Part shown: in pieces, positions 1 through 64,000 of the stretch
Layout of the letters: each line of letters opens with the position of its first letter
Numbering within the stretch: the first letter of the stretch is position 1
Assembly (NCBI GenBank): GCA_963812335.1
Contig: CAWEUU010000007.1
Coordinates: forward strand, 19,682-83,681
Length of the DNA stretch: 64,000 bases
Reading direction: 5' to 3'
Source: an uncultured Solirubrobacterales bacterium
Lineage (GTDB): Bacteria > Actinomycetota > Thermoleophilia > Solirubrobacterales > 70-9
The notes under the pieces: generated by a model
What the model saw: only the letters and a program-made list of their open reading frames with translations
Told to the model about the DNA's origin: nothing
Database searches by the model: none
Translations under genes and position numbers: made by a program

Positions 1-551
1 GCCGCACGGAGAAGATGCAGGAGCTGCGAATGCAGGCCAGCCAGGACCCGCTGACCGGGCTGAAGAACCGCCGCCGCTTCGAGGAAGACCTGCGCAACGA
101 GCTCGCCCGCAGCCATCGCGAGCACACGGTCGGCGTCGTGATGATGCTCGACCTCGACAACTTCAAGCAGGTCAATGACACGCTTGGGCACCCGGTCGGC
201 GACCGTACGATCGCCGAGATCGCCGCGTTGCTGTCGAGGCGCATGCGGGTGACCGATGTGGTCGCGCGGCTGGGCGGAGACGAGTTCGCCGTGGTGCTGC
301 CGCGCTGCGACCTCGACGAGGCCGAGGAGATCGCCGACGGGATCGCCACGGCGATCCGCCTGCACATGCTGCCCGGGGAGGCGGCGCCGCCGATCACCGC
401 CAGCATCGGCATCGCCACCTTCGGCCCGCAGTCCGACGGCTACGACGCCGTGCTCTCAGCGGCCGACAACGCGATGTACGAGGCCAAGCGGGCCAGGGGC
501 GACAACGTGCGCGTGGCCGGGCACGTCACGGCTTCCGGCCCGTCCCTGTAG
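1..551 (+). CDS. GGDEF-domain diguanylate cyclase, C-terminal part (5' end outside window)
   Basis: Frame open to the window edge. Translation has LTGLKNRRRF, DLDNFKQVND and the RLGGDEFAV GGDEF signature. Confidence 0.85.
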   Translation, partial: RTEKMQELRMQASQDPLTGLKNRRRFEEDLRNELARSHREHTVGVVMMLDLDNFKQVNDTLGHPVGDRTIAEIAALLSRRMRVTDVVARLGGDEFAVVLPRCDLDEAEEIADGIATAIRLHMLPGEAAPPITASIGIATFGPQSDGYDAVLSAADNAMYEAKRARGDNVRVAGHVTASGPSL

Positions 552-610
552 GGGGTTCCGCTCACAGCGCACCTCCACACGTCCGGGGCGATTCCTAGCC
601 TTGCGCCCGA

Positions 611-1744
611 ATGTCTTCCCTGATCGATTTCGAGGAGGCGCTGGCGCTCGGCAAGCTGAGCGCGCATGAGCAGATCGGCGAGCTGGTCGAACGCGCCTGG
701 GCCGTGCGCCAGGAAAACTTCGGCGACTCGACCGACATGTGCTCGCTGGTCAACGCCAAGTCGGGCGGCTGTGCCGAGGACTGCGGCTTCTGCGCCCAGT
801 CGCGCTACGCCGAGGCCGACACGCCGATGCACGCGATGATGGAGCCGGAGCAGATCCTCGAGCATGCGAAGGCGGCCGAGGCGGCGGGCGCGCACCGTTT
901 CTGCATGGTCACCCAGGGGCAGGGCCTCTCCAAAAAGGACTTCGGGAAAATCATCGAGGGCGCGAAGCTCGTCTCCGAGCACACCAACCTGAAGCGCTGC
1001 GCCTCGATCGGCCATATGTCGGGCGAGCGGGCCAGGGCGCTGCGGGAGGCCGGTATCCAGCGCGTCCACCACAACGTCGAGTCCTCGCGCTCCTACTACC
1101 CGGAGGTCTCGAGCACGGTCCGCTATGAGGGCCGGCTGCGCACGATCGACGCGGTCAAGGAGGCCGGGTTGGAGACCTGCGTCGGCGGCATCCTCAACCT
1201 CGGCGAGTCGCCACGGCAGCGAGTCGAGATGGCCTTCGAGCTCTCTGAGCTGAAGCCGGACTCGGTGCCGATCAACCTGCTCAACCCGCGTGAGGGGACG
1301 AAGTTCGGCGACCGCCCGCTGATGGACCCATGGGAGGTCGTCAAGTGGGTGGCGATCTTCCGCCTGATCATCCCCGGCGCGCTCTTCCGCCTTTGCGGCG
1401 GCCGGGTCGAGAACCTCGGGGAGCTGCAGCCGCTGGCGGTCAAGGCTGGGCTCAACGGGGTGATGATGGGCAACTTTCTGACCACGCTCGGGGCCGAGCC
1501 CGAGGACGACCGGGCCATGTTCGAGGAGCTGGGCCTGAACGTGGCGCGCCAGCCCGACAACGGCGCCAACCCGCGCCCGGACAACCGCTCCGGTCGGCTC
1601 GAGGGCGAGACCCCGGTGACGCCGATCGACGAGCTGATCGACAGCCAGGGGGAAGCGAACTTCTGGGATCCCTCGACGCAGTTGCGGGTGATCAAGAAGA
1701 CGAAGAAGCCCCCGCCCTACCCGGCGCGCCAGACAACGGCATGA
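611..1744 (+). CDS. bioB: biotin synthase (radical SAM)
   Basis: 377 aa with a CAEDCGFCAQS radical-SAM cysteine motif and BioB-like sequence throughout. Has a ~40 aa C-terminal tail. Stop overlaps the bioF ATG (ATGA). Confidence 0.95.
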   Translation: MSSLIDFEEALALGKLSAHEQIGELVERAWAVRQENFGDSTDMCSLVNAKSGGCAEDCGFCAQSRYAEADTPMHAMMEPEQILEHAKAAEAAGAHRFCMVTQGQGLSKKDFGKIIEGAKLVSEHTNLKRCASIGHMSGERARALREAGIQRVHHNVESSRSYYPEVSSTVRYEGRLRTIDAVKEAGLETCVGGILNLGESPRQRVEMAFELSELKPDSVPINLLNPREGTKFGDRPLMDPWEVVKWVAIFRLIIPGALFRLCGGRVENLGELQPLAVKAGLNGVMMGNFLTTLGAEPEDDRAMFEELGLNVARQPDNGANPRPDNRSGRLEGETPVTPIDELIDSQGEANFWDPSTQLRVIKKTKKPPPYPARQTTA

Positions 1745-2922
1745 GCGAGGTCGCCGAGCGGTTGGAGGAGCTCCGCGCAAGCGGGCTCCGCCGCCGGTTG
1801 CGGCTGATCGAGGGGGCGCAGGGGCCGCGCGTGCTGCTCGACGGGCAACCGGTGCTGCTGCTCTGCTCGAACGACTACCTGGGCCTCGCCGGCGACCCAC
1901 AGGTGCGCGGCGCGGCGGCCGAGGCGGCACTGCGCTGGGGCGCCGGGGCCGGGGCCTCGCGACTGATCGCCGGCAACATGGAGCCGCACCGACTGCTCGA
2001 GCAGCGCCTCGCAATGTTCAAGGGCTACGAGTCGGCGCTGCTGTTCGGCTCCGGCTACCTTGCCAACATCGGCGCGATCTCGGCCCTGGCCGGGCGCGGC
2101 CACGTCGTCTTCTCCGATGAGCTCAACCACGCCAGCATCGTCGACGGCTGCCGCCTGGCGCGCGCCGAGACCTTCGTCTACCGCCACGGCGACACCGAGC
2201 ACCTCGCCTGGGGCTTGGCCGAGGCGGGGGAGCGCGCGGCGCTGATCGTCAGCGACGGTGTTTTCTCGATGGACGGCGATGTCGCCCCGCTGGCCGGCCT
2301 GGTCCGGCTCGCCCGGACGCACGGATGCCGCCTGATGATCGACGAGGCGCACGCGACCGGGTCGCTCGGCCCCGGTGGGCGCGGCTCGGTCGCCGCCGCG
2401 GGGCTGAGCGATGAGGTCGACCTCATCGTCGGCACGCTGGGCAAGGCGCTCGGCTCCTACGGCGCCTACGTCTGTGCGAGCGCCGAACTGCGCGAGTTCC
2501 TGCTCAACACGGCGCGCTCCTTCATCTTCTCGACCGCGCTGCCGCCGCCCTCGCTCGCCGCGGCGATGGCGGCGCTGGAGCTGCTTGACGCCGAGCCGCA
2601 GCGGGTGCGGCGCCTGAGCGCAAACGCGGCGACTCTGCGCGACGGGCTGCGAGCCGAGGGGCTCGACGCGGGCGGCGGCGAGAGCCAGATCATCCCGCTC
2701 GGCGTCGGCGAGGCCGAGCCGGCGATGGAGCTCTGTGAGCGCCTGCTCGAGCGCGGCGTCTTCGCCCAGGGCATCCGCCCCCCGACCGTCCCCCCCGGTA
2801 GCTCACGGCTGCGCTTCAGCGTGATGGCGACGCACGAGCCGACGGACCTGCGCCGCGCTGCCCAGGAGGCCGGCGCGGCCGCCCGCGAAATGGGGCTGAT
2901 AAGAACGCTGGCTGCCGCCTGA
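1741..2922 (+). CDS. bioF: 8-amino-7-oxononanoate synthase
   Basis: In-frame ATG at 1741 inside track ORF 1330..2922. MSEVAERLEELRASGLRRRLR... with a PLP-enzyme body (GTLGKALG lysine motif). The upstream part of the track ORF overlaps bioB and is R/G-rich junk. Confidence 0.9.
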   Translation: MSEVAERLEELRASGLRRRLRLIEGAQGPRVLLDGQPVLLLCSNDYLGLAGDPQVRGAAAEAALRWGAGAGASRLIAGNMEPHRLLEQRLAMFKGYESALLFGSGYLANIGAISALAGRGHVVFSDELNHASIVDGCRLARAETFVYRHGDTEHLAWGLAEAGERAALIVSDGVFSMDGDVAPLAGLVRLARTHGCRLMIDEAHATGSLGPGGRGSVAAAGLSDEVDLIVGTLGKALGSYGAYVCASAELREFLLNTARSFIFSTALPPPSLAAAMAALELLDAEPQRVRRLSANAATLRDGLRAEGLDAGGGESQIIPLGVGEAEPAMELCERLLERGVFAQGIRPPTVPPGSSRLRFSVMATHEPTDLRRAAQEAGAAAREMGLIRTLAAA

Positions 2923-2952
2923 GAACGTGCATGACGCGCCATGCACGTTCTC
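2921..2952 (+). promoter_or_regulatory. perfect 13-bp inverted repeat spanning the bioF stop / bioD start
   Basis: GAGAACGTGCATG-ACGCGC-CATGCACGTTCTC. The bioD ATG (2931) lies in the left arm. Confidence 0.4.
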
Positions 2953-3608
2953 AGGGTGTATTCGTAACCGGGACGGGGACCGAGGTGGGTAAGACGGTGG
3001 TCGCCGCGGCGATCGCGCGCACGCTTGCGGCGGAAGGCAATCGTGTGGCGGTGTTCAAGCCGGCGATCACCGGCCTGGACGAGGACGGTGAGCCGGACCA
3101 GGCGCTGCTGCGCCGCGCCGCCGGATCGGAGCAGAGCGATGAGGAGATTGCGCCCTACCGCTACGGGCCGCCGATGTCGCCGCATCTTGCCGCCGAGCTG
3201 GCGGGCGAGGAGATCGCGCCGCAGCGCCTGCGCGAGGCTGTAGACGCCGCGGCGGCCGGCGCTGACGCGCTCGTCTGCGAGGGGGTCGGGGGGCTGTTCG
3301 TGCCGCTCGCGGACGGCTATCTCGTCCGCGATCTGGCCGTCGAGCTCGGCCTACCGCTGGTCATCGCCGCGTCGCCGGAGCTCGGCACGATCAACCACAC
3401 GCTGTTGACGATCGAGGCGGCGCGTAGCGCCGGGCTCAAAGTCTCGGCGGTCGTGCTCACCCCGTGGCCCGAGCAGCCGGATGCGATCGGGCGCTCGAAT
3501 CGCGAGACGATCGCCGTGCTGGGCGAGGCCAGGGTCGAGACGCTGCCTACGCTCGACCTGGGCGACCCCGATAGTTGGCCGCAACTGGCGAGTTGGTCGC
3601 ACATATAG
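2931..3608 (+). CDS. bioD: dethiobiotin synthetase
   Basis: 225 aa with an N-terminal FVTGTGTEVGKT P-loop typical of BioD. Follows bioF. Confidence 0.9.
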   Translation: MTRHARSQGVFVTGTGTEVGKTVVAAAIARTLAAEGNRVAVFKPAITGLDEDGEPDQALLRRAAGSEQSDEEIAPYRYGPPMSPHLAAELAGEEIAPQRLREAVDAAAAGADALVCEGVGGLFVPLADGYLVRDLAVELGLPLVIAASPELGTINHTLLTIEAARSAGLKVSAVVLTPWPEQPDAIGRSNRETIAVLGEARVETLPTLDLGDPDSWPQLASWSHI

Positions 3609-3611
3609 CGA

Positions 3612-5096
3612 CTAACTCGCCACGGAGACCCCCGCCAACTCCTCGCCGCCTGGGCTCGCCTCCGCCTCCGCGACCTCTGGGCCGACTCCCCGGCCGGGTC
3701 GCCCGCGAATCGCGCTCGCGGCAATGACCGCACCGATCAGGGTCACCGCCGCGGAGACCATCATCGCGTCGCTGAGCCCATCGACGAAGTTCTGTGGGGT
3801 CGCCGACTCGAAGTCGTGGCCGGCCGAGGCCTGGAAGATCGCGCCGGTGATCGCGACGCCGAGACTGCCGCCCACCATGCGGAACATCGAGAGCACGCCG
3901 GAGGCGATGCCGGCTTTCTCGACCGCGACCGCGTTCATCGCGGCGCTGGTCATCGGCGACATCGTCAGCGCGATGCCGATGCCGAGCAGCATGAAGCCGG
4001 GCAGTAGGTCGAGGTACGTCGAGTCGACCGCGATCCGGGTGAAGCTCAGCAGTGAGAGCGTCAGGACCGCGAGCCCGGCGACGATCAGCCAGCGCGGGCC
4101 GAAGCGGTCGGCGAGCCGGCCGGCGACCGGTGCGACGCCGACGATCATCAGCGTCGAGGGGAGGAAGCGCACACCCGCCTCCAGCGGCGAGTAGCGGAGG
4201 ATGTCCTGCATGTAGATGGCGAGGAAGAAGAAGACGCCCATCATCGCGAAGGTGATGATCAGCGCGACGACGACGGCGCCGACGAAGTTGCGATCGGCGA
4301 AGAAGCGGAACTCGACCATCGGCGCCTTGACCCGCAGCTCGATCGCGACGAAGGCGGCAAGCGACAGGGCCGAGCCCACGAGCAGGGCGACGATGCCGAC
4401 CGAGGCCCAACCCCAGGCGTTGCCCTCGACCAGGGCGAGGACGAGCGCGGTGAGGCCGGCGGTCAGCGCGGCGACACCGAGGTAGTCGACCTCGCGGCCG
4501 ACCGTGGTGTCGCGCGACTCGCGCACGGCGAAGATCGTCGCCGCGATCGCACCAGCGGCTACCGGGATGTTGAGGTAGAAGATCGCCCGCCAGCTGACGT
4601 GCTCGGTGAGGAAGCCGCCGAGCACCGGCCCGACCGCGAGCGCCAGGGCCGAGACTCCCGCCCAGGTGCCCATCGCCTTGCCGCGCTCGTGGGCGGGGAA
4701 GGCGTCGGTGATGATCGAGAGCGTGCCCGGCATCATCAGCGCCGCGCCGACGCCCTGCACGACGCGGCTGATCACGAGGTCGGTCGAGTTCTGCGCCAGG
4801 CCGGCGGTCGCCGAGGAGAGGGCGAAGACGACGACGCCGAGCAGGAACATGCGGCGGCGGCCGAAGATGTCGCCGAGCCGCCCGCCCGTTGCGAGCAGCA
4901 CGGCGAAGGAGAGCGTGTAGCCGTTGACGGTCCACTCGAGGCCGGAGATCGAGGCGCCGAGGTCGCGCTGGATCGAGGGCAGCGCCACATTCACGACCGT
5001 GTTGTCGAGCATGATCATGAACAGGGCGAAGCACATCGCCCCCAAGGTCCACCACTTGCGGTTGTCGTCGGTGATCAGGTGCCGGTAGCGGGTCAC
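3612..5096 (-). CDS. MFS transporter, DHA2 (EmrB/QacA-like, ~14 TMS)
   Basis: C-terminal 494 codons of track ORF 3612..6479. GTG at 5096 precedes TRYRHLITDDNRKWWTLGAMCFALFMIMLDNTVVNVALPSIQ, a typical DHA2 N-terminus. The rest of the track ORF is antisense to bioA. Confidence 0.85.
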   Translation of the reverse strand: MTRYRHLITDDNRKWWTLGAMCFALFMIMLDNTVVNVALPSIQRDLGASISGLEWTVNGYTLSFAVLLATGGRLGDIFGRRRMFLLGVVVFALSSATAGLAQNSTDLVISRVVQGVGAALMMPGTLSIITDAFPAHERGKAMGTWAGVSALALAVGPVLGGFLTEHVSWRAIFYLNIPVAAGAIAATIFAVRESRDTTVGREVDYLGVAALTAGLTALVLALVEGNAWGWASVGIVALLVGSALSLAAFVAIELRVKAPMVEFRFFADRNFVGAVVVALIITFAMMGVFFFLAIYMQDILRYSPLEAGVRFLPSTLMIVGVAPVAGRLADRFGPRWLIVAGLAVLTLSLLSFTRIAVDSTYLDLLPGFMLLGIGIALTMSPMTSAAMNAVAVEKAGIASGVLSMFRMVGGSLGVAITGAIFQASAGHDFESATPQNFVDGLSDAMMVSAAVTLIGAVIAASAIRGRPGRGVGPEVAEAEASPGGEELAGVSVAS

Positions 5097-5168
5097 CCAC
5101 CCATCTTGCCCCAACGAGGGGCTTTCCTGTGTGAGATTTGCCGCCGAAGCCGGGGCTAGATTCGCTCC

Positions 5169-6497
5169 GTGGCGATGTCGGTAGATCTCGGGAAGCTCGA
5201 TCGCGACCATCTCTGGCACCCGTTCACCCAGCAGCAAGGCTGGGTCGAGGAAGAGCCGCTGATGATCGAGCGGGCCGAAGGGGCGCAGCTGATCGACCGG
5301 GAGGGCCGCCGCTACATAGACGGGGTCTCCTCGCTTTGGTGCAACGTCCACGGGCATCGCCACGCGGGCATCGACGCGGCCGTGCGCGAGCAGCTCGAGC
5401 GGGTCGCCCACTCGACCATGCTCGGCCTCTCCCACCCCGGCGCCGCCGAGCTGGCGGCGAAGCTGGTCGAGATCGCCCCGCCGGGGCTCTCGCGCGTCTT
5501 CTACTCCGAGTCGGGCTCGACCGCGACCGAGATCGCGCTGAAGATGGCCTTCCAGTTCCAACAGCAGCGCGGCGGCCAGCACACCCGGCGCACCTCCTTC
5601 GTCCACCTGCGCGAGGCCTACCACGGCGACACGATCGGCTCGGTCTCGGTCGGCGGCATCGGCCTCTTCCACTCGACCTACCGGCCGCTGTTGTTCGAGA
5701 CCCACGCGGTCGAGCCGGGCGAGAGCGCCGATCTCGAGCGGGTCCTGTCCTGCCACGAGGAAGAGGTCGCGGCGCTGATCGTGGAGCCGTTGGTCCAGGG
5801 CGCCGCCGGCATGCTCGTCCACCCGCCCGGCTACCTGCGCGAGGCGCGCGAGCTCTGCGACCGCTTCGGCGTGCTGCTGATCTGCGACGAGGTGGCGACC
5901 GGGTTCGGCCGCACCGGGACGATGTTCGCCTGCGAGCAGGAGGGCGTCACGCCCGACCTGCTCTGCCTTGCCAAGGGCCTCACCGGCGGCTACCTGCCGC
6001 TGGCCGCGACGCTGACCACGGAGCGGATCTACGATGGCTTTCTCGGCGCCCACGAGGACTACCGCACCTTCTTCCACGGCCATACCTACACCGGCAACCC
6101 GCTCGCCTGCGCGGCGGCGCTGGCCAGCCTCGAGGCCTTCGAGAAGGAGGAGACGCTGGAGCGCCTGCAGCCGAAAATCGAGCTGCTCGGCGAGCTGCTC
6201 GAGCCGGTCGCTGCGATGCCCGAGGTCGCCGCGGTGCGCCGCCGCGGCACGATGACCGGCATCGACCTCGGCGAGCACGACCCGGCGCTGCGCCTCGGCC
6301 ACCTGGTGACCCTGGAGGCCCGCAGGCGCGGCGCGATCGTCCGCCCGCTTGGCGACGTGATCATCCTCATGCCCCCGCTCTCGATCTCCGCCGAGGAGCT
6401 GACCCAACTGGTCGAGATCGCCGCCACCTCGATCGAGGCCGCCTGCCGCGACGCCTACCCGGCGAAGGCGCCGGTCCACCTCGCCGAAGCGGCCTAG
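5169..6497 (+). CDS. bioA: adenosylmethionine-8-amino-7-oxononanoate aminotransferase
   Basis: 442 aa class-III aminotransferase. [10 protein letters not shown]-terminus and BioA-like sequence throughout. Confidence 0.93.
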
Positions 6498-6542
6498 CGG
6501 CTGTCACTGACAATTACATTCAAGTGGTATCCTTTTACCACT

Positions 6543-7016
6543 ATGGCTTACGTTGTCCCCCGCAAGAACGGCAGCTGGGAGATACGCGAGACGCGCACGA
6601 CCCCGGATGGCCCGCGCAGCCGCACGCTGGTGAGCTTTCGCGAGCTCAGCGACGAGGTCATCGCGCAGGCCCAGGACCGGGCCGAAAAGCCGATCGACCC
6701 CGATCAGCTGCGGCAGGCGGCGCTGCACGCCGGCGCACCGCTCGAGCAGTCCGGCGCCGACCGCGCCGCCGCTCAGCTGCTCGAGCAGCTCAGCATGGGA
6801 CGCGAGCCGCGCCGGGCGCTGCGACGCCTGCTCGCCGACGCGGTGAAAGATCAGGACGGCGGCCTCTCCGATGCAGCGCAGGCGGCGCAGGAGTGGGTTG
6901 CCGCGACTCCCCAGGAACGCGGCAAGACGCTGGTCGAACTCCTCCGCCTTGGCGATGCCTTGCCGAAGCGGCGCAGGCCTGATCGCAGCGAGTTCCCCGG
7001 CTTCGGACACGCCTAG
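6543..7016 (+). CDS. hypothetical protein, upstream partner of a nucleotidyltransferase
   Basis: 157-aa ORF with an AT-richer upstream region. Stop lies 3 nt before the next start. No motif I can name. Confidence 0.5.
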   Translation: MAYVVPRKNGSWEIRETRTTPDGPRSRTLVSFRELSDEVIAQAQDRAEKPIDPDQLRQAALHAGAPLEQSGADRAAAQLLEQLSMGREPRRALRRLLADAVKDQDGGLSDAAQAAQEWVAATPQERGKTLVELLRLGDALPKRRRPDRSEFPGFGHA

Positions 7017-7019
7017 CTC

Positions 7020-7580
7020 ATGGCCGAGCTCTCACTGCCCGAGAAAGTCACCGCGGTCGACCGGGCGCTGAGCGAGGCGCGCATCCCGCACGCTTTCGGC
7101 GGCGCCCTCGCGCTGGCCTACTACGCCGAGCCGCGGGTCACGATCGACATCGATATCAACGTCTTCACACCGGCCGAGCGGATCGACGAGGTCAATCTCG
7201 CGCTGGGCCCGCTCGGCGTGCAGACCCTGGAATCGGAGCAGGATCGCCTCGCGTTGGAGCGCGATGGCCAGTGCCGGATCTGGTGGGGGATCACCGCACT
7301 CGACCTGTTCTTCGCGAACGACGAGATACATGCGGTGATGCGCGACGCCGCCCGGCGCGTTCCGTTCGGCGACGACCACATCGATGTCCTCTCCCCCGAG
7401 CACCTCGTCGTCTGCAAGGCCTGCTTCGACCGCCCGAAGGACTGGATCGACATCGAACAGGTGCTGGTCGCCACCGAGCCGTTCGACGTCGCCGAGGTCG
7501 ACCGCTGGCTGGGACGCCTCGGCGAGGACGACCAGCGCAAGCGACGCTTCGACGGACTCGCGCTCGAGCTCAGGGACTGA
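7020..7580 (+). CDS. minimal nucleotidyltransferase-fold protein (MNT/AbiEii-like)
   Basis: 186 aa. HAFGGALALAYY...VTIDIDINVF fits the NTase hG[GS]...DxD pattern. Confidence 0.55.
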   Translation: MAELSLPEKVTAVDRALSEARIPHAFGGALALAYYAEPRVTIDIDINVFTPAERIDEVNLALGPLGVQTLESEQDRLALERDGQCRIWWGITALDLFFANDEIHAVMRDAARRVPFGDDHIDVLSPEHLVVCKACFDRPKDWIDIEQVLVATEPFDVAEVDRWLGRLGEDDQRKRRFDGLALELRD

Positions 7581-7595
7581 CACACCGCCAGTAAG

Positions 7596-8249
7596 GTGGC
7601 CGGGATGGGAGAGAGAAAGCGGGGGTCGGCGGAGGCTCCCAACCTCGGAGAGCCCTCGACGCCGCTGCCGTCGGCGTCGGTGGTGCTGCTGCGGCGCGGC
7701 GGCAAGCACGGCGACCGGGCGCTGGAGGTACTGCTGCTGAAGCGGACCGAGGAGGCGAAGTTCATGCCCGGGGTCTGGGTCTTCCCCGGCGGCGGTGTCG
7801 ACGGGATCGACGGTGACGGCGAGGCGCGCCACCGGGCCTGCGCCGTGCGCGAGCTCGAGGAGGAGGCCGGGATCGCGCTTCCGGACGACGAGGAGCTGAT
7901 CCTGTTCTCACGCTGGATCACCCCCGAGGTGATTTCGCGGCGCTTCGACGCCTGGTTCTTCCTCGCTCTCGCGCCCGCCCACACACCACCGGAGCCCGAC
8001 GGAGTCGAGACGACCGAGGCGGGCTGGTTCGAGCCGCGCGCCGCGCTTGACGCGCAGCAGAGCGGCGAGCTGGCGCTCGCCTTCCCGACGATCCACCAGC
8101 TCAACATGCTGCTTCCATTCGCCACTTCCGGCGAGGCGATCGAGGCCTTCCGCGGCCGCACGATCGAGCCGATCCTGCCAAAGGTGATCGGCAGCCAGGA
8201 GGACCATCGCGTGGTCCTCCCCGGCGACCCGGACTACCCGCTGGGCTGA
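7596..8249 (+). CDS. NUDIX hydrolase
   Basis: 217 aa with Nudix box GGGVDG...AVRELEEEAGI. Start could be the GTG at 7596 or the ATG at 7605. Confidence 0.85.
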   Translation: MAGMGERKRGSAEAPNLGEPSTPLPSASVVLLRRGGKHGDRALEVLLLKRTEEAKFMPGVWVFPGGGVDGIDGDGEARHRACAVRELEEEAGIALPDDEELILFSRWITPEVISRRFDAWFFLALAPAHTPPEPDGVETTEAGWFEPRAALDAQQSGELALAFPTIHQLNMLLPFATSGEAIEAFRGRTIEPILPKVIGSQEDHRVVLPGDPDYPLG

Positions 8250-8256
8250 ACCGCCG

Positions 8257-8928
8257 TCAGCTGGCCGGAAACGGTTCCAGGCCGGCGTGCCAGGGCCCCG
8301 GCGGATAGACGTTCAGGCCGCTCTCGTCCATCTCGCCCTGCAACCGCTTGAACAGCTGGCCGGCGTTCTCCAGCGCCTCCTTCAGCTCGGCCTCGCTGCG
8401 CTGGCGCAGGTGCCAGAGGAACCAGAGCTGGCGGTCGTTGACGCCGAAGTCGATCTCGCCGGTCATCGTCGTCGTCCAGGTGAGGAAGCCGGGGCTGAAC
8501 AGCTCGCGCAGCTTGACCGGGTCGTACTCGCTCGGCACGGTTGCCTGAAAGCGCTGGTTGAACTCGATCGACTCGAACTCGACCCTGCGGGCGAAGCGCT
8601 TGGTGACGACCTCGTGGCCCTCGATCGACTCGACGTTGAAGGCCGGGATCACCTGCGCCAGGTCGGGCATGTGCGCCTTGGCGAGCAGCGCCGTCGGCAG
8701 CATCGCCTTGCCGAAGAGGCCGCCGGCCTCCTTTTCGTCGGCGTCACAGCAAGCGCCCCAGAACCCCTCCGCGAGCTGCCCGGTGAGCCGGTTGACCCCA
8801 CCCACGCAGAGCGCCACCGGAGCGTCCTTCGGGTTGATCCCGCCGACCGGCTCGTACTTCAGCCCGCGCCGCTCCCCGTACCCCCGCACGACCCCGGCCC
8901 ATTCCTCCGCTTCGCGCTTCGCGCCCAC
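8257..8928 (-). CDS. hypothetical protein (possibly DUF3137-like LemA neighbour)
   Basis: 223-aa ORF with normal composition, divergent from lemA. Family assignment is from memory only. Confidence 0.6.
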   Translation of the reverse strand: MGAKREAEEWAGVVRGYGERRGLKYEPVGGINPKDAPVALCVGGVNRLTGQLAEGFWGACCDADEKEAGGLFGKAMLPTALLAKAHMPDLAQVIPAFNVESIEGHEVVTKRFARRVEFESIEFNQRFQATVPSEYDPVKLRELFSPGFLTWTTTMTGEIDFGVNDRQLWFLWHLRQRSEAELKEALENAGQLFKRLQGEMDESGLNVYPPGPWHAGLEPFPAS

Positions 8929-8949
8929 GGCGCGATCCTATTTCAGTGC

Positions 8950-8996
8950 TTCCGCTGTTCCTTTGCCGTGCTATTTGGGGTTAAGGAACAGCGGAA
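8950..8996. repeat. hairpin repeat family 2, copy A (TTCCGCTGTTCCTT ... AAGGAACAGCGGAA)
   Basis: 14-bp perfect arms (8950-8963 and 8983-8996). Same arm sequence as the hairpin at 44177-44223. Confidence 0.7.
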
Positions 8997-9014
8997 CGCG
9001 CGAGGGGAGGTAGG

Positions 9015-9587
9015 ATGCGGCCCATGGTCGTCGTCCTCATAGTGATCGTCGCGATCGTCGCGATCGCGGTGCTCTACTACATCGCCAAGCGCAACTCGAT
9101 CATCGCCTCGCGCAACCGGGTCGACGAGTCCTGGAGCGGCATCGACGTACAGCTCAAACGCCGCCACGACCTCGTCCCCAACCTGGTCGAGACGGTCAAG
9201 GGCTACGCCACGCACGAGCAGCAGACCTTCGAGAAGACGACGCAGGCGCGGGCCGAAGCAATGAGCGCCCAGGGCATCGAGGAAACCGCCCAGGCCGAGC
9301 AGAAGCTGACCCAGGCGCTCGCCGATGTGAAGGCCGTCGCCGAGAACTACCCGACCCTGCGCGCGACCGAGAACTTCCAGCAGCTCAGCCGCAACCTCTC
9401 CGAGCTCGAGGACGAAATCCAGGCCTCGCGACGTATCTACAACTCCAACGTGCAGTCCTACAACACCGAGATCGAACAGTTCCCGGGCTCGATCATCGCC
9501 AACCAGGGCAACTTCACTGCCCGCGAGTTCTTCGAGATCGAAGACAAATCCGAGCGCCAGCCGGTCTCGGTCAGCTTCGACAAATAA
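9015..9587 (+). CDS. lemA: LemA family protein
   Basis: 190 aa with an N-terminal TM helix, then [37 protein letters not shown], typical of LemA. GGAGG lies upstream. Confidence 0.85.
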
Positions 9588-9610
9588 GCCGGTCTTCTAA
9601 GCTGTCGGAC

Positions 9611-9802
9611 ATGAGCGCAACGACCGAGGCAACCCTCTGGATCTGCGAGAGCTGCGGCTTCATCTACGACCCGGCGATCGGTGACCCCGACGGCGGCATC
9701 CCACCGGGAACCGCCTTCGAGGACATCCCCAGCGACTGGTTCTGCCCCGTCTGCGGCGCGCGGACCTCCGACTTCCGCCCGGTCGAGCCAGGGGAGGCCT
9801 AG
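9611..9802 (+). CDS. rubredoxin
   Basis: 63 aa with two CxxC pairs (CESCG, CPVCG) and the conserved FEDIPSDW segment. Confidence 0.9.
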
Positions 9803-9848
9803 GCCGGCCGCCCGCGGTGGACGCGGGAGCGGGTGAGCGGGATCGCCG

Positions 9849-11525
9849 GTGACTATGAGTGCGATGGAGAGGGAGCCGAGCACGCGGGCGGAATTTGATT
9901 TCGACTGGATCGTCGTCGGGTCCGGCTTCGGCGGCAGCGTCTCGGCGCTGCGCCTTGCCGAAAAGGGCTACGACGTCGCGGTGCTCGAGTGCGGCAAGCG
10001 GTTCGGCGACGACGACTTCCCGAGCTCGACCTGGGACAGCCGGCGCTACTTCTGGGCGCCGCGGATCGGGATGAAGGGGATCTTCCGGCTGAGCCTGTTC
10101 CGCGACGTCGCCGTAGTCAGCGGCTGCGGCGTCGGCGGCGGCAGCCTCGGCTACGCGAACACGCTCTACGTCCCCCCCGGCCAGTTCTTCGAGGACCCGC
10201 AGTGGGCCGACCTCGACGACTGGCAGGCGCGGCTGGCACCCCACTACGAGACCGCGCAGCGAATGCTCGGCGTCACGGTCCACGATCGCGACGACCCGGC
10301 CGACCAGATGCTGCGCGAGCTCGGCGAGGAGCTCGGCGTCGCCGACACCTACCGCAAGACCCCGGTCGGCGTCTACCTCGACAACCCCGGCCAGACCGTC
10401 GCCGACCCCTACTTCGAAGGCGCGGGCCCGGAGCGCACGGGCTGCCTGCAGTGCGGCCGTTGCATGGTCGGCTGCCCGCACGGGGCGAAGAACACCCTGG
10501 TCAAGAACTACCTCTGGCTGGCCGAGCAGCGCGGCCTCGAGGTGCAGGCCGAGCGCACGGTGACCGACATCCGGCCGCTCGGCGCCGCCGACGGCAGCGA
10601 CGGCTACGCGGTGACCAGCGAGCGCTCCGGGATGCTGCGCGGCCGCCGAAAGCGCACGCTGAAGGCGCGCGGCGTGATCGTCGCCGCCGGACCGCTGGGC
10701 ACCAACAAGCTGCTGCAGCGCTGCCGGCTCGGCGGCTCGCTGCCGAAGATCTCGCCGCGCCTCGGCGAGCTCGTGCGGACCAACAGCGAGAGCATCCTCG
10801 CCGTGCGCGTGCCGCCCGACTACCCCGAGGACCTGAGCCGTCGGGTGGCGATCACCTCGAGCATCTACCCCGACCCGCATACGCACATCGAGACGGTCAC
10901 CTACGGCAAGGCAGGCGACTCGATGAGCACGCTGAACACGCTGCTGGTCGGCGACGGGACGCGGGTCACGCGTCCGCTGAAGCTGCTCGCCCAGATCATC
11001 CGCCATCCGGTCAGGCTCGCCCAGGTGCTGTGGCCGTTCGGCACCTCGCACCGCACGATCATCCTGCTCGTCATGCAGACGCTGGACAACGCGATCGCGC
11101 TGCGGCCGCGGCTGAAGCGCAACGGCGAGGTGCGGCTGCAGACCGAGCAGGACCCGGAGCGGCCGAACCCGACCTTCATCCCGGTCGCCAACAAGGCCGC
11201 CGAATGGTTCGCCGAGCGCACCGGCGGGATCGCCCAGAGCTCGATCATGGAGGCGACGCTGAACGTGCCGACGACCGCCCACATCCTCGGCGGCGCGGCA
11301 ATCGGCCACGGCCCCGAGGACGGCGTCGTCGACGCCCGCCAGCGCGTCTTCGGCTACGAGAACCTGATGGTCTGCGACGGAGCCGCGATCCCGGCCAACG
11401 TCGGCGTCAACCCGAGCCTGACGATCACGGCGCTGGCCGAGAACGCGATGAGCCAGATCCCGCCCAAAGAGGGGGCCGCGCCGCGCGACCTGCCCGAGGC
11501 CGCGCGGCCGGCTGCCGCTGCGTAG
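9849..11525 (+). CDS. GMC-family FAD oxidoreductase (cholesterol-oxidase-like)
   Basis: 558 aa. N-terminal VVGSGFGGSVSALRLAEKGYDVAVLE dinucleotide-binding motif and a C-terminal GMC-like region. Confidence 0.8.
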   Translation: MTMSAMEREPSTRAEFDFDWIVVGSGFGGSVSALRLAEKGYDVAVLECGKRFGDDDFPSSTWDSRRYFWAPRIGMKGIFRLSLFRDVAVVSGCGVGGGSLGYANTLYVPPGQFFEDPQWADLDDWQARLAPHYETAQRMLGVTVHDRDDPADQMLRELGEELGVADTYRKTPVGVYLDNPGQTVADPYFEGAGPERTGCLQCGRCMVGCPHGAKNTLVKNYLWLAEQRGLEVQAERTVTDIRPLGAADGSDGYAVTSERSGMLRGRRKRTLKARGVIVAAGPLGTNKLLQRCRLGGSLPKISPRLGELVRTNSESILAVRVPPDYPEDLSRRVAITSSIYPDPHTHIETVTYGKAGDSMSTLNTLLVGDGTRVTRPLKLLAQIIRHPVRLAQVLWPFGTSHRTIILLVMQTLDNAIALRPRLKRNGEVRLQTEQDPERPNPTFIPVANKAAEWFAERTGGIAQSSIMEATLNVPTTAHILGGAAIGHGPEDGVVDARQRVFGYENLMVCDGAAIPANVGVNPSLTITALAENAMSQIPPKEGAAPRDLPEAARPAAAA

Positions 11526-12125
11526 CTACTGCGCGAAGCGCTCGGCTACGTAGTCCCAGTTGACGACGTTCCAAAAGGCGTCGATGTATTCCGGGCGCTT
11601 GTTCTGGTACTTGAGGTAATAGGCGTGCTCCCAGACGTCGCAGCCGAGCAGCGGCACGCTGCCGTCGGTCACCGGCGAGTCCTGGTTCGGAGTCGAGACG
11701 ACCGCCAGCCCGGAGCTGTCCTTGACCAGCCAGGCCCAGCCGGAGCCGAAGCGGGCGATGCCCGCGTTCTTGAACTCCTCCTTGAAGGAGTCGAGCGAGC
11801 CGAAGGTCTCGTCGATCGCCGCGCTCAGCTCGCCGCTGGGGGCACCGCCGCCATCGGGGCTGAGCATCTGCCAGAAGAGCGAGTGGTTGTAGTGGCCGCC
11901 GGCGTTGTTGCGCACGGGGCCCTGCTTGTCCCCGGGGAGGCTGCTGAGGTTGCGCAGCACGTCCTCGACGTCCCGGTCGGCCCACTCGGTCCCCTCCAGG
12001 GCGCCGTTGGCCTTGTCGACGTAGGCCTGATGGTGCTTGTCGTGGTGGACCCGCATCGTCGCCTCGTCGATGTGAGGCTCGAGCGCGTCGTATGCGTAGG
12101 GGAGATCGGGAACCGCAAAAGCCAT
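11526..12125 (-). CDS. sodA: Fe/Mn superoxide dismutase
   Basis: 199 aa. [25 protein letters not shown] and DVWEHAYYL motifs. Confidence 0.95.
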
Positions 12126-12191
12126 CTGATGCTCCTTGTTTTCGATTTCGAAGTCCTGCGGGAGCCTAGATGATCGGTTCCATCTAGCTGC

Positions 12192-12974
12192 TTGCTAGCT
12201 TTGTCCGGGGTCGCCTTGGAGCCGGAGCTGCGAAACGAGGATGAGTTGTGGCGGCGCTTCGGCGAGACGCACGACCCGGCGATCCGCGACGAGCTGGTGC
12301 GCCGCAACCTGCCCTTCGCGAAGCGGCTGGCGCTGCGCTACCGCGGGGCCAGCGAGTCCTTCGACGACCTGCTCCAGGTCGCCAACCTGGGCTTGCTCAA
12401 CGCCGTCGACCGCTTCGACCCCGAGCGCGGCATTCCCTTCACCGCCTTCGCCTCGCCGACGATCCTCGGCGAGCTCAAACGCCACTTCCGCGATCGGGTC
12501 TGGACGGTGCGGGTGCCGCGCGGGCTGCACGACCGCATGGCAGAAGTCGACAAAGCGATCACCGAGCTGACCAAGAAGCTGCAGCGCTCGCCCTCGGTCG
12601 GTGAGATCGCCGAGCGCCTCGAGGTCGAGCAGATCGACGTGCTCGAGGTGATGGAGGCCAACCACAATCGCCGCCCGCTCTCGCTCGACCGTCCTGCCGG
12701 AGCCGAGGACTCCGAGGACTCGCCGCCGACCGAGTGGGTCGGCGACGTGGACGAGGGCTTCGAGCTGGTCGAGGGCCGGATCGCGCTTGACTCGGCGCTA
12801 CCGGCGCTCGACGAGCGCGAGCGCCTGGTGCTGCGGCTGCGCTTCGTCGAGGACATGACGCAATCGCAGATCGCCGAGCAGATCGGCCACTCGCAGATGC
12901 ACGTCTCGCGCATCCTGCGCCGCGCTCTCGCACGGATCCGCGAGCAGATCAGGGAGCAGCGGCAAAGCGAATGA
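12192..12974 (+). CDS. RNA polymerase sigma factor, SigB/F/G (group 3) type
   Basis: 260 aa with sigma-70 regions 2-4: LRYRG...[19 protein letters not shown] and [24 protein letters not shown]. Non-ATG start, so the exact start is uncertain. Confidence 0.85.
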
Positions 12975-13803
12975 TCAGGTACTCGCCGTCGACGGACTGC
13001 TCGACGGTGAGCTCATCGGCCAGCTTCTCCAGCGAGCCGCCGACGTCGGGCACGTCGAGGTCGGAGCGGATCTGCTCCGCCGCGCCCTCGTCCAACGGGC
13101 CCAGCCGCAGATCGATTCCGCTTTCGCGCTCGTCGAGGCCGAGCCGTACGCGCCCGTCCTCGAAGCGCTCGGGGGCGGAGTTGGCGATCGCGTCGGTGAC
13201 CAGAACAGCGTCGGAGACGCGGTCGACTGAGAGGTCGCGACGCGCAGCCAGGGCGGCGACAACCCGTGCCAGCACCGGCGCGAGCAGATCGCTGCGATCG
13301 ACGATCATCTCGGTGCGGTCGGCGGGGTAGGGCTTGAGCTCGAACGTGTCGCCGTTGTCTTTGCTGTTGGCGCCGCCCCCCTCGAGCGGCACCCGCATCG
13401 TGATCTCGGTGCCCTGGTCGAGCCCGCCGGAGATCGAGAAGCTGCTCGAGAGCGCGGCGATCAGCGAAAGGCCGAGGCGCAGGCTGTCGCGTTCGCTCTC
13501 CGCCTGTGGCCTGATCCCGACGCCCTCGTCGCGGACGACGACGGTGAGCCCCTCGGGGTCCGGCTTCGCGTCGACGGCCAACGGTCCCGGCCCGCCCTGG
13601 TAGGCGTGGACGACGACGTTCATGCAGGCCTCGGTGACAACCGTCTTCAGATCGGCGAGGCCGGGCTCGTCCATGCCGATCTCCTCGGCCAGCCCGGCGA
13701 GAGCGTGGCGAATGACAGCGACGTTCTCGGATTTCGCGGGCAGCACCAACTGAAGCCCCCTGGGCCTGTCTTGGATCGCCGGAGTGTCTGAGCTTGACCC
13801 CAT
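12949..13803 (-). CDS. anti-sigma factor serine kinase (RsbW/SpoIIAB-like HATPase) with an extra C-terminal domain
   Basis: ATG at 13803 within track ORF 12949..13983. N-box-like TEACMNVVVHAY and VVVRDEGVGI. Its 3' end overlaps the sigma gene's 3' end by 26 nt (convergent). Confidence 0.7.
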   Translation of the reverse strand: MGSSSDTPAIQDRPRGLQLVLPAKSENVAVIRHALAGLAEEIGMDEPGLADLKTVVTEACMNVVVHAYQGGPGPLAVDAKPDPEGLTVVVRDEGVGIRPQAESERDSLRLGLSLIAALSSSFSISGGLDQGTEITMRVPLEGGGANSKDNGDTFELKPYPADRTEMIVDRSDLLAPVLARVVAALAARRDLSVDRVSDAVLVTDAIANSAPERFEDGRVRLGLDERESGIDLRLGPLDEGAAEQIRSDLDVPDVGGSLEKLADELTVEQSVDGEYLIIRFAAAP

Positions 13804-13914
13804 TCGGTCCGCCGTGAACTGACCGTCGGCGGGAACACGAGCATAGTCGTCGTGGCTTTGAGTATCTCCGCTACCCCCACCATCCAAGGCACAAACCTGA
13901 GGTAGGATCGGCGC

Positions 13915-14286
13915 GTGAACCCGGTTCCTTTCCAGGTGCGCAGCGAAGAGCTCGAGAACGGCATCCGTGCCTTCGCCGTGCACGGCGAGCTGGACATGAA
14001 CACGGTGCCCGAGCTCGAGCGTGGCCTGGAGGAGGCGCTAGCCGACTCGCAGGCATCGATCGTGCTCGACCTCTCCGAGTGCGAATTCATCGACTCCACC
14101 GGGATTGCGCTGATCGTGCGGGCCTGGCAGCGCCTCGATCGCAGCGGCGGCAACGGCGGCGAAGGGCGCCTCGTCCTCTGCAGCATCAACCGACAGGTAC
14201 GCCGCCTGCTGCAGATCACCGGGGTCGAGAGCTCGATCTCGATGCATGAAGACCGCGGCGCGGCGCTGGCCGAGCTACGCGACTGA
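13915..14286 (+). CDS. STAS-domain anti-sigma-factor antagonist (RsbV/SpoIIAA-like)
   Basis: 123 aa. VLDLSECEFIDSTGIALIV carries the conserved phosphorylatable serine context. Confidence 0.85.
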   Translation: MNPVPFQVRSEELENGIRAFAVHGELDMNTVPELERGLEEALADSQASIVLDLSECEFIDSTGIALIVRAWQRLDRSGGNGGEGRLVLCSINRQVRRLLQITGVESSISMHEDRGAALAELRD

Positions 14287-14326
14287 TTGGCGTTTCGGCG
14301 CGCGCGGCGGGGGTAACGGCAGGGCG

Positions 14327-15241
14327 ATGCCCGCGCCCCGCAGGAGGATGTCCCATGACCTTTTCGATACCCGCAGCCATTCCTGGCACGCCGTAGGCCT
14401 CGGCGAGGAGCTCGAATCGGCCTCACCGCGGCGGGCGCTCGGCGGCCTTCTGATCGCCCTGGCGCTGATCGCCGCCACGATGGTCGTCTACTACCAGCGC
14501 CAGCAGTGGCTGCCGGGCTACGGCGCCTGGGTCAAGATCGGCACCGCCGCGGTGCTGGTGCTAGTCGGCTCGATCGCAGTGCACTGGCTCGTGCGCAGCG
14601 TCTCGCCGCGGCTCTTCCGCCGCCTCGACCCGGCCACGGCCGGCACGCTCGGGTTCCTGATCCGCCTCTTCGCGATGTCGATCGTGGTGATCGTCGCCCT
14701 GCGCGTCGCCGGAATCAGGGCGAGCACGCTCGCCCTCGGCGGCACGATCACCGCCGTCGTCCTCGGCCTCGCCGCACAGCAGTCGCTCGGGGGGATCTTC
14801 GCCGGCGTCGTCCTGCAGAGCACGCGGCCCTTCCGGGTCGGCGAACGGGTGCGCCTGGTCGGCGGCTTCATCGCCGGCTCGCTCGAGGGAACGGTCAGCT
14901 CGCTCGGCCTTTTCTACACCACACTCGCCCAGGGAGCCGACCGGATCCAGATCCCCAACAGCGTGATGATCAGCCTTGCCGTGGTGCCGATGCGCGAGCC
15001 CGACCGGATTGACCTCAAGGCCCGCTTCGCGACCGAGGCGAGCCCGCGGCGGATCGAGCAGCGCCTGCTCGATTCGGTCGAGACGCCGACCCGCTACGCG
15101 CCCAGCGTCGCCCTGGAGGAAGTCGACGAAGACGGGGTCGTGCTGAGGATCAGCGCCACACCGCTGCGGCCCGGCGACGGCTCGCAACTGGCCGAGGAAG
15201 TGCTCGAGGCGCTGCGGCGCGGCCCCGCCGCAGCCACCTAG
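14327..15241 (+). CDS. mechanosensitive ion channel (MscS family)
   Basis: TM helices followed by LAAQQSLGGIFAGVVLQSTRPFRVGERVRL. ATG at 14327 chosen to avoid overlap with the STAS gene; the track ORF starts at 14246. Confidence 0.8.
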   Translation: MPAPRRRMSHDLFDTRSHSWHAVGLGEELESASPRRALGGLLIALALIAATMVVYYQRQQWLPGYGAWVKIGTAAVLVLVGSIAVHWLVRSVSPRLFRRLDPATAGTLGFLIRLFAMSIVVIVALRVAGIRASTLALGGTITAVVLGLAAQQSLGGIFAGVVLQSTRPFRVGERVRLVGGFIAGSLEGTVSSLGLFYTTLAQGADRIQIPNSVMISLAVVPMREPDRIDLKARFATEASPRRIEQRLLDSVETPTRYAPSVALEEVDEDGVVLRISATPLRPGDGSQLAEEVLEALRRGPAAAT

Positions 15242-15636
15242 GAGCCGAAACGGGCGTTTGCCAGGTCGGGGTCGGGGAAGACCTCGCCGCGGACGAAGCG
15301 CCCGTCCCGCAGCTCCCAGATCCAGGCGACCGGGACATCGCGGATGCCGAACTCACGGCTGCGGGCGTAGGCGCGACCGTGGACCAGCAGCAGATCGCCG
15401 CGGGCCTCGATCTCGCTCGGCGATACCTGCAGCTCTTCCCAGACCTGCGCGATGTCGGTCAGGTAGTCGTGCAGCCCGGCCGAGCCGCTGTAGGGGGCCT
15501 CGCGCCCGATCGCCTCGGCCGTCATCACCGGGTAGAACTCCATCGCCGCGTCGCAGAGCTCGGAAAGGCCGGCCTCGTCGCGGTGGTTGAAGCATTCGTA
15601 GAGGCGCGAGACCAGCCTCAGACGGGAGTCAGGCAT
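15238..15636 (-). CDS. SnoaL/NTF2-like small protein
   Basis: ATG at 15636 within track ORF 15238..15774. 132 aa with NTF2-like composition (ECFNHRD...). Its start overlaps the phosphatase stop by 8 nt (15629-15636). Confidence 0.5.
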   Translation of the reverse strand: MPDSRLRLVSRLYECFNHRDEAGLSELCDAAMEFYPVMTAEAIGREAPYSGSAGLHDYLTDIAQVWEELQVSPSEIEARGDLLLVHGRAYARSREFGIRDVPVAWIWELRDGRFVRGEVFPDPDLANARFGS

Positions 15637-17053
15637 CGCCGTTGTCCAGGCTCTGCACCGCCGGGGCGGGACGCTCGCCGGCGAGGTCCGCAGCGCCGGC
15701 CGAGCGCCGCTCGGAGGCGCGGGAGATCGCGAGGATCGCGATGTCGTCGTCGAGCCGCCCGTCGGTGAACACATGCAGAGAGCTCTCGAGTCGTTGCACC
15801 GCGCGGGCCGGATTGCCGGCGCCGCTGAGGTGCTCGCGCAGGCGCGCCTCGCCGTAGCGGCCGTCCGCTCCCTGGGCCTCGGTGATCCCGTCGGTGACGA
15901 CGACGAGCTGCTGGCCCGGCTCGAGCTCGCTGCGGGCGATCTCCCATTCGGCGTCCTCGAAGGCGCCGAGCACGGGGTCCGAGCCGGCCGGGACCTCGGC
16001 GACGCTCTCGCCGTCGATCAGCAGCGGCGGCGGGTGGCCGGCAACGGCGAGCCGCACAGGCTCGAAGCGATCGTCGCTGAGCGTCACCGCCGCGAGGCTG
16101 CAGAGAGCCGAGTCGCCACGGGCGAGCAGGGCGCGGTTCAAGGTGTCCAGGGCGACAAGCGGGTCGTCGGTGAGCATGGCCACGGTGCGCAGGGTGTAGC
16201 GGGCGACCGCGGTGATCGAGGCGGCATGGGCGCCGCGGCCGGTGACGTCGCCGATCACCAGCATCCAGCCGCGGGGCACCCGGAAGACGTCGTAGAAGTC
16301 GCCGCCGACTTCGTTCTCCGCCCCCGCCGGCCGGTACATCGCCGCCACCGACCAGCCGGGAATGTGCGGCAGCGGCGAGGGCAGCAGGCCGCGCTGCAGG
16401 GTCTCGGCGATCTCCGCCCGCGCGTGCTCGGCATCCCCGAGCTCGGCGAACAGGCCCGAGTTGTCGAGGGCCAGGGCGATGCAGCCCGAGAGGATCCAGG
16501 CGAAGCGGGCGTCCTGCTTGCGGTAGCGCCGCCGCGACCAGGCGACGGCGATCGTCAGCGTGCCGGTGACCTCGCCCCGCGCCTGCAGCGCGACCGTGAT
16601 CGCCGAGCGCATCCCAAGCCGGCGCAGGAAGGCGAGGTCCTCGCCTTCCCCGTGGGCGATCTCGCGCAGCTCGGCATCGCCGATGCGCTCGTAGAAGCGC
16701 GACTTCAGCGAGGCCCCGCCCGCGGCGCCGACCATGTTCTCCGGGGTCGAGGGCGTCCGTTCGACGAGCCCCCGCTCGAACTCCGGCCCACCTCCCGGCC
16801 CGACCCGCACGGAGACGCGGCGCGGAACGCCGTCCTCGATCACGTCGATCATGCAGAAGTCGGCGAGCTCGGGGACGAGGATGTCGCAGATCGCCTCGAA
16901 GGTCTGCTCGAGCGTCCCGGCGGCGTCGGAGACGGAGGCAACCTCGCCGAGGATGCGGAAGCGGGCCCGCGCCTTGCGCTCACGGGCGAGGAAGATCGCG
17001 AGCAGCGCCAGCAGCGCGGCGGCGGCCACCACGGCTATCTCTATCCAGACCAC
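15629..17053 (-). CDS. membrane-anchored GAF + PP2C (SpoIIE/RsbU-type) serine phosphatase
   Basis: 474 aa with an N-terminal TM helix. PP2C motifs GGDFYDVF and VIGDVTGRGAHAA, plus a C-terminal DDDIAILAI. Confidence 0.85.
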   Translation of the reverse strand: MVWIEIAVVAAAALLALLAIFLARERKARARFRILGEVASVSDAAGTLEQTFEAICDILVPELADFCMIDVIEDGVPRRVSVRVGPGGGPEFERGLVERTPSTPENMVGAAGGASLKSRFYERIGDAELREIAHGEGEDLAFLRRLGMRSAITVALQARGEVTGTLTIAVAWSRRRYRKQDARFAWILSGCIALALDNSGLFAELGDAEHARAEIAETLQRGLLPSPLPHIPGWSVAAMYRPAGAENEVGGDFYDVFRVPRGWMLVIGDVTGRGAHAASITAVARYTLRTVAMLTDDPLVALDTLNRALLARGDSALCSLAAVTLSDDRFEPVRLAVAGHPPPLLIDGESVAEVPAGSDPVLGAFEDAEWEIARSELEPGQQLVVVTDGITEAQGADGRYGEARLREHLSGAGNPARAVQRLESSLHVFTDGRLDDDIAILAISRASERRSAGAADLAGERPAPAVQSLDNGDA

Positions 17054-17070
17054 CCCGCCACGATAGACGC

Positions 17071-17949
17071 CTACCGGCGTTCGAAGTCGACCCTGATGCG
17101 CTGGCTCTCGTCGCGCGCCTCCGCCTTGGCGAGGGCGCCGAGCACGCGCTCGTCCTCGTCGCGGCCGACGCCGAGCAGGCTGCGCGGCCAGAGGCCGCGG
17201 GCGCGGACGACGTTGAGCTCGGCGCTGAGCACGGTCAGTACCGCACCAAGGTTGATCCAGACCAGCAGGCCGAGGACGAGGGCGAAGGTGCCGTAGGCGG
17301 GGGCCGCATTGCGAACCTCGTGCGCGATGAAGTAGCCGCCGATCAGCTGCAGGCCCGACCAGCAGACGGCGGCGAGGACGACGCCGGGCAGCAGCGCCGC
17401 GAACGACGCCGGACGCGTCCCCAGCAGCGAGAAGAGGGCGCCGAAGACGAGCAGGTTGATGCCGACCGAGGTCGCGATGCCGCCGACCGGGCCGAAGAGG
17501 TCGGCGCCGCCGCCGACCAGGCCGGAGGCGACCGTCGAGGCGAGCGTCAGCGCGCCGAGGACGACGAGCAGGACGAGCGCCCGCAGACGCGAGGTGAGGA
17601 AGTCGGGGCGGTCCCGGAAGGGGATCGCCCAGACCCGGTCGAGCGCAGTCTGGGTCGCGAGAACGACGCCAAAGCCGGCCCAGATCGAGCCGGCGATGCC
17701 GATCGCGAGCGCGACGCCGCTGCCCTCCAGCGAGCTGACCCCGATCTGCTCACCGATCACCGGGAACTGGGTCAGTACCGAGTCGACCGCTTCCTGGCGC
17801 AACTGCGGGTCGCCGGCGAGCACGTAGCCGAGCACCGTGGTGAACAGCAGCAGCAGCGGGAACAGCGAGAAGAAGGCCCGGAAGGCGATCAACCCGGCGA
17901 GGTTGCCGCCCTGGTCGTCGCCGAACTTCTTGACCACCGCGACCGGCAC
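17071..17949 (-). CDS. YihY/BrkB-family membrane protein
   Basis: 292 aa. GLIAFRAFFSLFPLLLLFTTVLGY and multiple TM helices. Confidence 0.8.
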   Translation of the reverse strand: MPVAVVKKFGDDQGGNLAGLIAFRAFFSLFPLLLLFTTVLGYVLAGDPQLRQEAVDSVLTQFPVIGEQIGVSSLEGSGVALAIGIAGSIWAGFGVVLATQTALDRVWAIPFRDRPDFLTSRLRALVLLVVLGALTLASTVASGLVGGGADLFGPVGGIATSVGINLLVFGALFSLLGTRPASFAALLPGVVLAAVCWSGLQLIGGYFIAHEVRNAAPAYGTFALVLGLLVWINLGAVLTVLSAELNVVRARGLWPRSLLGVGRDEDERVLGALAKAEARDESQRIRVDFERR

Positions 17950-17999
17950 GGCAAGGACCGCGTGGCGCTGCTGAAAGCGATCCAGTGCGCGCAGCGCCT

Positions 18000-18515
18000 T
18001 CAGGCGAGGCCCTCGAACTCGTACTCGCGCAGGTAGCCCTCGAAGAGGCGGCGGTGGCCCTGCTCGTCGCGGAGGATCGCGATCGTCATGTCCTGGGTGA
18101 CCGGGTCGACACCCTCGGTCTCCTCGATGATCTTGGTGTAGTGCTCGATCGCGCCGGTCTCGGCCTTGATCACGCCGCGGACGATGTGCACGGTGTCGGT
18201 CTGGTGCTCGGGCGGCTGCAGGAAGGACTGCTCGGCGGAGAACCCCTCCGAGCCGGGGACGACGCCGTAGAGCTCCTTGATCCGGTCGGCGAACTGCTTC
18301 GCGTGGCCGAGCTCCTCTTCGACGTCCTCGGCGAGCGACTCCTTGATCTCCTGTGCCCGCACGCCGTCGAGGTTGACCGAGGCGGCGATGTAGCTCATCA
18401 CGGTCTCGATCTCCATCCAGTACGCCTTCTGCAACAGCTCGACGACGTGCTCGCGCTGCTCGAGGTTGGCGCTGTCGTAGATGCCCTTACTCGGCGACGG
18501 TGTTGATGCCTCCAT
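18000..18515 (-). CDS. ferritin-like diiron protein
   Basis: 171 aa with two ExxH-type motifs (EEELGH, DEQGH) in a four-helix-like layout. Confidence 0.7.
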   Translation of the reverse strand: MEASTPSPSKGIYDSANLEQREHVVELLQKAYWMEIETVMSYIAASVNLDGVRAQEIKESLAEDVEEELGHAKQFADRIKELYGVVPGSEGFSAEQSFLQPPEHQTDTVHIVRGVIKAETGAIEHYTKIIEETEGVDPVTQDMTIAILRDEQGHRRLFEGYLREYEFEGLA

Positions 18516-18582
18516 CGTTCCTCCGTTCTCCTTCGGCCGGGGTGCTTCTTCCGAGCTTACGCCTACCCGGCGAGCAGACCGG

Positions 18583-19686
18583 TCAATCGCCGAAGTCGGC
18601 GCGCGGGACGATGTCCGGATCGCCGCCGGTCCAGGCGGTGAAGCGGTACCAGGCGGGCTTCGCCTCGCGGCCCTCGGTGAGCAACCCGGCCGAGTCGCAG
18701 AACTGGCAGCCCGCTTTGATGTCTGCCCAGGAGAACCACCAGACGCCGCCGATCCGCCAGGAGCGACGATGCCTGGCCAGCATTCCGAAGGCCTGATCGA
18801 GCTCCCTCGCCTGGCCGAGCAGGCCCCGCTCCCAGCGCGTCTGGAAGCTGTCGGAGCCCCAGCCGAGCTCGGTCACGTAAAGCAGCGTGGCGGCATCGTG
18901 ATGACGGCGCATGATCCGGCGCAGGTTGCGGATCTGCGGTCGCATCGCCGCGGCATCGGCGACGTAGGGGTGCAGGGCGACGCCGTCGAAGAAGGGCTTG
19001 ACGCGCCGGGCCCGGTAGACGCGGTTGAGGAAGTCGCCGGAGCTGACGTTTGGCGGGATCTGCAGCGGCCGGCCGAAGAGGCCGCCGAGGATCACCTTGG
19101 CGCCGCGGTCAGCGCGGTGGATGGCGCGACCACTGACCCGTAGCAGCCGCGCGAAGCGCTCCGGGTTCGACCCGGCGGCGAAGGTGATGATGTTGGGCTC
19201 GTTCCAGATCTCCCACCTGCGGATCGGCAGCGCCGTCAGCCCGGGGTTCTCGCGCCAGAAGGCGCCCCGCGGTCCGTAGCGGCGCACCGCGCGGCGCAGA
19301 AAGGATGCCCAGGCCCGACGCGCCCAACCCCGATAGACGGGTTCGACCCGCGTCTCGCCGGCAACCCACGGCGGCGTGCCCCAGACGAAGGGGAAGACCC
19401 GCATCCCGTGTTCGGCGGCAAGCTGCACCGAGCGGTCGAAGTCGGACCAGTTCGGGGCGACCAGATAGGGGCTGTGCGGCTCGACGCCGCTCCAGTAGAG
19501 CGGCAGCCGCAGGCTGCGCAGCCCGGCCGACTGCATCAGCGCGAAGTCGCCCTTGTTCGATGCGGTCTGCGGCGAGATGCCGACGAATTCCGCCGGCAGA
19601 CGCGCAGAGGCGGTCGCCGGCAGCATCAGCAGCGCCGCGAGCAATGCGGGAATTGCGAGCTTTCGGATCAAGAGCACTGATTGCAA
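18583..19686 (-). CDS. secreted glycoside hydrolase (clan GH-A-like)
   Basis: 367 aa with a signal peptide (LLMLPATASA). WEIWNEPN acid/base motif typical of GH5/GH39-type TIM-barrel glycosidases. TTG start. Confidence 0.6.
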   Translation of the reverse strand: MQSVLLIRKLAIPALLAALLMLPATASARLPAEFVGISPQTASNKGDFALMQSAGLRSLRLPLYWSGVEPHSPYLVAPNWSDFDRSVQLAAEHGMRVFPFVWGTPPWVAGETRVEPVYRGWARRAWASFLRRAVRRYGPRGAFWRENPGLTALPIRRWEIWNEPNIITFAAGSNPERFARLLRVSGRAIHRADRGAKVILGGLFGRPLQIPPNVSSGDFLNRVYRARRVKPFFDGVALHPYVADAAAMRPQIRNLRRIMRRHHDAATLLYVTELGWGSDSFQTRWERGLLGQARELDQAFGMLARHRRSWRIGGVWWFSWADIKAGCQFCDSAGLLTEGREAKPAWYRFTAWTGGDPDIVPRADFGD

Positions 19687-19732
19687 ACGCGGACCGCAGC
19701 CAAAGTAGCGGCCTGGGATAATCGCCGCTCAT

Positions 19733-19806
19733 CGGGGCGTGGCGCAGCCTGGTAGCGCGCACCGTTCGGGTCGGTGAGGTCCCCGGTTCAAATCCGGGCG
19801 CCCCGA
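19733..19806 (+). tRNA. tRNA-Pro (anticodon CGG)
   Basis: Hand-folded cloverleaf. Acceptor CGGGGCG/CGCCCCG, D-stem GCGC/GCGC, anticodon stem CACCG/CGGTG with loop TTCGGGT, T-arm CCCGG-TTCAAAT-CCGGG, discriminator A. 74 nt, no encoded CCA. Confidence 0.9.
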
Positions 19807-19809
19807 TTG
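19794..19809 (+). repeat. attL-like direct repeat (tRNA-Pro 3' end)
   Basis: CCGGGCGCCCCGATTG is identical to 28386-28401. Confidence 0.65.
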
Positions 19810-20117
19810 GCAGCATCCCCCCGTCGTGCCTGGCACCACCCCGCACAGCCGCACCACATCAGGCACGACGGGGCGGTCTTGCGGGGCGATGCGGGGGCAT
19901 CTGTGATGCAGGTGTGATGCACCGCGGTCCCGCCGAGTGATGCACCCCCGACCGCGCTGCCGGACGATCGAGGCTGCCGGGCGGCTGGACCCGCGCGCAG
20001 CGGTGGCGCTCAAGTTGGCCGAGGCGTTCGGTATGGAGGTGCCCGCAGGGAAGCCAGCCGTCGAGCCGCTGGTCGCTCGCGCCGCCTAGTCTTGAGCGCG
20101 ATGGGGCGCAGCCGCAC

Positions 20118-20654
20118 ATGACGAGCCAGCGAAATGGATCGGAGATCATCGGCAGGGAGCGCCAATGGGATGCCGCGATCACGAAGCAGCTCCCCGATCT
20201 TCTGACCCGGCTTCTGGACTCGCCGATCTATGGACTTGGCGAGGGGCGCGAGCTACCGCCAGCGGCCTACGGCGTGTACCTGTTCTCGGAGCGGGGGAAG
20301 CCCCGCTACGTCGGCCGGGTGGGGCTGACGGAGCGCTCCAAGCGCGCGGGCAAGAAGTTCTCGAACTTCCGCACGCGCCTTCGAGGTCACGTCCGACCTC
20401 GCCACAACGAGGGCACCTACGCCTACGCGCGGACCGTGCGGAGCTTCCACCGGAAAAGGAAGCCGCTCGCCGGAACCCGGAGGGAGAACTGCGCTGACCC
20501 GGAGTTCGTGGCGGAGTTCCGTCGCCAATGCGAACGGATCGCGCGCTGGGACTTCCAGGTAGTTGAGATCACCGACAACCGCCTCGCCGCAGTCTTTGAG
20601 ATTTACGCGGCGACGGTGCTTGGGCTGCGCCACCAGACGTTCGCGGTTAGCTGA
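20118..20654 (+). CDS. GIY-YIG-like nuclease-domain protein
   Basis: 178 aa. YGVYLFSERGKPRYVGRVG matches GIY-(10-11 aa)-YIG spacing, with later R, N and E (FEIY) candidates. Confidence 0.6.
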   Translation: MTSQRNGSEIIGRERQWDAAITKQLPDLLTRLLDSPIYGLGEGRELPPAAYGVYLFSERGKPRYVGRVGLTERSKRAGKKFSNFRTRLRGHVRPRHNEGTYAYARTVRSFHRKRKPLAGTRRENCADPEFVAEFRRQCERIARWDFQVVEITDNRLAAVFEIYAATVLGLRHQTFAVS

Positions 20655-20700
20655 AGGTGGCGGCGCCCCCAGCGAACCGAGCGGTGCCGCTGACTTTCTA

Positions 20701-21055
20701 ATGGCCTCGCCCGCGGACCCCGCTATAAACCCCTCCTACGTGGAGGCTGAGGGGCTTGCAGGGGAGGCCAAGGACGCAGAGGGGGCGCGAGTCGTCCTTC
20801 CGGCGCGCGTCTGGAATGGCAAGCTGCTGCGTGACCACCCCGAGCTCGAGGCCCACCAGGCCGACGTGCTGCGAGCCGTCAGCGAGCCCGATCACGTCGC
20901 CGTCGATCCGGTCTACGCGGATCGCCGCCGTAACTATCTGAAAAGAGGCCGGGCCGAGCCGCTGGCTGCTGGTGGTCGTAAGCTATGAGCAAGAACCGGC
21001 GCGGATCATCTCTGCGTTCGGCAACCGGAAGGACCCGCCGTCATGGAGCGAGTGA
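20701..21055 (+). pseudogene. small toxin-like protein, frameshifted (partner of the DUF2283-like gene)
   Basis: Frame 1 from the ATG at 20701 reads ...LLRDHPELEAHQADVLRAVSEPDHVAVDP...RRNYLKRGRAEP and stops at 20986-20988. A second frame, open from 20942, reads RWLLVVVSYEQEPARIISAFGNRKDPPSWSE* and ends at 21053-21055, overlapping the next ATG. Confidence 0.55.
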
Positions 21056-21330
21056 AGATCAGGATCGGGCCAGTTACCTTCGACCAGGCCGACTACGACG
21101 CCGAGCACGACGTGCTCTATCTGCACGTCGGCGAGCCTCAGGAGGGAGAGGGCGAGGAGACGCCCGAGGGGCACGTCATCCGGTACCTGCCAGGCACTCG
21201 CCGAATTGTCGGCCTGACCGTGCTCGGCCCGCGCCGCATCCTCGACCGCGACGGCAATCTGCGCATCACCATCCCGGAGTCGATCGAGGCGAGCGCCGAC
21301 GACCTGGCTCCGGCGCTTGCAGCGGTCTGA
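21043..21330 (+). CDS. DUF2283-like small protein (putative antitoxin)
   Basis: 95 aa. DYDAEHDVLYLHVGEP resembles the YDxExDxLYI signature of DUF2283, from memory. Confidence 0.7.
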   Translation: MERVKIRIGPVTFDQADYDAEHDVLYLHVGEPQEGEGEETPEGHVIRYLPGTRRIVGLTVLGPRRILDRDGNLRITIPESIEASADDLAPALAAV

Positions 21331-21384
21331 CGCTGGGCGACTCTACGCGTGCTTCGTGGCGAGGATGCCGCTTAGAAACACAGC

Positions 21385-21414
21385 GCCCCGCCGGGCTGGC
21401 TTGCCGGGCGGGGC
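21385..21414 (+). terminator. GC-rich hairpin downstream of the DUF2283-like gene
   Basis: GCCCCGCC (21385-21392) pairs with GGCGGGGC (21407-21414). There is no U-tract, so function is uncertain. Confidence 0.35.
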
Positions 21415-22591
21415 TTAAGGTGAACTGACTCCAAGTTCCCCCGACACTTCCGGGGGATCGATAGCCCTTCGAAGCGAGACAGCCCCCGACCCAGCTGGGT
21501 CGGGGGCTGTCCGCGCTGCGACTCAGGCTCCTGGCTTCACGCCAATGAAGTTCAGAAAGGGAGTCGCATGACCAAGGATGACGTGCTGTTCGGCTACCGC
21601 CAAGCCCTCTTCGCGGAGGCCGCGAGGACAAGCGTTGCTGCGGCCTGCCGGCGCTTCGGGGTGCACCGCTCTACCTACTACGGCTGGAAGAGGGCCGTCG
21701 AGCGCCATGGCCTCGAGGTGCTGCGCCCCAGGGAGCGCCGGCGCCCCAAGATGCCCAACCAGCTGCCGAAGATGGTCGAGGAGCGGATCCTCAGCTTCTC
21801 GATCGCCCACCCGGGGCTCGGTCCCAAGCGCATCGCCGGGGAGCTGCGTCGTTCCAAGTGGGGCGCGATCGTGGTCTCGCCCAACGGCGTCTGGAAGGTG
21901 CTCTGCCGCCACGGCCTCAACACCCGAGCCAAGCGCCTGGGGCTGGTGGCGGGCTACGCGGCGCCCTACGAGCCACCCCGGGATCCCGGCCCAGAGGGCC
22001 ATATCGATGTCTCCCGACCCGGCGAGCTGGTCGGGATCGACTGCTTTTACGTCGGGCGGCTGCGCGGCACAGAGGGCAAGGTCTGGCAGCTCACCGCGAT
22101 CGACGTCGCCTCCTCCTTCGGCTGGGCGGAGCTGGTGGTCGCCAAGAGGGCAACCCGGTCGGGCGGCAGACCTCAAAGCTCGCGCGGCGGGTCGCCGCTC
22201 ATCTGGAGACTGCGGGCTGGCGCCTGGAGCGCTTGCTCTCCGACAATGGCAACGAGTTCAAGGGCGAGTTCACCAAGACGGTGGAAGACCTGGGTGCCCG
22301 CCACACCCGGATCCACGCCGGGCGGCCGCAGACCAACGGCAACGTCGAGGCCCTGCACAAGACGATCCTCGACGAGTGCTGGCGGCCTGCCTTCGCCCGC
22401 TACTTGCAGCCTCGCCTGAGCGGCCTCAAACGGGAGCTCGACACCTACCTGCGCTTCTACAACTTCGACCGAGTTCACCATGGCCGCCTGACCGGCGGCC
22501 AGATCCCGGCGGACATCGTCTACGGTGCCCGCAAGATGGAGGTCAGATGAGCCTGGGGTGTCGGCACATCTTGGAGTCTGTCCAGCTTAAG
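21414..22591 (+). mobile_element. IS481-family insertion sequence, decayed, with CTTAAG flanks
   Basis: 34-nt imperfect terminal inverted repeats (21414-21447 versus the reverse complement of 22558-22591, 27/34 identical, shared GACTCCAAG and CCGACAC). The palindromic CTTAAG at both outer ends is a possible 6-bp target duplication. Confidence 0.75.
21568..22550 (+). pseudogene. IS481-type DDE transposase (integrase core), one frameshift
   Basis: Track ORFs 21568..22419 (HTH, ...IDCFYVGRLRGTEGKVWQLTAIDVASSFGWAELV) and 21858..22550 (...LLSDNGNEFKG...GRPQTNGNVEALHKTILDECW...) join if one G is added near 22148-22152. Confidence 0.8.
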
Positions 22592-22863
22592 GTCCGGACC
22601 AAACTGTGCCTATGCCTTGCGGATCGCAATCCTTCTAGCTCGCCACTTGGCGACGAAGGCTTCTCCGAGGGGTTGGGGCATAGTCCAACTTGTCCTCTAC
22701 GGCGGGGTGTCCTTGTTGGCATCGCGCCAGGGACGGCACCCGCAACCAGCACTCTCTCAAACGCTCCGGCGGCAAAAGTCACCGTGGCGACCACGGCCGC
22801 GACGGAGATCCCCAGCGTTGTGCCTTTGACCCAGCTCACGCCGAAGACAGCAGCGGTGGACTC

Positions 22864-23172
22864 TCACGAGCTGAGGAGCCGCCAGAGACGAATCAAACGG
22901 TTGCGTGGCCGCCAGCCCTTCTCAAGCGGGTCCGCCGCGTCAACTCTCGGATTCGGTTCCCAATAGCGCAGGTCAATGAGCCACGCGCTGTCCCAGCCGT
23001 CCGTGAATGGATCGAGCGCCGCAGTTCGTACCTCGATGTCCATAGCTGCGAGTTGCGCTTCGTACGCTCGGGCATATCGTGGCCACACCTCCTCACCCCA
23101 GCGCCTCCTTCTCCACTCACGAAACCGCGACTCAAAGGCCGATCCAGTTCCAGACTCCCAGTCGAGCCGCAT
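22864..23172 (-). CDS. hypothetical small protein (weak call)
   Basis: 102 codons from the ATG at 23172 inside track ORF 22864..23739. W/R-rich, with no recognisable motif. Confidence 0.3.
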   Translation of the reverse strand: MRLDWESGTGSAFESRFREWRRRRWGEEVWPRYARAYEAQLAAMDIEVRTAALDPFTDGWDSAWLIDLRYWEPNPRVDAADPLEKGWRPRNRLIRLWRLLSS

Positions 23173-23534
23173 GACCGGAGTCAGCGGCCTGTGATGACGC
23201 AGGGGACCGCCCGGGCGGCGGCGCGCCAGGTTCGCGTCCTCTACAGCGTCCTCTTGTGCCAAGAGCACGGCCTCTGACGCGTCGGGTTTTCCGCTCGCCG
23301 TTTCCTGTGCTCCGTGCTTCTCGCCGCGCTCCGCCAATTGTCGCCGGTTGTTCCTCGGTGGAATCCTAGACTGGCCTTCGGAAGCTCTCGCTCGCGCGAA
23401 CCTGAATCTGAGGTAGACAAGCACCACAGAGGCGACACTGGTTTCTCCCGAGGGTCGAGAACGCTCGGAGAGCTGAGCGCCACATGTAAGGTCGGCGAAG
23501 AGGGCTGGGCGACGGGATCGAGTCGGGAGCATCC

Positions 23535-25871
23535 ATGGCGGGGTCAGACACTTTTCGGGGCATCTCCTTCCAGGCCGCGTATGCAGTCGGACTTGCGCTT
23601 GACGTCCTCGAAGGCAAAGGCGAGACGTTGGTGCTCGAGGGCACCGCTGATGTCGTCGACGCAGCGATCCTGGGAGCCGGCCGTGAGCCGTCGCTGACGG
23701 TCCAGGCGAAGACGAAGATGGAGCCCTACTCGTGGGCACCTGCCGAGCTATCGAAGGTCCTGAATGGCTGGCTGGGGACGAGCCCGTCTCGGACCTCCCG
23801 GCTTGAGTTCGTCACCGATGGTTCATTGGGGCCGGAAGTTGTCGATGATCTGCGTCCCGCACTCCGGCGACTGGCCGAAGGTACCCTCGGACCGAAGGAT
23901 CGTGAGTACCTGAAGAAGAAGGGTCTCGATCCGACCGAGAAGGCCCTCGGCCGAGCTGCGATTAAGAGTCGCCTGCCAGGGGGCAGGGAACTATTGGAGG
24001 AAGCGACGCTCCGCTTCCTCGCCTTGCATGAGCGTGTCGGCCAGATGCAGGTCGAGGAGGCTCGCGACGTGATCTTCCGCCTGTTCAGTGAGACGGTGCT
24101 CGGCTCGGGCGAGCTGGAGCCGAGCAGTCGCGAGCTGAGCCGCCTGCAGATCGCCGAGCTGGTCGGCCTACCGCTCGAGACCATCGATACGGCCGCCCCG
24201 TGGTCGGAGGAGGTCGAGGCGCGCTACAAGGACGCGCTCAAAGAGATGCCGCTCGGCCCGGCCTGGACGCTGCTGGACATGTTGGAGGCCGAGCGCCCAC
24301 CGGCCCTGGCGTTCGTGAAGGCCGGTACCGGCGACGGCCAGGACACACCTATACCGGCCCTCAAATTGTTCGACCTCGGACAACACCTGTCCTTGATCGG
24401 AGCAGCCGGCTCAGGCAAGACGACGACGTTCGCGCAGATCGGCGCCCTGGCAATCGAACACGGAGCGCTTCCGGTCTCGCTTCGCCTCCCGAGCTATGAC
24501 GGCCGCTTCGAGCCAGCACTCACCCGAGCGCTGGAAAGAGTTCTCGGAGCCCCGATAGCTCCGGGGGTCGCATCGATCCTTATGGGCCGCGAGGACGTCG
24601 TGATCCTCCTTGACGACGTCACCGAGCTCGTGCCCGATCAGCGACGAGCACTACTCGAAGACGTTCGAAGGCTCACGACGAGCGGAGCAAAGGCGAGATT
24701 CATCCTCGCCGGTCGCGACGCCGCTGGGCTCACCTCGATGACGACCGCCATCTACTCGCTTGTCGGGCTGGTCCCCGAGAGTCGTCGTGAGATTGCCGCT
24801 TCGCTCATCGAGGATCCCGAAAATGCCGTACTCGACATCGAAGAGCAGCTGGGAGATCTGGCCGACAATCCTCTGCTCTTCACGATGGCGCTCGCATTGC
24901 GGACGCGAGGCATCGGCGCCTCCAACCGCGCCCAACTCTTCGATGGCTTCCTCACTGGGCTTGAGCATCGTGAGGAGGGCGAGCGATTGGGCTTCGCCGA
25001 GCGGGCCTGCCTCGAGGTCGCGTGCTACGAGCTCGTCACCGAAGGTCGCTACAGCGCGGAGGAGTGGTGGTGGATCGAGCGATTCTCGGCTGCAAGACAA
25101 GAGCTGATCGAAGAAGGAACTATCGCCGGGGACACGGCAGCGGCCGAGGGGCTGATTCAGGGAGTGAAGCGCCTGGGGCTACTTCAGGTGATCGCCGGGA
25201 GCGCGGAGATCGGGCTTCTCCACGACCTCTTCTGCGACTGGTTGGCATCCGGGGCGATTTCCAGAGGTCAGCGCAGCCTTCACGACCCTGTCCCGCGCAA
25301 TCATGAGGAGGCCGCCGCGTTCCTCGTCGAGCGCGGACCGCTGAGCGATGCCCAGACCCTCGCCGTGGCGGGCAGCATCGTCGCGGCTGCACGGGTGGCC
25401 GACGCATCCGAAGCCGGGGCGATCGATCCGCTAATGGCCGATCAGGCCTGGCAGTGCCTGAGGGAGCAGTTCGGGGCGAAGCTTGCAGGCCGCCTCGACT
25501 CGCTTCATCTCCATTGCGCACTCGCGTCACCGACGCTGGCCTATCTGGGCGTGAGCGAGCCGACGGGCGCAGTCGAGCCGTTGCCCGACTCCCCCCTCTC
25601 CTGCGTTCCTCGCAGTCCCGCCTCCTCGCTCTCGGTCGCCGTCGACCTTTGGTTTTCGGCCGTCCGCCTGGTAGTTGAACCGGCGGGTTTGGGAGGTGTC
25701 GCCTCCGGTCCCCGAGGACGCGACGGAGCTCGCCGCGGAGATGGAGAGGGTCGCCGATCAGCGCGAGGCCGCGTTCGTCGCGCTGATGGAGGAGCTAGCT
25801 CCTTCGCTGATCGAGCGGGCAAGAGAAGAGGTCCCGGGGGGCTCGATCCTCGGCTGGGTCCTCCCCAGTGA
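23535..25871 (+). CDS. STAND/NACHT-like P-loop NTPase with N-terminal PD-(D/E)xK (Cap4/DUF4297-like) nuclease domain
   Basis: GGGAG lies 5 nt upstream of the ATG. N-terminus GISFQAAYAV...LEGTADVVDA...VQAKT has a G-x-FQ / E..D / QxK layout. Walker A GAAGSGKTT at 24399; Walker B VVILLDDV at 24597; NPLLFTMAL after the NTPase core. The last ~65 codons look out of frame. Confidence 0.75.
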   Translation: MAGSDTFRGISFQAAYAVGLALDVLEGKGETLVLEGTADVVDAAILGAGREPSLTVQAKTKMEPYSWAPAELSKVLNGWLGTSPSRTSRLEFVTDGSLGPEVVDDLRPALRRLAEGTLGPKDREYLKKKGLDPTEKALGRAAIKSRLPGGRELLEEATLRFLALHERVGQMQVEEARDVIFRLFSETVLGSGELEPSSRELSRLQIAELVGLPLETIDTAAPWSEEVEARYKDALKEMPLGPAWTLLDMLEAERPPALAFVKAGTGDGQDTPIPALKLFDLGQHLSLIGAAGSGKTTTFAQIGALAIEHGALPVSLRLPSYDGRFEPALTRALERVLGAPIAPGVASILMGREDVVILLDDVTELVPDQRRALLEDVRRLTTSGAKARFILAGRDAAGLTSMTTAIYSLVGLVPESRREIAASLIEDPENAVLDIEEQLGDLADNPLLFTMALALRTRGIGASNRAQLFDGFLTGLEHREEGERLGFAERACLEVACYELVTEGRYSAEEWWWIERFSAARQELIEEGTIAGDTAAAEGLIQGVKRLGLLQVIAGSAEIGLLHDLFCDWLASGAISRGQRSLHDPVPRNHEEAAAFLVERGPLSDAQTLAVAGSIVAAARVADASEAGAIDPLMADQAWQCLREQFGAKLAGRLDSLHLHCALASPTLAYLGVSEPTGAVEPLPDSPLSCVPRSPASSLSVAVDLWFSAVRLVVEPAGLGGVASGPRGRDGARRGDGEGRRSARGRVRRADGGASSFADRAGKRRGPGGLDPRLGPPQ

Positions 25872-26106
25872 GGAGTACCCCGGTGTGCCGGGAACCGGAG
25901 AGACGATCCGCGACAACAAGGTCCTCTATCGAAACACGACTGGAATCACCCACATCGAGGCGGTCGGGAGTGAGGACGAGGTTCCCGACCTCGACGAGGC
26001 CGGCTGGATGACCGCATCCGCTTTTGTGCGCGAGCGTCCATCAGCCTATGCGAAGAAGCGAGTCCGCACGGCGTTCTCCCACCTAATGAGGAGATTCGAT
26101 GGCTAG
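25675..26106 (+). CDS. hypothetical protein, or the displaced C-terminus of the STAND protein
   Basis: This frame reads protein-like from ~25690 (SPPVPEDATELAAEMERVADQREAAFVALMEEL...) while the upstream frame degenerates to R/G-rich sequence. Internal start candidates are the GTG at 25696 and the ATG at 25741. Confidence 0.5.
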   Translation: MNRRVWEVSPPVPEDATELAAEMERVADQREAAFVALMEELAPSLIERAREEVPGGSILGWVLPSEEYPGVPGTGETIRDNKVLYRNTTGITHIEAVGSEDEVPDLDEAGWMTASAFVRERPSAYAKKRVRTAFSHLMRRFDG

Positions 26107-27142
26107 GTCGATCTGGACGGTGGCCTCCGAGCTGGCCGAAGGGCTGCGCGAGACGCCGCAGATGCATAACTTCAGGCGGGCCTTCGATGATCAGGATCTG
26201 CGTGTCCGACTGAGCCATCTGACCGCCATCTACAGCGCCCTGCGCGAGCACGAGATCCTGCTCGGCACCCGACTCAATCGGATGGGCTCCGTAGTCGAAC
26301 CCTGGGTCGAATCGGAGGAAGACCGTGAGTGGCTCGAAAGTGCGATCGAGTCGGGCGATGGGTTTCAGGTCGCGATCGAGTATCTCCGCTCATACCTGCC
26401 GAGATATCCCCACCTGCGGGTCCCACACCTCCGGCGGGGGTCGCCGCTCGACTTTGCCGACGGTCCGCTATTGATCGACTACTTCCCCTGGCAACGCGAG
26501 ATCCGTGCCTTGCAGTTCGAACCCGACAAGCCGCCGCAGCTATCGCGACTTGGCGGCGAGAACTTCACGGAGCTTCTGCGCGAGCTCGCAGGAGGACTCA
26601 AGGAAAGAGACAGCTGGCGTCGCTTCGCAGCGGCGCGGAATGAGATGAGCGAGCAAGACTGGGCCGCTCTCAACCAGATCTCAAGCGACTTTTCTCAGCG
26701 AGTCAAGCAGGAGGTGGTGGACGCCGAAGCCGGTCATTACCTCACGGAGCGCTTCGCCTACCGGATGGCCGAGCTCAATCGAGCCGTCGAATCCGCCGAA
26801 GGGCAGCCGCGTGAGTACCTGGCCAGCTTCGAGGCAATCCATGAGTTGATCACGGTCGTCGCCGGCTTCATGGAAACGCTGATCATCAAGGGCCACCTCC
26901 CGCTGATCACGCCCTACCGGATGGACATCGGGCCCGGCCGGGACCTGCGACGGGCCGAGCTTGCGACGTTTGGCGACGATCCGTTCGACAGTGGCGGTGG
27001 GGTCCTCTTCGTGGAAGGTCCCGACGAGGGCTCACACGGCCTTCTATACGCGACGGGTCATACTCACCGCTGGCCGAGGCTCAATCAGCCCGAGCGTTCG
27101 ACGATGGTGGTCGAGGGTTGGTTTGTCCGCGAGCAGATCTGA
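26099..27142 (+). CDS. hypothetical protein (347 aa), third gene of the island operon
   Basis: GAGGAG lies 5 nt upstream. The ATG overlaps the upstream stop (ATGGCTAG). Balanced, mostly helical-looking composition with no motif I can name. Confidence 0.65.
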   Translation: MARSIWTVASELAEGLRETPQMHNFRRAFDDQDLRVRLSHLTAIYSALREHEILLGTRLNRMGSVVEPWVESEEDREWLESAIESGDGFQVAIEYLRSYLPRYPHLRVPHLRRGSPLDFADGPLLIDYFPWQREIRALQFEPDKPPQLSRLGGENFTELLRELAGGLKERDSWRRFAAARNEMSEQDWAALNQISSDFSQRVKQEVVDAEAGHYLTERFAYRMAELNRAVESAEGQPREYLASFEAIHELITVVAGFMETLIIKGHLPLITPYRMDIGPGRDLRRAELATFGDDPFDSGGGVLFVEGPDEGSHGLLYATGHTHRWPRLNQPERSTMVVEGWFVREQI

Positions 27143-27372
27143 CGCGGGCGGCGACAAACGTCGGCAGGTAACGAGCTCCTTTACTGGTCCGACCGCACGG
27201 CCGCGAATCAGGTCCGCGATCTGCTTCTCGTAGCGCTTCCAGGCTGGATCGGCCATCTCGGCATTCTCGCCAGTCGCAGTGCGCAGGGCTATGCGCGGAT
27301 AACGTCGACCTGTTGTCGTAGGACTTATGAGGGAGCTCTACTCGATGAGTAGCGCGGTTACAGTCGTGCTCG

Positions 27373-28149
27373 ATGGATAGCGGCTGCGTCTTCTGTGGTC
27401 GAACGCCGGTCTCTCGGGAGCACCTGTGGCCAGATTGGCTGCGGCGAGAGGCCGCGATCAGCGAGCGGTTCGATCACCGGATTGAGCAGGAGGCGGACGG
27501 TCTTGAGACGCGGGATGTGGAGTTCAGCACACCGCCGTTCAACCAGGTCGTAAAGGCCGTCTGCGCGCCGTGCAACGGGGGTTGGATGTCGAGCATCGAG
27601 GCCGGTGCCAAGCCGATCTTGCAGGACTTGGTCTATGCGCGCGGGTGCACTCTAGACATGGATGAGCAGCGCAGACTTGCGACCTGGGCATTCCTGAAGG
27701 TGTGCGTCTTCGATGAGCTCCACCCGCAGGAGCGAGTGGTGCCTGCGGAGCATCGCCGTCGTTTCTTCACGTACCGGCAGCCGCCCGCGGCGGGCGTCGC
27801 GATCTGGCTGGGCACATACGAGGCGCTCGAGGTCGGGCACTACGCCTACCAGGGACTCAGGATCGGACGTCAAGGACTACCGGAACCGGAGGAGCCGAAT
27901 ATCTACGTAGTCACGATCACCATGGGAGCGCTGATCGTCCAAATCGCCGGCAGCCTGCTCCCAGGCCTTCGTGTCGATGATGTCCCATACCCGCCCGAGT
28001 TGCACCTCGCCAAGATCTGGCCCAGAACACGCGACAGCGAGGCATTGCCACAAGACCACGTCATGAACCACGACACGCTTGTGGGCTTTACAAAGATGCT
28101 CTACAACGTGATCGGCCATATCGCCGGCGGTACTCCGCCCGCCCGATAG
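27373..28149 (+). CDS. HNH-like (HNH_5-type) zinc-finger endonuclease-domain protein
   Basis: 258 aa. N-terminus CVFCGRTPVSREHLWPDWL ... CAPCNGGW has the CxxC...EH...CxxCN layout of HNH/EndoVII nucleases. Confidence 0.55.
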   Translation: MDSGCVFCGRTPVSREHLWPDWLRREAAISERFDHRIEQEADGLETRDVEFSTPPFNQVVKAVCAPCNGGWMSSIEAGAKPILQDLVYARGCTLDMDEQRRLATWAFLKVCVFDELHPQERVVPAEHRRRFFTYRQPPAAGVAIWLGTYEALEVGHYAYQGLRIGRQGLPEPEEPNIYVVTITMGALIVQIAGSLLPGLRVDDVPYPPELHLAKIWPRTRDSEALPQDHVMNHDTLVGFTKMLYNVIGHIAGGTPPAR

Positions 28150-28385
28150 TGTCCTCTATCGCGGCGTCTGAGGCCAGCCTGCCAGAGCTCTTCGTCGAGA
28201 GGCCTACTGGATCACTGAGATCCTGCGCATGATCGCCGAGGTGCTTTTGGGATGTCGCTCAGCGCGAACGCTCCCGAGTCTCGACATAGCCGCGGCCAGA
28301 AGTTCATCGGCCACGGATCTGCTCTGGATCTGGCATGCAAATGGCATGCAACCGTCTGAAATCCCACTTCTCATGCCAAGTTGAA

Positions 28386-28401
28386 CCGGGCGCCCCGATT
28401 G
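28386..28401 (+). repeat. attR-like direct repeat
   Basis: CCGGGCGCCCCGATTG is identical to the tRNA-Pro 3' end at 19794-19809. Flanks are also similar (GTTGAA versus GTTCAAAT; GCAGC follows in both). Confidence 0.65.
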
Positions 28402-28422
28402 CAGCGACCGACCGAAGGCAGC

Positions 28423-28995
28423 TCAGAGGCCGAGATCGCGGACGCCGCGCTCGTCCCAGCCGAGGTGGTGGGCGATCTCGTGGCGGACCGTGCGCTCGAC
28501 CTGGGCCCGCAGCAGCTCGGGGTCGTGGCCGAAGTCGCGCTCCAGCGTGTCGCGGTAGATGACGATGTGGTCCCGGTAGTCGTCGCGGGCGACGGTGTCG
28601 CCGATGTAGTGGCCGTAGGCGCGGTGCAGGCGGCCGAGATGGGAGACAACGATAGGGATCCCCTCGACGACCTCGCGCAGGTCCTCCGGCAGGCTGTCAA
28701 TCGCCGCCACGACCAGCTCGTCGAACTCGCTCAGCGGCTGCTCGGGCGGTGGCAGCCTGGCCAACGCTTCGCTGCGATCGGAAAGGCGGCGGAACTCGCG
28801 CTCGGGCATCTCGTCGCCGAGCAGCATCACCGTCACCCAAGCGGTGATCAGGACGACCGCGGCGATGCCGGCGAGCAGCGCCAACAGGTCGCCGATACCC
28901 CCGAACGAGGGCGGGTGGAGCAGCAGCATCGCCAGCCCGACGATGAACGCGGTCAGCGCACCTGCACGCAGGGGTGGCCCTAGCGTCTCCTTCAT
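28423..28995 (-). CDS. zinc metallopeptidase (Zincin_1/DUF1025-like) with N-terminal TM segments
   Basis: 190 aa with a C-terminal HEIAHHLGWDE HExxH motif. Confidence 0.75.
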   Translation of the reverse strand: MKETLGPPLRAGALTAFIVGLAMLLLHPPSFGGIGDLLALLAGIAAVVLITAWVTVMLLGDEMPEREFRRLSDRSEALARLPPPEQPLSEFDELVVAAIDSLPEDLREVVEGIPIVVSHLGRLHRAYGHYIGDTVARDDYRDHIVIYRDTLERDFGHDPELLRAQVERTVRHEIAHHLGWDERGVRDLGL

Positions 28996-29036
28996 ACACC
29001 GAGGGTAGACGCAGCGGGTTGTAGGCTCAGCGGGCC

Positions 29037-29543
29037 TTGGACACGATCGACGAGCTGATCGAGAACAACCAGCGCTTCGCCGACGCGCTTCCGGCCGCGC
29101 ACCTCGACGTCAGGCCCAGCCGTCGGCTGGCGGTCGTCACCTGCATGGACTCGCGCCTCGACGTCTTTGCGGCGCTCGGCCTCGGCGATGGCGAGGCCCA
29201 TGTCCTGCGCAATGCGGGAGGGGTGATCACCGACGACGTGATCCGCTCGCTCGCGGTCTCCCAGCGCCGGCTCGGCACCCGCGAGACGATGCTGATCCAC
29301 CACACCGATTGCGGCATGCAGAAGCTGAGCGACGACGGCTTCCGCGCCGAGCTGCAGGAGGCCACCGGAGTCGCGCCGGCGTTCGCGATCGAGTCCTTCG
29401 CCGACGTCGAGGCGGACCTGCGACAGTCGATCCTGCGGGTCCGCAACTCGCCCTTCCTCGCCCACCGCGAGATCGTGCGCGGCTTCGTCTACGACGTCGA
29501 CACCCACCGTCTGCGCGAGGTCACGGTCGCGGACGGCCCGTAG
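29037..29543 (+). CDS. beta-class carbonic anhydrase
   Basis: 168 aa with VVTCMDSRLD and IHHTDCGM zinc-ligand motifs. Confidence 0.9.
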   Translation: MDTIDELIENNQRFADALPAAHLDVRPSRRLAVVTCMDSRLDVFAALGLGDGEAHVLRNAGGVITDDVIRSLAVSQRRLGTRETMLIHHTDCGMQKLSDDGFRAELQEATGVAPAFAIESFADVEADLRQSILRVRNSPFLAHREIVRGFVYDVDTHRLREVTVADGP

Positions 29544-29546
29544 CGC

Positions 29547-30943
29547 TCAGACCGACTCTGCGAGCAGGCGGACGCCGCGCTCGATCGCCGGCTCGGAGAG
29601 GTTGGCGAAGCCGAGCACCAGACCGGGACGCCCGGCAGGCGCGAAGCGGTGCAGTGAGAGGCCGTCGAGGCCCACCCCACGACCGGCCGCAGCGGCAACG
29701 AGGCCCGACTCGTCGGTGCCCCCTGGCAGTTCGACCAGCTCATAGAGGCCGGCGGCTCCGGCGCCGGCCCGGGCCTGCGGCAGGTGGCGCGCCAGCGCCC
29801 CGAGTAGGGCCGCGCGACGGTGCTGGTAGCGCAGACGGGTGCGCCGGATGTGGCGGTCGAGCTCGCCGCGTTCGATGAAGTCGTGCAGGGCGAGCTGGCC
29901 CACCGCCTCCGAGCCACCGTCCTCGACCGCCTTCGCCTGGATCAGCGGCCAGGCCAGCCAGGAGGGCAGCAGCACCCAGCCGAGCCGCATGCCCGGCGTC
30001 AGCCGCTTGCTCGCCGATCCGACGTAGGCGACCCGGTCCGGCGCCAGTCCCTGGAGGGCGCCGAGCCCGGCGCCGTCGTAGCGGTACTCGGCGTCGTAGT
30101 CGTCCTCGATGATCAGCCGCTCGCCCTCTTCCGCCCACTCGACCAGCGCCGCCCGCCGCTCGCGGCTGAGCACCGCCCCGGTCGGGAACTGGTGCGCGGG
30201 GGTGACGACCACGGCGCTCGGCCCGCGTGGCCTCGAGCGCATCGACCTGGATTCCGGCGGCATCGACCGGAACCGGCGCCACCGCCAGCCCCGCCGCTTC
30301 GACGATCAGGACGGTGCGTGTGCCAGCCGGGGTCCTCGAGCGCCACCCGCTCGACCCCGCGCGCCGCCAACCAGCGGCAGATCAGCGAGAAGGCCTGTGC
30401 GAAGCCGGTGCTGATCATCGTCTGCTCGGGCTCGGCGGCGACGCCGCGCACGCGGCCGAGATAGCCCGCAAGCGCCTCACGCAAGACGGGGACACCGCGG
30501 GGATCGGGGTAGCCGACGGCGTCGATCGGCGCCTGCCGCCAAGCTGCCCGCAGCGAGCGCAACCAGCGATCGCGGGGGAAGCCGGCAAGATCGGGCAGCC
30601 CTGGATGGAAGTGATACGGAAAGCTGGGCAGCATCGAGCGCGCCGGCGGTCGCTCCGCGGCCGCACGCACCGTGCGCGCCACCCGCACCGGCGCGCCCTG
30701 GCGGCTGCCGCGGTAGCCATCGGCGACGAGCTGACCGTAGGCCTCGCTGACGACGCCGCGCGAGACTCCCAGCTCCCTGGCCAGCGCCCTGCTCGAGGGC
30801 AGTGCCGCCCCGGCGGCGAGACGACCCGCCTGGATCCCCTCCCTGATCGAGCTCTCGATCTGCTCGTGTAAGGGCAGCTCGCTCTCGCGCCGCAGCTCGA
30901 CCAGCATGCCCGGTCCGCCAACTGGACCTTTTGAATACGCCAT
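29547..30943 (-). pseudogene. MocR-type GntR-HTH / PLP aminotransferase-fold regulator, two frameshifts
   Basis: Three track ORFs in three frames read through as HTH (LPSSRALARELGVSRGVVSEAY), ...VALEDPGWHTH | LIVEAAGLAVAPVPVDAAGIQVDALEATRA | AVVVTPAHQFPTG...SASKRLTPGMRLGW. Shifts lie near 30305-30312 and 30215-30225. Confidence 0.75.
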
Positions 30944-31010
30944 TACTGGAACTGTATATCGAGCCAGTCGCAGCCTAGAGTGAATCCCTCCACCGCAGCA
31001 GGAGGACGTT

Positions 31011-32203
31011 ATGGAGCAGCACAGCGGCAAAAACGGCAAATCGACGATCGCGATCGTCGGCGGCGGCCTGGCCGGCCTGACCGCGGCTATCGCCTGTTCG
31101 GAGAGCGGGCCGCAAGGTGCGCCTGCTTGAGGCGCACGATGCACTCGGCGGGCGCGCCCGCGCCAAGGCCGGCCCCTACAAGGCCAACCTCGGCCCCCAC
31201 GTCATCTACAAGGACGGCCCCTTCTGGGACTGGCTCGCGGAGCGCGACCTGCTGCCCGCCTACGCGGGCCCGCCGCTCTCCGGCATCCGCTTCCGCTGGC
31301 AGGGCAGGGCGCGGCGCATGCCGCCGCTCGGCAGCGTCCCCGCAGTGCTGCGCCTGCGGGGCCGCGAGGCGCCCGTCGACGTCGACTTCCGCAGCTGGGT
31401 CAGGGCCCACAGCGACGAGCGCACCGCGGCGATGCTCTCGGCCGCCGCCGGCGTCTACACCTTCCACCACGACCCCGGCGAGCTCTCCGCCGCGTTCGTC
31501 TGGCGGCACTCGGTGCGGGTTCTGCTCAGTCCCCCGCCGACCGCGCGCTACCTGATCGGTGGCTGGAGATCGCTTGTCGACACGCTGGAGGCACGCGTGC
31601 GGGCGCTCGGGGTCGAGGTTGAGACCGGGCACAACGTCACGGCTCTGCCCGGCGGCCCGACGATCGTCGCCACTGAGCTTGACACCGCTCGCACCCTGCT
31701 CGGCGACCGACTCGCTCGTCTGGCCCAGCGGCAACACCCTCTGCCTCGACCTCGGTCTGCGCCGTCGCCGCAGCGACCCTTTCGTCGTCTCCGACCTCGA
31801 CCAGGCCGGCTGGCTCGAGCGCTTCAGCGCCGCCGACCCCTCACTCGCACCCGCGGGCGAGGAGCTGGTCCAAGCCCAGCTGCCGCTGCGGCCCGGTGAG
31901 GGCGCCGAGGCCGCGGCGCTGCGCCTCGACCGGCTGATCGACGCCTCGCTGCCCGAGTGGCGCGAGCGCGAGACCTGGCGGCGGCGGCAGCTGATGACCG
32001 CGCGCACGGGACCGCTCGATTACCCCGGCAAGACTTGGCGTGACCGCCCGGCGATCGATCGCGGCGGCGGCGTCTTCCTCGCCGGCGACATGGTCGCCGC
32101 GCCCGGGCTGCTCTCCGAGGTCTCCTGGGCGAGCGCGGTCGAGGCGGCGGAGCTCGCGGCTGCCGCTAGCTCACCGCGTCGATCGCCCGCTCTATCCGGT
32201 TGA
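31011..32203 (+). pseudogene. FAD-dependent oxidoreductase (amine-oxidase / phytoene-desaturase-like), two frameshifts
   Basis: GGAGGA upstream. MEQHSGKNGKSTIAIVGGGLAGLTAAIACSESG then stops at 31128. It continues in another frame as KVRLLEAHDALGGRA..., and shifts again near 31708 to DSLVWPSGNTLCLDLGL...GGVFLAGD. Confidence 0.65.
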
Positions 32204-32885
32204 GCCGCGGATTGTCCTGCAGTGTCCGGGTCCCCCCGGGCCCGGTGACGATCATCGCCTGCCCGACCCGGATGCCGAGCCCGCGGCCGAGCTCTTCGTA
32301 GCCTTCCAGCCGCTCGGCCAGCGCGTCGCCGCGCTGGTCGAGCGTCGCCTGCCACTCTTCGAGGTCGAGCTCGCCGATCGAACCCGCCAGCGAGGCCATC
32401 AGGCGGTCTCCGATCCCGAATCGCTCGGCCTCTTTCTGATTGACGAAGAAGAGGTAGGTGTACTGCCAGCCGTAGCCCTGCTCGGCCGCCGCCTCGGCGC
32501 CGAAGAAGCCGAGCTCGGTCGGGTTGGCGGCGATCGAGTAGTGGCGCATCAGCAGCTTCGCCTCCCCCGGGCGCACGTAGTCTTCGACCAGGGCGGGGAT
32601 CGTGGTCAGGAAATCGTCGCGACAGTTGCCGCACTGGAGGTCGTTGAAGACCTGGACCGAGACCGGCGCGTCGGCCGATCCGAGCCGGTCCCCTTCCTGC
32701 GGGATCCCACCGAAGAGGCGCTGGGCGCTGGCGATGCCGTTGACACGCACGACTTCGCGACCGGCCTCCTTGGTCGAAAGGTCGACGATCACGTAACCGA
32801 GCGCCAGGAGCGCCAGGCCGAGCAGGAGAATCACCCGCAGGCGACCCCGTCTGGGCAGCGGCGTTGCAGCGGCTTCAGACACCAC
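32166..32885 (-). CDS. DsbA-like thiol:disulfide oxidoreductase, membrane-anchored
   Basis: 239 aa with an N-terminal TM helix and a FNDLQCGNC thioredoxin-fold CxxC motif. Confidence 0.75.
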   Translation of the reverse strand: MVSEAAATPLPRRGRLRVILLLGLALLALGYVIVDLSTKEAGREVVRVNGIASAQRLFGGIPQEGDRLGSADAPVSVQVFNDLQCGNCRDDFLTTIPALVEDYVRPGEAKLLMRHYSIAANPTELGFFGAEAAAEQGYGWQYTYLFFVNQKEAERFGIGDRLMASLAGSIGELDLEEWQATLDQRGDALAERLEGYEELGRGLGIRVGQAMIVTGPGGTRTLQDNPRLNRIERAIDAVS

Positions 32886-32909
32886 TGCATTATCACTAGA
32901 CTTCGCCGC

Positions 32910-34694
32910 GTGGAGGAGCGGGGAACCAAATCAGCCACGCTTGCCGACCTGCTGCCGCGAGCCGCGAAGCAGTACGGCGAGGCGCCGGCGATCAAGTTCA
33001 AGGACGGTGGCCAGTGGGTCACGCGCAGCTTCTCCGAGGTCGAGTCGACCGTGCGCGACCTCGCCCTCGGCCTGGTCGACCTCGGCGTTGCCAAGGGCGA
33101 CAAGGTCTCGATCCTCGCCAACACGCGCCCCGAGTGGACCTGGTTCGACTTCGCCGCGCTCTCGATCGGCGCCACCGTCGTGCCGATCTACCAGACCAAC
33201 TCGCCGGAGGAGTGCCAGTACGTGCTCGAGAACTCCGACGCCAAGGTCGTCGTGGTCGAGGACGACGAACAGCTGGAGAAGATCCGCAAGGTGCGCGAGC
33301 AGCTGCCGCTGCTGGAGCAGGTCGTGCGGATGACCGGGTCCAGCGAGGACGCGATCTCCCTTGAGGATCTGAGCGCGCGCGGCGCCGGCCGCGACGCCGC
33401 CGAGTGGGAGCGGCGCTGGAGCGCGGTGACTCCGGAGGACATCTGCACCTTCATCTACACCTCGGGCACGACCGGGCCGCCGAAGGGCTGCGTGATCTCA
33501 CACGGCAACTACCGGGCGATGCTCGACATGGTGAACCAGACCAGCGTCATCGAGCCCGAAGACGTCACCTACCTCTACCTGCCACTCGCCCACTCCTTCG
33601 CCCTGCTGATCCAACTCGGCAGCTTCGACCTCGGCGCGACGATCGCCTACTGGGAGCGTGATCCGCTGAAGATCATGCCCAACATGGCCGAACTGAAACC
33701 GACCTACTTCCCCTCGGTGCCGCGGATCTTCGAGAAGATCTACACGACCGCGACCAGCGCGATGGAGAAAGAGGGCGGCCTCAAAAAGGCGATCTTCGAC
33801 TGGTCGATCCGCACCGGGGTCAAGGCGCGCAAGCTCGAACGCGAAGGGCGCAAGCCGGGCTTCCTGCTGCGCAAGCAGTACGGGTTCGCCGACAAGAAAG
33901 TGCTGTCGAAAATCCGCGGCCTGTTCGGCGGCCGGCTGCGGCTCGCGGTCTCCGGCGCAGCGCCGATCAACCCCGACATCCTGCGCTTCTTCGACGCCGC
34001 CGGGGTGCTCGTGCTGGAGGGCTGGGGAATGACCGAGACCTCGACCGCAGCGACGATCTCGACCCCCGACGACTTCAAGATCGGCACGATCGGCAAGCCC
34101 TTCCCGGGCTGCGAGGTGAGGATCGCCGAGGACGACGAGATCCTCGTCAAGGGCCCCAACGTCTTCCAGGGCTACTACAAGAACGAGCAGGCGACCGAAG
34201 AGACGATCGTTGACGGTTGGCTGCACACCGGCGACCTCGGCTCGGTCGACGAGGACGGCTTCATCACGATCACCGGCCGCAAAAAGGACATCATCATCAC
34301 CGCCGGTGGCAAGAACATCACCCCGGCCAACCTCGAGAACGAGATCAAGCAGCACCCGCTGGTCTCTCAGTGCGTCGTCGTCGGCGACCGCCGGCCCTAC
34401 CTGGTCGGCCTCGTCACCCTCGACCCCGAAGAGTCGGTCGCCTACGCCAAGGAGCATGAGCTGCCGGAGGACCCGCGGCAGCTCGCCGGCAACAGCGAGG
34501 TCCGCGCCGCGATCGAGGCGCACCTGGCCGAGGTCAACGAGAAGTTCGCCCGCGTCGAGCAGGTCAAGAAGATCGCGATCCTGCCCCGTGACCTGACTCA
34601 GGAAGACGGCGAGCTGACGCCGACGATGAAGGTCAAGCGCGCGGTCGTCGCCGAGAAGCACCAGGGCGAGATCGAGCAGCTCTACGCCGGCTGA
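32910..34694 (+). CDS. long-chain fatty-acid--CoA ligase (AMP-dependent synthetase)
   Basis: GTG at 32910 within track ORF 32040..34694. YTSGTTGPPKG AMP-binding motif and TGDLG...GRKKD. The upstream part of the track ORF is antisense to the DsbA-like gene. Confidence 0.85.
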   Translation: MEERGTKSATLADLLPRAAKQYGEAPAIKFKDGGQWVTRSFSEVESTVRDLALGLVDLGVAKGDKVSILANTRPEWTWFDFAALSIGATVVPIYQTNSPEECQYVLENSDAKVVVVEDDEQLEKIRKVREQLPLLEQVVRMTGSSEDAISLEDLSARGAGRDAAEWERRWSAVTPEDICTFIYTSGTTGPPKGCVISHGNYRAMLDMVNQTSVIEPEDVTYLYLPLAHSFALLIQLGSFDLGATIAYWERDPLKIMPNMAELKPTYFPSVPRIFEKIYTTATSAMEKEGGLKKAIFDWSIRTGVKARKLEREGRKPGFLLRKQYGFADKKVLSKIRGLFGGRLRLAVSGAAPINPDILRFFDAAGVLVLEGWGMTETSTAATISTPDDFKIGTIGKPFPGCEVRIAEDDEILVKGPNVFQGYYKNEQATEETIVDGWLHTGDLGSVDEDGFITITGRKKDIIITAGGKNITPANLENEIKQHPLVSQCVVVGDRRPYLVGLVTLDPEESVAYAKEHELPEDPRQLAGNSEVRAAIEAHLAEVNEKFARVEQVKKIAILPRDLTQEDGELTPTMKVKRAVVAEKHQGEIEQLYAG

Positions 34695-34721
34695 GCGGCC
34701 CCACCGCTGGTGACGGCGGGC

Positions 34722-35975
34722 TCAGGAGGCTTCGCCGGGAAGCAGCGCCGCCGTGGTCTGCTCGAGCACGCGGCGCCAGGTCGAGGCCTGCCCGCCCTCC
34801 TCCTCGGAGGCGCGCTCGACCGCGCGGCGCACGCGGCGCTCGGAGATCTCCAACCCGTGGCGCTCGGCGATCTCCTTGAAGCGGTCGTAGTCCTGGGCGA
34901 GCGCTGCGGTGACCGACTCGAAGCCGTGGCGGGCGATCTGCAGCCGCCGTGAGTAGTCCATGATCGGCGTGCCGAACATCAGCTCGTCGTTGGGCTCGGG
35001 CTCGATCAGGACGATGTCGACGCCCGGGTATTTCTCCTGCCACATCTCGACCGCCTGGTGGAGCCGGGCGTGGGCGATCAGGCGGAAGGTCTGGTTGGCG
35101 ATCGCCGGCAGGCCCATGTCGGAGACCCGCTTCACCCGCGTGCCGAAGACGGTCGGGATCGTCTGCTCGAAGTCGTTGACGTAGGGGACGAGGGGGTTGA
35201 CGACGAGGATGAACTCCGCCCCCTTCTCGACCGCGATGTCGACGTTGGTGGTCGAGCGGATGCCGCCGTCGATCAGCTGGCGCCCCTTCAGGTCGACCGG
35301 CTTGTAGACGACCGGCAGCGCGGTCGAGCACTGGATCGCTTTCGAGATCGGCACGTCGTCCCAGCCCGGCTCGCCGAAGACGAGGCGCTCGCAGGTGTCG
35401 AGGTCGGTCGCGGTCAGGTAGAGCTCGTGGTCGAGCAGACGGAAGTCGTCGATGCGGCCGTTGTCGCGCAGCGATTCCTCGACGTAGTCGGCGAGGCCGG
35501 CGTTCGAGTAGAGCCCGGTCGGCAGCGCCTCGGCCAGGCCGACGCCGATGTCGATCGCCGAAAAATCCCCCATCTGCACCAACCGCCGCGCCAGCTCGGC
35601 CGTGCGTAGCGGCAGCAATGCGGCTTTCTGCAGGAAACCGAGGTAGTTGAACTTGAGCACCTTGCCCAGGTCGAGGTCCTCGAACTCGGAGGGCTCGCGC
35701 TCATTTATCACCTGCATCATCTCGTCGGGCGTGACGCCGTTTGCCAGCATCGAGGCGACGAAGGAGCCGGCGCTGGTGCCCACGTAGACGTCGAAGTTGT
35801 TGACCGTGCTGTTCACGGCCAGCAGGTCGAGTGCGCGCAGGGCACCGATCTCATAGACCCCGCCGGTAAAACCGCCGCCCCCGAGCACCAGGGCGGTCTT
35901 CGACGGTCGCTTGCGGCCTTTGCCGCGCTTGCGCCGAGTCGGGGTCTCGATGTCGACGACCTTGCCCATAAACAC
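34722..35975 (-). CDS. patatin-like phospholipase
   Basis: 417 aa with a LVLGGGGFTGG oxyanion motif and a GTSAGS nucleophile elbow. Confidence 0.85.
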   Translation of the reverse strand: MFMGKVVDIETPTRRKRGKGRKRPSKTALVLGGGGFTGGVYEIGALRALDLLAVNSTVNNFDVYVGTSAGSFVASMLANGVTPDEMMQVINEREPSEFEDLDLGKVLKFNYLGFLQKAALLPLRTAELARRLVQMGDFSAIDIGVGLAEALPTGLYSNAGLADYVEESLRDNGRIDDFRLLDHELYLTATDLDTCERLVFGEPGWDDVPISKAIQCSTALPVVYKPVDLKGRQLIDGGIRSTTNVDIAVEKGAEFILVVNPLVPYVNDFEQTIPTVFGTRVKRVSDMGLPAIANQTFRLIAHARLHQAVEMWQEKYPGVDIVLIEPEPNDELMFGTPIMDYSRRLQIARHGFESVTAALAQDYDRFKEIAERHGLEISERRVRRAVERASEEEGGQASTWRRVLEQTTAALLPGEAS

Positions 35976-35999
35976 GGATTATCCCAGAGGCGTCGGTTG

Positions 36000-36085
36000 G
36001 GCAGGTGTGAGGACCCTCTCGCCCGAACTCGCGGGCTTCGCCCGCTCTGAGTATCCGCCCGTTCGAGAGGGTCCTCACACCTGCC
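36000..36085 (+). repeat. structured repeat family 1, copy 1 (22-bp stem around a conserved 42-nt core)
   Basis: GGCAGGTGTGAGGACCCTCTCG (36000-36021) pairs perfectly with 36064-36085. The core at 36022-36063 is 41/42 identical to the reverse complement of 40994-41035. Confidence 0.7.
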
Positions 36086-36124
36086 TACCCGCTACCTTCA
36101 GCTGCCCTTGTGTTGCAGCTTGCG

Positions 36125-37351
36125 ATGAGACGAACACCGATCCTCTTCTTCCTGCTTCTGCTCCTGCTGCCGGCGACGGCCAGGGCGGGGGCTTGCGATG
36201 AGATGAAGAGTCGGTTGGTGCGTGGGGGCGGGGCGGCCAGCGGGTTGTTCGTGATCGATGCGAAGAGCGGGAGAAGGGTTTGCGGGCGAGCGGCCAAGAA
36301 GCGGCGCCCGCTGGCCTCGAACACGAAGCTGTTCACCACGGCGACCGCGCTGGCGCGATTCGGTGCGCGCTACCGGATCCCGACCAGGCTGCTCTCCGAG
36401 GGCACGGTCGACCGGCGCGGCGTCCTGCGCGGCAACCTCTACCTGCGCGGGGCGGGCGACCCGACGCTCGGCAGCCCGGCCTTCCAGCGCCGCTTCACCG
36501 GCGGCTTCGGCACCAACCTGTTCGGGCTCAAGGCGCAACTGCGCGGCGCCGGCGTGCGCGCGGTGAAGGGGCGCCTGTACGCCGACGACACCGTTTTCGA
36601 CCGCCTGCGCGGCGTCGCCGACTCGGGCTACGCCACCAGCCCCTACATCGGCCCCTTATCAGGGCTCGCCTTCAACCTCGGCTACGGCAACTCGCACGGC
36701 AGCTACTTCGCCTCCGACCCGGCCACGCTCGCGGCCTCGAAGCTTGCCGTGGCGCTGCGGCGGGCGGGAATCTCGATCCCCGGCGGCGTCGCCCGCCGCC
36801 CCACCCCGGCTGCGGCCGAGCCGGTCGCGACGGTGCGCTCGCCGACGATGTCGCAGCTGGTCGAGGCGACCAACCTTCCCTCCAACAACTTCTTCGCCGA
36901 GACGCTGGTCAAGCTGCTCGGCGCCCGCTTCGGCGCCGCCGGCACGACCGCCGCCGGGACCGGCGTGGTCGAGCGCTTCGCCCGCAGCCGCGGTGCGGCG
37001 ATCCACGCGCTGGACGGCTCCGGCCTGACCCGCGGCAACCGCGCCTCGCCGGCCCAGGTCGTGCGCCTGCTGCAGGGAATGCGCTCGACCGCGGTCGGCG
37101 ACCAGTTCATCCAGGACCTCGCCCTGACCGGGGTCGAGGGCACCGTCGACGGCCGCACCCGCGGCACCGCCGCCTACCGCCGCTGCCGCACCAAGACCGG
37201 CACCCTCACCGGCGTCAGTGCCCTCTCCGGCTACTGCTTCAACCGCAGCGGCAGGGTCATGGTCTTCTCGATCCTGATGTCGAGCGTGAGCAACCTTTAC
37301 CGCGCACATGCTGAGCAGGACAAGATCGCCGGTCTGATCGCTTCCTACTGA
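36125..37351 (+). CDS. dacB: D-alanyl-D-alanine carboxypeptidase/endopeptidase (PBP4, S13 family)
   Basis: Signal peptide, a LASNTKLFT SxxK motif and a PBP4-like body. ATG at 36125 within the track ORF starting at 36110. Confidence 0.8.
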   Translation: MRRTPILFFLLLLLLPATARAGACDEMKSRLVRGGGAASGLFVIDAKSGRRVCGRAAKKRRPLASNTKLFTTATALARFGARYRIPTRLLSEGTVDRRGVLRGNLYLRGAGDPTLGSPAFQRRFTGGFGTNLFGLKAQLRGAGVRAVKGRLYADDTVFDRLRGVADSGYATSPYIGPLSGLAFNLGYGNSHGSYFASDPATLAASKLAVALRRAGISIPGGVARRPTPAAAEPVATVRSPTMSQLVEATNLPSNNFFAETLVKLLGARFGAAGTTAAGTGVVERFARSRGAAIHALDGSGLTRGNRASPAQVVRLLQGMRSTAVGDQFIQDLALTGVEGTVDGRTRGTAAYRRCRTKTGTLTGVSALSGYCFNRSGRVMVFSILMSSVSNLYRAHAEQDKIAGLIASY

Positions 37352-37367
37352 GAGCCGAACGCGGTGA

Positions 37368-40969
<3,602 letters not shown>

Positions 40970-41059
40970 AGGGCGAGGACGGGCACCCTCCCGAACGGGC
41001 GGATACTCAGAGCGGGCGAAGCCCGCGAGTCCGGGCGGGAGGGTGCCCGTCCTCGCCCT
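40970..41059 (-). repeat. structured repeat family 1, copy 2 (inverted orientation)
   Basis: 24-bp perfect stem (40970-40993 and 41036-41059) around the same 42-nt core. Fills the whole gap between the truA and rplQ stop codons. Confidence 0.7.
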
Positions 41060-41060
41060 C

Positions 41061-41414
41061 CTACACCAACTCGAGAAAGACCATCTCCGTAGAGTCCGAA
41101 CGTCGCGGCCCGAGCTTGACGATCCGCGTGTACCCACCGGGGCGCTCGCTATAGCGAGGCGCCACCTCGTCGAACAGCTTGTGGACGACGAACTTGTCGT
41201 TGTGCAGGGTCGAGAGCGCCTGCCGGCGGGCGTGCAGGTCGCCCCGCTTGGCAAGCGTGATCAGCTGCTCGACCTCGGGCTTGACCGCCTTCGCCTTGGC
41301 CTGGCTCGTTTCGATCCGCTCATGCTCGATCAGCTGCTTGGAGAGGTTGGAGAGGAGCGACTCCCGATGCGAGGCGCTGCGGCTCAGCTTGTTGCGTTTC
41401 TTGCGGTGGCGCAT
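41061..41414 (-). CDS. rplQ: 50S ribosomal protein L17
   Basis: MRHRKKRNKLSRSASHR... 117 aa. Confidence 0.95.
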   Translation of the reverse strand: MRHRKKRNKLSRSASHRESLLSNLSKQLIEHERIETSQAKAKAVKPEVEQLITLAKRGDLHARRQALSTLHNDKFVVHKLFDEVAPRYSERPGGYTRIVKLGPRRSDSTEMVFLELV

Positions 41415-41443
41415 CGGGCTCCTCTTGCGGCTCTCGGCTCGCC

Positions 41444-42430
41444 TTACTCCTGGCTTAGGTCGAGGCCGCGGGCCTGCAGGGTCTCGACCACTTCGTCGAT
41501 CGACTTCGAGCCGAAGTTCGGGATCGCGTTCAGCTCCGACCGCGTTTTGCGGACCAGGTCGCCGACGGTCTGCACGCCGGCGCGCTTGAGGCAGTTGTAG
41601 GAGCGCACGCCGAGCTCGAGCTCCTCGATCAGGATCTCGTCGAGGCCGTTGTTCGCCGCTACGCCGCCATCGCCGCCGATCGCAGCGAGGCCGTCACCGG
41701 CCAGCGCGGGCGCAGCCGCCTCGCGCGCGGTCAGCTCCTCGACCCGCTCGGCGTCGGTGAATATCGCCAGCGTCTTGATCAGGATCTCGGAGGCCTCGCG
41801 CAGCGCCGCCGCGGGCTCAAGCGAGCCGTCGGTCTCAAGGTCCAGGCTGAGTTTGTCGAAGTCGGTGCGCTGGCCGACGCGCGCGGTCGAGACCGCGTAG
41901 GAGGCGCGCCGGATCGGCGAGAAGATCGAGTCGATCGGGATCACGCCGATCGGCTGGTCGTCGGACTTGTTCTCTTCGGCCGGCGAGTAGCCACGGCCGC
42001 GACCGATCGTCAGGTAGACCTCGAGCTTGGTCTTTTTCTCCAGCGTCGCGATCGGCGCGTCGGGGTTGAGGATCTCGACCCCGGAGGGGAGGTCGATGTC
42101 CTTCGCCTTGACCTCGCCAGGGCCGGTGGCGACCAGGGGGGCCTCGATCTCGTCGGCGTCGGTGTGCATGCGGACCACGAGATCCTTCAGGTTGAGGACG
42201 ATGTCGGTGACGTCCTCTTTGACGCCCGGCACGCTTGAGAACTCGTGCGCGACGCCCTCGATGCGGACACTGGTGACGGCGGCGCCGCCCAGGGAAGAGA
42301 GCAACACGCGGCGCAGGCTGTTGCCGAAGGTGTAGCCGAAACCCTTGTCGAGGGGCTCGATCGTGAAGTTGCCGCGACGGTCATCCGCTTTCTCGGCGGT
42401 AATACGAGGGACCTGAAAGTCAGTGGTCAT
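41444..42430 (-). CDS. rpoA: DNA-directed RNA polymerase alpha subunit
   Basis: 328 aa. GFGYTFGNSLRRVLLSS; C-terminal domain ELELGVRSYNCLKRAG. Confidence 0.95.
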   Translation of the reverse strand: MTTDFQVPRITAEKADDRRGNFTIEPLDKGFGYTFGNSLRRVLLSSLGGAAVTSVRIEGVAHEFSSVPGVKEDVTDIVLNLKDLVVRMHTDADEIEAPLVATGPGEVKAKDIDLPSGVEILNPDAPIATLEKKTKLEVYLTIGRGRGYSPAEENKSDDQPIGVIPIDSIFSPIRRASYAVSTARVGQRTDFDKLSLDLETDGSLEPAAALREASEILIKTLAIFTDAERVEELTAREAAAPALAGDGLAAIGGDGGVAANNGLDEILIEELELGVRSYNCLKRAGVQTVGDLVRKTRSELNAIPNFGSKSIDEVVETLQARGLDLSQE

Positions 42431-42468
42431 GGGTTCCTTGCCTATGGTGTTTCAGAAATCAGTCCGGA

Positions 42469-43089
42469 CTACTTGGAGTACAGCTCGACGATCAGCTGCT
42501 CCTGCACCGGCGCCGAGATCTCCGCGCGCTCGGGGAGGCGCAGGACCTTGGCGGTGAGCGAGTCATGGTCGGCCTGCAGCCAGGCCGGCACGGTCGAGAC
42601 GAGCTCGGTCGCTTTGCGAATCGCGTCCGTCGCCGCCGAGCCGGCTTTGACCGAGATCACATCCTCGGGACGGACTTGGTAGGAGGGGACGTCGACGCGG
42701 CGGCCGTTGACCATCCAGTGGCCGTGGCTGACCAGTTGGCGGGCCTGGCGGCGCGAGGCGGCGAATCCGAGCCGCACGAGCACGTTGTCGAGCCTCGACT
42801 CGAGCAGGCGCAGGAGGTTCTCGCCGGTGACGCCCTCCTGGCGCGAGGCCTTCTCGTAGTAGGCGCGGAACTGGCTCTCGAGCACCTGGTAATAGCGGCG
42901 CGTCTTCTGCTTCTCGCGCAGCTGCACGCGGTACTCGGACTGGCGCATACGACCGCGGCCGTGGTCGCCGGGCGGGTAGGAGCGACGCTCGACGCCGCAC
43001 TTGTCGGTGAAGCAGCGCTCGCCCTTGAGGAAGAGCTTCTGGCCCTCGCGGCGGCACTGCTTGCACTGGGCTCCGGTGTCGCGGGCCAC
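42469..43089 (-). CDS. rpsD: 30S ribosomal protein S4
   Basis: 206 aa. [18 protein letters not shown] zinc-ribbon N-terminus. Confidence 0.95.
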
Positions 43090-43490
43090 TAGACGCGCCT
43101 CCGCTTCTTCGGCCGGCAGCCGTTGTGGGCCTGCGGCGAGACATCCTTGACCGTGGTCACGTCGAGCCCGGCGGCCTGCAGCGAGCGGATCGCCGTCTCG
43201 CGCCCCGAGCCGGCGCCCTTGGCGAAGACCTCGACTTTTTCGAGCCCGTGCTCCATACCCTTCTTGGCCGCCGCGTCGGCGGTGACCTGGGCGGCGAACG
43301 GGGTCGACTTGCGCGAGCCTTTGAAGCCCGCCGAGCCGGCCGACTCCCAGGCGATCACGTTGCCCTGGGGGTCGGTGAGGGTGACGATCGTGTTGTTGAA
43401 GGAAGTCTTGATGTGGGCCTGCCCGTAGGCGATGTTCTTTTTCACCCGGCGTCGGGTGCGACCTTTGGCTGGTTTTTTCGCTGCTGCCAT
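43089..43490 (-). CDS. rpsK: 30S ribosomal protein S11
   Basis: 133 aa. [15 protein letters not shown]...[14 protein letters not shown]. Confidence 0.95.
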
Positions 43491-43498
43491 GCCGCCCC

Positions 43499-43870
43499 CT
43501 AAACCTTGCGCCTGCCGGCGATGCTCATCCGGCGCGGGCCCTTGCGGCCGCGCGCGTTGGTCTTCGTCCGCTGTCCCCGGACCGGCAGGCCGCGGCGATG
43601 GCGCAATCCCCGGTAGGAGCCGATCTCCATCAGCCGTTTGACGTCCTGGGAGCGCTCGCGCCGCAGGTCGCCCTCGACCTCGCGCCGCTCGACCGCCTCG
43701 CGCAGCTTCACGACCTCTTCCTCGGTCAAGTCCTTGACCGGAGTGTTCGGGTCGATCTTGGTCTCGGCGAGGATCTCCTGCGCGGTGGAGCGGCCGATGC
43801 CGAAGATGTAGGTGAGCCCGATCTCGATCCGCTTGCCGACCGGAATGTTGATCCCTGCGATCCGTGCCAT
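43499..43870 (-). CDS. rpsM: 30S ribosomal protein S13
   Basis: 123 aa. [10 protein letters not shown]...[20 protein letters not shown]. Confidence 0.95.
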
Positions 43871-43875
43871 CAGAT

Positions 43876-43989
43876 CTACCCCTGCCTTTGCTTGTGGCGG
43901 GGGTTTTGGCAGATGACGAGGACCGCCCCGTTACGGCGGATTACCTTGCACTTTTCGCACATCGGCTTTACGGAAGCTCGGACCTTCAT
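43876..43989 (-). CDS. rpmJ: 50S ribosomal protein L36
   Basis: ATG at 43989. [37 protein letters not shown] (37 aa). Confidence 0.93.
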
Positions 43990-44176
43990 CGCTCCGGGGT
44001 TTGTCTCGACTACAGGACTCCCGTCCGCCCCATGAATCGGGCAGGCGGGCACGAACAAAACGGCCCTCAGGGCCGACGGAGAAAGATAGCAGGGGGGCGC
44101 TTCTGAGGCACCCTGCCTGAAGCCGGGTAATTGTGGCCTCGGGGGAACACACCGGCCTCTCACCCACGCTCGCGTG

Positions 44177-44223
44177 TTCCGCTGTTCCTTTGCCCTGTTA
44201 TTTCCGGCAAAGGAACAGCGGAA
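44177..44223. repeat. hairpin repeat family 2, copy B
   Basis: TTCCGCTGTTCCTTTGCC (44177-44194) pairs perfectly with GGCAAAGGAACAGCGGAA (44206-44223), with an 11-nt loop. Confidence 0.7.
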
Positions 44224-44232
44224 GGAGCGGGG

Positions 44233-44991
44233 TCAGTTGTCTTCGTGCCAGGGGGTGAGGATGCGGGGGCCGTCGGCGGTTACCGCGACGGTGAACTCGA
44301 AGTGGGCGGCCAGGGAGCCGTCCTGGGAGTAGACGGCCCAGCCGTCCTCGCCCATGCGGACCAGGGGCCCGCCGGCGTTGACCATCGGCTCGATCGCCAG
44401 CACCGTTCCCTCCTCCAGCTCCGGCCCCTTTCCCGGCTCGCCGAAGTTCGGCACCTGCGGCTCCTCGTGCATGTCGCGGCCGATCCCGTGGCCGACCAGG
44501 GTGCGGATGATCGAGAGGCCCTCGATCTCGACCGCGCGCTGAATCGCCGCCGATACGTCGCCGAGGTGGTTGCCCGGCTGCATCTGCCCGACTCCGGCAA
44601 AGAGCGCCGCCCTGGTCACGTCGAGCAGCTTGCGCGCCTCCGGTGAGATCGAGCCGACCGGCACGGTCATCGCCGCGTCGGCGACCCAGCCGTCCTTGAT
44701 CACGCCGACGTCGACCGAGAGCACGTCGCCGCGCTTCAGCTCGTGGGGACCGGGGATGCCGTGGACGACCATCGAATTGGGCGAGGCGCAGATCGAGCCC
44801 GGGAAGCCCCGGTAGCCCTTGAAGGCCGGCTCGGCGCCCTGCGAGCGGATGAACTTCTCCGCCGCATCGTCGAGCTGCTTGGTGGTCACGCCGGGCCGGG
44901 CCTTGGCGGCGACCATCCTCAGACAGCGGACCAGGATCTGTCCGGCCGCGGCCATCTGCTCAACCTGCTCCGGGCTCTTGAGGATGATCAT
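44233..44991 (-). CDS. map: type I methionine aminopeptidase
   Basis: MIILKSPEQVEQM... with Map metal-ligand motifs. The track ORF extends to 45036, which would overlap adk. Confidence 0.9.
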   Translation of the reverse strand: MIILKSPEQVEQMAAAGQILVRCLRMVAAKARPGVTTKQLDDAAEKFIRSQGAEPAFKGYRGFPGSICASPNSMVVHGIPGPHELKRGDVLSVDVGVIKDGWVADAAMTVPVGSISPEARKLLDVTRAALFAGVGQMQPGNHLGDVSAAIQRAVEIEGLSIIRTLVGHGIGRDMHEEPQVPNFGEPGKGPELEEGTVLAIEPMVNAGGPLVRMGEDGWAVYSQDGSLAAHFEFTVAVTADGPRILTPWHEDN

Positions 44992-45019
44992 CCGGTACAC
45001 GCTAACCGCCCCCGCAGGG

Positions 45020-45700
45020 CTAGATCGCCTCGTCACCTTCGAGCTTCAGCGTCGCCAGCATGCGGCGCAGCTCGTCAGCGACGGCATCCGGGGCGGCGCT
45101 GCCGTCGATCCGGCGCAACAGGCTCTGGTGGTCGTAGAACTCGATCAGCGGCTCGGTCTTCTCGTGGTAGGTGTCGAGCCGGTGGCGGATCACCTCGGGC
45201 TTGTCGTCGTCGCGGATCGTCAGCTCGCTGCCGTCGACGTCGCAGACGCCCTCGCGCTCGGGCGGGTTGAAGTCGACGTGGAAGACGTGTCCGTTCTCGA
45301 CGCAGGTGCGGCGGCCGCCGAGGCGGCGCACCACCTCATCGTCAGGGGCGTCGATCAGCAGGACAGCCGTCAGCCGCCGGCGCAGCTCGGTCAGCTTCGC
45401 CGCCAGCGCCTCCGCCTGCGGCACGGTGCGGGGGAAGCCGTCGAGGATGAAGCCGTCGGCCGCCTCCGCCGAGTCGATCCGCTCGCCGATCGCGCCGACA
45501 ATCACCTCGTCCGGCACCAGGTCGCCACGGTCCATGTACTCCTTCGCCGCCCTGCCCAGCTCGGTTTCGTCGCGCACGGCGGCGCGCAGGATGTCGCCGG
45601 TAGCCCAATAGGGCAGTTGCAGATCCCCCTGCAAACGCTCGCCCTGGGTGCCCTTCCCGCTGCCGGGCGGCCCGAGAAGTACAAGATTGAGCTGATTCAT
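45020..45700 (-). CDS. adk: adenylate kinase
   Basis: 226 aa with P-loop GPPGSGKGTQ. Confidence 0.95.
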   Translation of the reverse strand: MNQLNLVLLGPPGSGKGTQGERLQGDLQLPYWATGDILRAAVRDETELGRAAKEYMDRGDLVPDEVIVGAIGERIDSAEAADGFILDGFPRTVPQAEALAAKLTELRRRLTAVLLIDAPDDEVVRRLGGRRTCVENGHVFHVDFNPPEREGVCDVDGSELTIRDDDKPEVIRHRLDTYHEKTEPLIEFYDHQSLLRRIDGSAAPDAVADELRRMLATLKLEGDEAI

Positions 45701-45748
45701 GTCAGTGAGTTAGTGAATGGAACGGCCGTGAAAACCAAGTAGATCGCT

Positions 45749-45815
45749 GGACGCAGGGAGGGAGGTGAGGGGAGCGCACTTTTTTGTGCGTGACCCGATC
45801 CGACCGACTGAGGAC
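45749..45815 (-). repeat. intergenic repeat family 3, copy 1 (sense with secY-adk)
   Basis: The reverse complement aligns with 62765-62829 (about 55 of 61 non-loop positions identical). Contains the GTGCGCTCCCCTCACCTCCCTCCCTGCGTCC pyrimidine tract. Confidence 0.65.
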
Positions 45816-45852
45816 GGCGATATACGCCGGTTTGCAGCGGCCGCGCCTGAGG

Positions 45853-47127
45853 TTATTTCAAAAACCCCTCGTAGTTGCGCATCATGAGCTGGGCCTCCAG
45901 CTGCTTGACCGTGTCGAGAGCCACGCCGATCACGATCAGGATCGAGGTGCCGCCGAAAAAGAAGTTGGCCGAGGTCTGGCTGATCAGGATCGTCGGCAGG
46001 GCCGCCACGGCGCCCAGGTAGAGAGCACCGGGGAAGGTCAGCCGCGAAAGAATCCGGTCGAGGTACTCGGCCGTCGGCCGGCCCGGACGCACGCCGGGTA
46101 TGAAGCCGCCGTATTTCTTCAGGTTGTCGGCCTGGTCGACCGGGTTGAAGGTGACCGCGGTGTAGAAGTAGGTGAAGATGATGATGAAGAAGACCTCGCC
46201 GACCACATAGGCCCAGCCGTCGGGGCTGAAGAAGGCGGCGAAGTCGAGTGCGGCCGGGGTGTTGAGCAGCTGGCCGATGGTCGGCGGGAAGGCCATGATC
46301 GAGGCGGCGAAGATGACCGGGATCACGCCCGCCATGTTGACCCGCAACGGCAGGTAGGTCGATCCGCCCGAGGTCATTTTGCGCCCGACCATGCGTTTCG
46401 CGTACTGGACCGGGATCCGCCGCTGGCCCTCCTGGACGAAGACGATCGCGACGATCACCGCGAGCGCGACGAAGGGCATCATCACGACGAAAACCTGGTC
46501 GGGGTTGGTCCACCAGGCCTGGATCCCGCCGGGCAGGCCCGAGACGATCGAGGCGAAGATCATCAGCGAGATGCCGTTACCGATGCCGCGCTGGGTGATC
46601 AGCTCGCCCAGCCACATCAGCAGGGTGCAGCCCGCGGTCAGGCAGATCACGATCAGCAGGACTTTCGGCCCGCCGAGCGAGGCAAGGCCGTTTTCGCCGC
46701 CTGCCTGGGTGCCGAAGGACTGGAAGAGGAGGACGAAGCCCCAGGACTGGCCGAAGGCGAGTCCGACGGTGAGGTAGCGCGTGTACTGGGTGATCTTCTG
46801 CTGCCCGACCTCGCCCTCTTTCTGCAGTTTCTCCAGCGAGGGCACGACCACGGTCAGCAGCTGCAGGATGATCGAGGCCGTGATGTAGGGCATGATCCCC
46901 AGCGCAAACAGGGAGAGCCGTTCGAGCGCACCGCCGGAGAAGAGGCTGAGGAAGCCGAGCACGTTGCCGCCGGCGAAGTTCTGTGAGAGTTCCTTGACCG
47001 CGTCGGCGTCGACGCCGGGCGCCGGGATGTAGGCGCCGAGCCGGTAAAGCAACAGCATCGCCGCGGTGAACGCGAGCTTCTTGCGGATCTCCGCGACGCT
47101 GAAAGCGTTCGCAATAGTCCTGACCAT
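45853..47127 (-). CDS. secY: preprotein translocase subunit SecY
   Basis: 424 aa, multi-TM, SecY-like throughout. Confidence 0.95.
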   Translation of the reverse strand: MVRTIANAFSVAEIRKKLAFTAAMLLLYRLGAYIPAPGVDADAVKELSQNFAGGNVLGFLSLFSGGALERLSLFALGIMPYITASIILQLLTVVVPSLEKLQKEGEVGQQKITQYTRYLTVGLAFGQSWGFVLLFQSFGTQAGGENGLASLGGPKVLLIVICLTAGCTLLMWLGELITQRGIGNGISLMIFASIVSGLPGGIQAWWTNPDQVFVVMMPFVALAVIVAIVFVQEGQRRIPVQYAKRMVGRKMTSGGSTYLPLRVNMAGVIPVIFAASIMAFPPTIGQLLNTPAALDFAAFFSPDGWAYVVGEVFFIIIFTYFYTAVTFNPVDQADNLKKYGGFIPGVRPGRPTAEYLDRILSRLTFPGALYLGAVAALPTILISQTSANFFFGGTSILIVIGVALDTVKQLEAQLMMRNYEGFLK

Positions 47128-47639
47128 TACGGCTCCAGAGTGTGACAGGAACCGCCGGCTGCCTCGATCTTCTCCTTGGCGGCCGCGCTGAAGGCATGCG
47201 CGTGGACATCGAGCTTCTTCGAGATCTCGCCGCGGGCGAGGACCTTGACCGGGTCAGAGCGCCGCGCCAGGCCCTTTTCCTTCAGCGTCTCGGGCTTGAC
47301 CTCGGCACCGGCGTCGAAGCGCTCCTCGAGATCGCCGACGTTGACCGGCTGGGTCGTGGTGCGGAATTTCTCGAACGGCATCGATTGCTTTTTGTGCGGG
47401 CCGCGCAGCTTTCGCATCCGCATGTGGATCGGGTTCTGCCCGCCCTCATACGCAGCGTTCTTCTTCGACCCCGAGCGCGCCCCGTAGCCTTTGTGCCCGC
47501 GGCCAGAGGTCTTCCCCAGCCCCGAGCCCTCGCCGCGGCCCAACCGCTTGCGCGGCCTTTTCGACCCGGGCTTGGGCGAAAGATTGTGCAGCCCGATCTC
47601 CTCAGACCGCGCCGTCCCTTTCGAAGCTTTCTCAGCCAC
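47127..47639 (-). CDS. rplO: 50S ribosomal protein L15
   Basis: 170 aa. GSGLGKTSGRGHKG motif. GTG start. Confidence 0.93.
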   Translation of the reverse strand: MAEKASKGTARSEEIGLHNLSPKPGSKRPRKRLGRGEGSGLGKTSGRGHKGYGARSGSKKNAAYEGGQNPIHMRMRKLRGPHKKQSMPFEKFRTTTQPVNVGDLEERFDAGAEVKPETLKEKGLARRSDPVKVLARGEISKKLDVHAHAFSAAAKEKIEAAGGSCHTLEP

Positions 47640-47811
47640 CGTCGACCTCCACCAGATGCGAGACCACGTTCAGCTGGCCCCGCAACTGCGGCGAGTCCTT
47701 CTTCTCAGAAGCATTCCCGATCTTGCCCAACCCCAACGCATAGAGCGTCGCTTTCTGGCTCGGGTTCGACCCGTTTGCCGACTTGATCTGCTTGACCTTC
47801 ACCGAGCTCAC
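47632..47811 (-). CDS. rpmD: 50S ribosomal protein L30
   Basis: Not in the ORF track (59 aa). Hand translation from the GTG at 47811 gives [63 protein letters not shown] overlap with the rpsE stop; 8-nt overlap with rplO. Confidence 0.85.
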
Positions 47812-48443
47812 GAGCTCTCCTCAGCTTTCTCCTCCTCGGCGGGGGCCTCCTCAGCTTTCGGCTCCTCAGCGGGAGCCTCAGGCGCATCTCCCGCGGCCGA
47901 ATTGCCATTCGACTTCTGCACTCCGAGTACCTGGGCCACAGTGAGCCCCCGCAACTCCGCAACCTCCTCAGGCCGCCGCAACCGCACCAGCCCGTCCATG
48001 GTGGCCTTGACCAGGTTGATCGGGTTTTGCGTGCCGATGCTCTTGGTCAGCACGTCGCGTACGCCGCCGAGCTCGAGCACGGCGCGCACGCCGCCGCCGG
48101 CGATCACCCCGGTACCGGGGCTGGCCGGCCGCAGGACGACGTGGCCGGCGCCGTAGCGGCCGATGATCTTGTGGGTAAGCGTCTGCCCGTATTTGGGCAC
48201 GCGGATCAGGCTCTTGCGGGCGTTCTCGACCGCCTTCTGGATCGCCAGCGGAACCTCACGGGCCTTGCCGTAGCCAATCCCTACGACGCCCTCTTCGTCG
48301 CCGACGGCGACCAGCGCCGTGAACGAGAAGCGACGGCCGCCCTTGACGACCTTGGCGACGCGGTTGATCTCGATCACGCGCTCCTGGAGATCGAGCCCCT
48401 TCGGGGTCACCGTCTCCACCCTGCTCATGTCCATGCCTTTCAT
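47808..48443 (-). CDS. rpsE: 30S ribosomal protein S5 with an acidic C-terminal tail
   Basis: 211 aa. [14 protein letters not shown] core. Tail is [25 protein letters not shown]. Confidence 0.93.
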
Positions 48444-48489
48444 CGGACGTGGGAAGGTAGCGGACGGCGGGAATCGCAGCGGTGGCTCA

Positions 48490-48843
48490 TCAGAATCTCA
48501 GGCCTCCCTCGCGGGCGCCTTCGGCCAGCGCCTTGACGCGACCGTGGAACTTGTAGCCGCCGCGGTCGAAGACGCAGGCCTCGATGCCGGCGGCCTTGGC
48601 CCGCTCGGCGATCAGTTCGCCCGCCCGCTTCGCCTGCGCTTCGGCGCTGAGCTTGCGCAACTCGGGCTCGGTCCAGTTTGCCGCAGCCAGCGTGCTGCCG
48701 GCCGCGTCGTCGATGAGCTGGGCAAAGACGCCGCGGTTGGAGCGGTAGACGGAGAGGCGCGGGCGCTCGGCGCTGCCGACGATCCGGGCGCGGACGCGGC
48801 GGCGCCGGCGCAGGCGCTGCTGGCGTTTGGTCATGACGGTCAT
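48490..48843 (-). CDS. rplR: 50S ribosomal protein L18
   Basis: 117 aa, ending [23 protein letters not shown]. Confidence 0.93.
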
Positions 48844-49373
48844 GCGCGCTTGCCGACCTTGCGCACGACGTGCTCGTCGCGGTAGCGGATTCCCTTGCCC
48901 TTGTAGGGCTCCGGCGGGCGGCGCTTGCGGATATCCGCGGCGACCTGCCCGACCAGCTGCTTGTCGATCCCGCGCACGACCACCTCGGTCGGCTGCGGAA
49001 CCTCGAACTCGATTCCCTCGGGCGGCTCAATCGCAACCGGATGGGAGTAGCCGAGTGCCATCTCCAGGGTCTTGCCCTTCAGCGCCGCCCTGTAGCCGAC
49101 GCCCTGGATCTCCAGCCGCTTCTCGAAGCCGTCGACAACGCCCTCGACCATGTTCGCGATCAGGCTGCGGGTCAAGCCGTGCAGGGCCCGGTGCTCGCCG
49201 CGGTCGGTCGGGCGGGCGACGGTGATCGAGCCGTCGTCCTGGGCGACCGTCATCTCCGCCGCGAGGTCCTGCTCCAGCTCGCCCTTCGGGCCCTTGACCG
49301 CAACCCGCCCGGGGGCGAGCTCGACCGTGACGGACTCGGGGACTGCGATCGGTTTTCTGCCAATTCGACTCAT
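48840..49373 (-). CDS. rplF: 50S ribosomal protein L6
   Basis: ATG at 49373 ([12 protein letters not shown]...) within track ORF 48840..49424. Confidence 0.93.
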
Positions 49374-49389
49374 GATCGGACGTTCCGTC

Positions 49390-49785
49390 TCACCATACGT
49401 AGGCGACGACCTCGCCGCCCACACCCCTCTGCTTGGCCTCGTGCCCGGTCATCACGCCGACCGAGGTGCTGACGATCGCCGTGCCGGTGCCGCCGTCCAC
49501 GCGCGGCACTTCGGTGTGGTCGACGTAGCGCCGCCGGCCCGGTCGCGAGATCCGCTCCAGCCCGGCGATCACCGGTAGGCGGTCCTCGGTGTACTTGAGC
49601 CGGATCTCGAGCGCCTCGCCGACCTTTGCCGGCTTGCGCCGGAAGTCGGTGATGTAGCCCTGCTCCTTGAGGATCCGCGTCATCTCCTCCTTGAGCCGCG
49701 AGGCGGGGATCTGCACGTCGTCGTGGCCGGAGCCCAGCGCGTTGCGGATCCGGGTCAGGTAATCGGATATCGGGTCGTTCAGCAT
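49390..49785 (-). CDS. rpsH: 30S ribosomal protein S8
   Basis: 131 aa. MLNDPISDYLTRIRNA. Confidence 0.95.
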   Translation of the reverse strand: MLNDPISDYLTRIRNALGSGHDDVQIPASRLKEEMTRILKEQGYITDFRRKPAKVGEALEIRLKYTEDRLPVIAGLERISRPGRRRYVDHTEVPRVDGGTGTAIVSTSVGVMTGHEAKQRGVGGEVVAYVW

Positions 49786-49806
49786 CGGTTCGTCAGTCCT
49801 GTCTCG

Positions 49807-49992
49807 CTACCAGCTCGACTTGGTCATGCCGGGCACGTAGCCCTCGTGGGCGGCGTTGCGCAGGCAGATCCGGCAGAGGCCGAACTTGCGGTAGTAGCCC
49901 CGCGGGCGCCCACAGCGCCGGCAGCGGTTGTACTCGCGCGACTTGAACTTGGCCTTGCGGCCCTGCTTCACCTTCATCGAAGTCTTAGCCAT
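49807..49992 (-). CDS. rpsN: 30S ribosomal protein S14, type Z (zinc-binding)
   Basis: ATG at 49992. 61 aa with CRRCGRPRG...CRICLR. Confidence 0.93.
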
Positions 49993-49993
49993 C

Positions 49994-50842
49994 TCAGCTC
50001 TCCTCCCCGGAGTTCTCGGAGTCGTCCTTTGTTTCGGCGTCTCCCGCGGGTGACCCGGACTCGGAGCTCTCCGACCCGGTGAGGTCGGATTCCTCCGCAG
50101 TCGCGTCGGGACCCGCGGCCGGCGGCTTCTCATAGGCCTCCGGGTTCTCCTCTTTCAACTGCTCCAGCGCGGCCTGCTCGGCCTCGGCCCGCTGGCGGGC
50201 CTCCTCCTTGCGCTGCTCCTCCTCGGCCTCGGCTTCCGCCTCGGCGGCGCCGCCCGGGCGGCCCTCTTTGGCGAACGGCATGCCGAGCGCGAGCAGCAGC
50301 TCGAAGGCCTCCTCATCGGTCTGGGCGGAGGTCGCGATCGTGACGTCGAGGCCGCGCACCTCGTCGATCGAGTCGTAGTCGATTTCGGGGAAGATCAGCT
50401 GCTCCTTGACCCCCATCGAGTAGTTGCCGCGACCGTCGAAGGAGCGCGGGTTGAGGCCGCGGAAGTCGCGGATGCGCGGTACCGCGATCGAGGTCAGGCG
50501 GTCGAGGAACTCCCACATCCGCGCCCGCCGCAAGGTGACAGATAGCCCGACCGGCATCCCCTCGCGCACCTTGAAGGAAGCGATCGACTTGCGCGCCCGG
50601 CGCACGTTCGGGTACTGGCCGGCGATCGTCGCCAGCTGCTCCTGCGCGGCCTCGAGCATTTTCGCGTTCTGCTTCGCCTCGCCGGTGCCCATGTTGAGCA
50701 CGATCTTCTGCAGGCGCGGTATCTGCATCGCGCTCGTGTAGCCGAATTTCCTGGTCAGCGCGGGCGCCACCTCCTGCTCGTAGCGCTCGCGCAGGCGCGG
50801 CGGCGGCGTGGCCTGGGACTGCGTGGTCGTCGCGGCCTCCAT
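49994..50842 (-). CDS. rplE: 50S ribosomal protein L5 with a ~100-aa acidic C-terminal extension
   Basis: 282 aa. L5 core up to ...[10 protein letters not shown], then an [14 protein letters not shown]...[26 protein letters not shown] tail. Confidence 0.9.
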
Positions 50843-51183
50843 CAGAGACTCACCCCGCTTCGCTTCGCGAACCGCTCGCGCTTGCCGCCTTTGCCGCGGC
50901 GCACGCCGATCCGGGTCGGCTTGTTGTCTTTGGGGTCGAGCACCATCACGTTTGAGACGTGGATCGGGCCCTCCTTGTCGACGATCCCGCCGAGCTGGCT
51001 GCCCGCTTTTTTCACGTCCTGGGTAGGCCGCGGTTTTTCATGCTTCTTGACCATGCTGAGGCCCTCGACGTAGACGAAGCCACGCTTTGGCTCGGTGCGC
51101 AGCACACGACCGGTCTTGCCGGCGTCCTTGCCGCCGATCACCTTGACCGTGTCGTCGGTCCTGATTCGCATCGACTTGGCCAC
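50842..51183 (-). CDS. rplX: 50S ribosomal protein L24
   Basis: 113 aa. KTGRVLRT...VEGL..VKKH KOW-type core. Confidence 0.93.
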
Positions 51184-51554
51184 TACAGAACCTCCGGCGC
51201 GAGCGAGACGATTTTCATGAAGTTGCGCTCGCGCAGCTCGCGGGCCACCGGCCCGAAGATGCGGGTGCCGCGCGGGTTGTTGCTCGCCGGGTCGATCAAC
51301 ACAGCGGCGTTCTCGTCGAAGGCGATGTAGGTGCCGTCGTTGCGGCCGAGCTGCTTGCGGGTGCGCACGACGACCGCCTGGACGACCTCGCCCTTGCGCA
51401 CGCCGCCCTGCGGGCTGGCCTGTTTGACCGTGGCCGTGATCACGTCGCCGACGCCGGCGTAGCGGCGGTGGGAGCCGCCTTTAACGCGAATGCAGAGCAG
51501 CTCGCGGGCGCCCGAGTTGTCGGCGACCTTCAGTCTGGACTCCTGCTGGATCAT
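51183..51554 (-). CDS. rplN: 50S ribosomal protein L14
   Basis: ATG at 51554. [24 protein letters not shown]. Confidence 0.95.
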
Positions 51555-51558
51555 CGCT

Positions 51559-52146
51559 CTACTTCGCCTTCTCCAGAATCTCGACCAGGCGCCAGCGCTT
51601 GGTCTTCGACAGCGGACGGGTCTCGACCAAGCGCACGGTGTCGCCCTCGCCCGCCTCATTGCGCTCGTCGTGCGCGTGCAGCGTTCGCGAGCGGCGGATC
51701 ACCTTCTCGTAGGTGGGGTGGCGGCGGACGATGTCAACGCGGACGGTGATCGATTTCTGCCCCTTGTCGGAGACGACGATCCCCTGCCGCACCTTGGCCG
51801 CATTGGCGTCCTTCTCCGCAACCGGGGTCCCGGTGCCGGCAGTCTTCTTGGCCTTCTTGCCGGCCCGCTCTTTACGCCGTTCCCCCCCACGCCGCTTGCG
51901 CTCGGCGAGACCGAGCAGCCTTCCGCTCCTCAGGAGTCTGCTGCGCCTTGGCCTCATGCGGCCGGCGCGAACGCTCGAGCCTGCGCTTCTCCTTCCAAGG
52001 AAGGTCATCCGCAGGATCGGGCTCACTCTGCTCAGCCTTCGGCTCCTCGGGCGCCGGGGCATCCGCCTCTTCGGCCGGAGCCTCGCACTTTCTACTTTCA
52101 GCGCAGGCCTCAGACTCCTCTGACGCGGGTGGCGAGGAGGGGGCAT
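51559..52146 (-). CDS. rpsQ: 30S ribosomal protein S17 (core certain, 5' end unresolved)
   Basis: C-terminal ~85 aa is canonical S17 ([19 protein letters not shown]...[21 protein letters not shown]). The upstream part of the track ORF is Arg-rich and looks out of frame; see the findings. Confidence 0.75.
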
Positions 52147-52327
52147 CCGGCGAGGCGGCGGCGTCCGTTCCTCGCCCCTCAGCTCAGCGTCCCCCCGCAG
52201 GCCCTCTGGCGAGGAACCCAGCCCCTCGCCGGATGCCCCCTCCTCGACAGGACCCGCGTCCTGAGGCGCCTCGTCCTTAGGAGCGTCCTGCTCGTCGTCT
52301 CGTCTTTTTTAGTCTCGTCCTCAGCCA

Positions 52328-52540
52328 TCATTTCCTCAGCTCTCGATCGACGTCGATCCCGCGCTGCTTGGCGATTGTCAGCAGCTTCGCTATGTCCCGC
52401 TTCGCCTCACCCAACCGGGCGGTGTTCTCCAGCTCGCCGGTCGCGTGCCGGAAGCGCAGGTTGAAGGACTCCTGCTTGGCATCGATCAATTTCGCCACCA
52501 GCTCGTCGTCCTTCATGTCGTGGACCGCGGCCGCCTTCAC
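52328..52540 (-). CDS. rpmC: 50S ribosomal protein L29
   Basis: GTG at 52540 overlaps the rplP stop (GTGA). ...[16 protein letters not shown]... Confidence 0.88.
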
Positions 52541-52959
52541 TGGTGCTCGGCCCCCTCGCGCATGACGAACTTGGTCCTGATCGGAAGCTTGTGCCCCGCG
52601 AGGCGGAGCGCCTCGCGGGCGAGCTCCTCGGGCACGCCGGCGAGCTCGAACATCACTTTGCCCGGCTTGACCACGGCGACCCAACCCTCGGGGTTGCCCT
52701 TGCCCGAGCCCATCCGCGTCTCAGCGGGCTTCTTGGTGTAGGGCTTGTCGGGGAAGATGTTGATCCAGACCTTGCCGCCACGTTTGATCTTGCGGGTCAT
52801 CGCCACGCGGGCGGCCTCGATCTGGCGGTTGGTGATCCAACCGCGGTCAACCGCCTTCAGCCCGTACTCGCCGAAGGCGACATGGCTGCCGCCCTTGGTG
52901 TAGCCGCGCATGCGGCCGCGCATCTGTTTGCGGTGCTTGACCCGCTTTGGCATCAGCAT
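52537..52959 (-). CDS. rplP: 50S ribosomal protein L16
   Basis: ATG at 52959. [19 protein letters not shown]. Confidence 0.95.
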
Positions 52960-52961
52960 CG

Positions 52962-53687
52962 CTAGCGACCTCCCCCGCCGCGAGAGCGATCGCCGGGCCG
53001 GTTGCCGCGGCCACCGCCACCCTGCGGCTCGCCGTCGGCCGGAATCTGATCGGAGCGGAAGCCTTCGGGCATGACCTCGCCCTTGTTGATCCAGCATTTG
53101 ACGCCGATCCGGCCGGCCGTGGTGCGCGCCTCGTAGAAGCCGTAGTCGATGTTGGCGCGCAGGGTGTGCAGCGGCACGCGCCCGTCGGCGTAGCTTTCGG
53201 TGCGCGCCATCTCCGAGCCGCCGAGGCGGCCGGAGACCTGCAGCTTCACGCCCTTCGCGCCGGAGCGCATCGCCGAGGTCAGGGCGCGTTTCATCGCGCG
53301 CCGAAAGGCAACCCGGTTCTGCAGCTGCTCGGCGATCGACTGGGCGACCAATTTGGCGTCGAGCTCGGGCCGCTTGACCTCACGGATATTGACCTTGACC
53401 GGCTTTCCGGTCAGCTTGTGCAGCTCCTTGCGCAGCGCGTCGACTTCGCTGCCCGACTTTCCGATCACGATGCCGGGCCGGGCGGTGTGGATGTCGACCG
53501 AGATCTCGCCGCGGCGCTCGATCGTGATGCTGGAGAGGCCGGCGTGGGCGAGTTTGCCTTCGATGTGCGCGCGCAGCTTGAGGTCCTCCTCGAGCACGTC
53601 GGCGAAGCCCTTCTCGTCGAACCAGTTCGACTTCCAGTTCTGGATGTAGCCGACGCGAAAGCCGCCGGGATGGATCTTCTGTCCCAT
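52962..53687 (-). CDS. rpsC: 30S ribosomal protein S3
   Basis: 241 aa. [13 protein letters not shown]. Gly/Arg-rich C-terminal tail. Confidence 0.95.
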
Positions 53688-53692
53688 GTCCT

Positions 53693-54250
53693 CTAGATCT
53701 CCTCGTCGGGGCTCAGCGCCACGGCGATGTGGCTGGTTCGCTTGTTGATCGGGGTCGCCCGGCCCAGCGCCCGCGGCCGGTAGCGGCGCAGCGTCGGGCC
53801 TTCATCGACGGTGATCTCGGCGACGTGCATCTCGTCGGCGACCAGATCGTGGTTGTTCTCCGCATTGGCGGCGGCCGACTCGATCAGCTTGCCGATGTCC
53901 TGCGCCGCGCTGCGCGGCGAGAACTGCAACAGCGCCCGCGCCTTGTCGATCTGCAGGCCGCGGACCTGATCGGCGATCAGGCGGGCCTTGCGCGGCGCAA
54001 TTCGCACGTAGCGGGAGCTGGCGCGGACGACGAGCGGCGCCGGCTTGGGGGCTTTTTTGGCTTTCGGAGCGTCTTTTTTCGCGTTGGCAGCAGGTTTTTT
54101 CGCGCCCTCTTTTTTTGCCGGAGCTTTTTTCTCGCTGCTTTTTTTCGAGGCCGCTCTTTTTGCCGCCGATTTTTTGTCCTTTTTCGGCTCGTCTTTCCTG
54201 CCGGCCTCTTTTTTTGTGCTGGGGTCGCGTTGTTTCTTCTCGAGCGCCAT
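53693..54250 (-). CDS. rplV: 50S ribosomal protein L22 with a Lys-rich N-terminal extension
   Basis: ATG at 54250. ~60 aa of K/A/P-rich sequence, then the L22 core ([20 protein letters not shown]). Confidence 0.9.
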
Positions 54251-54252
54251 CG

Positions 54253-54525
54253 CTACTCGCCCTTCCCGGTGCCGGAGTGGGCGCGGAAGGTCCGCGTCGG
54301 CGCGAACTCGCCCAGCTTGTGGCCGACCATCGACTCGGAGATGAAGACGGGCACGTGCTTCTTGCCGTCGTGGACGGCGATCGTGTGGCCGACCATCTCG
54401 GGGAAGACGGTCGAGGTCCGCGACCAGGTTTTCACCATCTGCTTCTGGCCCGACTCGTTCATCGCGGAGATCCGCTTCATCAGCGCCTCTTCCACCCACG
54501 GGCCCTTTTTCGTCGATCTGCCCAT
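54253..54525 (-). CDS. rpsS: 30S ribosomal protein S19
   Basis: 90 aa. [17 protein letters not shown]. Confidence 0.95.
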
Positions 54526-54529
54526 GGCT

Positions 54530-55372
54530 CTACCTCTTCTTCTTCCCGCGGCGACGGCCGCGCACGATGTAGCGGTCGGACTGCTTGCCCTTCTTGCGGG
54601 TGCGGTAGCCGAGCGTCGGCTTGCCCCACGGGGTCACCGGGTGCCCGCCGGGCGTGTGGTGGGCCTCGCCGCCGCCGTGCGGGTGATCGACCGGGTTCAT
54701 CGCCACGCCGCGCGTCTGCGGCCGCTTGCCCTTGTGCCGGTTGCGCCCGGCCTTGCCGACGGTCATGTTCTGGTGCTCGGCGTTGGAGAGCTGGCCGACC
54801 GTGGCGCGGCATTCGGCGCGCACCATCCGCATCTCCGAGGAGGGCAGGCGCAGTGTCACCATCTCGCCCTCCTTGGCGACGAGCTGGATCGCGGTGCCGG
54901 CGGCGCGGCCCATCTTGCCGCCCTGGCCCGCGGTCAACTCGACGTTGTGGACGATCGTGCCGGTCGGCATCTCGCCCAGGGCCAGCGCGTGGCCGGGTTT
55001 GATGTCGGCGCCCTTGCCCGACTGCACGGTGGCGCCGGGGGCCAGGCCCGCCGGAGCGAGGATGTAGCCCTTCTCCCCGTCGGCGTAGTGGATCAGGGCG
55101 ATGTAGCAGCTGCGGTTGGGGTCGTACTCGATGCTGGCGACCTTGGCCGGCACGCCGTCCTTGCGGCGCTTGAAGTCGATCTTGCGGTAGCGGCGCTTGG
55201 CGCCCCCGCCGCGATGGCGCGCGGTGACGCGGCCGTTGGCGTTGCGGCCGCCGGACTTGCGCAGCCCTTCGGTCAGCTTGCGGTCCGGCTCCGTGGCGGT
55301 CAGCTGCTCGCGCACCGGGTAGGTGGCGAAGCGGCGCCCGGGGCTGGTCGGTTTGGTCTTGCGGTTCGGCAT
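54530..55372 (-). CDS. rplB: 50S ribosomal protein L2
   Basis: 280 aa. [13 protein letters not shown]. Confidence 0.95.
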
Positions 55373-55383
55373 CTGGTCGTCTC

Positions 55384-55677
55384 CTACGCGGTCTCGGCGC
55401 CTTCGAACAGCTCTATCCGCTCGCCCGGGGCGAGCTGGACGACGGCCTTCTTCCAGCCGCGCGTCCGGCCTTTGCTGAGATTGCGGCGCTTCGGCTTCGG
55501 CCGCACCTGCGAGGTCCGCACCGCGGCCACGCCGACCCCGAAGATCTCTTCGACCGCCCTGGCGATCTGGGTCTTGTGGGCACGGTCGTTGACCCGGAAC
55601 GTGTACTTGCCTTCGCCGATCAGGGCGTAGCTCTTCTCCGAGACGACCGGGCGGACGATGATCTGGCGCGCGTCCAT
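55384..55677 (-). CDS. rplW: 50S ribosomal protein L23
   Basis: ATG at 55677 overlaps the rplD stop. [12 protein letters not shown]. Confidence 0.92.
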
Positions 55678-56288
55678 CAGGAAAGCCTCGCCTTCAGGGT
55701 CTCCAGCGCCTTTTCGGAGAGGACCAGCGAGGCGGCCCCGATCACGTCGGCAACGGCGATCGCGCCGACCTCGACGACCGCGACCCGGTCGATGTTGCGA
55801 AAGCTCTTCAGCGCACCCGTCTCCTCGGCGTCGAGCACGAGCAGGGTGGGTCGCTTCGCACCCCATTTGGCGAGCGCCTGTGCGGCCGCCTTGGTCGAGG
55901 GCGTATCGAAGCCGGCGGGGTCGAGCACGGCGACGCTACCGCGCTCGGCGTGAACCGAGAGGGCCGCGCGCATCGCCTTGCGGCGTGCTTTGCGATTGAC
56001 CTTGACGGTGTAGTGGCGCGGCTTCGGGCCAAAGGTGACGCCGCCGCCGTAACGGCTGGAGACGCCGAGCGTGCCGGCGCGGGCGCGGCCGGTCCCCTTC
56101 TGGCGCCAGGCCTTGGCAGTGGTGAATGCGACCTCGCCGCGGGTCAGGGTCGAAGCGGTGCCGCGACGGCGGGAGTTGAGGTCCGCTCGCGCAGCCTCGT
56201 GCACCAGGGACTGGTGGAAGGGCTCGGCGAAGAGCTCTTTGGGCAGGTCGGCTTTGCCGCTCCCGCCGAGCACGGCTGCTTTAGCCAT
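55677..56288 (-). CDS. rplD: 50S ribosomal protein L4
   Basis: 203 aa. [12 protein letters not shown]. Confidence 0.95.
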
Positions 56289-56910
56289 CGGTCCTCACCT
56301 CGATCAGGGCGTTGCGCGAGCCCGGGACCGAGCCCCGCAGCAGCAGCAGGTTGCGCTCGGCGTCGACCTCGGCGATTTCGAGGCCGCGCTGGGTGGTGCG
56401 CTTGGCGCCCATCTGGCCGGGCATCTTCTGGCCTTTGAAGACGCGGCCGGGGAAGGTGCTGGCGCCGATCGCGCCCGGCGCGCGAACGTTGTGCGAGCCG
56501 TGCGAGACCGGGCCGCGGCCGAAGTTGTGGCGCTTGATCCCACCCTGGAAGCCCTTGCCGATCGAGATCCCGGAGACCTTGACCCGCTGGCCCGCCTCGA
56601 AGGCGCCGACGGTGACGTCGTCGCCGACCTTGGGCGCCTCCTCGGCGCCAAGATCCTCGTCGCGGAACTCGGCCAGGTGGCGCAGCGGCGGCGCGCCGGC
56701 CTTCTTCAGATGCCCGAGCTCGGCCTTGCTCAGCTTCGAGGGCTTGACCTCGTCGAAGGCGAGCTGCACGGCGGCGTAGCCGTCGCGCTCGGCCTCGCGC
56801 ACCGCGGTGACCTTGCAGGGGCCGGCCGCGATAACGGTGACCGGGACGACCTCGCCATCCTCGCGGAAGACCTGCGTCATGCCGAGCTTCTTGCCAAGGA
56901 TCGCCGCCAT
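56281..56910 (-). CDS. rplC: 50S ribosomal protein L3
   Basis: 209 aa. ILGKKLGMTQVF. Confidence 0.95.
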   Translation of the reverse strand: MAAILGKKLGMTQVFREDGEVVPVTVIAAGPCKVTAVREAERDGYAAVQLAFDEVKPSKLSKAELGHLKKAGAPPLRHLAEFRDEDLGAEEAPKVGDDVTVGAFEAGQRVKVSGISIGKGFQGGIKRHNFGRGPVSHGSHNVRAPGAIGASTFPGRVFKGQKMPGQMGAKRTTQRGLEIAEVDAERNLLLLRGSVPGSRNALIEVRTDG

Positions 56911-56917
56911 CGCTCCC

Positions 56918-57238
56918 TTAGAGGCGGATCTCGATGTCGACGCCGGCCGGAAGCGAGTCGAGCCGCTGCAGCGAGTCGACCGTTTTCGGCGACGGCTGCA
57001 GGATGTCGATCAGGCGCTTGTGGGTGCGGATCTCGAAGTGCTCGCGCGAGTCCTTGTCCTTGAACGGGGACTTGATCACGCAGTAGACGTTTTTCTCGGT
57101 GGGCAGCGGCACCGGGCCGGATACCGAGGCGCCCGTGCGCTCCGCGGTCTCGACGATCTCGCGGGCAGCCCGATCTATGGCGTCGTGGTCGTACGCCTTC
57201 AGTCGGATCCGGATTTTCTGTGCCGCGATGGTTGCCAC
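56918..57238 (-). CDS. rpsJ: 30S ribosomal protein S10
   Basis: [12 protein letters not shown] core. GTG at 57238 gives a normal length; the track ATG at 57277 would add 13 aa. Confidence 0.9.
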
Positions 57239-57390
57239 GGTCTTTTCGCTCTCTTGTTCCTTCCCCGCCCGTCTCACCGCGCGGAAGGGGCGCCGCCCCT
57301 TGGTTATGGGGCGCCGCCCCGGTCGTATGTCCTTTTTGAGTTTTCTCGCCGCCTGGGCGGCAAGGACGGGCCTGAGCCCGCCCCCCGGTG

Positions 57391-58575
<1,185 letters not shown>

Positions 58576-58696
58576 CGCTCTCCGTTCTACCTTTCGAAGT
58601 CGGGTTCTGTCTGACTTGGGTGATTGGGTTTGCTTACTGCTGCCGGGCAGCCTGGAACCTGCTGCCTGCGGGCGAACCTGGGAAATATAGCCAGAT

Positions 58697-60808
<2,112 letters not shown>

Positions 60809-60904
60809 GTCTTTGAGTTGAGCTTTGCCTTGAAGTGGAGACGGACGAAATCTGAGAAACCTGGGTCTGCGCCTGCCGGCAAGAAGAGCCGCCGGGATCG
60901 GCGC

Positions 60905-61804
60905 ATGAAAAAGGCCCTCGCGGGCCCGGCGAAACGAACTGCGAAAAAGAAGCCTGAGCGACGGGCGATGATAGCAGCGGCGCGGCAACGCATACGCGCC
61001 GCACGCGCGGCGGCCGGCAGGCGCCTGCGCGGCGCCATCCCCGCCACCCGCAAGCTCGATCGCGCCGCCGACCGCCAGCTGCGCAGGGCCTGGCCGTTGC
61101 TCGCCCGCGGCGGCCGCGCGGCGAGATCCGCGGCGCGGCGGGCCGGCCGCCGCCTGCGCCCCGCCGGAGCCCTGCTCTTTCGCCTGCTCTCGGTGCTCGA
61201 ACGACGGCTGCTGCGGCTCGCCGCCGGATCGCGACGTGCGGCGACCCGGATCAGCGCCGTGCTCACCCCGCAGCGGGCGATCTGCCTGACGATCGCCGGG
61301 GCAGCCGTCTGTCTGGTCGTCGCCCAGTTCGTCGAGTACAGGGCGGTAGAGGTCGGGCAGCAGGGCTACGCCGGCCTGCCGGCGGCGGCCGAGGCGCCGA
61401 CGGTCGGGGGCGAGACGGCCGGACAGGCGAGCGCCTACCTGCTCGTTCCGGTCGGGCTGCTCGCCGGAGCGCTGGCGGCATGGGCGGCGATCGACAAGCG
61501 GCGACGGGGCCTCGGCCGGATCGTCTTTGCGCTCGGCCTGCTCAGCCTCGCCGTGGTCCTGATCGTCGACCTGCCGACGGGACTGGACGCCGGCGCCGAG
61601 GCGGCGCGCTTCTCCGGCGCCGAGGCCGTCCTCCATGACGGCTTCTACGCCCAGATCGCCGCCGCGGCCGGCCTGATGCTGGGCGGGTTGCTGCTTTCCA
61701 TGAAGGCGCTCAGGACTCGGAAACGGCATGGATTCAGACCGCGAAAACCAAGCATGGCAAGGACGCAGAGAGGTCGCCGCCGCGCACGCACTTCCGGTGC
61801 GTAG
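60905..61804 (+). CDS. hypothetical membrane protein with a basic N-terminus
   Basis: High third-position GC. About four hydrophobic helices ([67 protein letters not shown]). Start chosen at the ATG at 60905 within the track ORF starting at 60818. Confidence 0.55.
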
Positions 61805-61868
61805 GCAAGGCGACCGACCGAGGACGCAGCCAGGCGCAGGTTTGCAGCGGTCTGTACCATGCCGGGCC

Positions 61869-62264
61869 GTGCCGAACACGAACCAACTTATTCGCAAGGG
61901 TCGCAAGCGCCCTAAAAAGAAGACGACGACGCCGGGCCTCAAGTCAGGCCAAGGGCGCAAGAAGGGCGTCGCCGCGCCGCAACGGCGAGGAGTCTGCACC
62001 CGCGTCGCCACGGTGACGCCGAAGAAGCCGAACTCCGCCCTGCGCAAGATCGCGCGTGTGCGGCTCACCAACGGGATGGAGGTCACCACCTACATTCCGG
62101 GCGAGGGCCACAACCTGCAGGAGCACTCGGTCGTGCTCGTCCGCGGCGGCCGGGTCAAGGATCTGCCGGGCGTCCGCTACAAGGTCGTCCGCGGCACCCT
62201 GGACGCGGCCGGGGTCTCCGACCGCAAGCAGGCCCGCTCGCTCTACGGGGTCAAGGCCTCCTAG
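61869..62264 (+). CDS. rpsL: 30S ribosomal protein S12
   Basis: GTG at 61869. [11 protein letters not shown]...[11 protein letters not shown]...[12 protein letters not shown]. 131 aa. Confidence 0.93.
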
Positions 62265-62268
62265 TCAG

Positions 62269-62739
62269 ATGCCCCGCCGCTCCGCCGCAACCATCCGCCC
62301 GGTCGAACCGGATGCCCGCTTCCGCAACCGGCTCGTCCAGCAGTTGATCAACAAGGTGATGAGCGACGGCAAGAAGTCGATCGCCGAGCGGATCGTCTAC
62401 GACGCGCTGGCGATCGTCGGCGAGCGCTCCGGCGAAGATCCGGTCGAGACGCTCGAGGCCGCGATCAAACAGCTGACCCCGGTGCTCGAGGTCCGCTCGC
62501 GCCGGGTCGGCGGCGCCACCTACCAGGTGCCGGTCGAGGTCCCCGCCCGCCGCGCCCGCACGCTCGCCGTGCGCTGGCTGGTCGACTTCGCCCGCAACCG
62601 CCGCGAGTACTCGATGTCGGAGCGCCTCGCCAGCGAAATCCTCGACTCGACCCAGCAGCAGGGCAGCGCCTGGAAGCGCAAGGACGACATTTACCGCATG
62701 GCTCAGGCCAATAAGGCCTTCGCGCACTACAGGTGGTAG
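62269..62739 (+). CDS. rpsG: 30S ribosomal protein S7
   Basis: ATG at 62269. 156 aa, ending ...ANKAFAHYRW. Confidence 0.95.
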   Translation: MPRRSAATIRPVEPDARFRNRLVQQLINKVMSDGKKSIAERIVYDALAIVGERSGEDPVETLEAAIKQLTPVLEVRSRRVGGATYQVPVEVPARRARTLAVRWLVDFARNRREYSMSERLASEILDSTQQQGSAWKRKDDIYRMAQANKAFAHYRW

Positions 62740-62764
62740 ACGCCCTGGGGACGCGCCTGGCTGT

Positions 62765-62829
62765 GTCCTCGGTCGGGTGAATCGGGTCACGCACGGTAGT
62801 GCGCTCCCCTCATCCCCCTCCCTGCGTCC
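62765..62829 (+). repeat. intergenic repeat family 3, copy 2 (sense with rpsG), inside a 15-bp inverted-repeat frame
   Basis: Aligns with the reverse complement of 45749-45815. Enclosed by GTAGACGCCCTGGGG (62736-62750) and CCCCAGGGCGTCTAC (62843-62857). Confidence 0.65.
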
Positions 62830-62869
62830 TTGCCAGCCACGCCCCCAGGGCGTCTACTAGGGTCAGAAT

Positions 62870-63346
62870 ATGAGTAGACCCATCCTCGCCGTCGACGTCG
62901 ACGGGGTTATTTCCCTGTTCGGCTTCGATGAGCCGCCGGATAGGTCGGAGGCCAGATTCGAGTTGGTCGATGGGATGGTGCACTGCATCTCGCTTGCGGC
63001 GGGGGAGCGGTTGAAGCGGTTGGGCGAGGTCTATGAACTCGTCTGGGCGACGGGGTGGGAGGCGAAAGCCAACGACTACCTGCCCAACATCCTCGGCATG
63101 CCGGAACTGCCCCACCTGACCTTCGACGGCGCCGCCCGCTTCGGCTCGGCCCACTGGAAGCTGGGCCCGCTGCAGGAGTACGGCGAGGGGCGGCCGCTGG
63201 CCTGGGTCGACGACAACTTCGACGAGAGCTGTTACGAGTGGGCGCGCGGGCGCGAGGAGCCGACCCTGCTCGTTCCGACTGAGCCCCACCTCGGCCTCGA
63301 GGAGGTCCAGGTCGAGGCGCTCACCGCCTGGGCCACGGGACTTTGA
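62870..63346 (+). CDS. HAD-superfamily hydrolase-like protein
   Basis: 158 aa. N-terminal ILAVDVDGVI (DxDxV motif I) and a later LAWVDDN acidic motif. Confidence 0.6.
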   Translation: MSRPILAVDVDGVISLFGFDEPPDRSEARFELVDGMVHCISLAAGERLKRLGEVYELVWATGWEAKANDYLPNILGMPELPHLTFDGAARFGSAHWKLGPLQEYGEGRPLAWVDDNFDESCYEWARGREEPTLLVPTEPHLGLEEVQVEALTAWATGL

Positions 63347-63414
63347 CGGCGACCGTTCGCTGTTTGTCGCCCTGAGTGGCACAAGCAGCGAACGCGTCCC
63401 TCTACACTGCCCCG

Positions 63415-63705
63415 ATGGAGGGATTCCTGCCGATCTTCTTCTTGCTCGTCGTCCTCAAGATCCCCGTGCTCGGCGCGCTCTGGCTGATCTGGTGGGCTGG
63501 CAAGGCCCCGGACACCGAGGGCTCCCAGGGCGACTCAAACGGCGGCACCAACGGCCGCCGCCCGTTCCCACCCCGCCCTCGCGGCCCTCAGCACGACCCG
63601 GACGGGGGTTTCGCGAGGAGAGGGCGGGGTGTCCCTCCCGGGCAGCGGCGTCCCCTTTTTCGCCCCAGGAGGGACACCCCGTCCTCTCCCCTCAACCAGC
63701 CCTAG
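63415..63705 (+). CDS. small membrane protein (weak; 3' part doubtful)
   Basis: ATG at 63415. MEGFLPIFFLLVVLKIPVLGALWLIWWA forms a TM helix. The C-terminal half is R/P/G-rich and overlaps a long hairpin. Confidence 0.35.
   Translation: MEGFLPIFFLLVVLKIPVLGALWLIWWAGKAPDTEGSQGDSNGGTNGRRPFPPRPRGPQHDPDGGFARRGRGVPPGQRRPLFRPRRDTPSSPLNQP
63617..63689. terminator. long hairpin between convergent genes (possible bidirectional terminator)
   Basis: 22-bp stem (GGAGAGG-G-CGGGGTGTCCCTCC / GGAGGGACACCCCG-T-CCTCTCC, one G-T pair) with a 29-nt loop. Ends 3 nt before the stop of the minus-strand monooxygenase gene. Confidence 0.4.
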
Positions 63706-64000
63706 CCACCCGCTTCCGCTCCTTGCGGATCTCCCGCATGTAGGGGTGGAAGTCGACCTCGATCGTGTGGCGCTTGGAGCTGACGAAGCGCTTGTCCATC
63801 CAGCGTTCGTAGGCCGCGATCTCCCCTCGCATCTCCGAGGCAGGTGGCAGCGCGGACTCGCCCGCGAGCAGGTCGGCAATCCATTCGCACTGCGCCTCGG
63901 CCAGCGGCATGATCGGGCCCAGTGGCTGAATGAAGCCGACGAAGTAGAGGCCGGGGCTCTCGACCGCGACCGCCCGTTTGTAGAGCGGCATGCGGTTGTC
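63692..64000 (-). CDS. flavin-containing monooxygenase, C-terminal part (5' end outside window)
   Basis: GLYFVGFIQPLGPIMPLAEAQCEWIADLLAG resembles FMO/BVMO C-termini. The frame runs to the window edge. Confidence 0.6.
   Translation of the reverse strand, partial: DNRMPLYKRAVAVESPGLYFVGFIQPLGPIMPLAEAQCEWIADLLAGESALPPASEMRGEIAAYERWMDKRFVSSKRHTIEVDFHPYMREIRKERKRVARAG

Follow-up and report, generated by a model that had tools for sequence, protein, structure and literature searches.

CIMEs (cis-mobilizable elements) keep attL and attR after the loss of the integrase gene, and those of the ICESt1/ICESt3 family in Streptococcus thermophilus are flanked by attL/attR, lack genes for integration and transfer, and carry accessory cargo (PMC5704250). 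The island described here, which is located at a tRNA-Pro(CGG) gene within a 64-kb stretch of DNA from an uncultured Solirubrobacterales bacterium (hereafter the window), has the same organization at the sequence level: attL and attR are retained, and integration and transfer genes are absent. Through site-specific tandem accretion, CIMEs can also lie beside related elements in arrays at a single target, and such arrays were likewise found in two related contigs (L013 and L014). The island differs from CIMEs in its Actinomycetota (Solirubrobacterales) host and its tRNA-Pro(CGG) target. Moreover, no cognate ICE, integrase, or mobility-gene remnant was found for the island. With regard to an origin by decay of an ICE or IME, no int/tra remnants were seen, and cargo decay is evident.

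In Escherichia coli, the H47 genomic island (microcin H47 system) excises and integrates with the help of trans-acting functions, in what has been called a "parasitic strategy" (PMC3191183). Like the tRNA-Pro island, it is small, bounded by direct repeats, and devoid of a recombinase. However, the H47 repeats are long, imperfect, and do not correspond to a tRNA 3' end, and the mobility of H47 is experimental whereas that of the tRNA-Pro island is deduced. In Actinomycetota, AICEs integrate into tRNA 3' ends via a tyrosine integrase and an identity segment, with a long attP located beside int (PMC2440964). The tRNA-Pro island resembles AICEs in its integration at a tRNA 3' end with an identity segment and in its predicted long attP, but it lacks int, xis, rep, tra, and nudix genes, and its identity segment is 14–16 bp. 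For pSAM2, the target is a tRNA-Pro gene, and the arms have GTCACGCAG-type repeats that resemble GTGA(T/C)GCA. Finally, the tycheposons of Prochlorococcus show successive integrations at one tRNA with partial tRNA copies between elements, and their arrays accumulate degenerate, integrase-poor material as the tRNA-Pro arrays do (10.1101/2020.12.28.424599). In contrast, tycheposons are defined by a tyrosine or serine recombinase of their own and a replication module, neither of which was present in any tRNA-Pro element seen.

Insertion site and empty site

The target is an intact tRNA-Pro(CGG) gene on the plus strand (19733–19806 by Rfam RF00005, 59.5 bits; 19732–19807 by ARAGORN), and attB lies within its 3' end. 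The earlier note, which was made from the sequence of the window, had reported a 16-bp direct repeat at this end. Indeed, CCGGGCGCCCCGATTG occurs exactly at 19794–19809 (attL core) and again at 28386–28401 (attR core), in both cases on the plus strand. These copies are 8,592 bp apart and are the only two in the 64 kb, even with two mismatches tolerated; a second exact copy would be expected by chance at about 1e-4, as estimated from base composition. The attL core takes in the 3' strands of both the T-stem and the acceptor stem, followed by the discriminator base and three more nucleotides. Within this core, the 14-nt CCGGGCGCCCCGAT is common to all related sites. The similarity noted around the two copies was also recovered, with GTTCAAAT and GTTGAA upstream and GCAGC downstream of both.

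Both flanks belong to the core genome. On the left, a gene on the minus strand that is divergent from the tRNA (18583–19677) encodes a secreted PslG-like glycoside hydrolase with a signal peptide and a WEIWNEPN motif. This protein has 1536 homologues, some of which are named PslG, and its synteny with tRNA-Pro is kept in L001 and L016–L021, such that it serves as a locus marker across Solirubrobacterales. The product is not a recombinase. On the right, a gene on the minus strand (28423–28995) encodes a Zincin_1 metallopeptidase (PF06262) and adjoins tRNA-Pro in the empty-site genomes L001, L004, and L005.

The island between these flanks spans 19810–28401 (8,592 bp; about 8.6 kb) and is foreign by composition. 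The lower GC content pointed out earlier was borne out (0.652 for 19810–28385, compared with 0.698 in the left flank and 0.683 in the right flank), and GC3 deviates as well, with values of 0.76–0.84 for island genes versus 0.909±0.033 in 44 core genes (z = −2 to −4.4). Unlike the island genes, the IS481 copy inside the island has a host-like GC3.

The earlier note also proposed horizontal acquisition and suggested looking for an empty site in which tRNA-Pro is directly followed by the metallopeptidase gene. This arrangement was found in four metagenome contigs of the same species (L001, L002, L004, and L005; flank identity 97–98%), where the junction reads GGTTCAAATCCGGGCGCCCCGATTG joined to CAGCGACCGACC, corresponding to window position 19809 joined to 28402. 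Because this junction is exactly as predicted, the insertion was precise and site-specific, and 19810–28401 is a horizontally acquired island at the 3' end of tRNA-Pro(CGG). The absence of the island from 98%-identical strains suggests that it arrived recently. More distant relatives (L016–L021) have other genes at this spot and never the 19810–28401 island. The arms of the older cargo at this hotspot in L016–L021 are undetectable, indicating that att sites do decay here. Taken together, the features of tRNA islands found at this locus are the duplication of the tRNA 3' end with an intact tRNA, an empty site, and deviant composition; an integrase of its own is not among them.

Attachment arms and related elements

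The island-side sequences next to both cores are organized as long arms. After the attL core, a P'-type arm of about 140 nt (19810–19950, plus strand) contains an inverted repeat (19810–19832/19860–19882) and three copies of GTGATGCA in direct orientation (19903, 19914, and 19937; start-to-start spacing of 11 and 23 nt). Homologous arms with identical 11/23-nt spacing are present in L019 (GTGATGCA, three copies) and in the third element of L013 (GTGACGCA, three copies). Before the attR core, a P-type arm of about 100 nt (28286–28385, plus strand) has two GGCATGCA repeats 11 nt apart, at 28332 and 28343. This arm is 77–88% conserved in L012, L013 (two sites), and L014, where the neighbouring cargo is unrelated, and the matches of an nhmmer profile built on it were confined to the window, L012, L013 (twice), and L014 (twice). 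In the diverged L014 copy, the 11-nt-spaced repeat is kept and its sequence is changed to GGGACGCA/GGGACGCG. Of the eight GKSATGCA matches in the 64 kb, five are located no more than 140 nt from the two cores, and these five share one strand. Judging from position and periodicity, these 8-mer repeats may represent arm-type-like sites. The P arm showed no significant single-strand fold and no significant covariation. At either end of the island, the arm looks complete and agrees with the family consensus.

One or both arms are also carried by at least five further elements without an integrase, which are located at tRNA-Pro(CGG) in other Solirubrobacterales, partly in tandem. Their cargo is unrelated to that of the island and includes toxin-antitoxin or nuclease genes (AbiE, RES-type, and DUF5615/DUF433/Mrr). 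An integrase is absent from all six arm-bearing elements, three of which were covered end to end, in a sample that is small and possibly biased as integrase-bearing copies may assemble poorly. The L019 element is a complete 4.7-kb island that is also integrase-less, and L021 represents its empty site. The tandem array of L013 runs from tRNA-Pro through AbiEi/AbiEii, a core, the RES pair, and a second core to a P' arm, and it contains no integrase. The tandem cassettes of L013 and L014 are 1.8–1.9 kb in size, and each terminates in the conserved arm and core without a P' arm. Two L013 cassettes lack this arm and thus cannot be regarded simply as small versions of a single attP layout.

Cargo genes and decay

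The cargo is accessory and defence-like, comprising a STAND NTPase and its partner, a Cys-rich protein, and a toxin-like pair, and these genes are all on the plus strand together with an insertion sequence (IS) and one further ORF. The gene labels given in the earlier note held in part. The IS could be assigned to the IS481 family and the STAND protein and toxin pair gave weak matches, but the labels "GIY-YIG" and "HNH-like" rest on motifs only and found no support in Pfam, NCBIfam, PADLOC, or PDB. The former label refers to a 178-aa ORF (20118–20654) that is coding by GC3 and has a GVY...YVG motif reminiscent of GIY-YIG. It has no match in Pfam, NCBIfam, PADLOC, PHROGs, or PDB, and the exact protein is absent from the records searched. 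The toxin-like gene (20701–21055) is weakly PBECR2/RelE-like and is split into two reading frames by a frameshift near 20950 in an A-run; the reconstructed protein matches PBECR2 below the cut-off (E = 0.009). Its end overlaps the start of a gene (21043–21330) that encodes a DUF2283-like small protein (phrog_36767), a putative antitoxin partner with a sub-threshold match to DUF2283 (E = 8.6e-4; 19.9 bits, cut-off 23).

The IS (21409–22596) has imperfect 39-nt terminal inverted repeats that enclose a transposase with HTH and DDE (rve) domains (21568–22550), as is characteristic of the IS481 family. This transposase is frameshifted at about 22140, and NF033577 (transpos_IS481) matches both halves; rve_3 and HTH_28/32 matches were obtained in addition. 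Inspection of the end sequences revealed no recognizable target duplication. The adjoining stretch of about 0.94 kb (22597–23534; GC 0.635) contains no convincing gene, has no clear coding phase, and gave no Pfam match in any frame. It could be the remnant of an IS-associated deletion.

A 1-nt insertion at about 25671 (GAG>GTAG) disrupts the STAND-type P-loop NTPase gene (23535–26106); tblastn places the frame change at 25670/25675, and the 856-aa homologues of the NTPase span both ORFs. All domain matches are weak (AAA_16/AAA_22/NACHT/Cap4 and LmuA/mad8), including the Cap4/LmuA-like N-terminus. An 8-nt overlap links this gene to that of a 347-aa partner (26099–27142), which has no family match in Pfam, NCBIfam, PADLOC, or PHROGs; the pairing of the NTPase with a 347/348-aa protein recurs in other contigs. 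The last gene (27373–28149) encodes a 258-aa Cys-rich protein that is HNH-like at the motif level only, with invariant EHLWPxW and CxxCNxGWM. Among its 70 homologues, which are mostly from Solirubrobacterales, one has the UniRef name HNH endonuclease. The AF2 model of this protein (pLDDT 82.5) has no fold match in PDB and no recombinase fold. In sum, three frameshifted genes (transposase, toxin-like gene, and STAND NTPase) and one IS481 copy document the decay of the cargo.

Search for a recombinase

Six-frame Pfam scans of 19700–28450 (stops replaced by X, E<=1) found no Phage_integrase, Resolvase, or Recombinase domain in the island. The only related matches were the HTH and rve domains of the IS481 type, and Cas1 and PolB were also absent. 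These scans agree with the earlier statement that the island has no integrase, and the HMM search for integrase remnants proposed at that time yielded none in any frame. Genes for int, xis, rep, tra, nudix, FtsK-like Tra, and regulators were likewise not detected in the island. The AICE/pSAM2-like class, for which int (and xis), a replication initiator, FtsK-like Tra, and a regulator are defining, was therefore rejected. In the checked parts of the 64-kb window (ORFs, Pfam of L001, and the ribosomal-protein/RpoA region), no recombinase was found elsewhere.

Pattern scans of IMG/VR for an integrase with matching arms gave chance matches only, and BLAST searches of phages and plasmids with the reconstituted attP as query found nothing. 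The genome and metagenome scans for the arms used an exact 21-mer query and returned few, short loci. No terminal inverted repeats were found at the ends of the island; together with the absence of Cas1/PolB, this led to rejection of the transposon/casposon class.

Origin of the island

We consider, with moderate confidence, that this locus is a CIME-like, att-intact, integrase-less island that was placed by a heterobivalent tyrosine integrase, probably supplied in trans. The circular form would carry an attP of about 260 bp, in which a P arm (now 28286–28385, with the two GGCATGCA repeats) is followed by a 14–16-bp core that matches the tRNA 3' end exactly, and then by a P' arm (now 19810–19950, with the three GTGATGCA repeats). 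Strand exchange inside the core by conservative recombination would have restored the tRNA and given rise to the direct repeat of the core. The att anatomy points to an integrase of the lambda/AICE type, which a helper element may have provided. Supply in trans is favoured over a one-off loss because at least five integrase-less relatives carry one or both of the arms. Counting against this view, the searches recovered no integrase with matching arms, and two L013 cassettes have no P' arm.

A possible but less likely history is that an autonomous AICE- or prophage-like element lost int, along with any xis, rep, or tra genes, by a deletion that was possibly linked to IS481, leaving a dead remnant. 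The likeness to other integrase-less elements may then reflect parallel decay, in line with the decayed att sites of L016–L021 and with CIMEs being decay products by definition (PMC5704250). The broken genes, the IS without a recognizable target duplication, and the geneless 0.94-kb stretch next to it fit an integrase loss after arrival equally well. Nevertheless, the six-frame scans at E<=1 show no trace of a former integrase, both arms look complete and fit the family consensus, all six arm-bearing elements lack an integrase, and the 98%-identical strains without the island imply a recent arrival.

The tandem 1.8–1.9 kb cassettes of L013 and L014, which have arm and core without a P' arm, raise a further idea that we regard as improbable, namely an integron-like platform. 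Here, a chromosomal recombinase would capture small cassettes, each with one site of about 115 bp (P arm and core), at the tRNA-Pro(CGG) 3' end and build arrays of toxin-antitoxin and defence genes. The toxin-antitoxin-type cargo is as in chromosomal integrons, and none of the elements has its own integrase. However, the gene divergent from the tRNA, where intI would be expected, encodes the secreted glycoside hydrolase; there is no recombinase in the checked parts of the 64 kb; the P arm does not fold significantly as attC does; and a P' arm, as in an ordinary attP, is present in the window island, in L019, and in the third element of L013. The integron class was thus rejected, with neither a neighbouring intI nor a folded attC-like arm. 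It is very improbable that no site-specific integration took place, i.e., that the 16-bp repeat arose by chance or as a target duplication of a transposase- or casposase-like enzyme, or that the relatives lost an ancestral island by deletion. A DDE transposase does lie inside the island, and some casposons target the tRNA-Pro 3' end with 14–15-bp duplications. However, the ends of the IS481 copy itself lie within the island, the island ends lack terminal inverted repeats, and Cas1 and PolB are absent. Moreover, the repeat coincides with the tRNA 3' end and, along with about 100 nt of adjacent arm, recurs in elements of other genomes, and the absence of the island is base-precise in four contigs while distant relatives lack its genes.

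Under the favoured explanation of placement by an integrase in trans, this is a mobile island of an ordinary type, which probably depended on a helper for its movement. What is new is that both of its ends retain long att arms in common with integrase-less elements of unrelated cargo. The earlier note described the island as immobilized or decayed; decay of the cargo is evident, and immobilization has to be softened given that both att arms look complete. As these arms are also common to other integrase-less elements, an integrase provided in trans may still be able to excise the island.

Insertion at the tRNA-Pro(CGG) gene

The tRNA-Pro(CGG) gene in the window lies at 19732-19807 according to ARAGORN (19733-19806 and 59.5 bits in Rfam). 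The 3' strands of its T-stem and acceptor stem, together with the discriminator base and three more bases, form the 16-bp sequence CCGGGCGCCCCGATTG. Exact copies are located at 19794-19809 and 28386-28401 (the attL and attR cores, respectively), and these are the sole matches in the window even when two mismatches are allowed. Based on base composition, the estimated probability that another exact copy would occur in 64 kb by chance is about 1e-4. Between the two copies, the GC content is 0.652, lower than in the left (0.698) and right (0.683) flanks. The third-position GC content of the island genes is 0.76-0.84, versus 0.909±0.033 in 44 core genes of the window (z = -2 to -4.4), and that of the internal insertion sequence is host-like (0.88-0.90).

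Relatives were retrieved by an exact match to the ferritin encoded in the left flank, yielding ten same-species metagenome contigs. In L001 (60 kb), L004, and L005, the gene order is a Zincin_1 gene, tRNA-Pro(CGG), a 364-aa gene, and ferritin, with an interval of about 150 bp between the Zincin_1 gene and the 364-aa gene. The L001 junction (GGTTCAAATCCGGGCGCCCCGATTGCAGCGACCGACCGAAGG) corresponds to window position 19809 fused directly to 28402. In BLAST searches, both flanks are 97-98% identical to L001, L002, L004, and L005, and the paired alignments overlap by exactly the repeat. The window therefore holds a base-precise insertion of 8,592 bp (8,576 bp plus one repeat copy), in which foreign DNA was inserted precisely and the tRNA was restored. 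Transposition, a chance repeat, and deletion in the relatives are contradicted by the L001 junction, the flank alignments, and the lack of terminal inverted repeats at the island ends. More distant relatives, found through orthologs of the flanking glycoside hydrolase, carry other genes at the site and never this island. Because the close relatives have empty sites and the more distant ones have other genes, gain in the lineage of the window is the parsimonious reading. The earlier note had described an island that is bounded by a 16-bp repeat at this tRNA and is less GC-rich than its flanks, and had proposed a search for relatives with tRNA-Pro next to the metallopeptidase gene. The repeat and the composition are borne out, such relatives exist in the four contigs with a base-precise empty site, and the interpretation is in essence correct. 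It can be refined in that the island belongs to a group of att-intact elements that lack an integrase.

Two other features of the flanks were observed. The window also differs from L001 and L004 at 29549-32161 (2.6 kb; GC content 0.73), a segment that carries a FAD-oxidoreductase gene as well as a gene for a GntR-aminotransferase, which is divided between two overlapping ORFs (29547-30263 and 30113-31144). The segment was rejected as another island, since its presence in the more distant relatives L017, L019, and L020 and the microhomology at the L001 junction indicate a deletion in the L001 lineage. In the left flank, a 157-aa ORF is followed by an AbiEii/NTP_transf_5-like nucleotidyltransferase gene (7020-7580). 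These genes (6543-7580) are probably a resident type IV toxin-antitoxin pair, and similar genes adjoin NUDIX in L020 and L021.

Gene content of the island

The island cargo, with all genes on the + strand, is in decay. A 178-aa ORF (20118-20654) with a GVY...YVG motif lacks a family match. The toxin-like gene (20701-21055) is frameshifted in an A-run near 20950 and overlaps a DUF2283-like gene (21043-21330). An IS481-family element (21409-22596) has imperfect 39-nt repeats at its ends, a transposase gene that is frameshifted at about 22140, and no recognizable target duplication; upstream of the transposase start, this copy contains a perfect 17+17-nt palindrome (GACAGCCCCCGACCCAG/CTGGGTCGGGGGCTGTC; 21478-21511). 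A stretch of 0.94 kb (22597-23534) without a convincing gene separates this element from a STAND-type NTPase gene (23535-26106), which has 856-aa homologs and is interrupted here at about 25671, where one inserted nucleotide turns GAG into GTAG. The remaining genes encode a 347-aa partner of the NTPase (26099-27142) and a 258-aa Cys-rich protein (27373-28149). Among the labels assigned in the earlier note, that of the insertion sequence was correct. The STAND and toxin-pair labels are weakly supported, the latter by sub-threshold matches of the repaired toxin-like protein to PBECR2 (E = 0.009) and of its partner to DUF2283. For the GIY-YIG and HNH-like labels, the motifs are present, but neither a family match for the 178-aa ORF nor a PDB fold match for the 258-aa protein was found.

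The NTPase gene and the 347-aa gene that overlaps it are conserved as a pair, present at 23535-27142 in the window and at 10001-13613 in L022. In L022, a 349-aa gene adjoins the pair, and the element that carries them also encodes a large serine recombinase and a Replic_Relax protein, suggesting that the pair is a mobile, uncharacterized defense-type module. The 258-aa protein belongs to a family of approximately 70 homologs that is nearly confined to Solirubrobacterales and has the invariant motifs EHLWPxW and CxxCNxGWM. Its AF2 model is confident (pLDDT 82.5, pTM 0.86), and a Foldseek search of this model against the PDB returned no match (best E 0.13, TM below 0.2) and no recombinase fold. 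The protein may have an undescribed fold around an HNH-like Cys4/His/Asn motif. Together, the NTPase, its 347-aa partner, and the Cys-rich protein may represent an uncharacterized defense module that is inactivated in the window.

Search for a recombinase

Six-frame translations of 19700-28450 (both strands, with stops converted to X) were scanned with Pfam at E<=1. The scan revealed no Phage_integrase, Resolvase, Recombinase, or other site-specific recombinase domain, including remnants, in agreement with the absence of an integrase stated previously; the sole related matches were the HTH and rve domains of IS481 type. Likewise, NCBIfam, PADLOC, and PHROGs found no recombinase among the island ORFs, and PDB sequence searches for a hidden one returned nothing relevant. 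The gene divergent from the tRNA was considered as an intI-like recombinase and rejected, as it encodes a secreted PslG-like glycoside hydrolase. Elsewhere in the window, no integrase was found among the left-end ORFs, TruA, RpoA, and other ORFs tested. The right third appears to be a ribosomal-protein/RpoA/TruA region, and the rest of the right side, judged by gene sizes, resembles a ribosomal-protein/SecY region. The syntenic, Pfam-annotated contig L001 also has no recombinase. For a helper element, IMG/VR searches with arm and core patterns produced chance matches only (e.g., a repetitive coding region in L072), and the reconstituted attP has no match among INPHARED phages and PLSDB plasmids.

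Attachment-site arms and related elements

Public genomes and metagenomes were searched with the attR junction AAGTTGAACCGGGCGCCCCGA, and matches were found in two Solirubrobacterales MAGs (L012 and L013), one metagenome contig (L014), and L015. The last was rejected as a chance match in AT-rich DNA. In every true match, approximately 100 nt before the core (the P arm; 28286-28385 in the window) are 77-88% conserved, with unrelated genes upstream. When all retrieved sequences were searched with a profile of the P arm, the matches were limited to the window, L012, two sites in L013, and two sites in L014. The P arm contains two GGCATGCA repeats that are 11 nt apart; in a diverged L014 copy, the 11-nt-spaced pair is kept with the sequence changed to GGGACGCA/GGGACGCG. 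At the tRNA-proximal end of the island, the first 140 nt (the P' arm; 19810-19950) are homologous to the corresponding ends of two other elements, a 4.7-kb island in L019 and the third element in L013. This arm has three GTGATGCA repeats (GTGACGCA in L013), with start-to-start distances of 11 and 23 nt that are identical among the window, L019, and L013. Of the eight GKSATGCA matches in the window, five cluster around the two cores at distances of up to 140 nt, and these five are all on the + strand. The repeats resemble the GTCACGCAG repeats in the arms of AICEs such as pSAM2. Joining the P arm to the P' arm through the core would restore an attP of about 260 bp in which direct repeats lie on either side of the core, a layout expected for a heterobivalent tyrosine integrase. 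An arm acting as structured RNA or single-stranded DNA is unsupported, as Rfam matched nothing but the tRNA, the covariation term in RNAalifold was positive, and the DNA folding z-scores were -0.05 to -2.4. As a separate observation, a 50-aa ORF (19937-20089) that contains RLDPRAAVALKLAEAFGMEV and lacks Pfam support begins in the third GTGATGCA repeat. By eye, it looks like the C-terminal half of an Xre-type helix-turn-helix, and it could be a truncated regulator, an excisionase remnant, or nothing.

None of the elements in L012, L013, L014, and L019 encodes a recombinase. L013 has a tandem array with, in order, tRNA-Pro, an AbiEi/AbiEii pair, arm and core, a RES-toxin pair with a predicted tRNA-Glu, arm and core, P' arm, a response regulator, and a histidine kinase. 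The second cassette of this array (1.8 kb) holds the tRNA-Glu(UUC) predicted by ARAGORN at 5475-5546 (+) and otherwise the RES-toxin pair. L012 carries DUF5615/DUF433 and a Mrr-type nuclease, and L014 has two small cassettes in succession. The L019 island is complete, encodes HTH-type and unknown small proteins only, and has its empty site in L021. More broadly, the 3' side of tRNA-Pro(CGG) is a general hotspot in six orthologous loci (L016-L021), with occupants that include PhdYeFM-PIN, PemK, ORF6N, and a 1712-aa WD40/pentapeptide giant. None of the occupants bears an integrase, and arms are not detectable in the older ones, the L019 island being the only occupant with arms. The giant protein (L018, 4537-9675 on a 2.5-Mb contig) combines Metallophos, NA-iREase3, pentapeptide, and WD40 repeats and has no detectable att arms.

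Possible modes of mobilization

The island is one of a set of att-intact, integrase-less elements stacking at tRNA-Pro(CGG) in Solirubrobacterales, and can be placed among CIME-like or trans-dependent islands. Cis-mobilizable elements (CIMEs) provide a precedent for elements that bear att sites and lack an integrase (PMC5704250), and the H47 island provides one for trans dependence (PMC3191183). A tyrosine integrase would act on the P arm, core, and P' arm, with strand exchange presumably inside CCGGGCGCCCCGAT. Supply of this integrase in trans, with a CIME-like or "hitcher" lifestyle, is favored because every arm-bearing element seen lacks an integrase while the arms are still conserved. The same pattern argues against simple loss of the island's own integrase. 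Such loss is still a serious rival: a deletion associated with IS481, beside the geneless 0.94 kb, might have removed the integrase gene, and the sample of arm-bearing elements is small and possibly biased.

An integron-like system with a host-encoded recombinase is possible but unsupported, since neither a neighboring recombinase gene nor a folded site was found. A related and rather unlikely scenario is a cassette-capture system at tRNA-Pro(CGG), in which small integrase-less toxin-antitoxin or defense modules, each bearing only a conserved recombination site of about 115 bp, are inserted and stacked by a dedicated recombinase encoded elsewhere (in the host or a master element). If true, Actinomycetota would have an integron-like or "miniature integrative element" lifestyle that is so far undescribed in this phylum, with the 8.6-kb island among its larger members.

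Implications

The island is mainly useful as a handle on the missing integrase and for its uncharacterized cargo. The occupied and empty sites, at 98% identity, provide a clean natural before/after pair for a tRNA-targeting island, and this pair is from Solirubrobacterales, an actinobacterial order that is uncultured and has been little studied. In this order, tRNA-Pro(CGG) is a recurrent landing pad for defense and toxin-antitoxin cargo on integrase-less elements. If the arms are confirmed as binding sites, they would provide a searchable signature that combines the P arm (about 100 nt) with the core CCGGGCGCCCCGAT and a set of three GTGAYGCA repeats at spacings of 11 and 23 nt. Such a signature could find the missing helper integrase and could be used to ask how frequently "hitcher" islands, which rely on a foreign integrase, occur beyond the well-studied Firmicutes and Proteobacteria.

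Follow-up and report, generated by a model that had tools for sequence, protein, structure and literature searches.

The window, a 64,000-nucleotide stretch of DNA from an uncultured Solirubrobacterales bacterium, carries an 8.6-kb island at a tRNA-Pro gene. At first sight the locus of interest on this island comprises three open reading frames (ORFs), all on the + strand: 23535-25871 (778 aa), 25675-26106 (143 aa, TTG start) and 26099-27142 (347 aa). These ORFs, with their coordinates and common direction, reproduce those of an earlier reading made from the DNA alone (the sequence-only reading), and both Shine-Dalgarno sites named there are present, GGGAG 6 nt upstream of the ATG at 23535 and GAGGAG 5 nt upstream of the ATG at 26099. 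The three-gene arrangement described in that reading, a nuclease-STAND NTPase with two accessory proteins, does not hold. The 778-aa and 143-aa ORFs are one gene, referred to here as gene A, and the locus has two genes, the second (gene B, or the partner) encoding the 347-aa protein. Table 1 collects the features.

Table 1. Features of the island and of the gene pair, with positions in the window
Feature	Position	Strand	Basis
tRNA-Pro(CGG), integration target of the island	19732..19807	+	ARAGORN
Left copy of perfect 16-nt direct repeat CCGGGCGCCCCGATTG (attL-like), over the tRNA 3′ end	19794..19809		repeat search
IS481-like transposase split over two frames, in the island upstream of the operon	21568..22550	+	Pfam (HTH domains 21568-22419; rve_3 21858-22550)
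Gene A, single Cap4-NACHT gene, 856 aa without the extra base at 25672	23535..26106	+	homologue length, 90% identity of 143-aa ORF, frame switch, DNA reading
Predicted Cap4-like PD-(D/E)xK nuclease domain, aa 1-240; catalytic-type E35, D39, D42, Q57, K59	23535..24254	+	invariant columns, profile matches, AF2 topology
Predicted NACHT-type STAND module, aa 275-580	24357..25274	+	invariant residues, Foldseek, weak Pfam AAA_16/NACHT/nSTAND5
C-terminal alpha/beta domain, aa 581-856, holding the frameshift	25275..26106	+	AF2 secondary structure, database negatives, divergence
Inserted T breaking codon E713 (GAG to GTAG)	25672..25672	+	homologue alignment, DNA reading
Shine-Dalgarno GAGGAG of the partner gene	26088..26093	+	DNA reading
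Partner gene (gene B), 347 aa	26099..27142	+	adjacency in 24 distinct loci, AF2
Right copy of the 16-nt direct repeat (attR-like), end of the island	28386..28401		repeat search, GC

The tRNA-linked island of the sequence-only reading was recovered, with the tRNA-Pro gene found by ARAGORN and a repeat copy at either end. GC content is lowered in the stretch that these copies enclose and is back to ~0.69-0.72 past 28.4 kb. The flanking 178-aa and 258-aa ORFs have no match in Pfam, PADLOC, NCBIfam or PDB, and in PHROGs the 258-aa ORF matches only a family of unknown function; a placement of the operon among other nucleases thus lacks tool support. Near relatives of the pair we found, anecdotally, genes of CBASS, AbiE (AbiEi), HEPN (HEPN_AbiV), PLD, a methyltransferase, CHAT, toxin-antitoxin (RES/PIN), PD-Lambda-1, Hachiman (HamB), SIR2 and PD-T4-6, and mobile-element genes (integrases, transposases, resolvase and TraG).

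That gene A is one gene and not two follows from four observations. Some ~40 homologues have a length of ~856 aa. In every homologue the 143-aa ORF corresponds to residues 714-856 of a single protein, and it aligns to these residues of homologue P0001 with 90% identity. Codon-position GC switches frame at ~25650. Finally, the window reads CTG-GTAG-TTG where the homologues encode L-E-L, which amounts to one extra T at 25672. Residues 1-712 lie in frame 0, the insertion falls within codon 713, and reading of residues 714-856 resumes from 25675, while the final 65 codons of the 778-aa ORF (25677-25871) are an R/G-rich, out-of-frame read-through. Gene A in the window loses its last 143 residues through this 1-nt insertion, and the look of three ORFs is a frameshift artefact; the smaller of the supposed accessory proteins is the cut-off C-terminus of the NTPase.

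It is highly improbable that the three ORFs nonetheless cooperate as an operon with three products, the 347-aa protein, a truncated STAND protein and a 143-aa protein translated on its own. Gene A is independently split in its C-terminal part at other loci (L025 at ~aa 688, L022 and L023 at ~aa 615-640, and L016 at ~aa 650 by an insertion), which taken together could hint at a tolerated split form. However, the break points vary among loci, each split leaves an out-of-frame read-through tail, the TTG at 25675 abuts an in-frame TAG on its 5′ side and has no Shine-Dalgarno site before it, and ~30 homologues are unbroken at ~856 aa. The window copy of gene A is most likely a recently inactivated pseudogene and less likely an assembly error. 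Because it is frameshifted, no function can be claimed for the source genome, where the module is probably dead; for annotation, the lesson is that the appearance of three ORFs misleads.

The association of the two genes is strict. At each of the 24 distinct loci examined, the partner follows gene A directly downstream. Start and stop overlap by 1-11 nt in every one of the nine loci that are annotated or have gene calls, and also in the window, where the partner start and the NTPase stop share 8 nt (ATGGCTAG). The tight coupling and the overlap at the last junction noted in the sequence-only reading are thus borne out. Of the co-occurrence that it proposed to check across genomes, the part concerning the 347-aa gene stood, this gene being adjacent at each locus examined, whereas the separate 143-aa gene fell away as part of gene A. 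Hosts of the pair include Solirubrobacterales, Streptomyces, Frankia, Streptosporangium, Actinoplanes, Rhodococcus, the Kineococcus plasmid pKRAD01, Acidimicrobiales and one Pseudomonadota MAG; an intact example is WP_012001962.1 with WP_162145165.1 on pKRAD01 of Kineococcus radiotolerans. The pair is rare and patchily distributed: a set of 185,579 species genomes yielded 17 loci.

The N-terminus of gene A is predicted to be a Cap4-like PD-(D/E)xK nuclease. The pattern GISFQ...LEGTADVVDA...VQAKT, singled out in the sequence-only reading, is conserved in the family: D39, D42, Q57 and K59 never vary, E35 is conserved to at least 90%, and the invariant residues persist among members at ~30% identity. 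The AF2 model has an alpha-beta-beta-beta-alpha-beta topology (H2-25, E31-34, E43-46, E52-59, H69-80, E89-94) in which D39 and D42 precede beta-2 and QxK sits on beta-3. Pfam Cap4_nuclease (PF14130) matches weakly in 10 of 18 members (best member E 5e-4), with the window protein at 15 bits against a gathering cut-off of 26.2 bits. The PADLOC LmuA profile matches ~215 residues of the domain (E 4e-7) and HamA matches more weakly. The N-terminal profile also matches the Cap4 domain of SeAvs7, a nuclease validated by experiment (9N00, residues 4-104, E 7e-4; by hhalign E 1e-4, probability 57%). All Cap4 matches sit under curated thresholds; weak but consistent, they point together with Foldseek to the nuclease-STAND fusion proposed earlier.

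Could this N-terminus instead be a degenerate DNA-binding module rather than an active nuclease, and gene A a non-immune STAND regulator that switches transcription or signalling in the manner of AfsR, MalT or GutR? Many STAND clades are non-defence (PMC13581612). Of 18 members, 7 do show weak HTH-like matches (HTH_Crp_2, Xre-like) around aa 200-220. We consider such a role very unlikely, as the catalytic D, D and QxK do not vary at this divergence, the family is patchy and rare, and the pair sits among mobile elements and in defence islands.

The middle part of gene A is a predicted NACHT-type STAND NTPase, as judged from conserved motifs and the structural model. It contains Walker A (G289-K295-T), Walker B (D360, DGxxE), the sensor Arg394, NPLL445-448, a GxP-like motif in HD1, and a winged-helix LHD with H563. 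Walker A (GAAGSGKTT, starting at 24399), Walker B (VVILLDDV, at 24597) and NPLLFTMAL are all in the translation, as reported from the DNA alone. Across 29 sequences G289-x-x-G292-x-G294-K295-T is invariant or nearly so. D360, R394, P446, L447, H563 and D568 are invariant and D564 is nearly so. The family consensus at Walker B is VLxDGAGELV, with an acidic residue at +4, which we take to resemble the NACHT DGxDE signature; the window has D in place of G361 (LLDDVTEL). The AF2 model of gene A (pLDDT 85, pTM 0.80) has Avs3, NLRC4, NOD2, NLRP3 and Avs4 as its best Foldseek matches in the PDB (E 4e-12 to 1e-7), with TM 0.30-0.38 over ~500 columns (E 4.8e-12 to 4e-8) against NLRC4, NOD2, NLRP3 and NLRP9, in agreement with an NBD-HD1-WHD fold. 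Pfam AAA_16, NACHT and nSTAND5 are weak in the window protein, NACHT falling under its cut-off there (13.4 against 26.7 bits) and being recorded for some homologues.

Beyond the winged helix, ~275 aa are modelled by AF2 as a mixed alpha/beta domain without repeats, in keeping with the lack of TPR-like periodicity noted before. This domain has no PDB or Pfam match, and gene A lacks the large C-terminal sensor of Avs proteins, which usually spans 400 aa or more and is built of TPR-like repeats or is of another recognised type. Mean pairwise identity is 23-24% in the C-terminal domain against 33-35% in the nuclease and NACHT domains, and the partner, too, diverges more quickly than these two domains.

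The partner is modelled (pLDDT 80, pTM 0.84) as a helical bundle (aa 1-264) followed by a small C-terminal beta domain (270-347), with a conserved but unstructured loop, VPH..GSP..FPW. No significant match was found by Foldseek or in PDB, PADLOC or family searches, in line with the earlier failure to recognise any domain; Com_YlbF (a YlbF/YmcA-like stretch, aa 158-251) is weak in 9 of 17 members. An hhalign comparison detected no relation between the partner and gene A (probability 0.2%). Its family forms ~230 clusters at 50% identity, in which the full-length members listed have ~340-400 aa and the shorter ones listed are fragment-like, none being long enough for a fused domain. The small beta domain bears a faint likeness to phage baseplate-hub or tail-tip barrels.

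As the sequence-only reading had suspected, the pair matches no named system in PADLOC v2, Pfam, NCBIfam or the literature searched. The fusion of Cap4 to STAND is in itself an established architecture, known from Avs3 and Avs7 (PDB 8DGC, 9N00/9N01/9YIX), which share with gene A the order of Cap4 nuclease, STAND NTPase and C-terminal recognition region. Catalogues already list hundreds of defence-associated STAND clades that are uncharacterised (PMC13581612). Gene A thus has, in one polypeptide, the succession of effector, STAND and C-terminal sensor by which Avs proteins are recognised. Avs3 is its best Foldseek match, and K295/D360/R394 are spaced nearly identically to K292/D358/R395 of SeAvs7. 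Avs sensors also diverge fast. In contrast to gene A, with 856 aa, a non-repeat C-terminus and a dedicated 347-aa protein always at its side, Avs3 and Avs7 each consist of one gene product of ~1500-2000 aa that carries a large TPR-like sensor, and sequence identity to them is ~14-19%. In bNACHT01 (clade 14) a NACHT-type module is likewise followed by a short non-repeat C-terminal domain, near other defence systems. By description gene A is set apart from it, since clade 14 is reported to lack an N-terminal effector domain where gene A has the Cap4 nuclease, and bNACHT genes to be rarely in operons, and those poorly conserved, unlike the strictly conserved pair described here.

LmuA of Lamassu (Cap4-nuclease type), the best defence-database match of the nuclease, and HamA of Hachiman belong to the same Cap4/DUF4297-like superfamily; here the SMC-like LmuB, LmuC and the HamB helicase are missing from the operon, and the nuclease instead shares one polypeptide with a NACHT NTPase. 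Lamassu was rejected for want of LmuB and LmuC in the operon, PADLOC giving only the N-terminal LmuA match. A CBASS Cap4 effector was also rejected, with NACHT and not SAVED after the nuclease and no cyclase in the operon; CBASS is present only as a neighbouring system at some loci.

We therefore regard the locus as probably representing an unnamed two-gene, Avs-like abortive-infection module, consisting in its working form of intact gene A and the coupled partner. The best reading of the fast-evolving parts is that the partner and the C-terminal domain of gene A may together do the sensing. By extension from Avs3 and Avs7, gene A at rest would be autoinhibited and ADP-bound, with H563 of the LHD and the P-loop holding the nucleotide. 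A phage-derived cue would be recognised by the C-terminal domain jointly with the partner, which could serve as co-sensor, adaptor or guarded regulator. ATP binding would then drive the NACHT modules to oligomerise, and the Cap4 domains so assembled would form an active dsDNA nuclease and degrade the DNA of phage and host alike.

The same coupling would suit a toxin-antitoxin or addiction module, with the nuclease-NTPase as toxin and the 347-aa protein as its cognate inhibitor; such a module would serve chiefly to keep islands and plasmids stable rather than to sense phage. Besides strict linkage and translational coupling, this reading draws on the location of the pair on islands, integrative elements and a plasmid, beside RES/PIN toxin-antitoxin genes, and on the repeated inactivation of gene A in relatives and in the window, as expected of a costly toxic gene. 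It is unlikely: the antitoxin-like gene is large and lies downstream, and a STAND switch with conserved nucleotide-sensor residues implies ligand-triggered activation. Locus L005, moreover, has a disrupted partner beside an intact gene A, a state that would be lethal were the partner an essential antitoxin, though its frameshift could be a long-read assembly error.

In the general description of bacterial STAND/NLR-like defence proteins, one polypeptide binds phage proteins directly through its long repeat domains. As an Avs-like module, the family would differ from usual STAND defence in that a short novel domain replaces the repeat sensor and a translationally coupled partner is obligate, and it would be a tractable example of a prokaryotic NLR in which recognition and execution are split. 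The known defence modules would also gain one that is typical of high-GC Actinomycetota (Solirubrobacterales, Streptomyces, Frankia, Rhodococcus, Kineococcus), a group that E. coli-centred screens cover poorly.

A bolder variant, which we hold as a tentative and somewhat doubtful possibility, sees here a bacterial NLR of two components in which the 347-aa protein is the actual subunit for pattern recognition (or a guarded or decoy subunit): a phage factor would bind or modify the partner, and its VPH..GSP..FPW loop would license the C-terminal domain of gene A to oligomerise. If true, bacteria would have their own version of the sensor-helper or guard-guardee logic of NLRs, built with a new protein fold. 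In NAIP/NLRC4 and in plant sensor-helper NLR pairs a STAND engine may likewise rely on a separate recognition protein, a functional analogy rather than homology. The 347-aa protein does not itself belong to the STAND proteins, and the gene A NTPase module has NLRC4 among its top structural matches.

The Cap4-NACHT STAND NTPase (gene A) and the 347-aa partner protein encoded directly downstream (gene B) constitute a conserved, unnamed two-gene, Avs-like system. A sequence-only reading had described a three-gene defence operon made up of a nuclease-STAND NTPase and two accessory proteins of 143 and 347 aa. The sequence does contain the three co-directional ORFs, the ATGGCTAG overlap, the ribosome-binding sites and the Walker A motif GAAGSGKTT as claimed, but the frame switch, the homologues and the junction DNA all identify the 778-aa and 143-aa ORFs as one gene. 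Codon-position GC places a shift of the coding frame from 0 to +1 near 25650, and the tail of the 778-aa ORF beyond approximately that point is out-of-frame and Arg/Gly-rich. Among 5.8 billion proteins, the search with the 778-aa sequence found 39 relatives; some 30 of these measure 830-866 aa, and their alignment covers the initial 92 % of the query and no more. The closest relative, P0001, is 856 aa long and 93 % identical, and its residues 714-856 are the supposed 143-aa protein at 90 % identity. At the junction, homologues encode Leu-Glu-Leu but the window has CTG-GTAG-TTG; one extra T thus interrupts codon 713. Because the TTG start of the 143-aa ORF comes just after an in-frame TAG and is without a Shine-Dalgarno sequence, separate translation of this ORF is unlikely.

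Long intact ORFs densely cover the rest of the 64-kb window, which argues that the assembly is not generally indel-prone and favours a real frameshift over an error. A programmed frameshift or a conserved split of gene A is ruled out by the approximately 30 homologues in which the gene is continuous, and the breaks found in three relatives (loci L025, L022 and L016) lie at differing positions. With a real frameshift as the preferred explanation, the window copy of the pair is probably inactivated.

Features of the window and of loci of relatives carrying the pair (L numbers); positions are those of the window unless a relative is named
Feature	Position	Strand	Remark
ORF, 778 aa	23535-25871	+	ORF calls
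Walker A motif	24399		
Extra T	25672		gene A
ORF, 143 aa	25675-26106	+	TTG start; ORF calls
ORF, 347 aa (partner)	26099-27142	+	ORF calls
Most conserved stretch of partner	26420-26491		V108-P109-H110, G114-S115-P116, F129-P130-W131
Perfect 16-nt direct repeat CCGGGCGCCCCGATTG	19794-19809 and 28386-28401		overlaps tRNA-Pro 3′ end; second copy 8.6 kb downstream
Small island ORFs	20118-21330		178 aa, 141 aa, 95 aa
Perfect 17+17-nt palindrome	21478-21511		just upstream of IS481-like transposase
IS481-like transposase	21568-22550		
ORF, 258 aa	27373-28149		directly downstream of operon, inside island
L025, gene A frameshift	4212-6784		
L022, gene A frameshift	4473-7008		
L016, insertion in gene A	8001-13615		
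L005, partner frameshift	10531-11609		
L026, pair on pKRAD01	NC_009806.1 86228-89862		
L007, L009, L010, L011, extra subclade genes	~4700-8011		
L016, extra subclade genes	7418-8011		484-aa gene detected only as 3′ part
L008, extra subclade genes	11681-14943		
L022, neighbours			Type II CBASS (SMODS, ThiF, JAB) + deaminase
L020, neighbours			AbiEi, HEPN_AbiV, PLD, methyltransferase, IS481
L025, neighbours			CHAT protease
L001, neighbours			resolvase, relaxase, HNH, RES, DUF4917, FitA/PIN

The nuclease-STAND identity assigned to the first gene is borne out by structural matches, by invariant residues and by weak but consistent Cap4 matches. Given an alignment of 29 sequences, AlphaFold2 models the large protein with confidence (pLDDT 85, pTM 0.80). 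The best PDB matches of this model are Avs3 (4e-12), NLRC4, NOD2, NLRP3, NLRP9, Avs4 and NAIP5; plant NLRs and ORC/Cdc6 come next. The Avs3 and NLR matches identify the core as a NACHT-type STAND module, an assignment that the invariant NTPase residues fit: G289, G292, G294, K295 and T297 of Walker A, D360 of Walker B (DGxxE), R394, P446/L447 (NPLL) and, in the winged helix (LHD), H563 and D568, with D564 nearly so. The N-terminal 240 residues are modelled in the alpha-beta-beta-beta-alpha-beta order of a PD-(D/E)xK nuclease, and D39, D42, Q57 and K59 are invariant there, E35 nearly so. The sequence matches that point to a Cap4-type domain are each weak and all consistent: Pfam Cap4_nuclease is found in 10 of 18 members (best E-value 5e-4), PADLOC LmuA matches the domain at up to 4e-7 over ~215 residues, HamA also matches weakly, and the nuclease-domain profile matches residues 4-104 of PDB 9N00 (E 7e-4; hhalign against the 9N00 fragment, E 1e-4 and 57 % probability). 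After the winged helix, aa 581-856 are modelled as a mixed alpha/beta domain without repeats, for which profile search found no Pfam or PDB sequence relative; the profile of the whole protein matched only P-loops among PDB sequences.

The partner is a real, conserved gene, with 59 invariant columns among 15 homologues and 52 among 17. Searched exhaustively with an HMM, 1.84 billion representatives yielded ~230 partner clusters; among the members listed, full-length proteins have ~340-400 aa, shorter ones are fragment-like and none is long enough for a fused domain. The AlphaFold2 model (pLDDT 80, pTM 0.84) consists of a long helical bundle (aa 1-264) and a small beta domain (aa 270-347). The segment VPH..GSP..FPW (108-131) is conserved yet predicted to be disordered, a pattern in the model that one would expect of an interface ordering only upon binding another molecule. 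The most conserved stretch of the protein overlaps the sole low-confidence segment, aa 112-135. Foldseek found no match in PDB or BFVD at E <= 0.001, the partner profile found nothing significant among PDB sequences, and PADLOC, NCBIfam and PHROGs contained no match. The sole recurring resemblance, to a ~65-residue beta-barrel of baseplate-hub and tail proteins, was discounted as evidence (E 0.04-0.5). Com_YlbF is weakly matched by 9 of 17 members at aa 158-251 (best 6.6e-6), probably a generic helical-bundle resemblance that offers no functional lead. Descent of the partner from the C-terminal domain of the large protein as a paralogue is ruled out by hhalign (probability 0.2 %).

Every one of the loci examined has the partner gene next to the large gene, on its downstream side; they comprise three metagenomic loci, all 17 species-representative genome loci from the pattern scan (two of which coincide with metagenomic loci), five more metagenomic contexts reached via distant partner or NTPase homologues, and the linear plasmid pKRAD01 of Kineococcus radiotolerans. 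Of the two accessory proteins whose co-occurrence with gene A was at issue, the 347-aa partner adjoins it in all of these loci, whereas the 143-aa ORF is part of gene A itself. Wherever the two genes are called or annotated they overlap by 1-11 nt (8 nt in the window), and this start/stop overlap points to translational coupling. The family is rare, occurring in 17 of 185,579 species genomes, mostly those of Solirubrobacterales and other Actinomycetota; in RefSeq its members go under the names "ATP-binding protein", "NACHT domain-containing NTPase" or "hypothetical protein". The pKRAD01 pair (WP_012001962.1 and WP_162145165.1, both annotated as hypothetical, overlap 10 nt) comes from the cultured strain SRS30216 and is a handy experimental source.

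No third conserved gene stands beside the pair in the clade of the window. In a subclade about 30 % identical to the window protein, two extra conserved genes of ~632 and ~484 aa stand upstream of the pair in most loci and downstream in L008; this may represent a four-gene version of the system. Pfam, PADLOC and PDB yielded no match for either product; in the 484-aa protein there is a weak DUF4145 (HEPN-like) match, and its RNESVH (Rx4H-like) motif is not invariant.

Among relatives the pair is disrupted surprisingly often, and independently. Gene A is frameshifted at ~aa 688 in L025 and at ~aa 615-640 in L022 and also L023, a break seen in two samples; L016 has a ~3-kb insertion after ~aa 650. 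The homologue P0031 is out-of-frame past ~aa 540, and P0023 stops at ~aa 640, possibly at a contig end. In L005 the frameshift is in the partner instead. All gene A breaks fall within the C-terminal half, a clustering that may reflect detection bias or the truncation of the sensor end as a tolerated silencing of a costly gene.

The pair resembles Avs3 and Avs7 in its Cap4 nuclease, STAND NTPase and C-terminal recognition region, but has neither the large repeat sensor nor the single-gene organisation usually ascribed to Avs. PDB 9N00 is apo SeAvs7, whose N-terminal Cap4 nuclease is needed for defence and whose K292, D358 and R395 coordinate ATP (bioRxiv 10.64898/2026.01.04.697583 = PMC13581612). 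The near-identical numbering of K295, D360 and R394 in the large protein implies that the first ~400 residues of both proteins share one layout. With Lamassu and Hachiman the pair has the nuclease superfamily alone in common. The claim that these genes belong to no named system stands: PADLOC v2 gave only domain-level matches (LmuA, HamA, mad8, mad3) and none to the partner, NCBIfam gave P-loop noise and PHROGs nothing, and a literature search found no paper naming a two-gene Cap4-NACHT system. In the large STAND census of Lee et al., clustering was restricted to sensors of 400 aa or more (PMC13581612), and one part of the Lee et al. 2026 supplement does not contain the family accessions.

By analogy with Avs3 and Avs7, the large protein would rest as an ADP-bound autoinhibited monomer; a phage cue would trigger nucleotide exchange and NACHT oligomerisation, and oligomerisation would assemble the Cap4 domains into an active DNase, leading to abortive infection. 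The nuclease has a mean pairwise identity of 35 % and the NACHT domain one of 33 %, against only 23-24 % for the C-terminal domain, 26 % for the partner and 20 % for the beta domain of the partner. Given these differences in divergence, the obligate linkage of the two genes and the missing repeat sensor, we infer that a joint specificity module may be formed by the C-terminal domain and the partner, to which the partner could contribute as co-sensor, adaptor or inhibitor. New and testable here are the partner protein and the short sensor; many uncharacterised defence-associated STAND clades are already known, and specialists are unlikely to find the general mechanism surprising.

The proposed tRNA-linked island is confirmed. 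The operon lies within an 8.6-kb segment of lowered GC that starts at the 3′ end of tRNA-Pro(CGG), and the right copy of the 16-nt repeat sits exactly where GC content recovers; the repeat pair is the footprint of an att-flanked integrated island, in which no integrase was detected. Two overlapping frames share the coding sequence of the IS481-like transposase, one with HTH_28/HTH_32 and the other with rve_3; this second apparent frameshift fits a decaying island. Elsewhere, the setting of the pair suggests both defence islands and mobile elements: in 15 genome loci, the 121 ORFs around it include matches to CBASS cyclase with patatin, PD-Lambda-1, HamB, SIR2, PD-T4-6 and PLD, and also integrases, transposases and TraG.

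Two neighbouring ORFs in the window had been taken for nucleases, which finds no support in Pfam, PADLOC, NCBIfam, PHROGs or PDB. In the 258-aa ORF an N-terminal CxxC...EHLWP looks HNH-like; its sole match is phrog_38451 (a PHROG of unknown function, 8e-8), with none in Pfam, PADLOC, NCBIfam or PDB, and it is not conserved beside the pair in other loci. The 178-aa ORF appears GIY-YIG-like by eye, without tool support. Together with the 141-aa ORF and the 95-aa ORF, which weakly matches DUF2283 (E 9e-4), it may represent toxin-antitoxin-like or accessory cargo.

Follow-up and report, generated by a model that had tools for sequence, protein, structure and literature searches.

What kind of sequence keeps its middle and its base-pairing while the letters of its arms turn over? 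This question is raised by two places in the window, i.e., the whole 64,000-nt stretch of DNA analysed here, at which an almost identical 42-nt core is enclosed by a long perfect stem. The initial annotation took the pattern to mean that pairing is being selected or regenerated, and named as candidates a structured RNA, a DNA cruciform or recombination site, or a miniature element that inserts into or creates palindromes.

Two inverted copies of one hairpin element

Copy 1 is built around an outer stem, P1, in which the 22-nt first arm (GGCAGGTGTGAGGACCCTCTCG; positions 36000-36021) is the perfect complement of the 22-nt second arm (36064-36085). The 42-nt core between them (36022-36063) was identified by an exact 42-mer match and by a covariance-model match, the latter scoring 67.1 bits on the minus strand vs 26.8 bits on the plus strand; the minus strand of copy 1 is what we call strand B. 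Read on that strand, the core is AAC-G-GGCGGATACTCA-GA-[GCGGGC GAA GCCCGC]-GAGTT-C-GGG, in which an asymmetric stretch that is invariant across the family (GGCGGATACTCA on the minus strand, TGAGTATCCGCC on the plus; 36048-36059) lies beside a short apical hairpin, P3, of the form termed "1b" below (GCGGGC-TTC-GCCCGC; 36031-36045). In copy 2, strand B is the plus strand (68.6 bits); its two 24-nt P1 arms (AGGGCGAGGACGGGCACCCTCCCG at 40970-40993, and 41036-41059) enclose the core at 40994-41035, with the invariant stretch at 40998-41009 and P3 at 41012-41026.

The coordinates, the inverted orientation and the perfect 22- and 24-bp stems all agree with the initial annotation, as do its finer points: (i) the cores are identical at 41 of 42 positions, the sole difference being A vs G, (ii) both contain the GCGGGC-TTC-GCCCGC mini-hairpin, (iii) one pair differs among the inner 9 bp of the stems, and the difference is compensated (CTCTCG/CGAGAG vs CTCCCG/CGGGAG), and (iv) the outer 13-15 bp bear no relation to each other between copies, each being perfectly paired. 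A repeat search of the window returned a single inverted match between copies 1 and 2, 60 nt long at 95% identity, which extends from the core through the adjoining 9 bp of each stem. Within the window, the 42-mer has two occurrences and no more, against 0 expected by chance (100 shuffles), and a scan with our covariance model, R1, found the same two copies only. Folding z-scores for both range from -9 to -11.6 as RNA and from -9 to -10 as DNA.

Copy 1 lies between divergent genes for a patatin-family protein (34722-35975, minus strand), the start of which is ~25-30 nt away, and a Peptidase_S13 protein (a dacB-like D-Ala-D-Ala carboxypeptidase; 36110-37351, plus strand). Both are open reading frames (ORFs) in the window, identified by Pfam calls in syntenic loci (Patatin in L001, L003 and L004; Peptidase_S13 in syntenic loci likewise). 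The copy is flanked by apparent -10 boxes for patatin (GGATAAT, minus strand) and dacB (TACCTT) within 35970-36124, and is situated approximately where the -35 regions of these divergent promoters would be. Copy 2 takes up 90 of the 91 nt between the stop codons of the convergent genes truA (40967-40969) and rplQ (41061-41063), its first arm starting immediately 3' of the former and its second ending 1 nt short of the latter. The truA ORF (40238-40969, plus strand) has homologues named tRNA pseudouridine(38-40) synthase, by which the lineage of the window is placed among uncultured Solirubrobacterales; rplQ (ribosomal protein L17; 41061-41414, minus strand) is an ORF matched by Pfam Ribosomal_L17 in syntenic loci. 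In two syntenic loci, L001 and L004, related hairpins occupy the truA|rplQ gap.

A dispersed and vertically inherited family

The constant part of the element was learned from syntenic loci as TCGAAC-N-GGCGGATACTCA on strand B, and an 18-base pattern was used to scan genomes; as this exact pattern lies inside the centre, the apparent invariance of the centre in the genome sample is inflated. The search for relatives of the 42-mer that the initial annotation had proposed thus uncovered a large family, for which stem covariation and context could be tabulated. At least 119 loci were found, and among the matches listed ~114 carry the full structure, these coming from ~87 metagenome-assembled genome (MAG) assemblies labelled Solirubrobacterales, Thermoleophilia or similar, while the 5 listed matches from unrelated taxa are without stems. 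A further 47 loci came from scanning metagenomes for the subtype seen in the window. When 154 analysed copies were clustered by their flanks, they fell into 44 orthologous sites, the largest being common to 20, 13 and 12 genomes. Family 1, as we call it, is thereby shown to number 150 copies or more, spread over no fewer than 44 orthologous sites, and to be vertically inherited. Every real copy has stems; neither of the outcomes that the initial annotation had named as refuting its view, i.e., two copies explained by a local duplication or further copies devoid of stems, was thus seen.

Density was estimated from the loci examined, in which the R1 model found ~8 extra, non-ascertained copies per 0.78 Mb, and from long contigs, which hold 2-3 copies per 64-134 kb; both point to some tens of copies per ~2.5-Mb genome. 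The plasmid collection gave no family-1 match by blastn, and the viral contigs gave none with one pattern and 8 chance matches, all stemless, with another. A full-text search for the invariant 12-mer and for literature on repetitive extragenic palindromes (REPs) in Solirubrobacterales returned nothing relevant. As far as the literature and the sequence libraries searched show, this family of soil Solirubrobacterales has not been described before. Copies 1 and 2 are best taken as old paralogues within a dispersed family, all structured copies of which, among the matches listed, come from Solirubrobacterales (Actinomycetota).

An invariant centre within covarying stems

The element is ~90-100 bp long (~95 bp). 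From the outside in, strand B runs through P1 (median 23 bp, with a G-rich 5' arm), which closes in CTCG/CGAG; two A/G mismatches (AA opposite GG), followed by a C-G pair and a pair that we designate N-N'; the invariant unpaired stretch GGCGGATACTCA; and the variable apical hairpin P3. The 3' side then continues as UUGUC-N'-GGG and the second arm, P1'. The usual apex of P3 is a loop-less, AT-rich perfect palindrome, CTAATTAG.

The GGCGGATACTCA columns are invariant in a 109-sequence alignment (A1), a sample ascertained with that same stretch; they are also conserved in four EgtB orthologues that came from an independent protein search. Around this centre, pairing is kept while the paired bases change: 98.1% of cells in the 109 sequences are in standard pairs and 697 carry compensated changes; double-sided changes occur in 23 of 33 pairs, a level that none of 500 shuffles and no slid register approaches. 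The N-N' pair is GC in 104 copies, CG in 33 and UA in 13, and is unpaired in none; the closing pairs covary too (CCCG/CGGG, CCAG/CTGG, CCTG/CAGG). The earlier view that pairing is selected or regenerated is thus strongly supported, the arms diverging yet remaining paired. P1 and P3 are site-specific, in that orthologous copies are more alike than paralogues. The arms of all copies, and of a second family described below, nevertheless conform to one consensus (GGGG...GTGCCYCTCG) with one polarity, which indicates that the arms belong to the element.

A sub-variant was also seen in which the first A/G mismatch beside P1 is replaced by a G-C pair (CTCG-GAC...GGC-CGAG), at L100:1152-1234, L056:5325-5407 and 2649-2733, and L070:799-882; some of these copies have GGAC in place of GTCC on the 3' side.

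Copies in frame inside intact genes

Three of the orthologous sites fall in intact genes. The element is read there in frame, with conserved protein encoded on both sides, and in three different frames or strands; this is the behaviour of Rickettsia palindromic elements (RPEs). The first is a PMT_2-like membrane protein, in which the element is read as ...PLERADTQxAGLIRPAxVRARG..., with the ORF open and the codon phase equal on both sides in 18 of 20 genomes; in a protein-based, unbiased sample with independent gene calls, at least 104 of 120 orthologues contain the element peptide. In the second, another membrane protein, the element is read one frame over (PSNGRILK...), and its apex is CCAATTGG or CCAACTGG, which avoid the stop codons of CTAATTAG. 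The third is EgtB (DinB_2 plus FGE-sulfatase, beside egtD), in which the opposite strand is read (HLSPGQAPGQLARRFEYPPVRE) in the inter-domain linker, with Pfam domains flanking the element on both sides. Genes called by JGI, NCBI and ENA run through the in-frame elements.

Four EgtB genes that were found without the DNA pattern vary synonymously at 3 of 20 conserved-residue codons in the centre vs 12 of 22 in the flank, and all 3 of the varying centre codons fall in P3. These frozen synonymous sites, together with the use of three frames or strands, place the constraint on the nucleotides and not on any one peptide. Strong as it is, the constraint on the centre has exceptions: ~10% of copies in the unbiased protein set carry a changed "invariant" peptide.

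In P0311, an orthologue of the site-0 protein, the element peptide is partially duplicated internally (..VGARGAPAASRRRVRARGAPASP..), which suggests that a palindrome arm can also expand locally.

In-frame palindromes of the Rickettsia type are thus extended to free-living, GC-rich soil Actinomycetota, with three clear examples that include the ergothioneine enzyme EgtB. For the annotation of these abundant uncultured soil bacteria, it is worth bearing in mind that the element adds ~25-32 residues to proteins and fills intergenic gaps.

DNA palindrome or structured RNA

Could the element be primarily an RNA, either a 3'-end hairpin that terminates or protects an mRNA or a cis-regulatory RNA with a factor-binding loop? 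Most intergenic copies begin a few nucleotides from a stop codon, the stems are very stable and covariation is strong, all of which would suit such a role. The types of pair formed do not. In an alignment-based count over the full P1 and P3, there were 3399 Watson-Crick pairs (97%), 34 wobbles on strand B, 18 wobbles on strand A and 57 transversion mismatches; wobbles (1.5%) are thus no commoner than transversion mismatches (1.6%), and are unrelated to which strand is transcribed. In the inner 16 bp of P1 plus P3, however, wobbles lean ~3:1 towards strand B (29 vs 10 on strand A), and one G.U-compatible position (columns 22-67), adjoining the covarying N-N' pair, is conserved. We regard these two features as residual evidence of some RNA-level role on strand B, and on their account keep that role as a possibility.

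Gene context, obtained with a trimmed ORF caller and a per-site summary, shows no rule of orientation. Sites with clear context comprise 9 convergent, 8 (-,-), 7 (+,+) and 2 divergent arrangements; of the co-directional sites, 7 have the conserved asymmetric loop on the sense strand and 8 on the antisense, and the edge of the element falls 0 +/- 5 nt from a stop codon on either side and in every orientation class. With orientation approximately even, and wobbles neither enriched nor tracking the transcribed strand, the data do not fit a generic structured cis-acting RNA. An intrinsic (rho-independent) terminator was rejected: the hairpin is there, but a T-run (at least 4 T within 12 nt, on either strand) follows the element in 0 of 152 copies. 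A weak test of orientation against local GC skew gave negative values at 24 of 37 sites (Wilcoxon p = 0.02, binomial p = 0.10).

Further points against an RNA are that copy 1 lies between divergent promoters, that the three coding copies involve both strands, and that the usual apex is the loop-less CTAATTAG; AT-rich perfect palindromes of this kind favour cruciform nucleation and are without obvious value in an RNA loop. The Rfam search that the initial annotation had called for yielded no relevant family: at gathering score, the whole window contains one tRNA and nothing else, and at E values up to 10 the locus gives spurious microRNA-precursor matches only, far below threshold.

The evidence thus favours a DNA palindrome over a strand-specific RNA, and a primarily RNA element is left as a minor possibility, albeit the foremost among the rivals. 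Of the candidates named at the outset, the structured RNA is disfavoured by the lack of a wobble preference, orientation rule, U-tract or Rfam match and by the three coding frames or strands, while a DNA cruciform or recombination site and a miniature element both fit. Strong covariation alone does not indicate a structured RNA; it is the tests of wobble, orientation and reading frame that separate the cases.

Turnover of the arms, losses, and probable exchange of the apical hairpin

Between orthologous copies, the arms (bp 5-16 from the core) differ by p-distances of 0.19-0.46, vs 0.16-0.34 at codon position 3 of the neighbouring genes; the arms therefore evolve at an approximately near-neutral rate or faster, with pairing kept. 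Paired change at this rate is hard to reach via deleterious single-arm intermediates, whereas hairpin-templated correction, an established mutational mechanism, would produce it.

Copies are also lost. An EgtB allele without the element (L124, compared with L125) differs by a 75-nt in-frame deletion that leaves outer-arm remnants, and 22-residue deletions are present in P0263 and P0271. The empty EgtB alleles are nested among filled ones, which marks them as deletions and makes them silent on the mechanism of insertion; at the L125/L124 boundary, the only clean filled/empty pair and phylogenetically a deletion, repeats are <= 1 nt. The loci compared yielded no recent insertion whose empty site was clean, and mobility is a putative property, read from the dispersed distribution.

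P3 occurs in two types, the short 1b of the window and the long 1a of most genomes, with 1b also present in L089, L022 and the 47 metagenome loci. The short type was found at 15 or more sites, of which 9 of 15 hold 1a in other genomes with recognisably orthologous arms. One such case is the truA|rplQ site, with 1b in the window and L146, 1a in L016, and CGAGGACGGG common to all three; L022 carries both P3 types on one contig. Parallel insertion at nine identical sites is implausible, leaving non-reciprocal exchange, bounded by the invariant centre, as the simplest account; the difference in P3 at nine orthologous sites between lineages thus implies that exchange between copies has probably taken place. 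Paralogues within a genome are also slightly more alike in P3 than paralogues from different genomes (0.724 vs 0.676, p = 0.03). Such lineage-wide exchange, the in-frame copies and the persistence of copies at orthologous sites all go beyond what the initial annotation had foreseen.

Different P3 types at the same sites could also be read as pointing to a small mobile core, i.e., a centre of ~60 nt that inserts at the apex of existing palindromic terminators, the outer stems being host DNA. The site-specific outer arms and shared centres agree with this, as does L003, in which a family-2 core stands between similar arms. The patatin|dacB gap, however, is filled in L004 and empty in L001 and L003, where both arms are absent along with the core. 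A P1-type hairpin bare of its core was seen at no orthologous site, copies in coding sequence have full arms, and the arm consensus and polarity are common to all copies and to family 2. We consider this explanation unlikely, and the suggestion in the initial annotation that the element inserts into existing palindromes is not supported, given the empty alleles and the common consensus. The spacer at an empty patatin|dacB site is ~70 nt shorter than in filled genomes.

Still less likely is an ordinary miniature inverted-repeat transposable element (MITE), descended from an insertion sequence by deletion and mobilised by the latter's transposase via terminal inverted repeats. Like a MITE, family 1 consists of small palindromes scattered at tens of copies per genome, but its termini are its most variable part and its centre the most conserved, its sites are stable across species, and the plasmid and viral collections hold no copies. 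The sole readable boundary, itself that of a deletion, shows repeats of <= 1 nt, and no transposase gene was seen beside copies in ~1.4 Mb of loci. That copies 1 and 2 reflect a recent local duplication or a chance resemblance, to which their spacing of only 4.9 kb might point, is next to impossible, as both sites are filled in other genomes with synteny conserved, more than 150 further copies exist elsewhere, and no match is expected by chance.

A probable DNA hairpin with a putative partner protein

We therefore favour, as the probable explanation, a REP/RPE-like palindromic DNA repeat family, read as a DNA hairpin or cruciform, in which P3 has spread by exchange. The element would act as a DNA structure and not as a strand-specific RNA; any 3'-end hairpin that it forms on mRNAs would possibly be a secondary effect. 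Hairpin-templated correction (quasi-palindrome template switching), selection favouring extrusion, or the two together would regenerate the complementarity of its arms. As for the invariant bulge, it may be where a putative trans-acting, structure-specific DNA protein recognises or cleaves the element, a protein to which the family would owe its past mobilisation or its present maintenance. Gene conversion, i.e., non-reciprocal exchange, would have spread the short P3 through the window's lineage, and would thus account for the near-identical cores, nearly shared inner stem and unrelated outer stem of copies 1 and 2.

A bolder version, which we think improbable, is that family 1 represents a new DNA signal carried on hairpins. 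Its 12-nt bulge, on a hairpin either extruded or single-stranded, would be read by a structure-specific protein that copy-pastes the apical hairpin between dispersed copies, with the arms continually re-templating each other. If true, this would amount to a miniature form of "cassette homing" inside palindromes, in a self-maintaining system; the host would either tolerate palindromes even in its proteins or use them for marking the chromosome or transcript ends. The invariant bulge offers a handle for finding the protein that recognises the element.

Within tiles of <= 8 kb around matches, two copies bracket genes for a ferritin-like protein, for TruA and for a small HNH protein, none of them a transposase. 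The HNH gene was discounted as evidence for a partner, being a conserved neighbour at a single site only. This gene, for an endonuclease of ~123 aa downstream of gyrA, adjoins a family-1 element in eight genomes (loci L094:6745-7465, where two inverted copies flank it, L135, L139, L140, L154, L160 and L166). In three genomes, two elements exactly fill both intergenic gaps of the ferritin-like gene (L100:1152-1934, L056:5325-6122 and L070:186-882).

Family 1 provides an unusually clean natural data set on the evolution of DNA palindromes, with a frozen centre, fast-evolving paired arms and an apex that has probably been swapped in concert at nine or more loci.

A second family and other sequences in the window

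The window has, at 52127-52249 and 63617-63690, two copies of a family with the same architecture and a different centre (family 2), a further copy being found at L003:10805-10945. Its G-rich/C-rich arms pair perfectly, the conserved stretch, GC(A/G)GCGGCGTCC, is asymmetric, and an inner covarying hairpin (GTTYYTCGCC/GGCGARRAAC) is followed by CCAGC. In L003, the truA|rplQ gap holds family 2 where other genomes have family 1. The shared architecture and the occupation of this gap suggest that both families belong to a broader superfamily.

Near the first of these family-2 copies, the rpsQ (S17) frame (51559-52146, minus strand) is open for ~300 nt upstream of the conserved S17 sequence; this K/R-rich extension reaches the family-2 element, and the rpmC-rpsQ spacer is unusually long (~450 nt). 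Two further sequence pairs were observed in the window. Positions 8950-9005 (plus strand) and 44165-44225 (minus strand) have in common a 16-17-bp hairpin, CCGCTGTTCCTTTGCC...GGCAAAGGAACAGCGG, followed by AC(A/G)CGCGAG, which could be a common operator or leader. Positions 45749-45810 (plus strand) and 62770-62835 (minus strand) have in common a leader-like sequence of ~60-75 nt, GGACGCAGGGAGGG.G.TGAGGGGAGCGCACT...GTGCGTGACCCGAT, with 94% identity over 32 nt, near ribosomal and transcription gene clusters; Rfam, searched at gathering score, contains nothing that matches it.

Relationship to known palindromic elements

Palindromic repeat elements are a known kind, and the family-1 feature is real. 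In behaviour, family 1 is closest to RPEs, with which it has in common palindromes in frame in proteins. RPEs are hairpin repeats of ~100-150 bp, found both in intergenic regions and in frame in unrelated proteins, to which they add a tolerated peptide (PMC10969869). RPEs are old and largely immobile, and co-evolve with host genes. The likeness is one of behaviour, compared by description, between GC-rich Actinomycetota and AT-rich Rickettsia. RPE families are defined by their overall sequence and one conserved peptide, whereas family 1 uses the same nucleotides in three frames or strands, and conserves only its centre while its arms turn over near-neutrally. To our knowledge, exchange of an apical hairpin between copies has not been described for RPEs.

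REP/REPIN sequences are dispersed palindromes that lie mostly just after genes, persist vertically and evolve in concert within a lineage; their presumed active form is a DNA hairpin to which a single-strand-specific HUH enzyme, the RAYT transposase, is directed. Family 1 resembles them as a set of vertically persistent DNA hairpins after genes. REPs themselves are 20-40 nt long and extragenic, occur in hundreds, have a conserved 5' GT[AG]G and a stem that is their conserved part, and are defined by a flanked RAYT gene. Membership among REPs was rejected, the family-1 element being 90-100 nt vs 20-40 nt, with the GT[AG]G tetranucleotide not conserved.

Integron attC sites conserve their structure while their stem sequence varies, and asymmetric unpaired bases set the functional strand of the folded single-stranded DNA; they are found at gene 3' ends, are homogeneous within species in chromosomal arrays next to intI, and have conserved R''/R' boxes (RYYYAAC / GTTRRRY) at the stem base. 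Family 1 is similar in that its structure is conserved beyond its stem sequence. An attC identity was rejected, as there is no RYYYAAC...GTTRRRY pair at the stem base, copies are dispersed singly across 44 sites and the conserved part is internal. Retrons, CRISPR, attC, Xer/dif and tRNA-like elements were also set aside together, the sequence containing no reverse-transcriptase gene, array, core boxes or matching motif.

Quasi-palindrome template switching makes compensated changes in one step and so keeps imperfect palindromes perfect in DNA. It is a mechanism and not an element family, and would erase the asymmetric bulge unless the bulge were under selection.

Correia, ERIC and SPRITE elements are small non-coding hairpin repeats near gene ends that can affect transcripts, with conserved terminal inverted repeats and target-site duplications (PMC10969869). 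In family 1, by comparison, the termini are variable and no duplication was seen at the one readable boundary, that of a deletion; a MITE defined by terminal inverted repeats was rejected, since the arm divergence given above holds even between orthologues and the conserved part is central. Ultimately, what sets family 1 apart from both RPEs and REP/REPIN is its plan: a conserved asymmetric centre held between hyper-variable arms.
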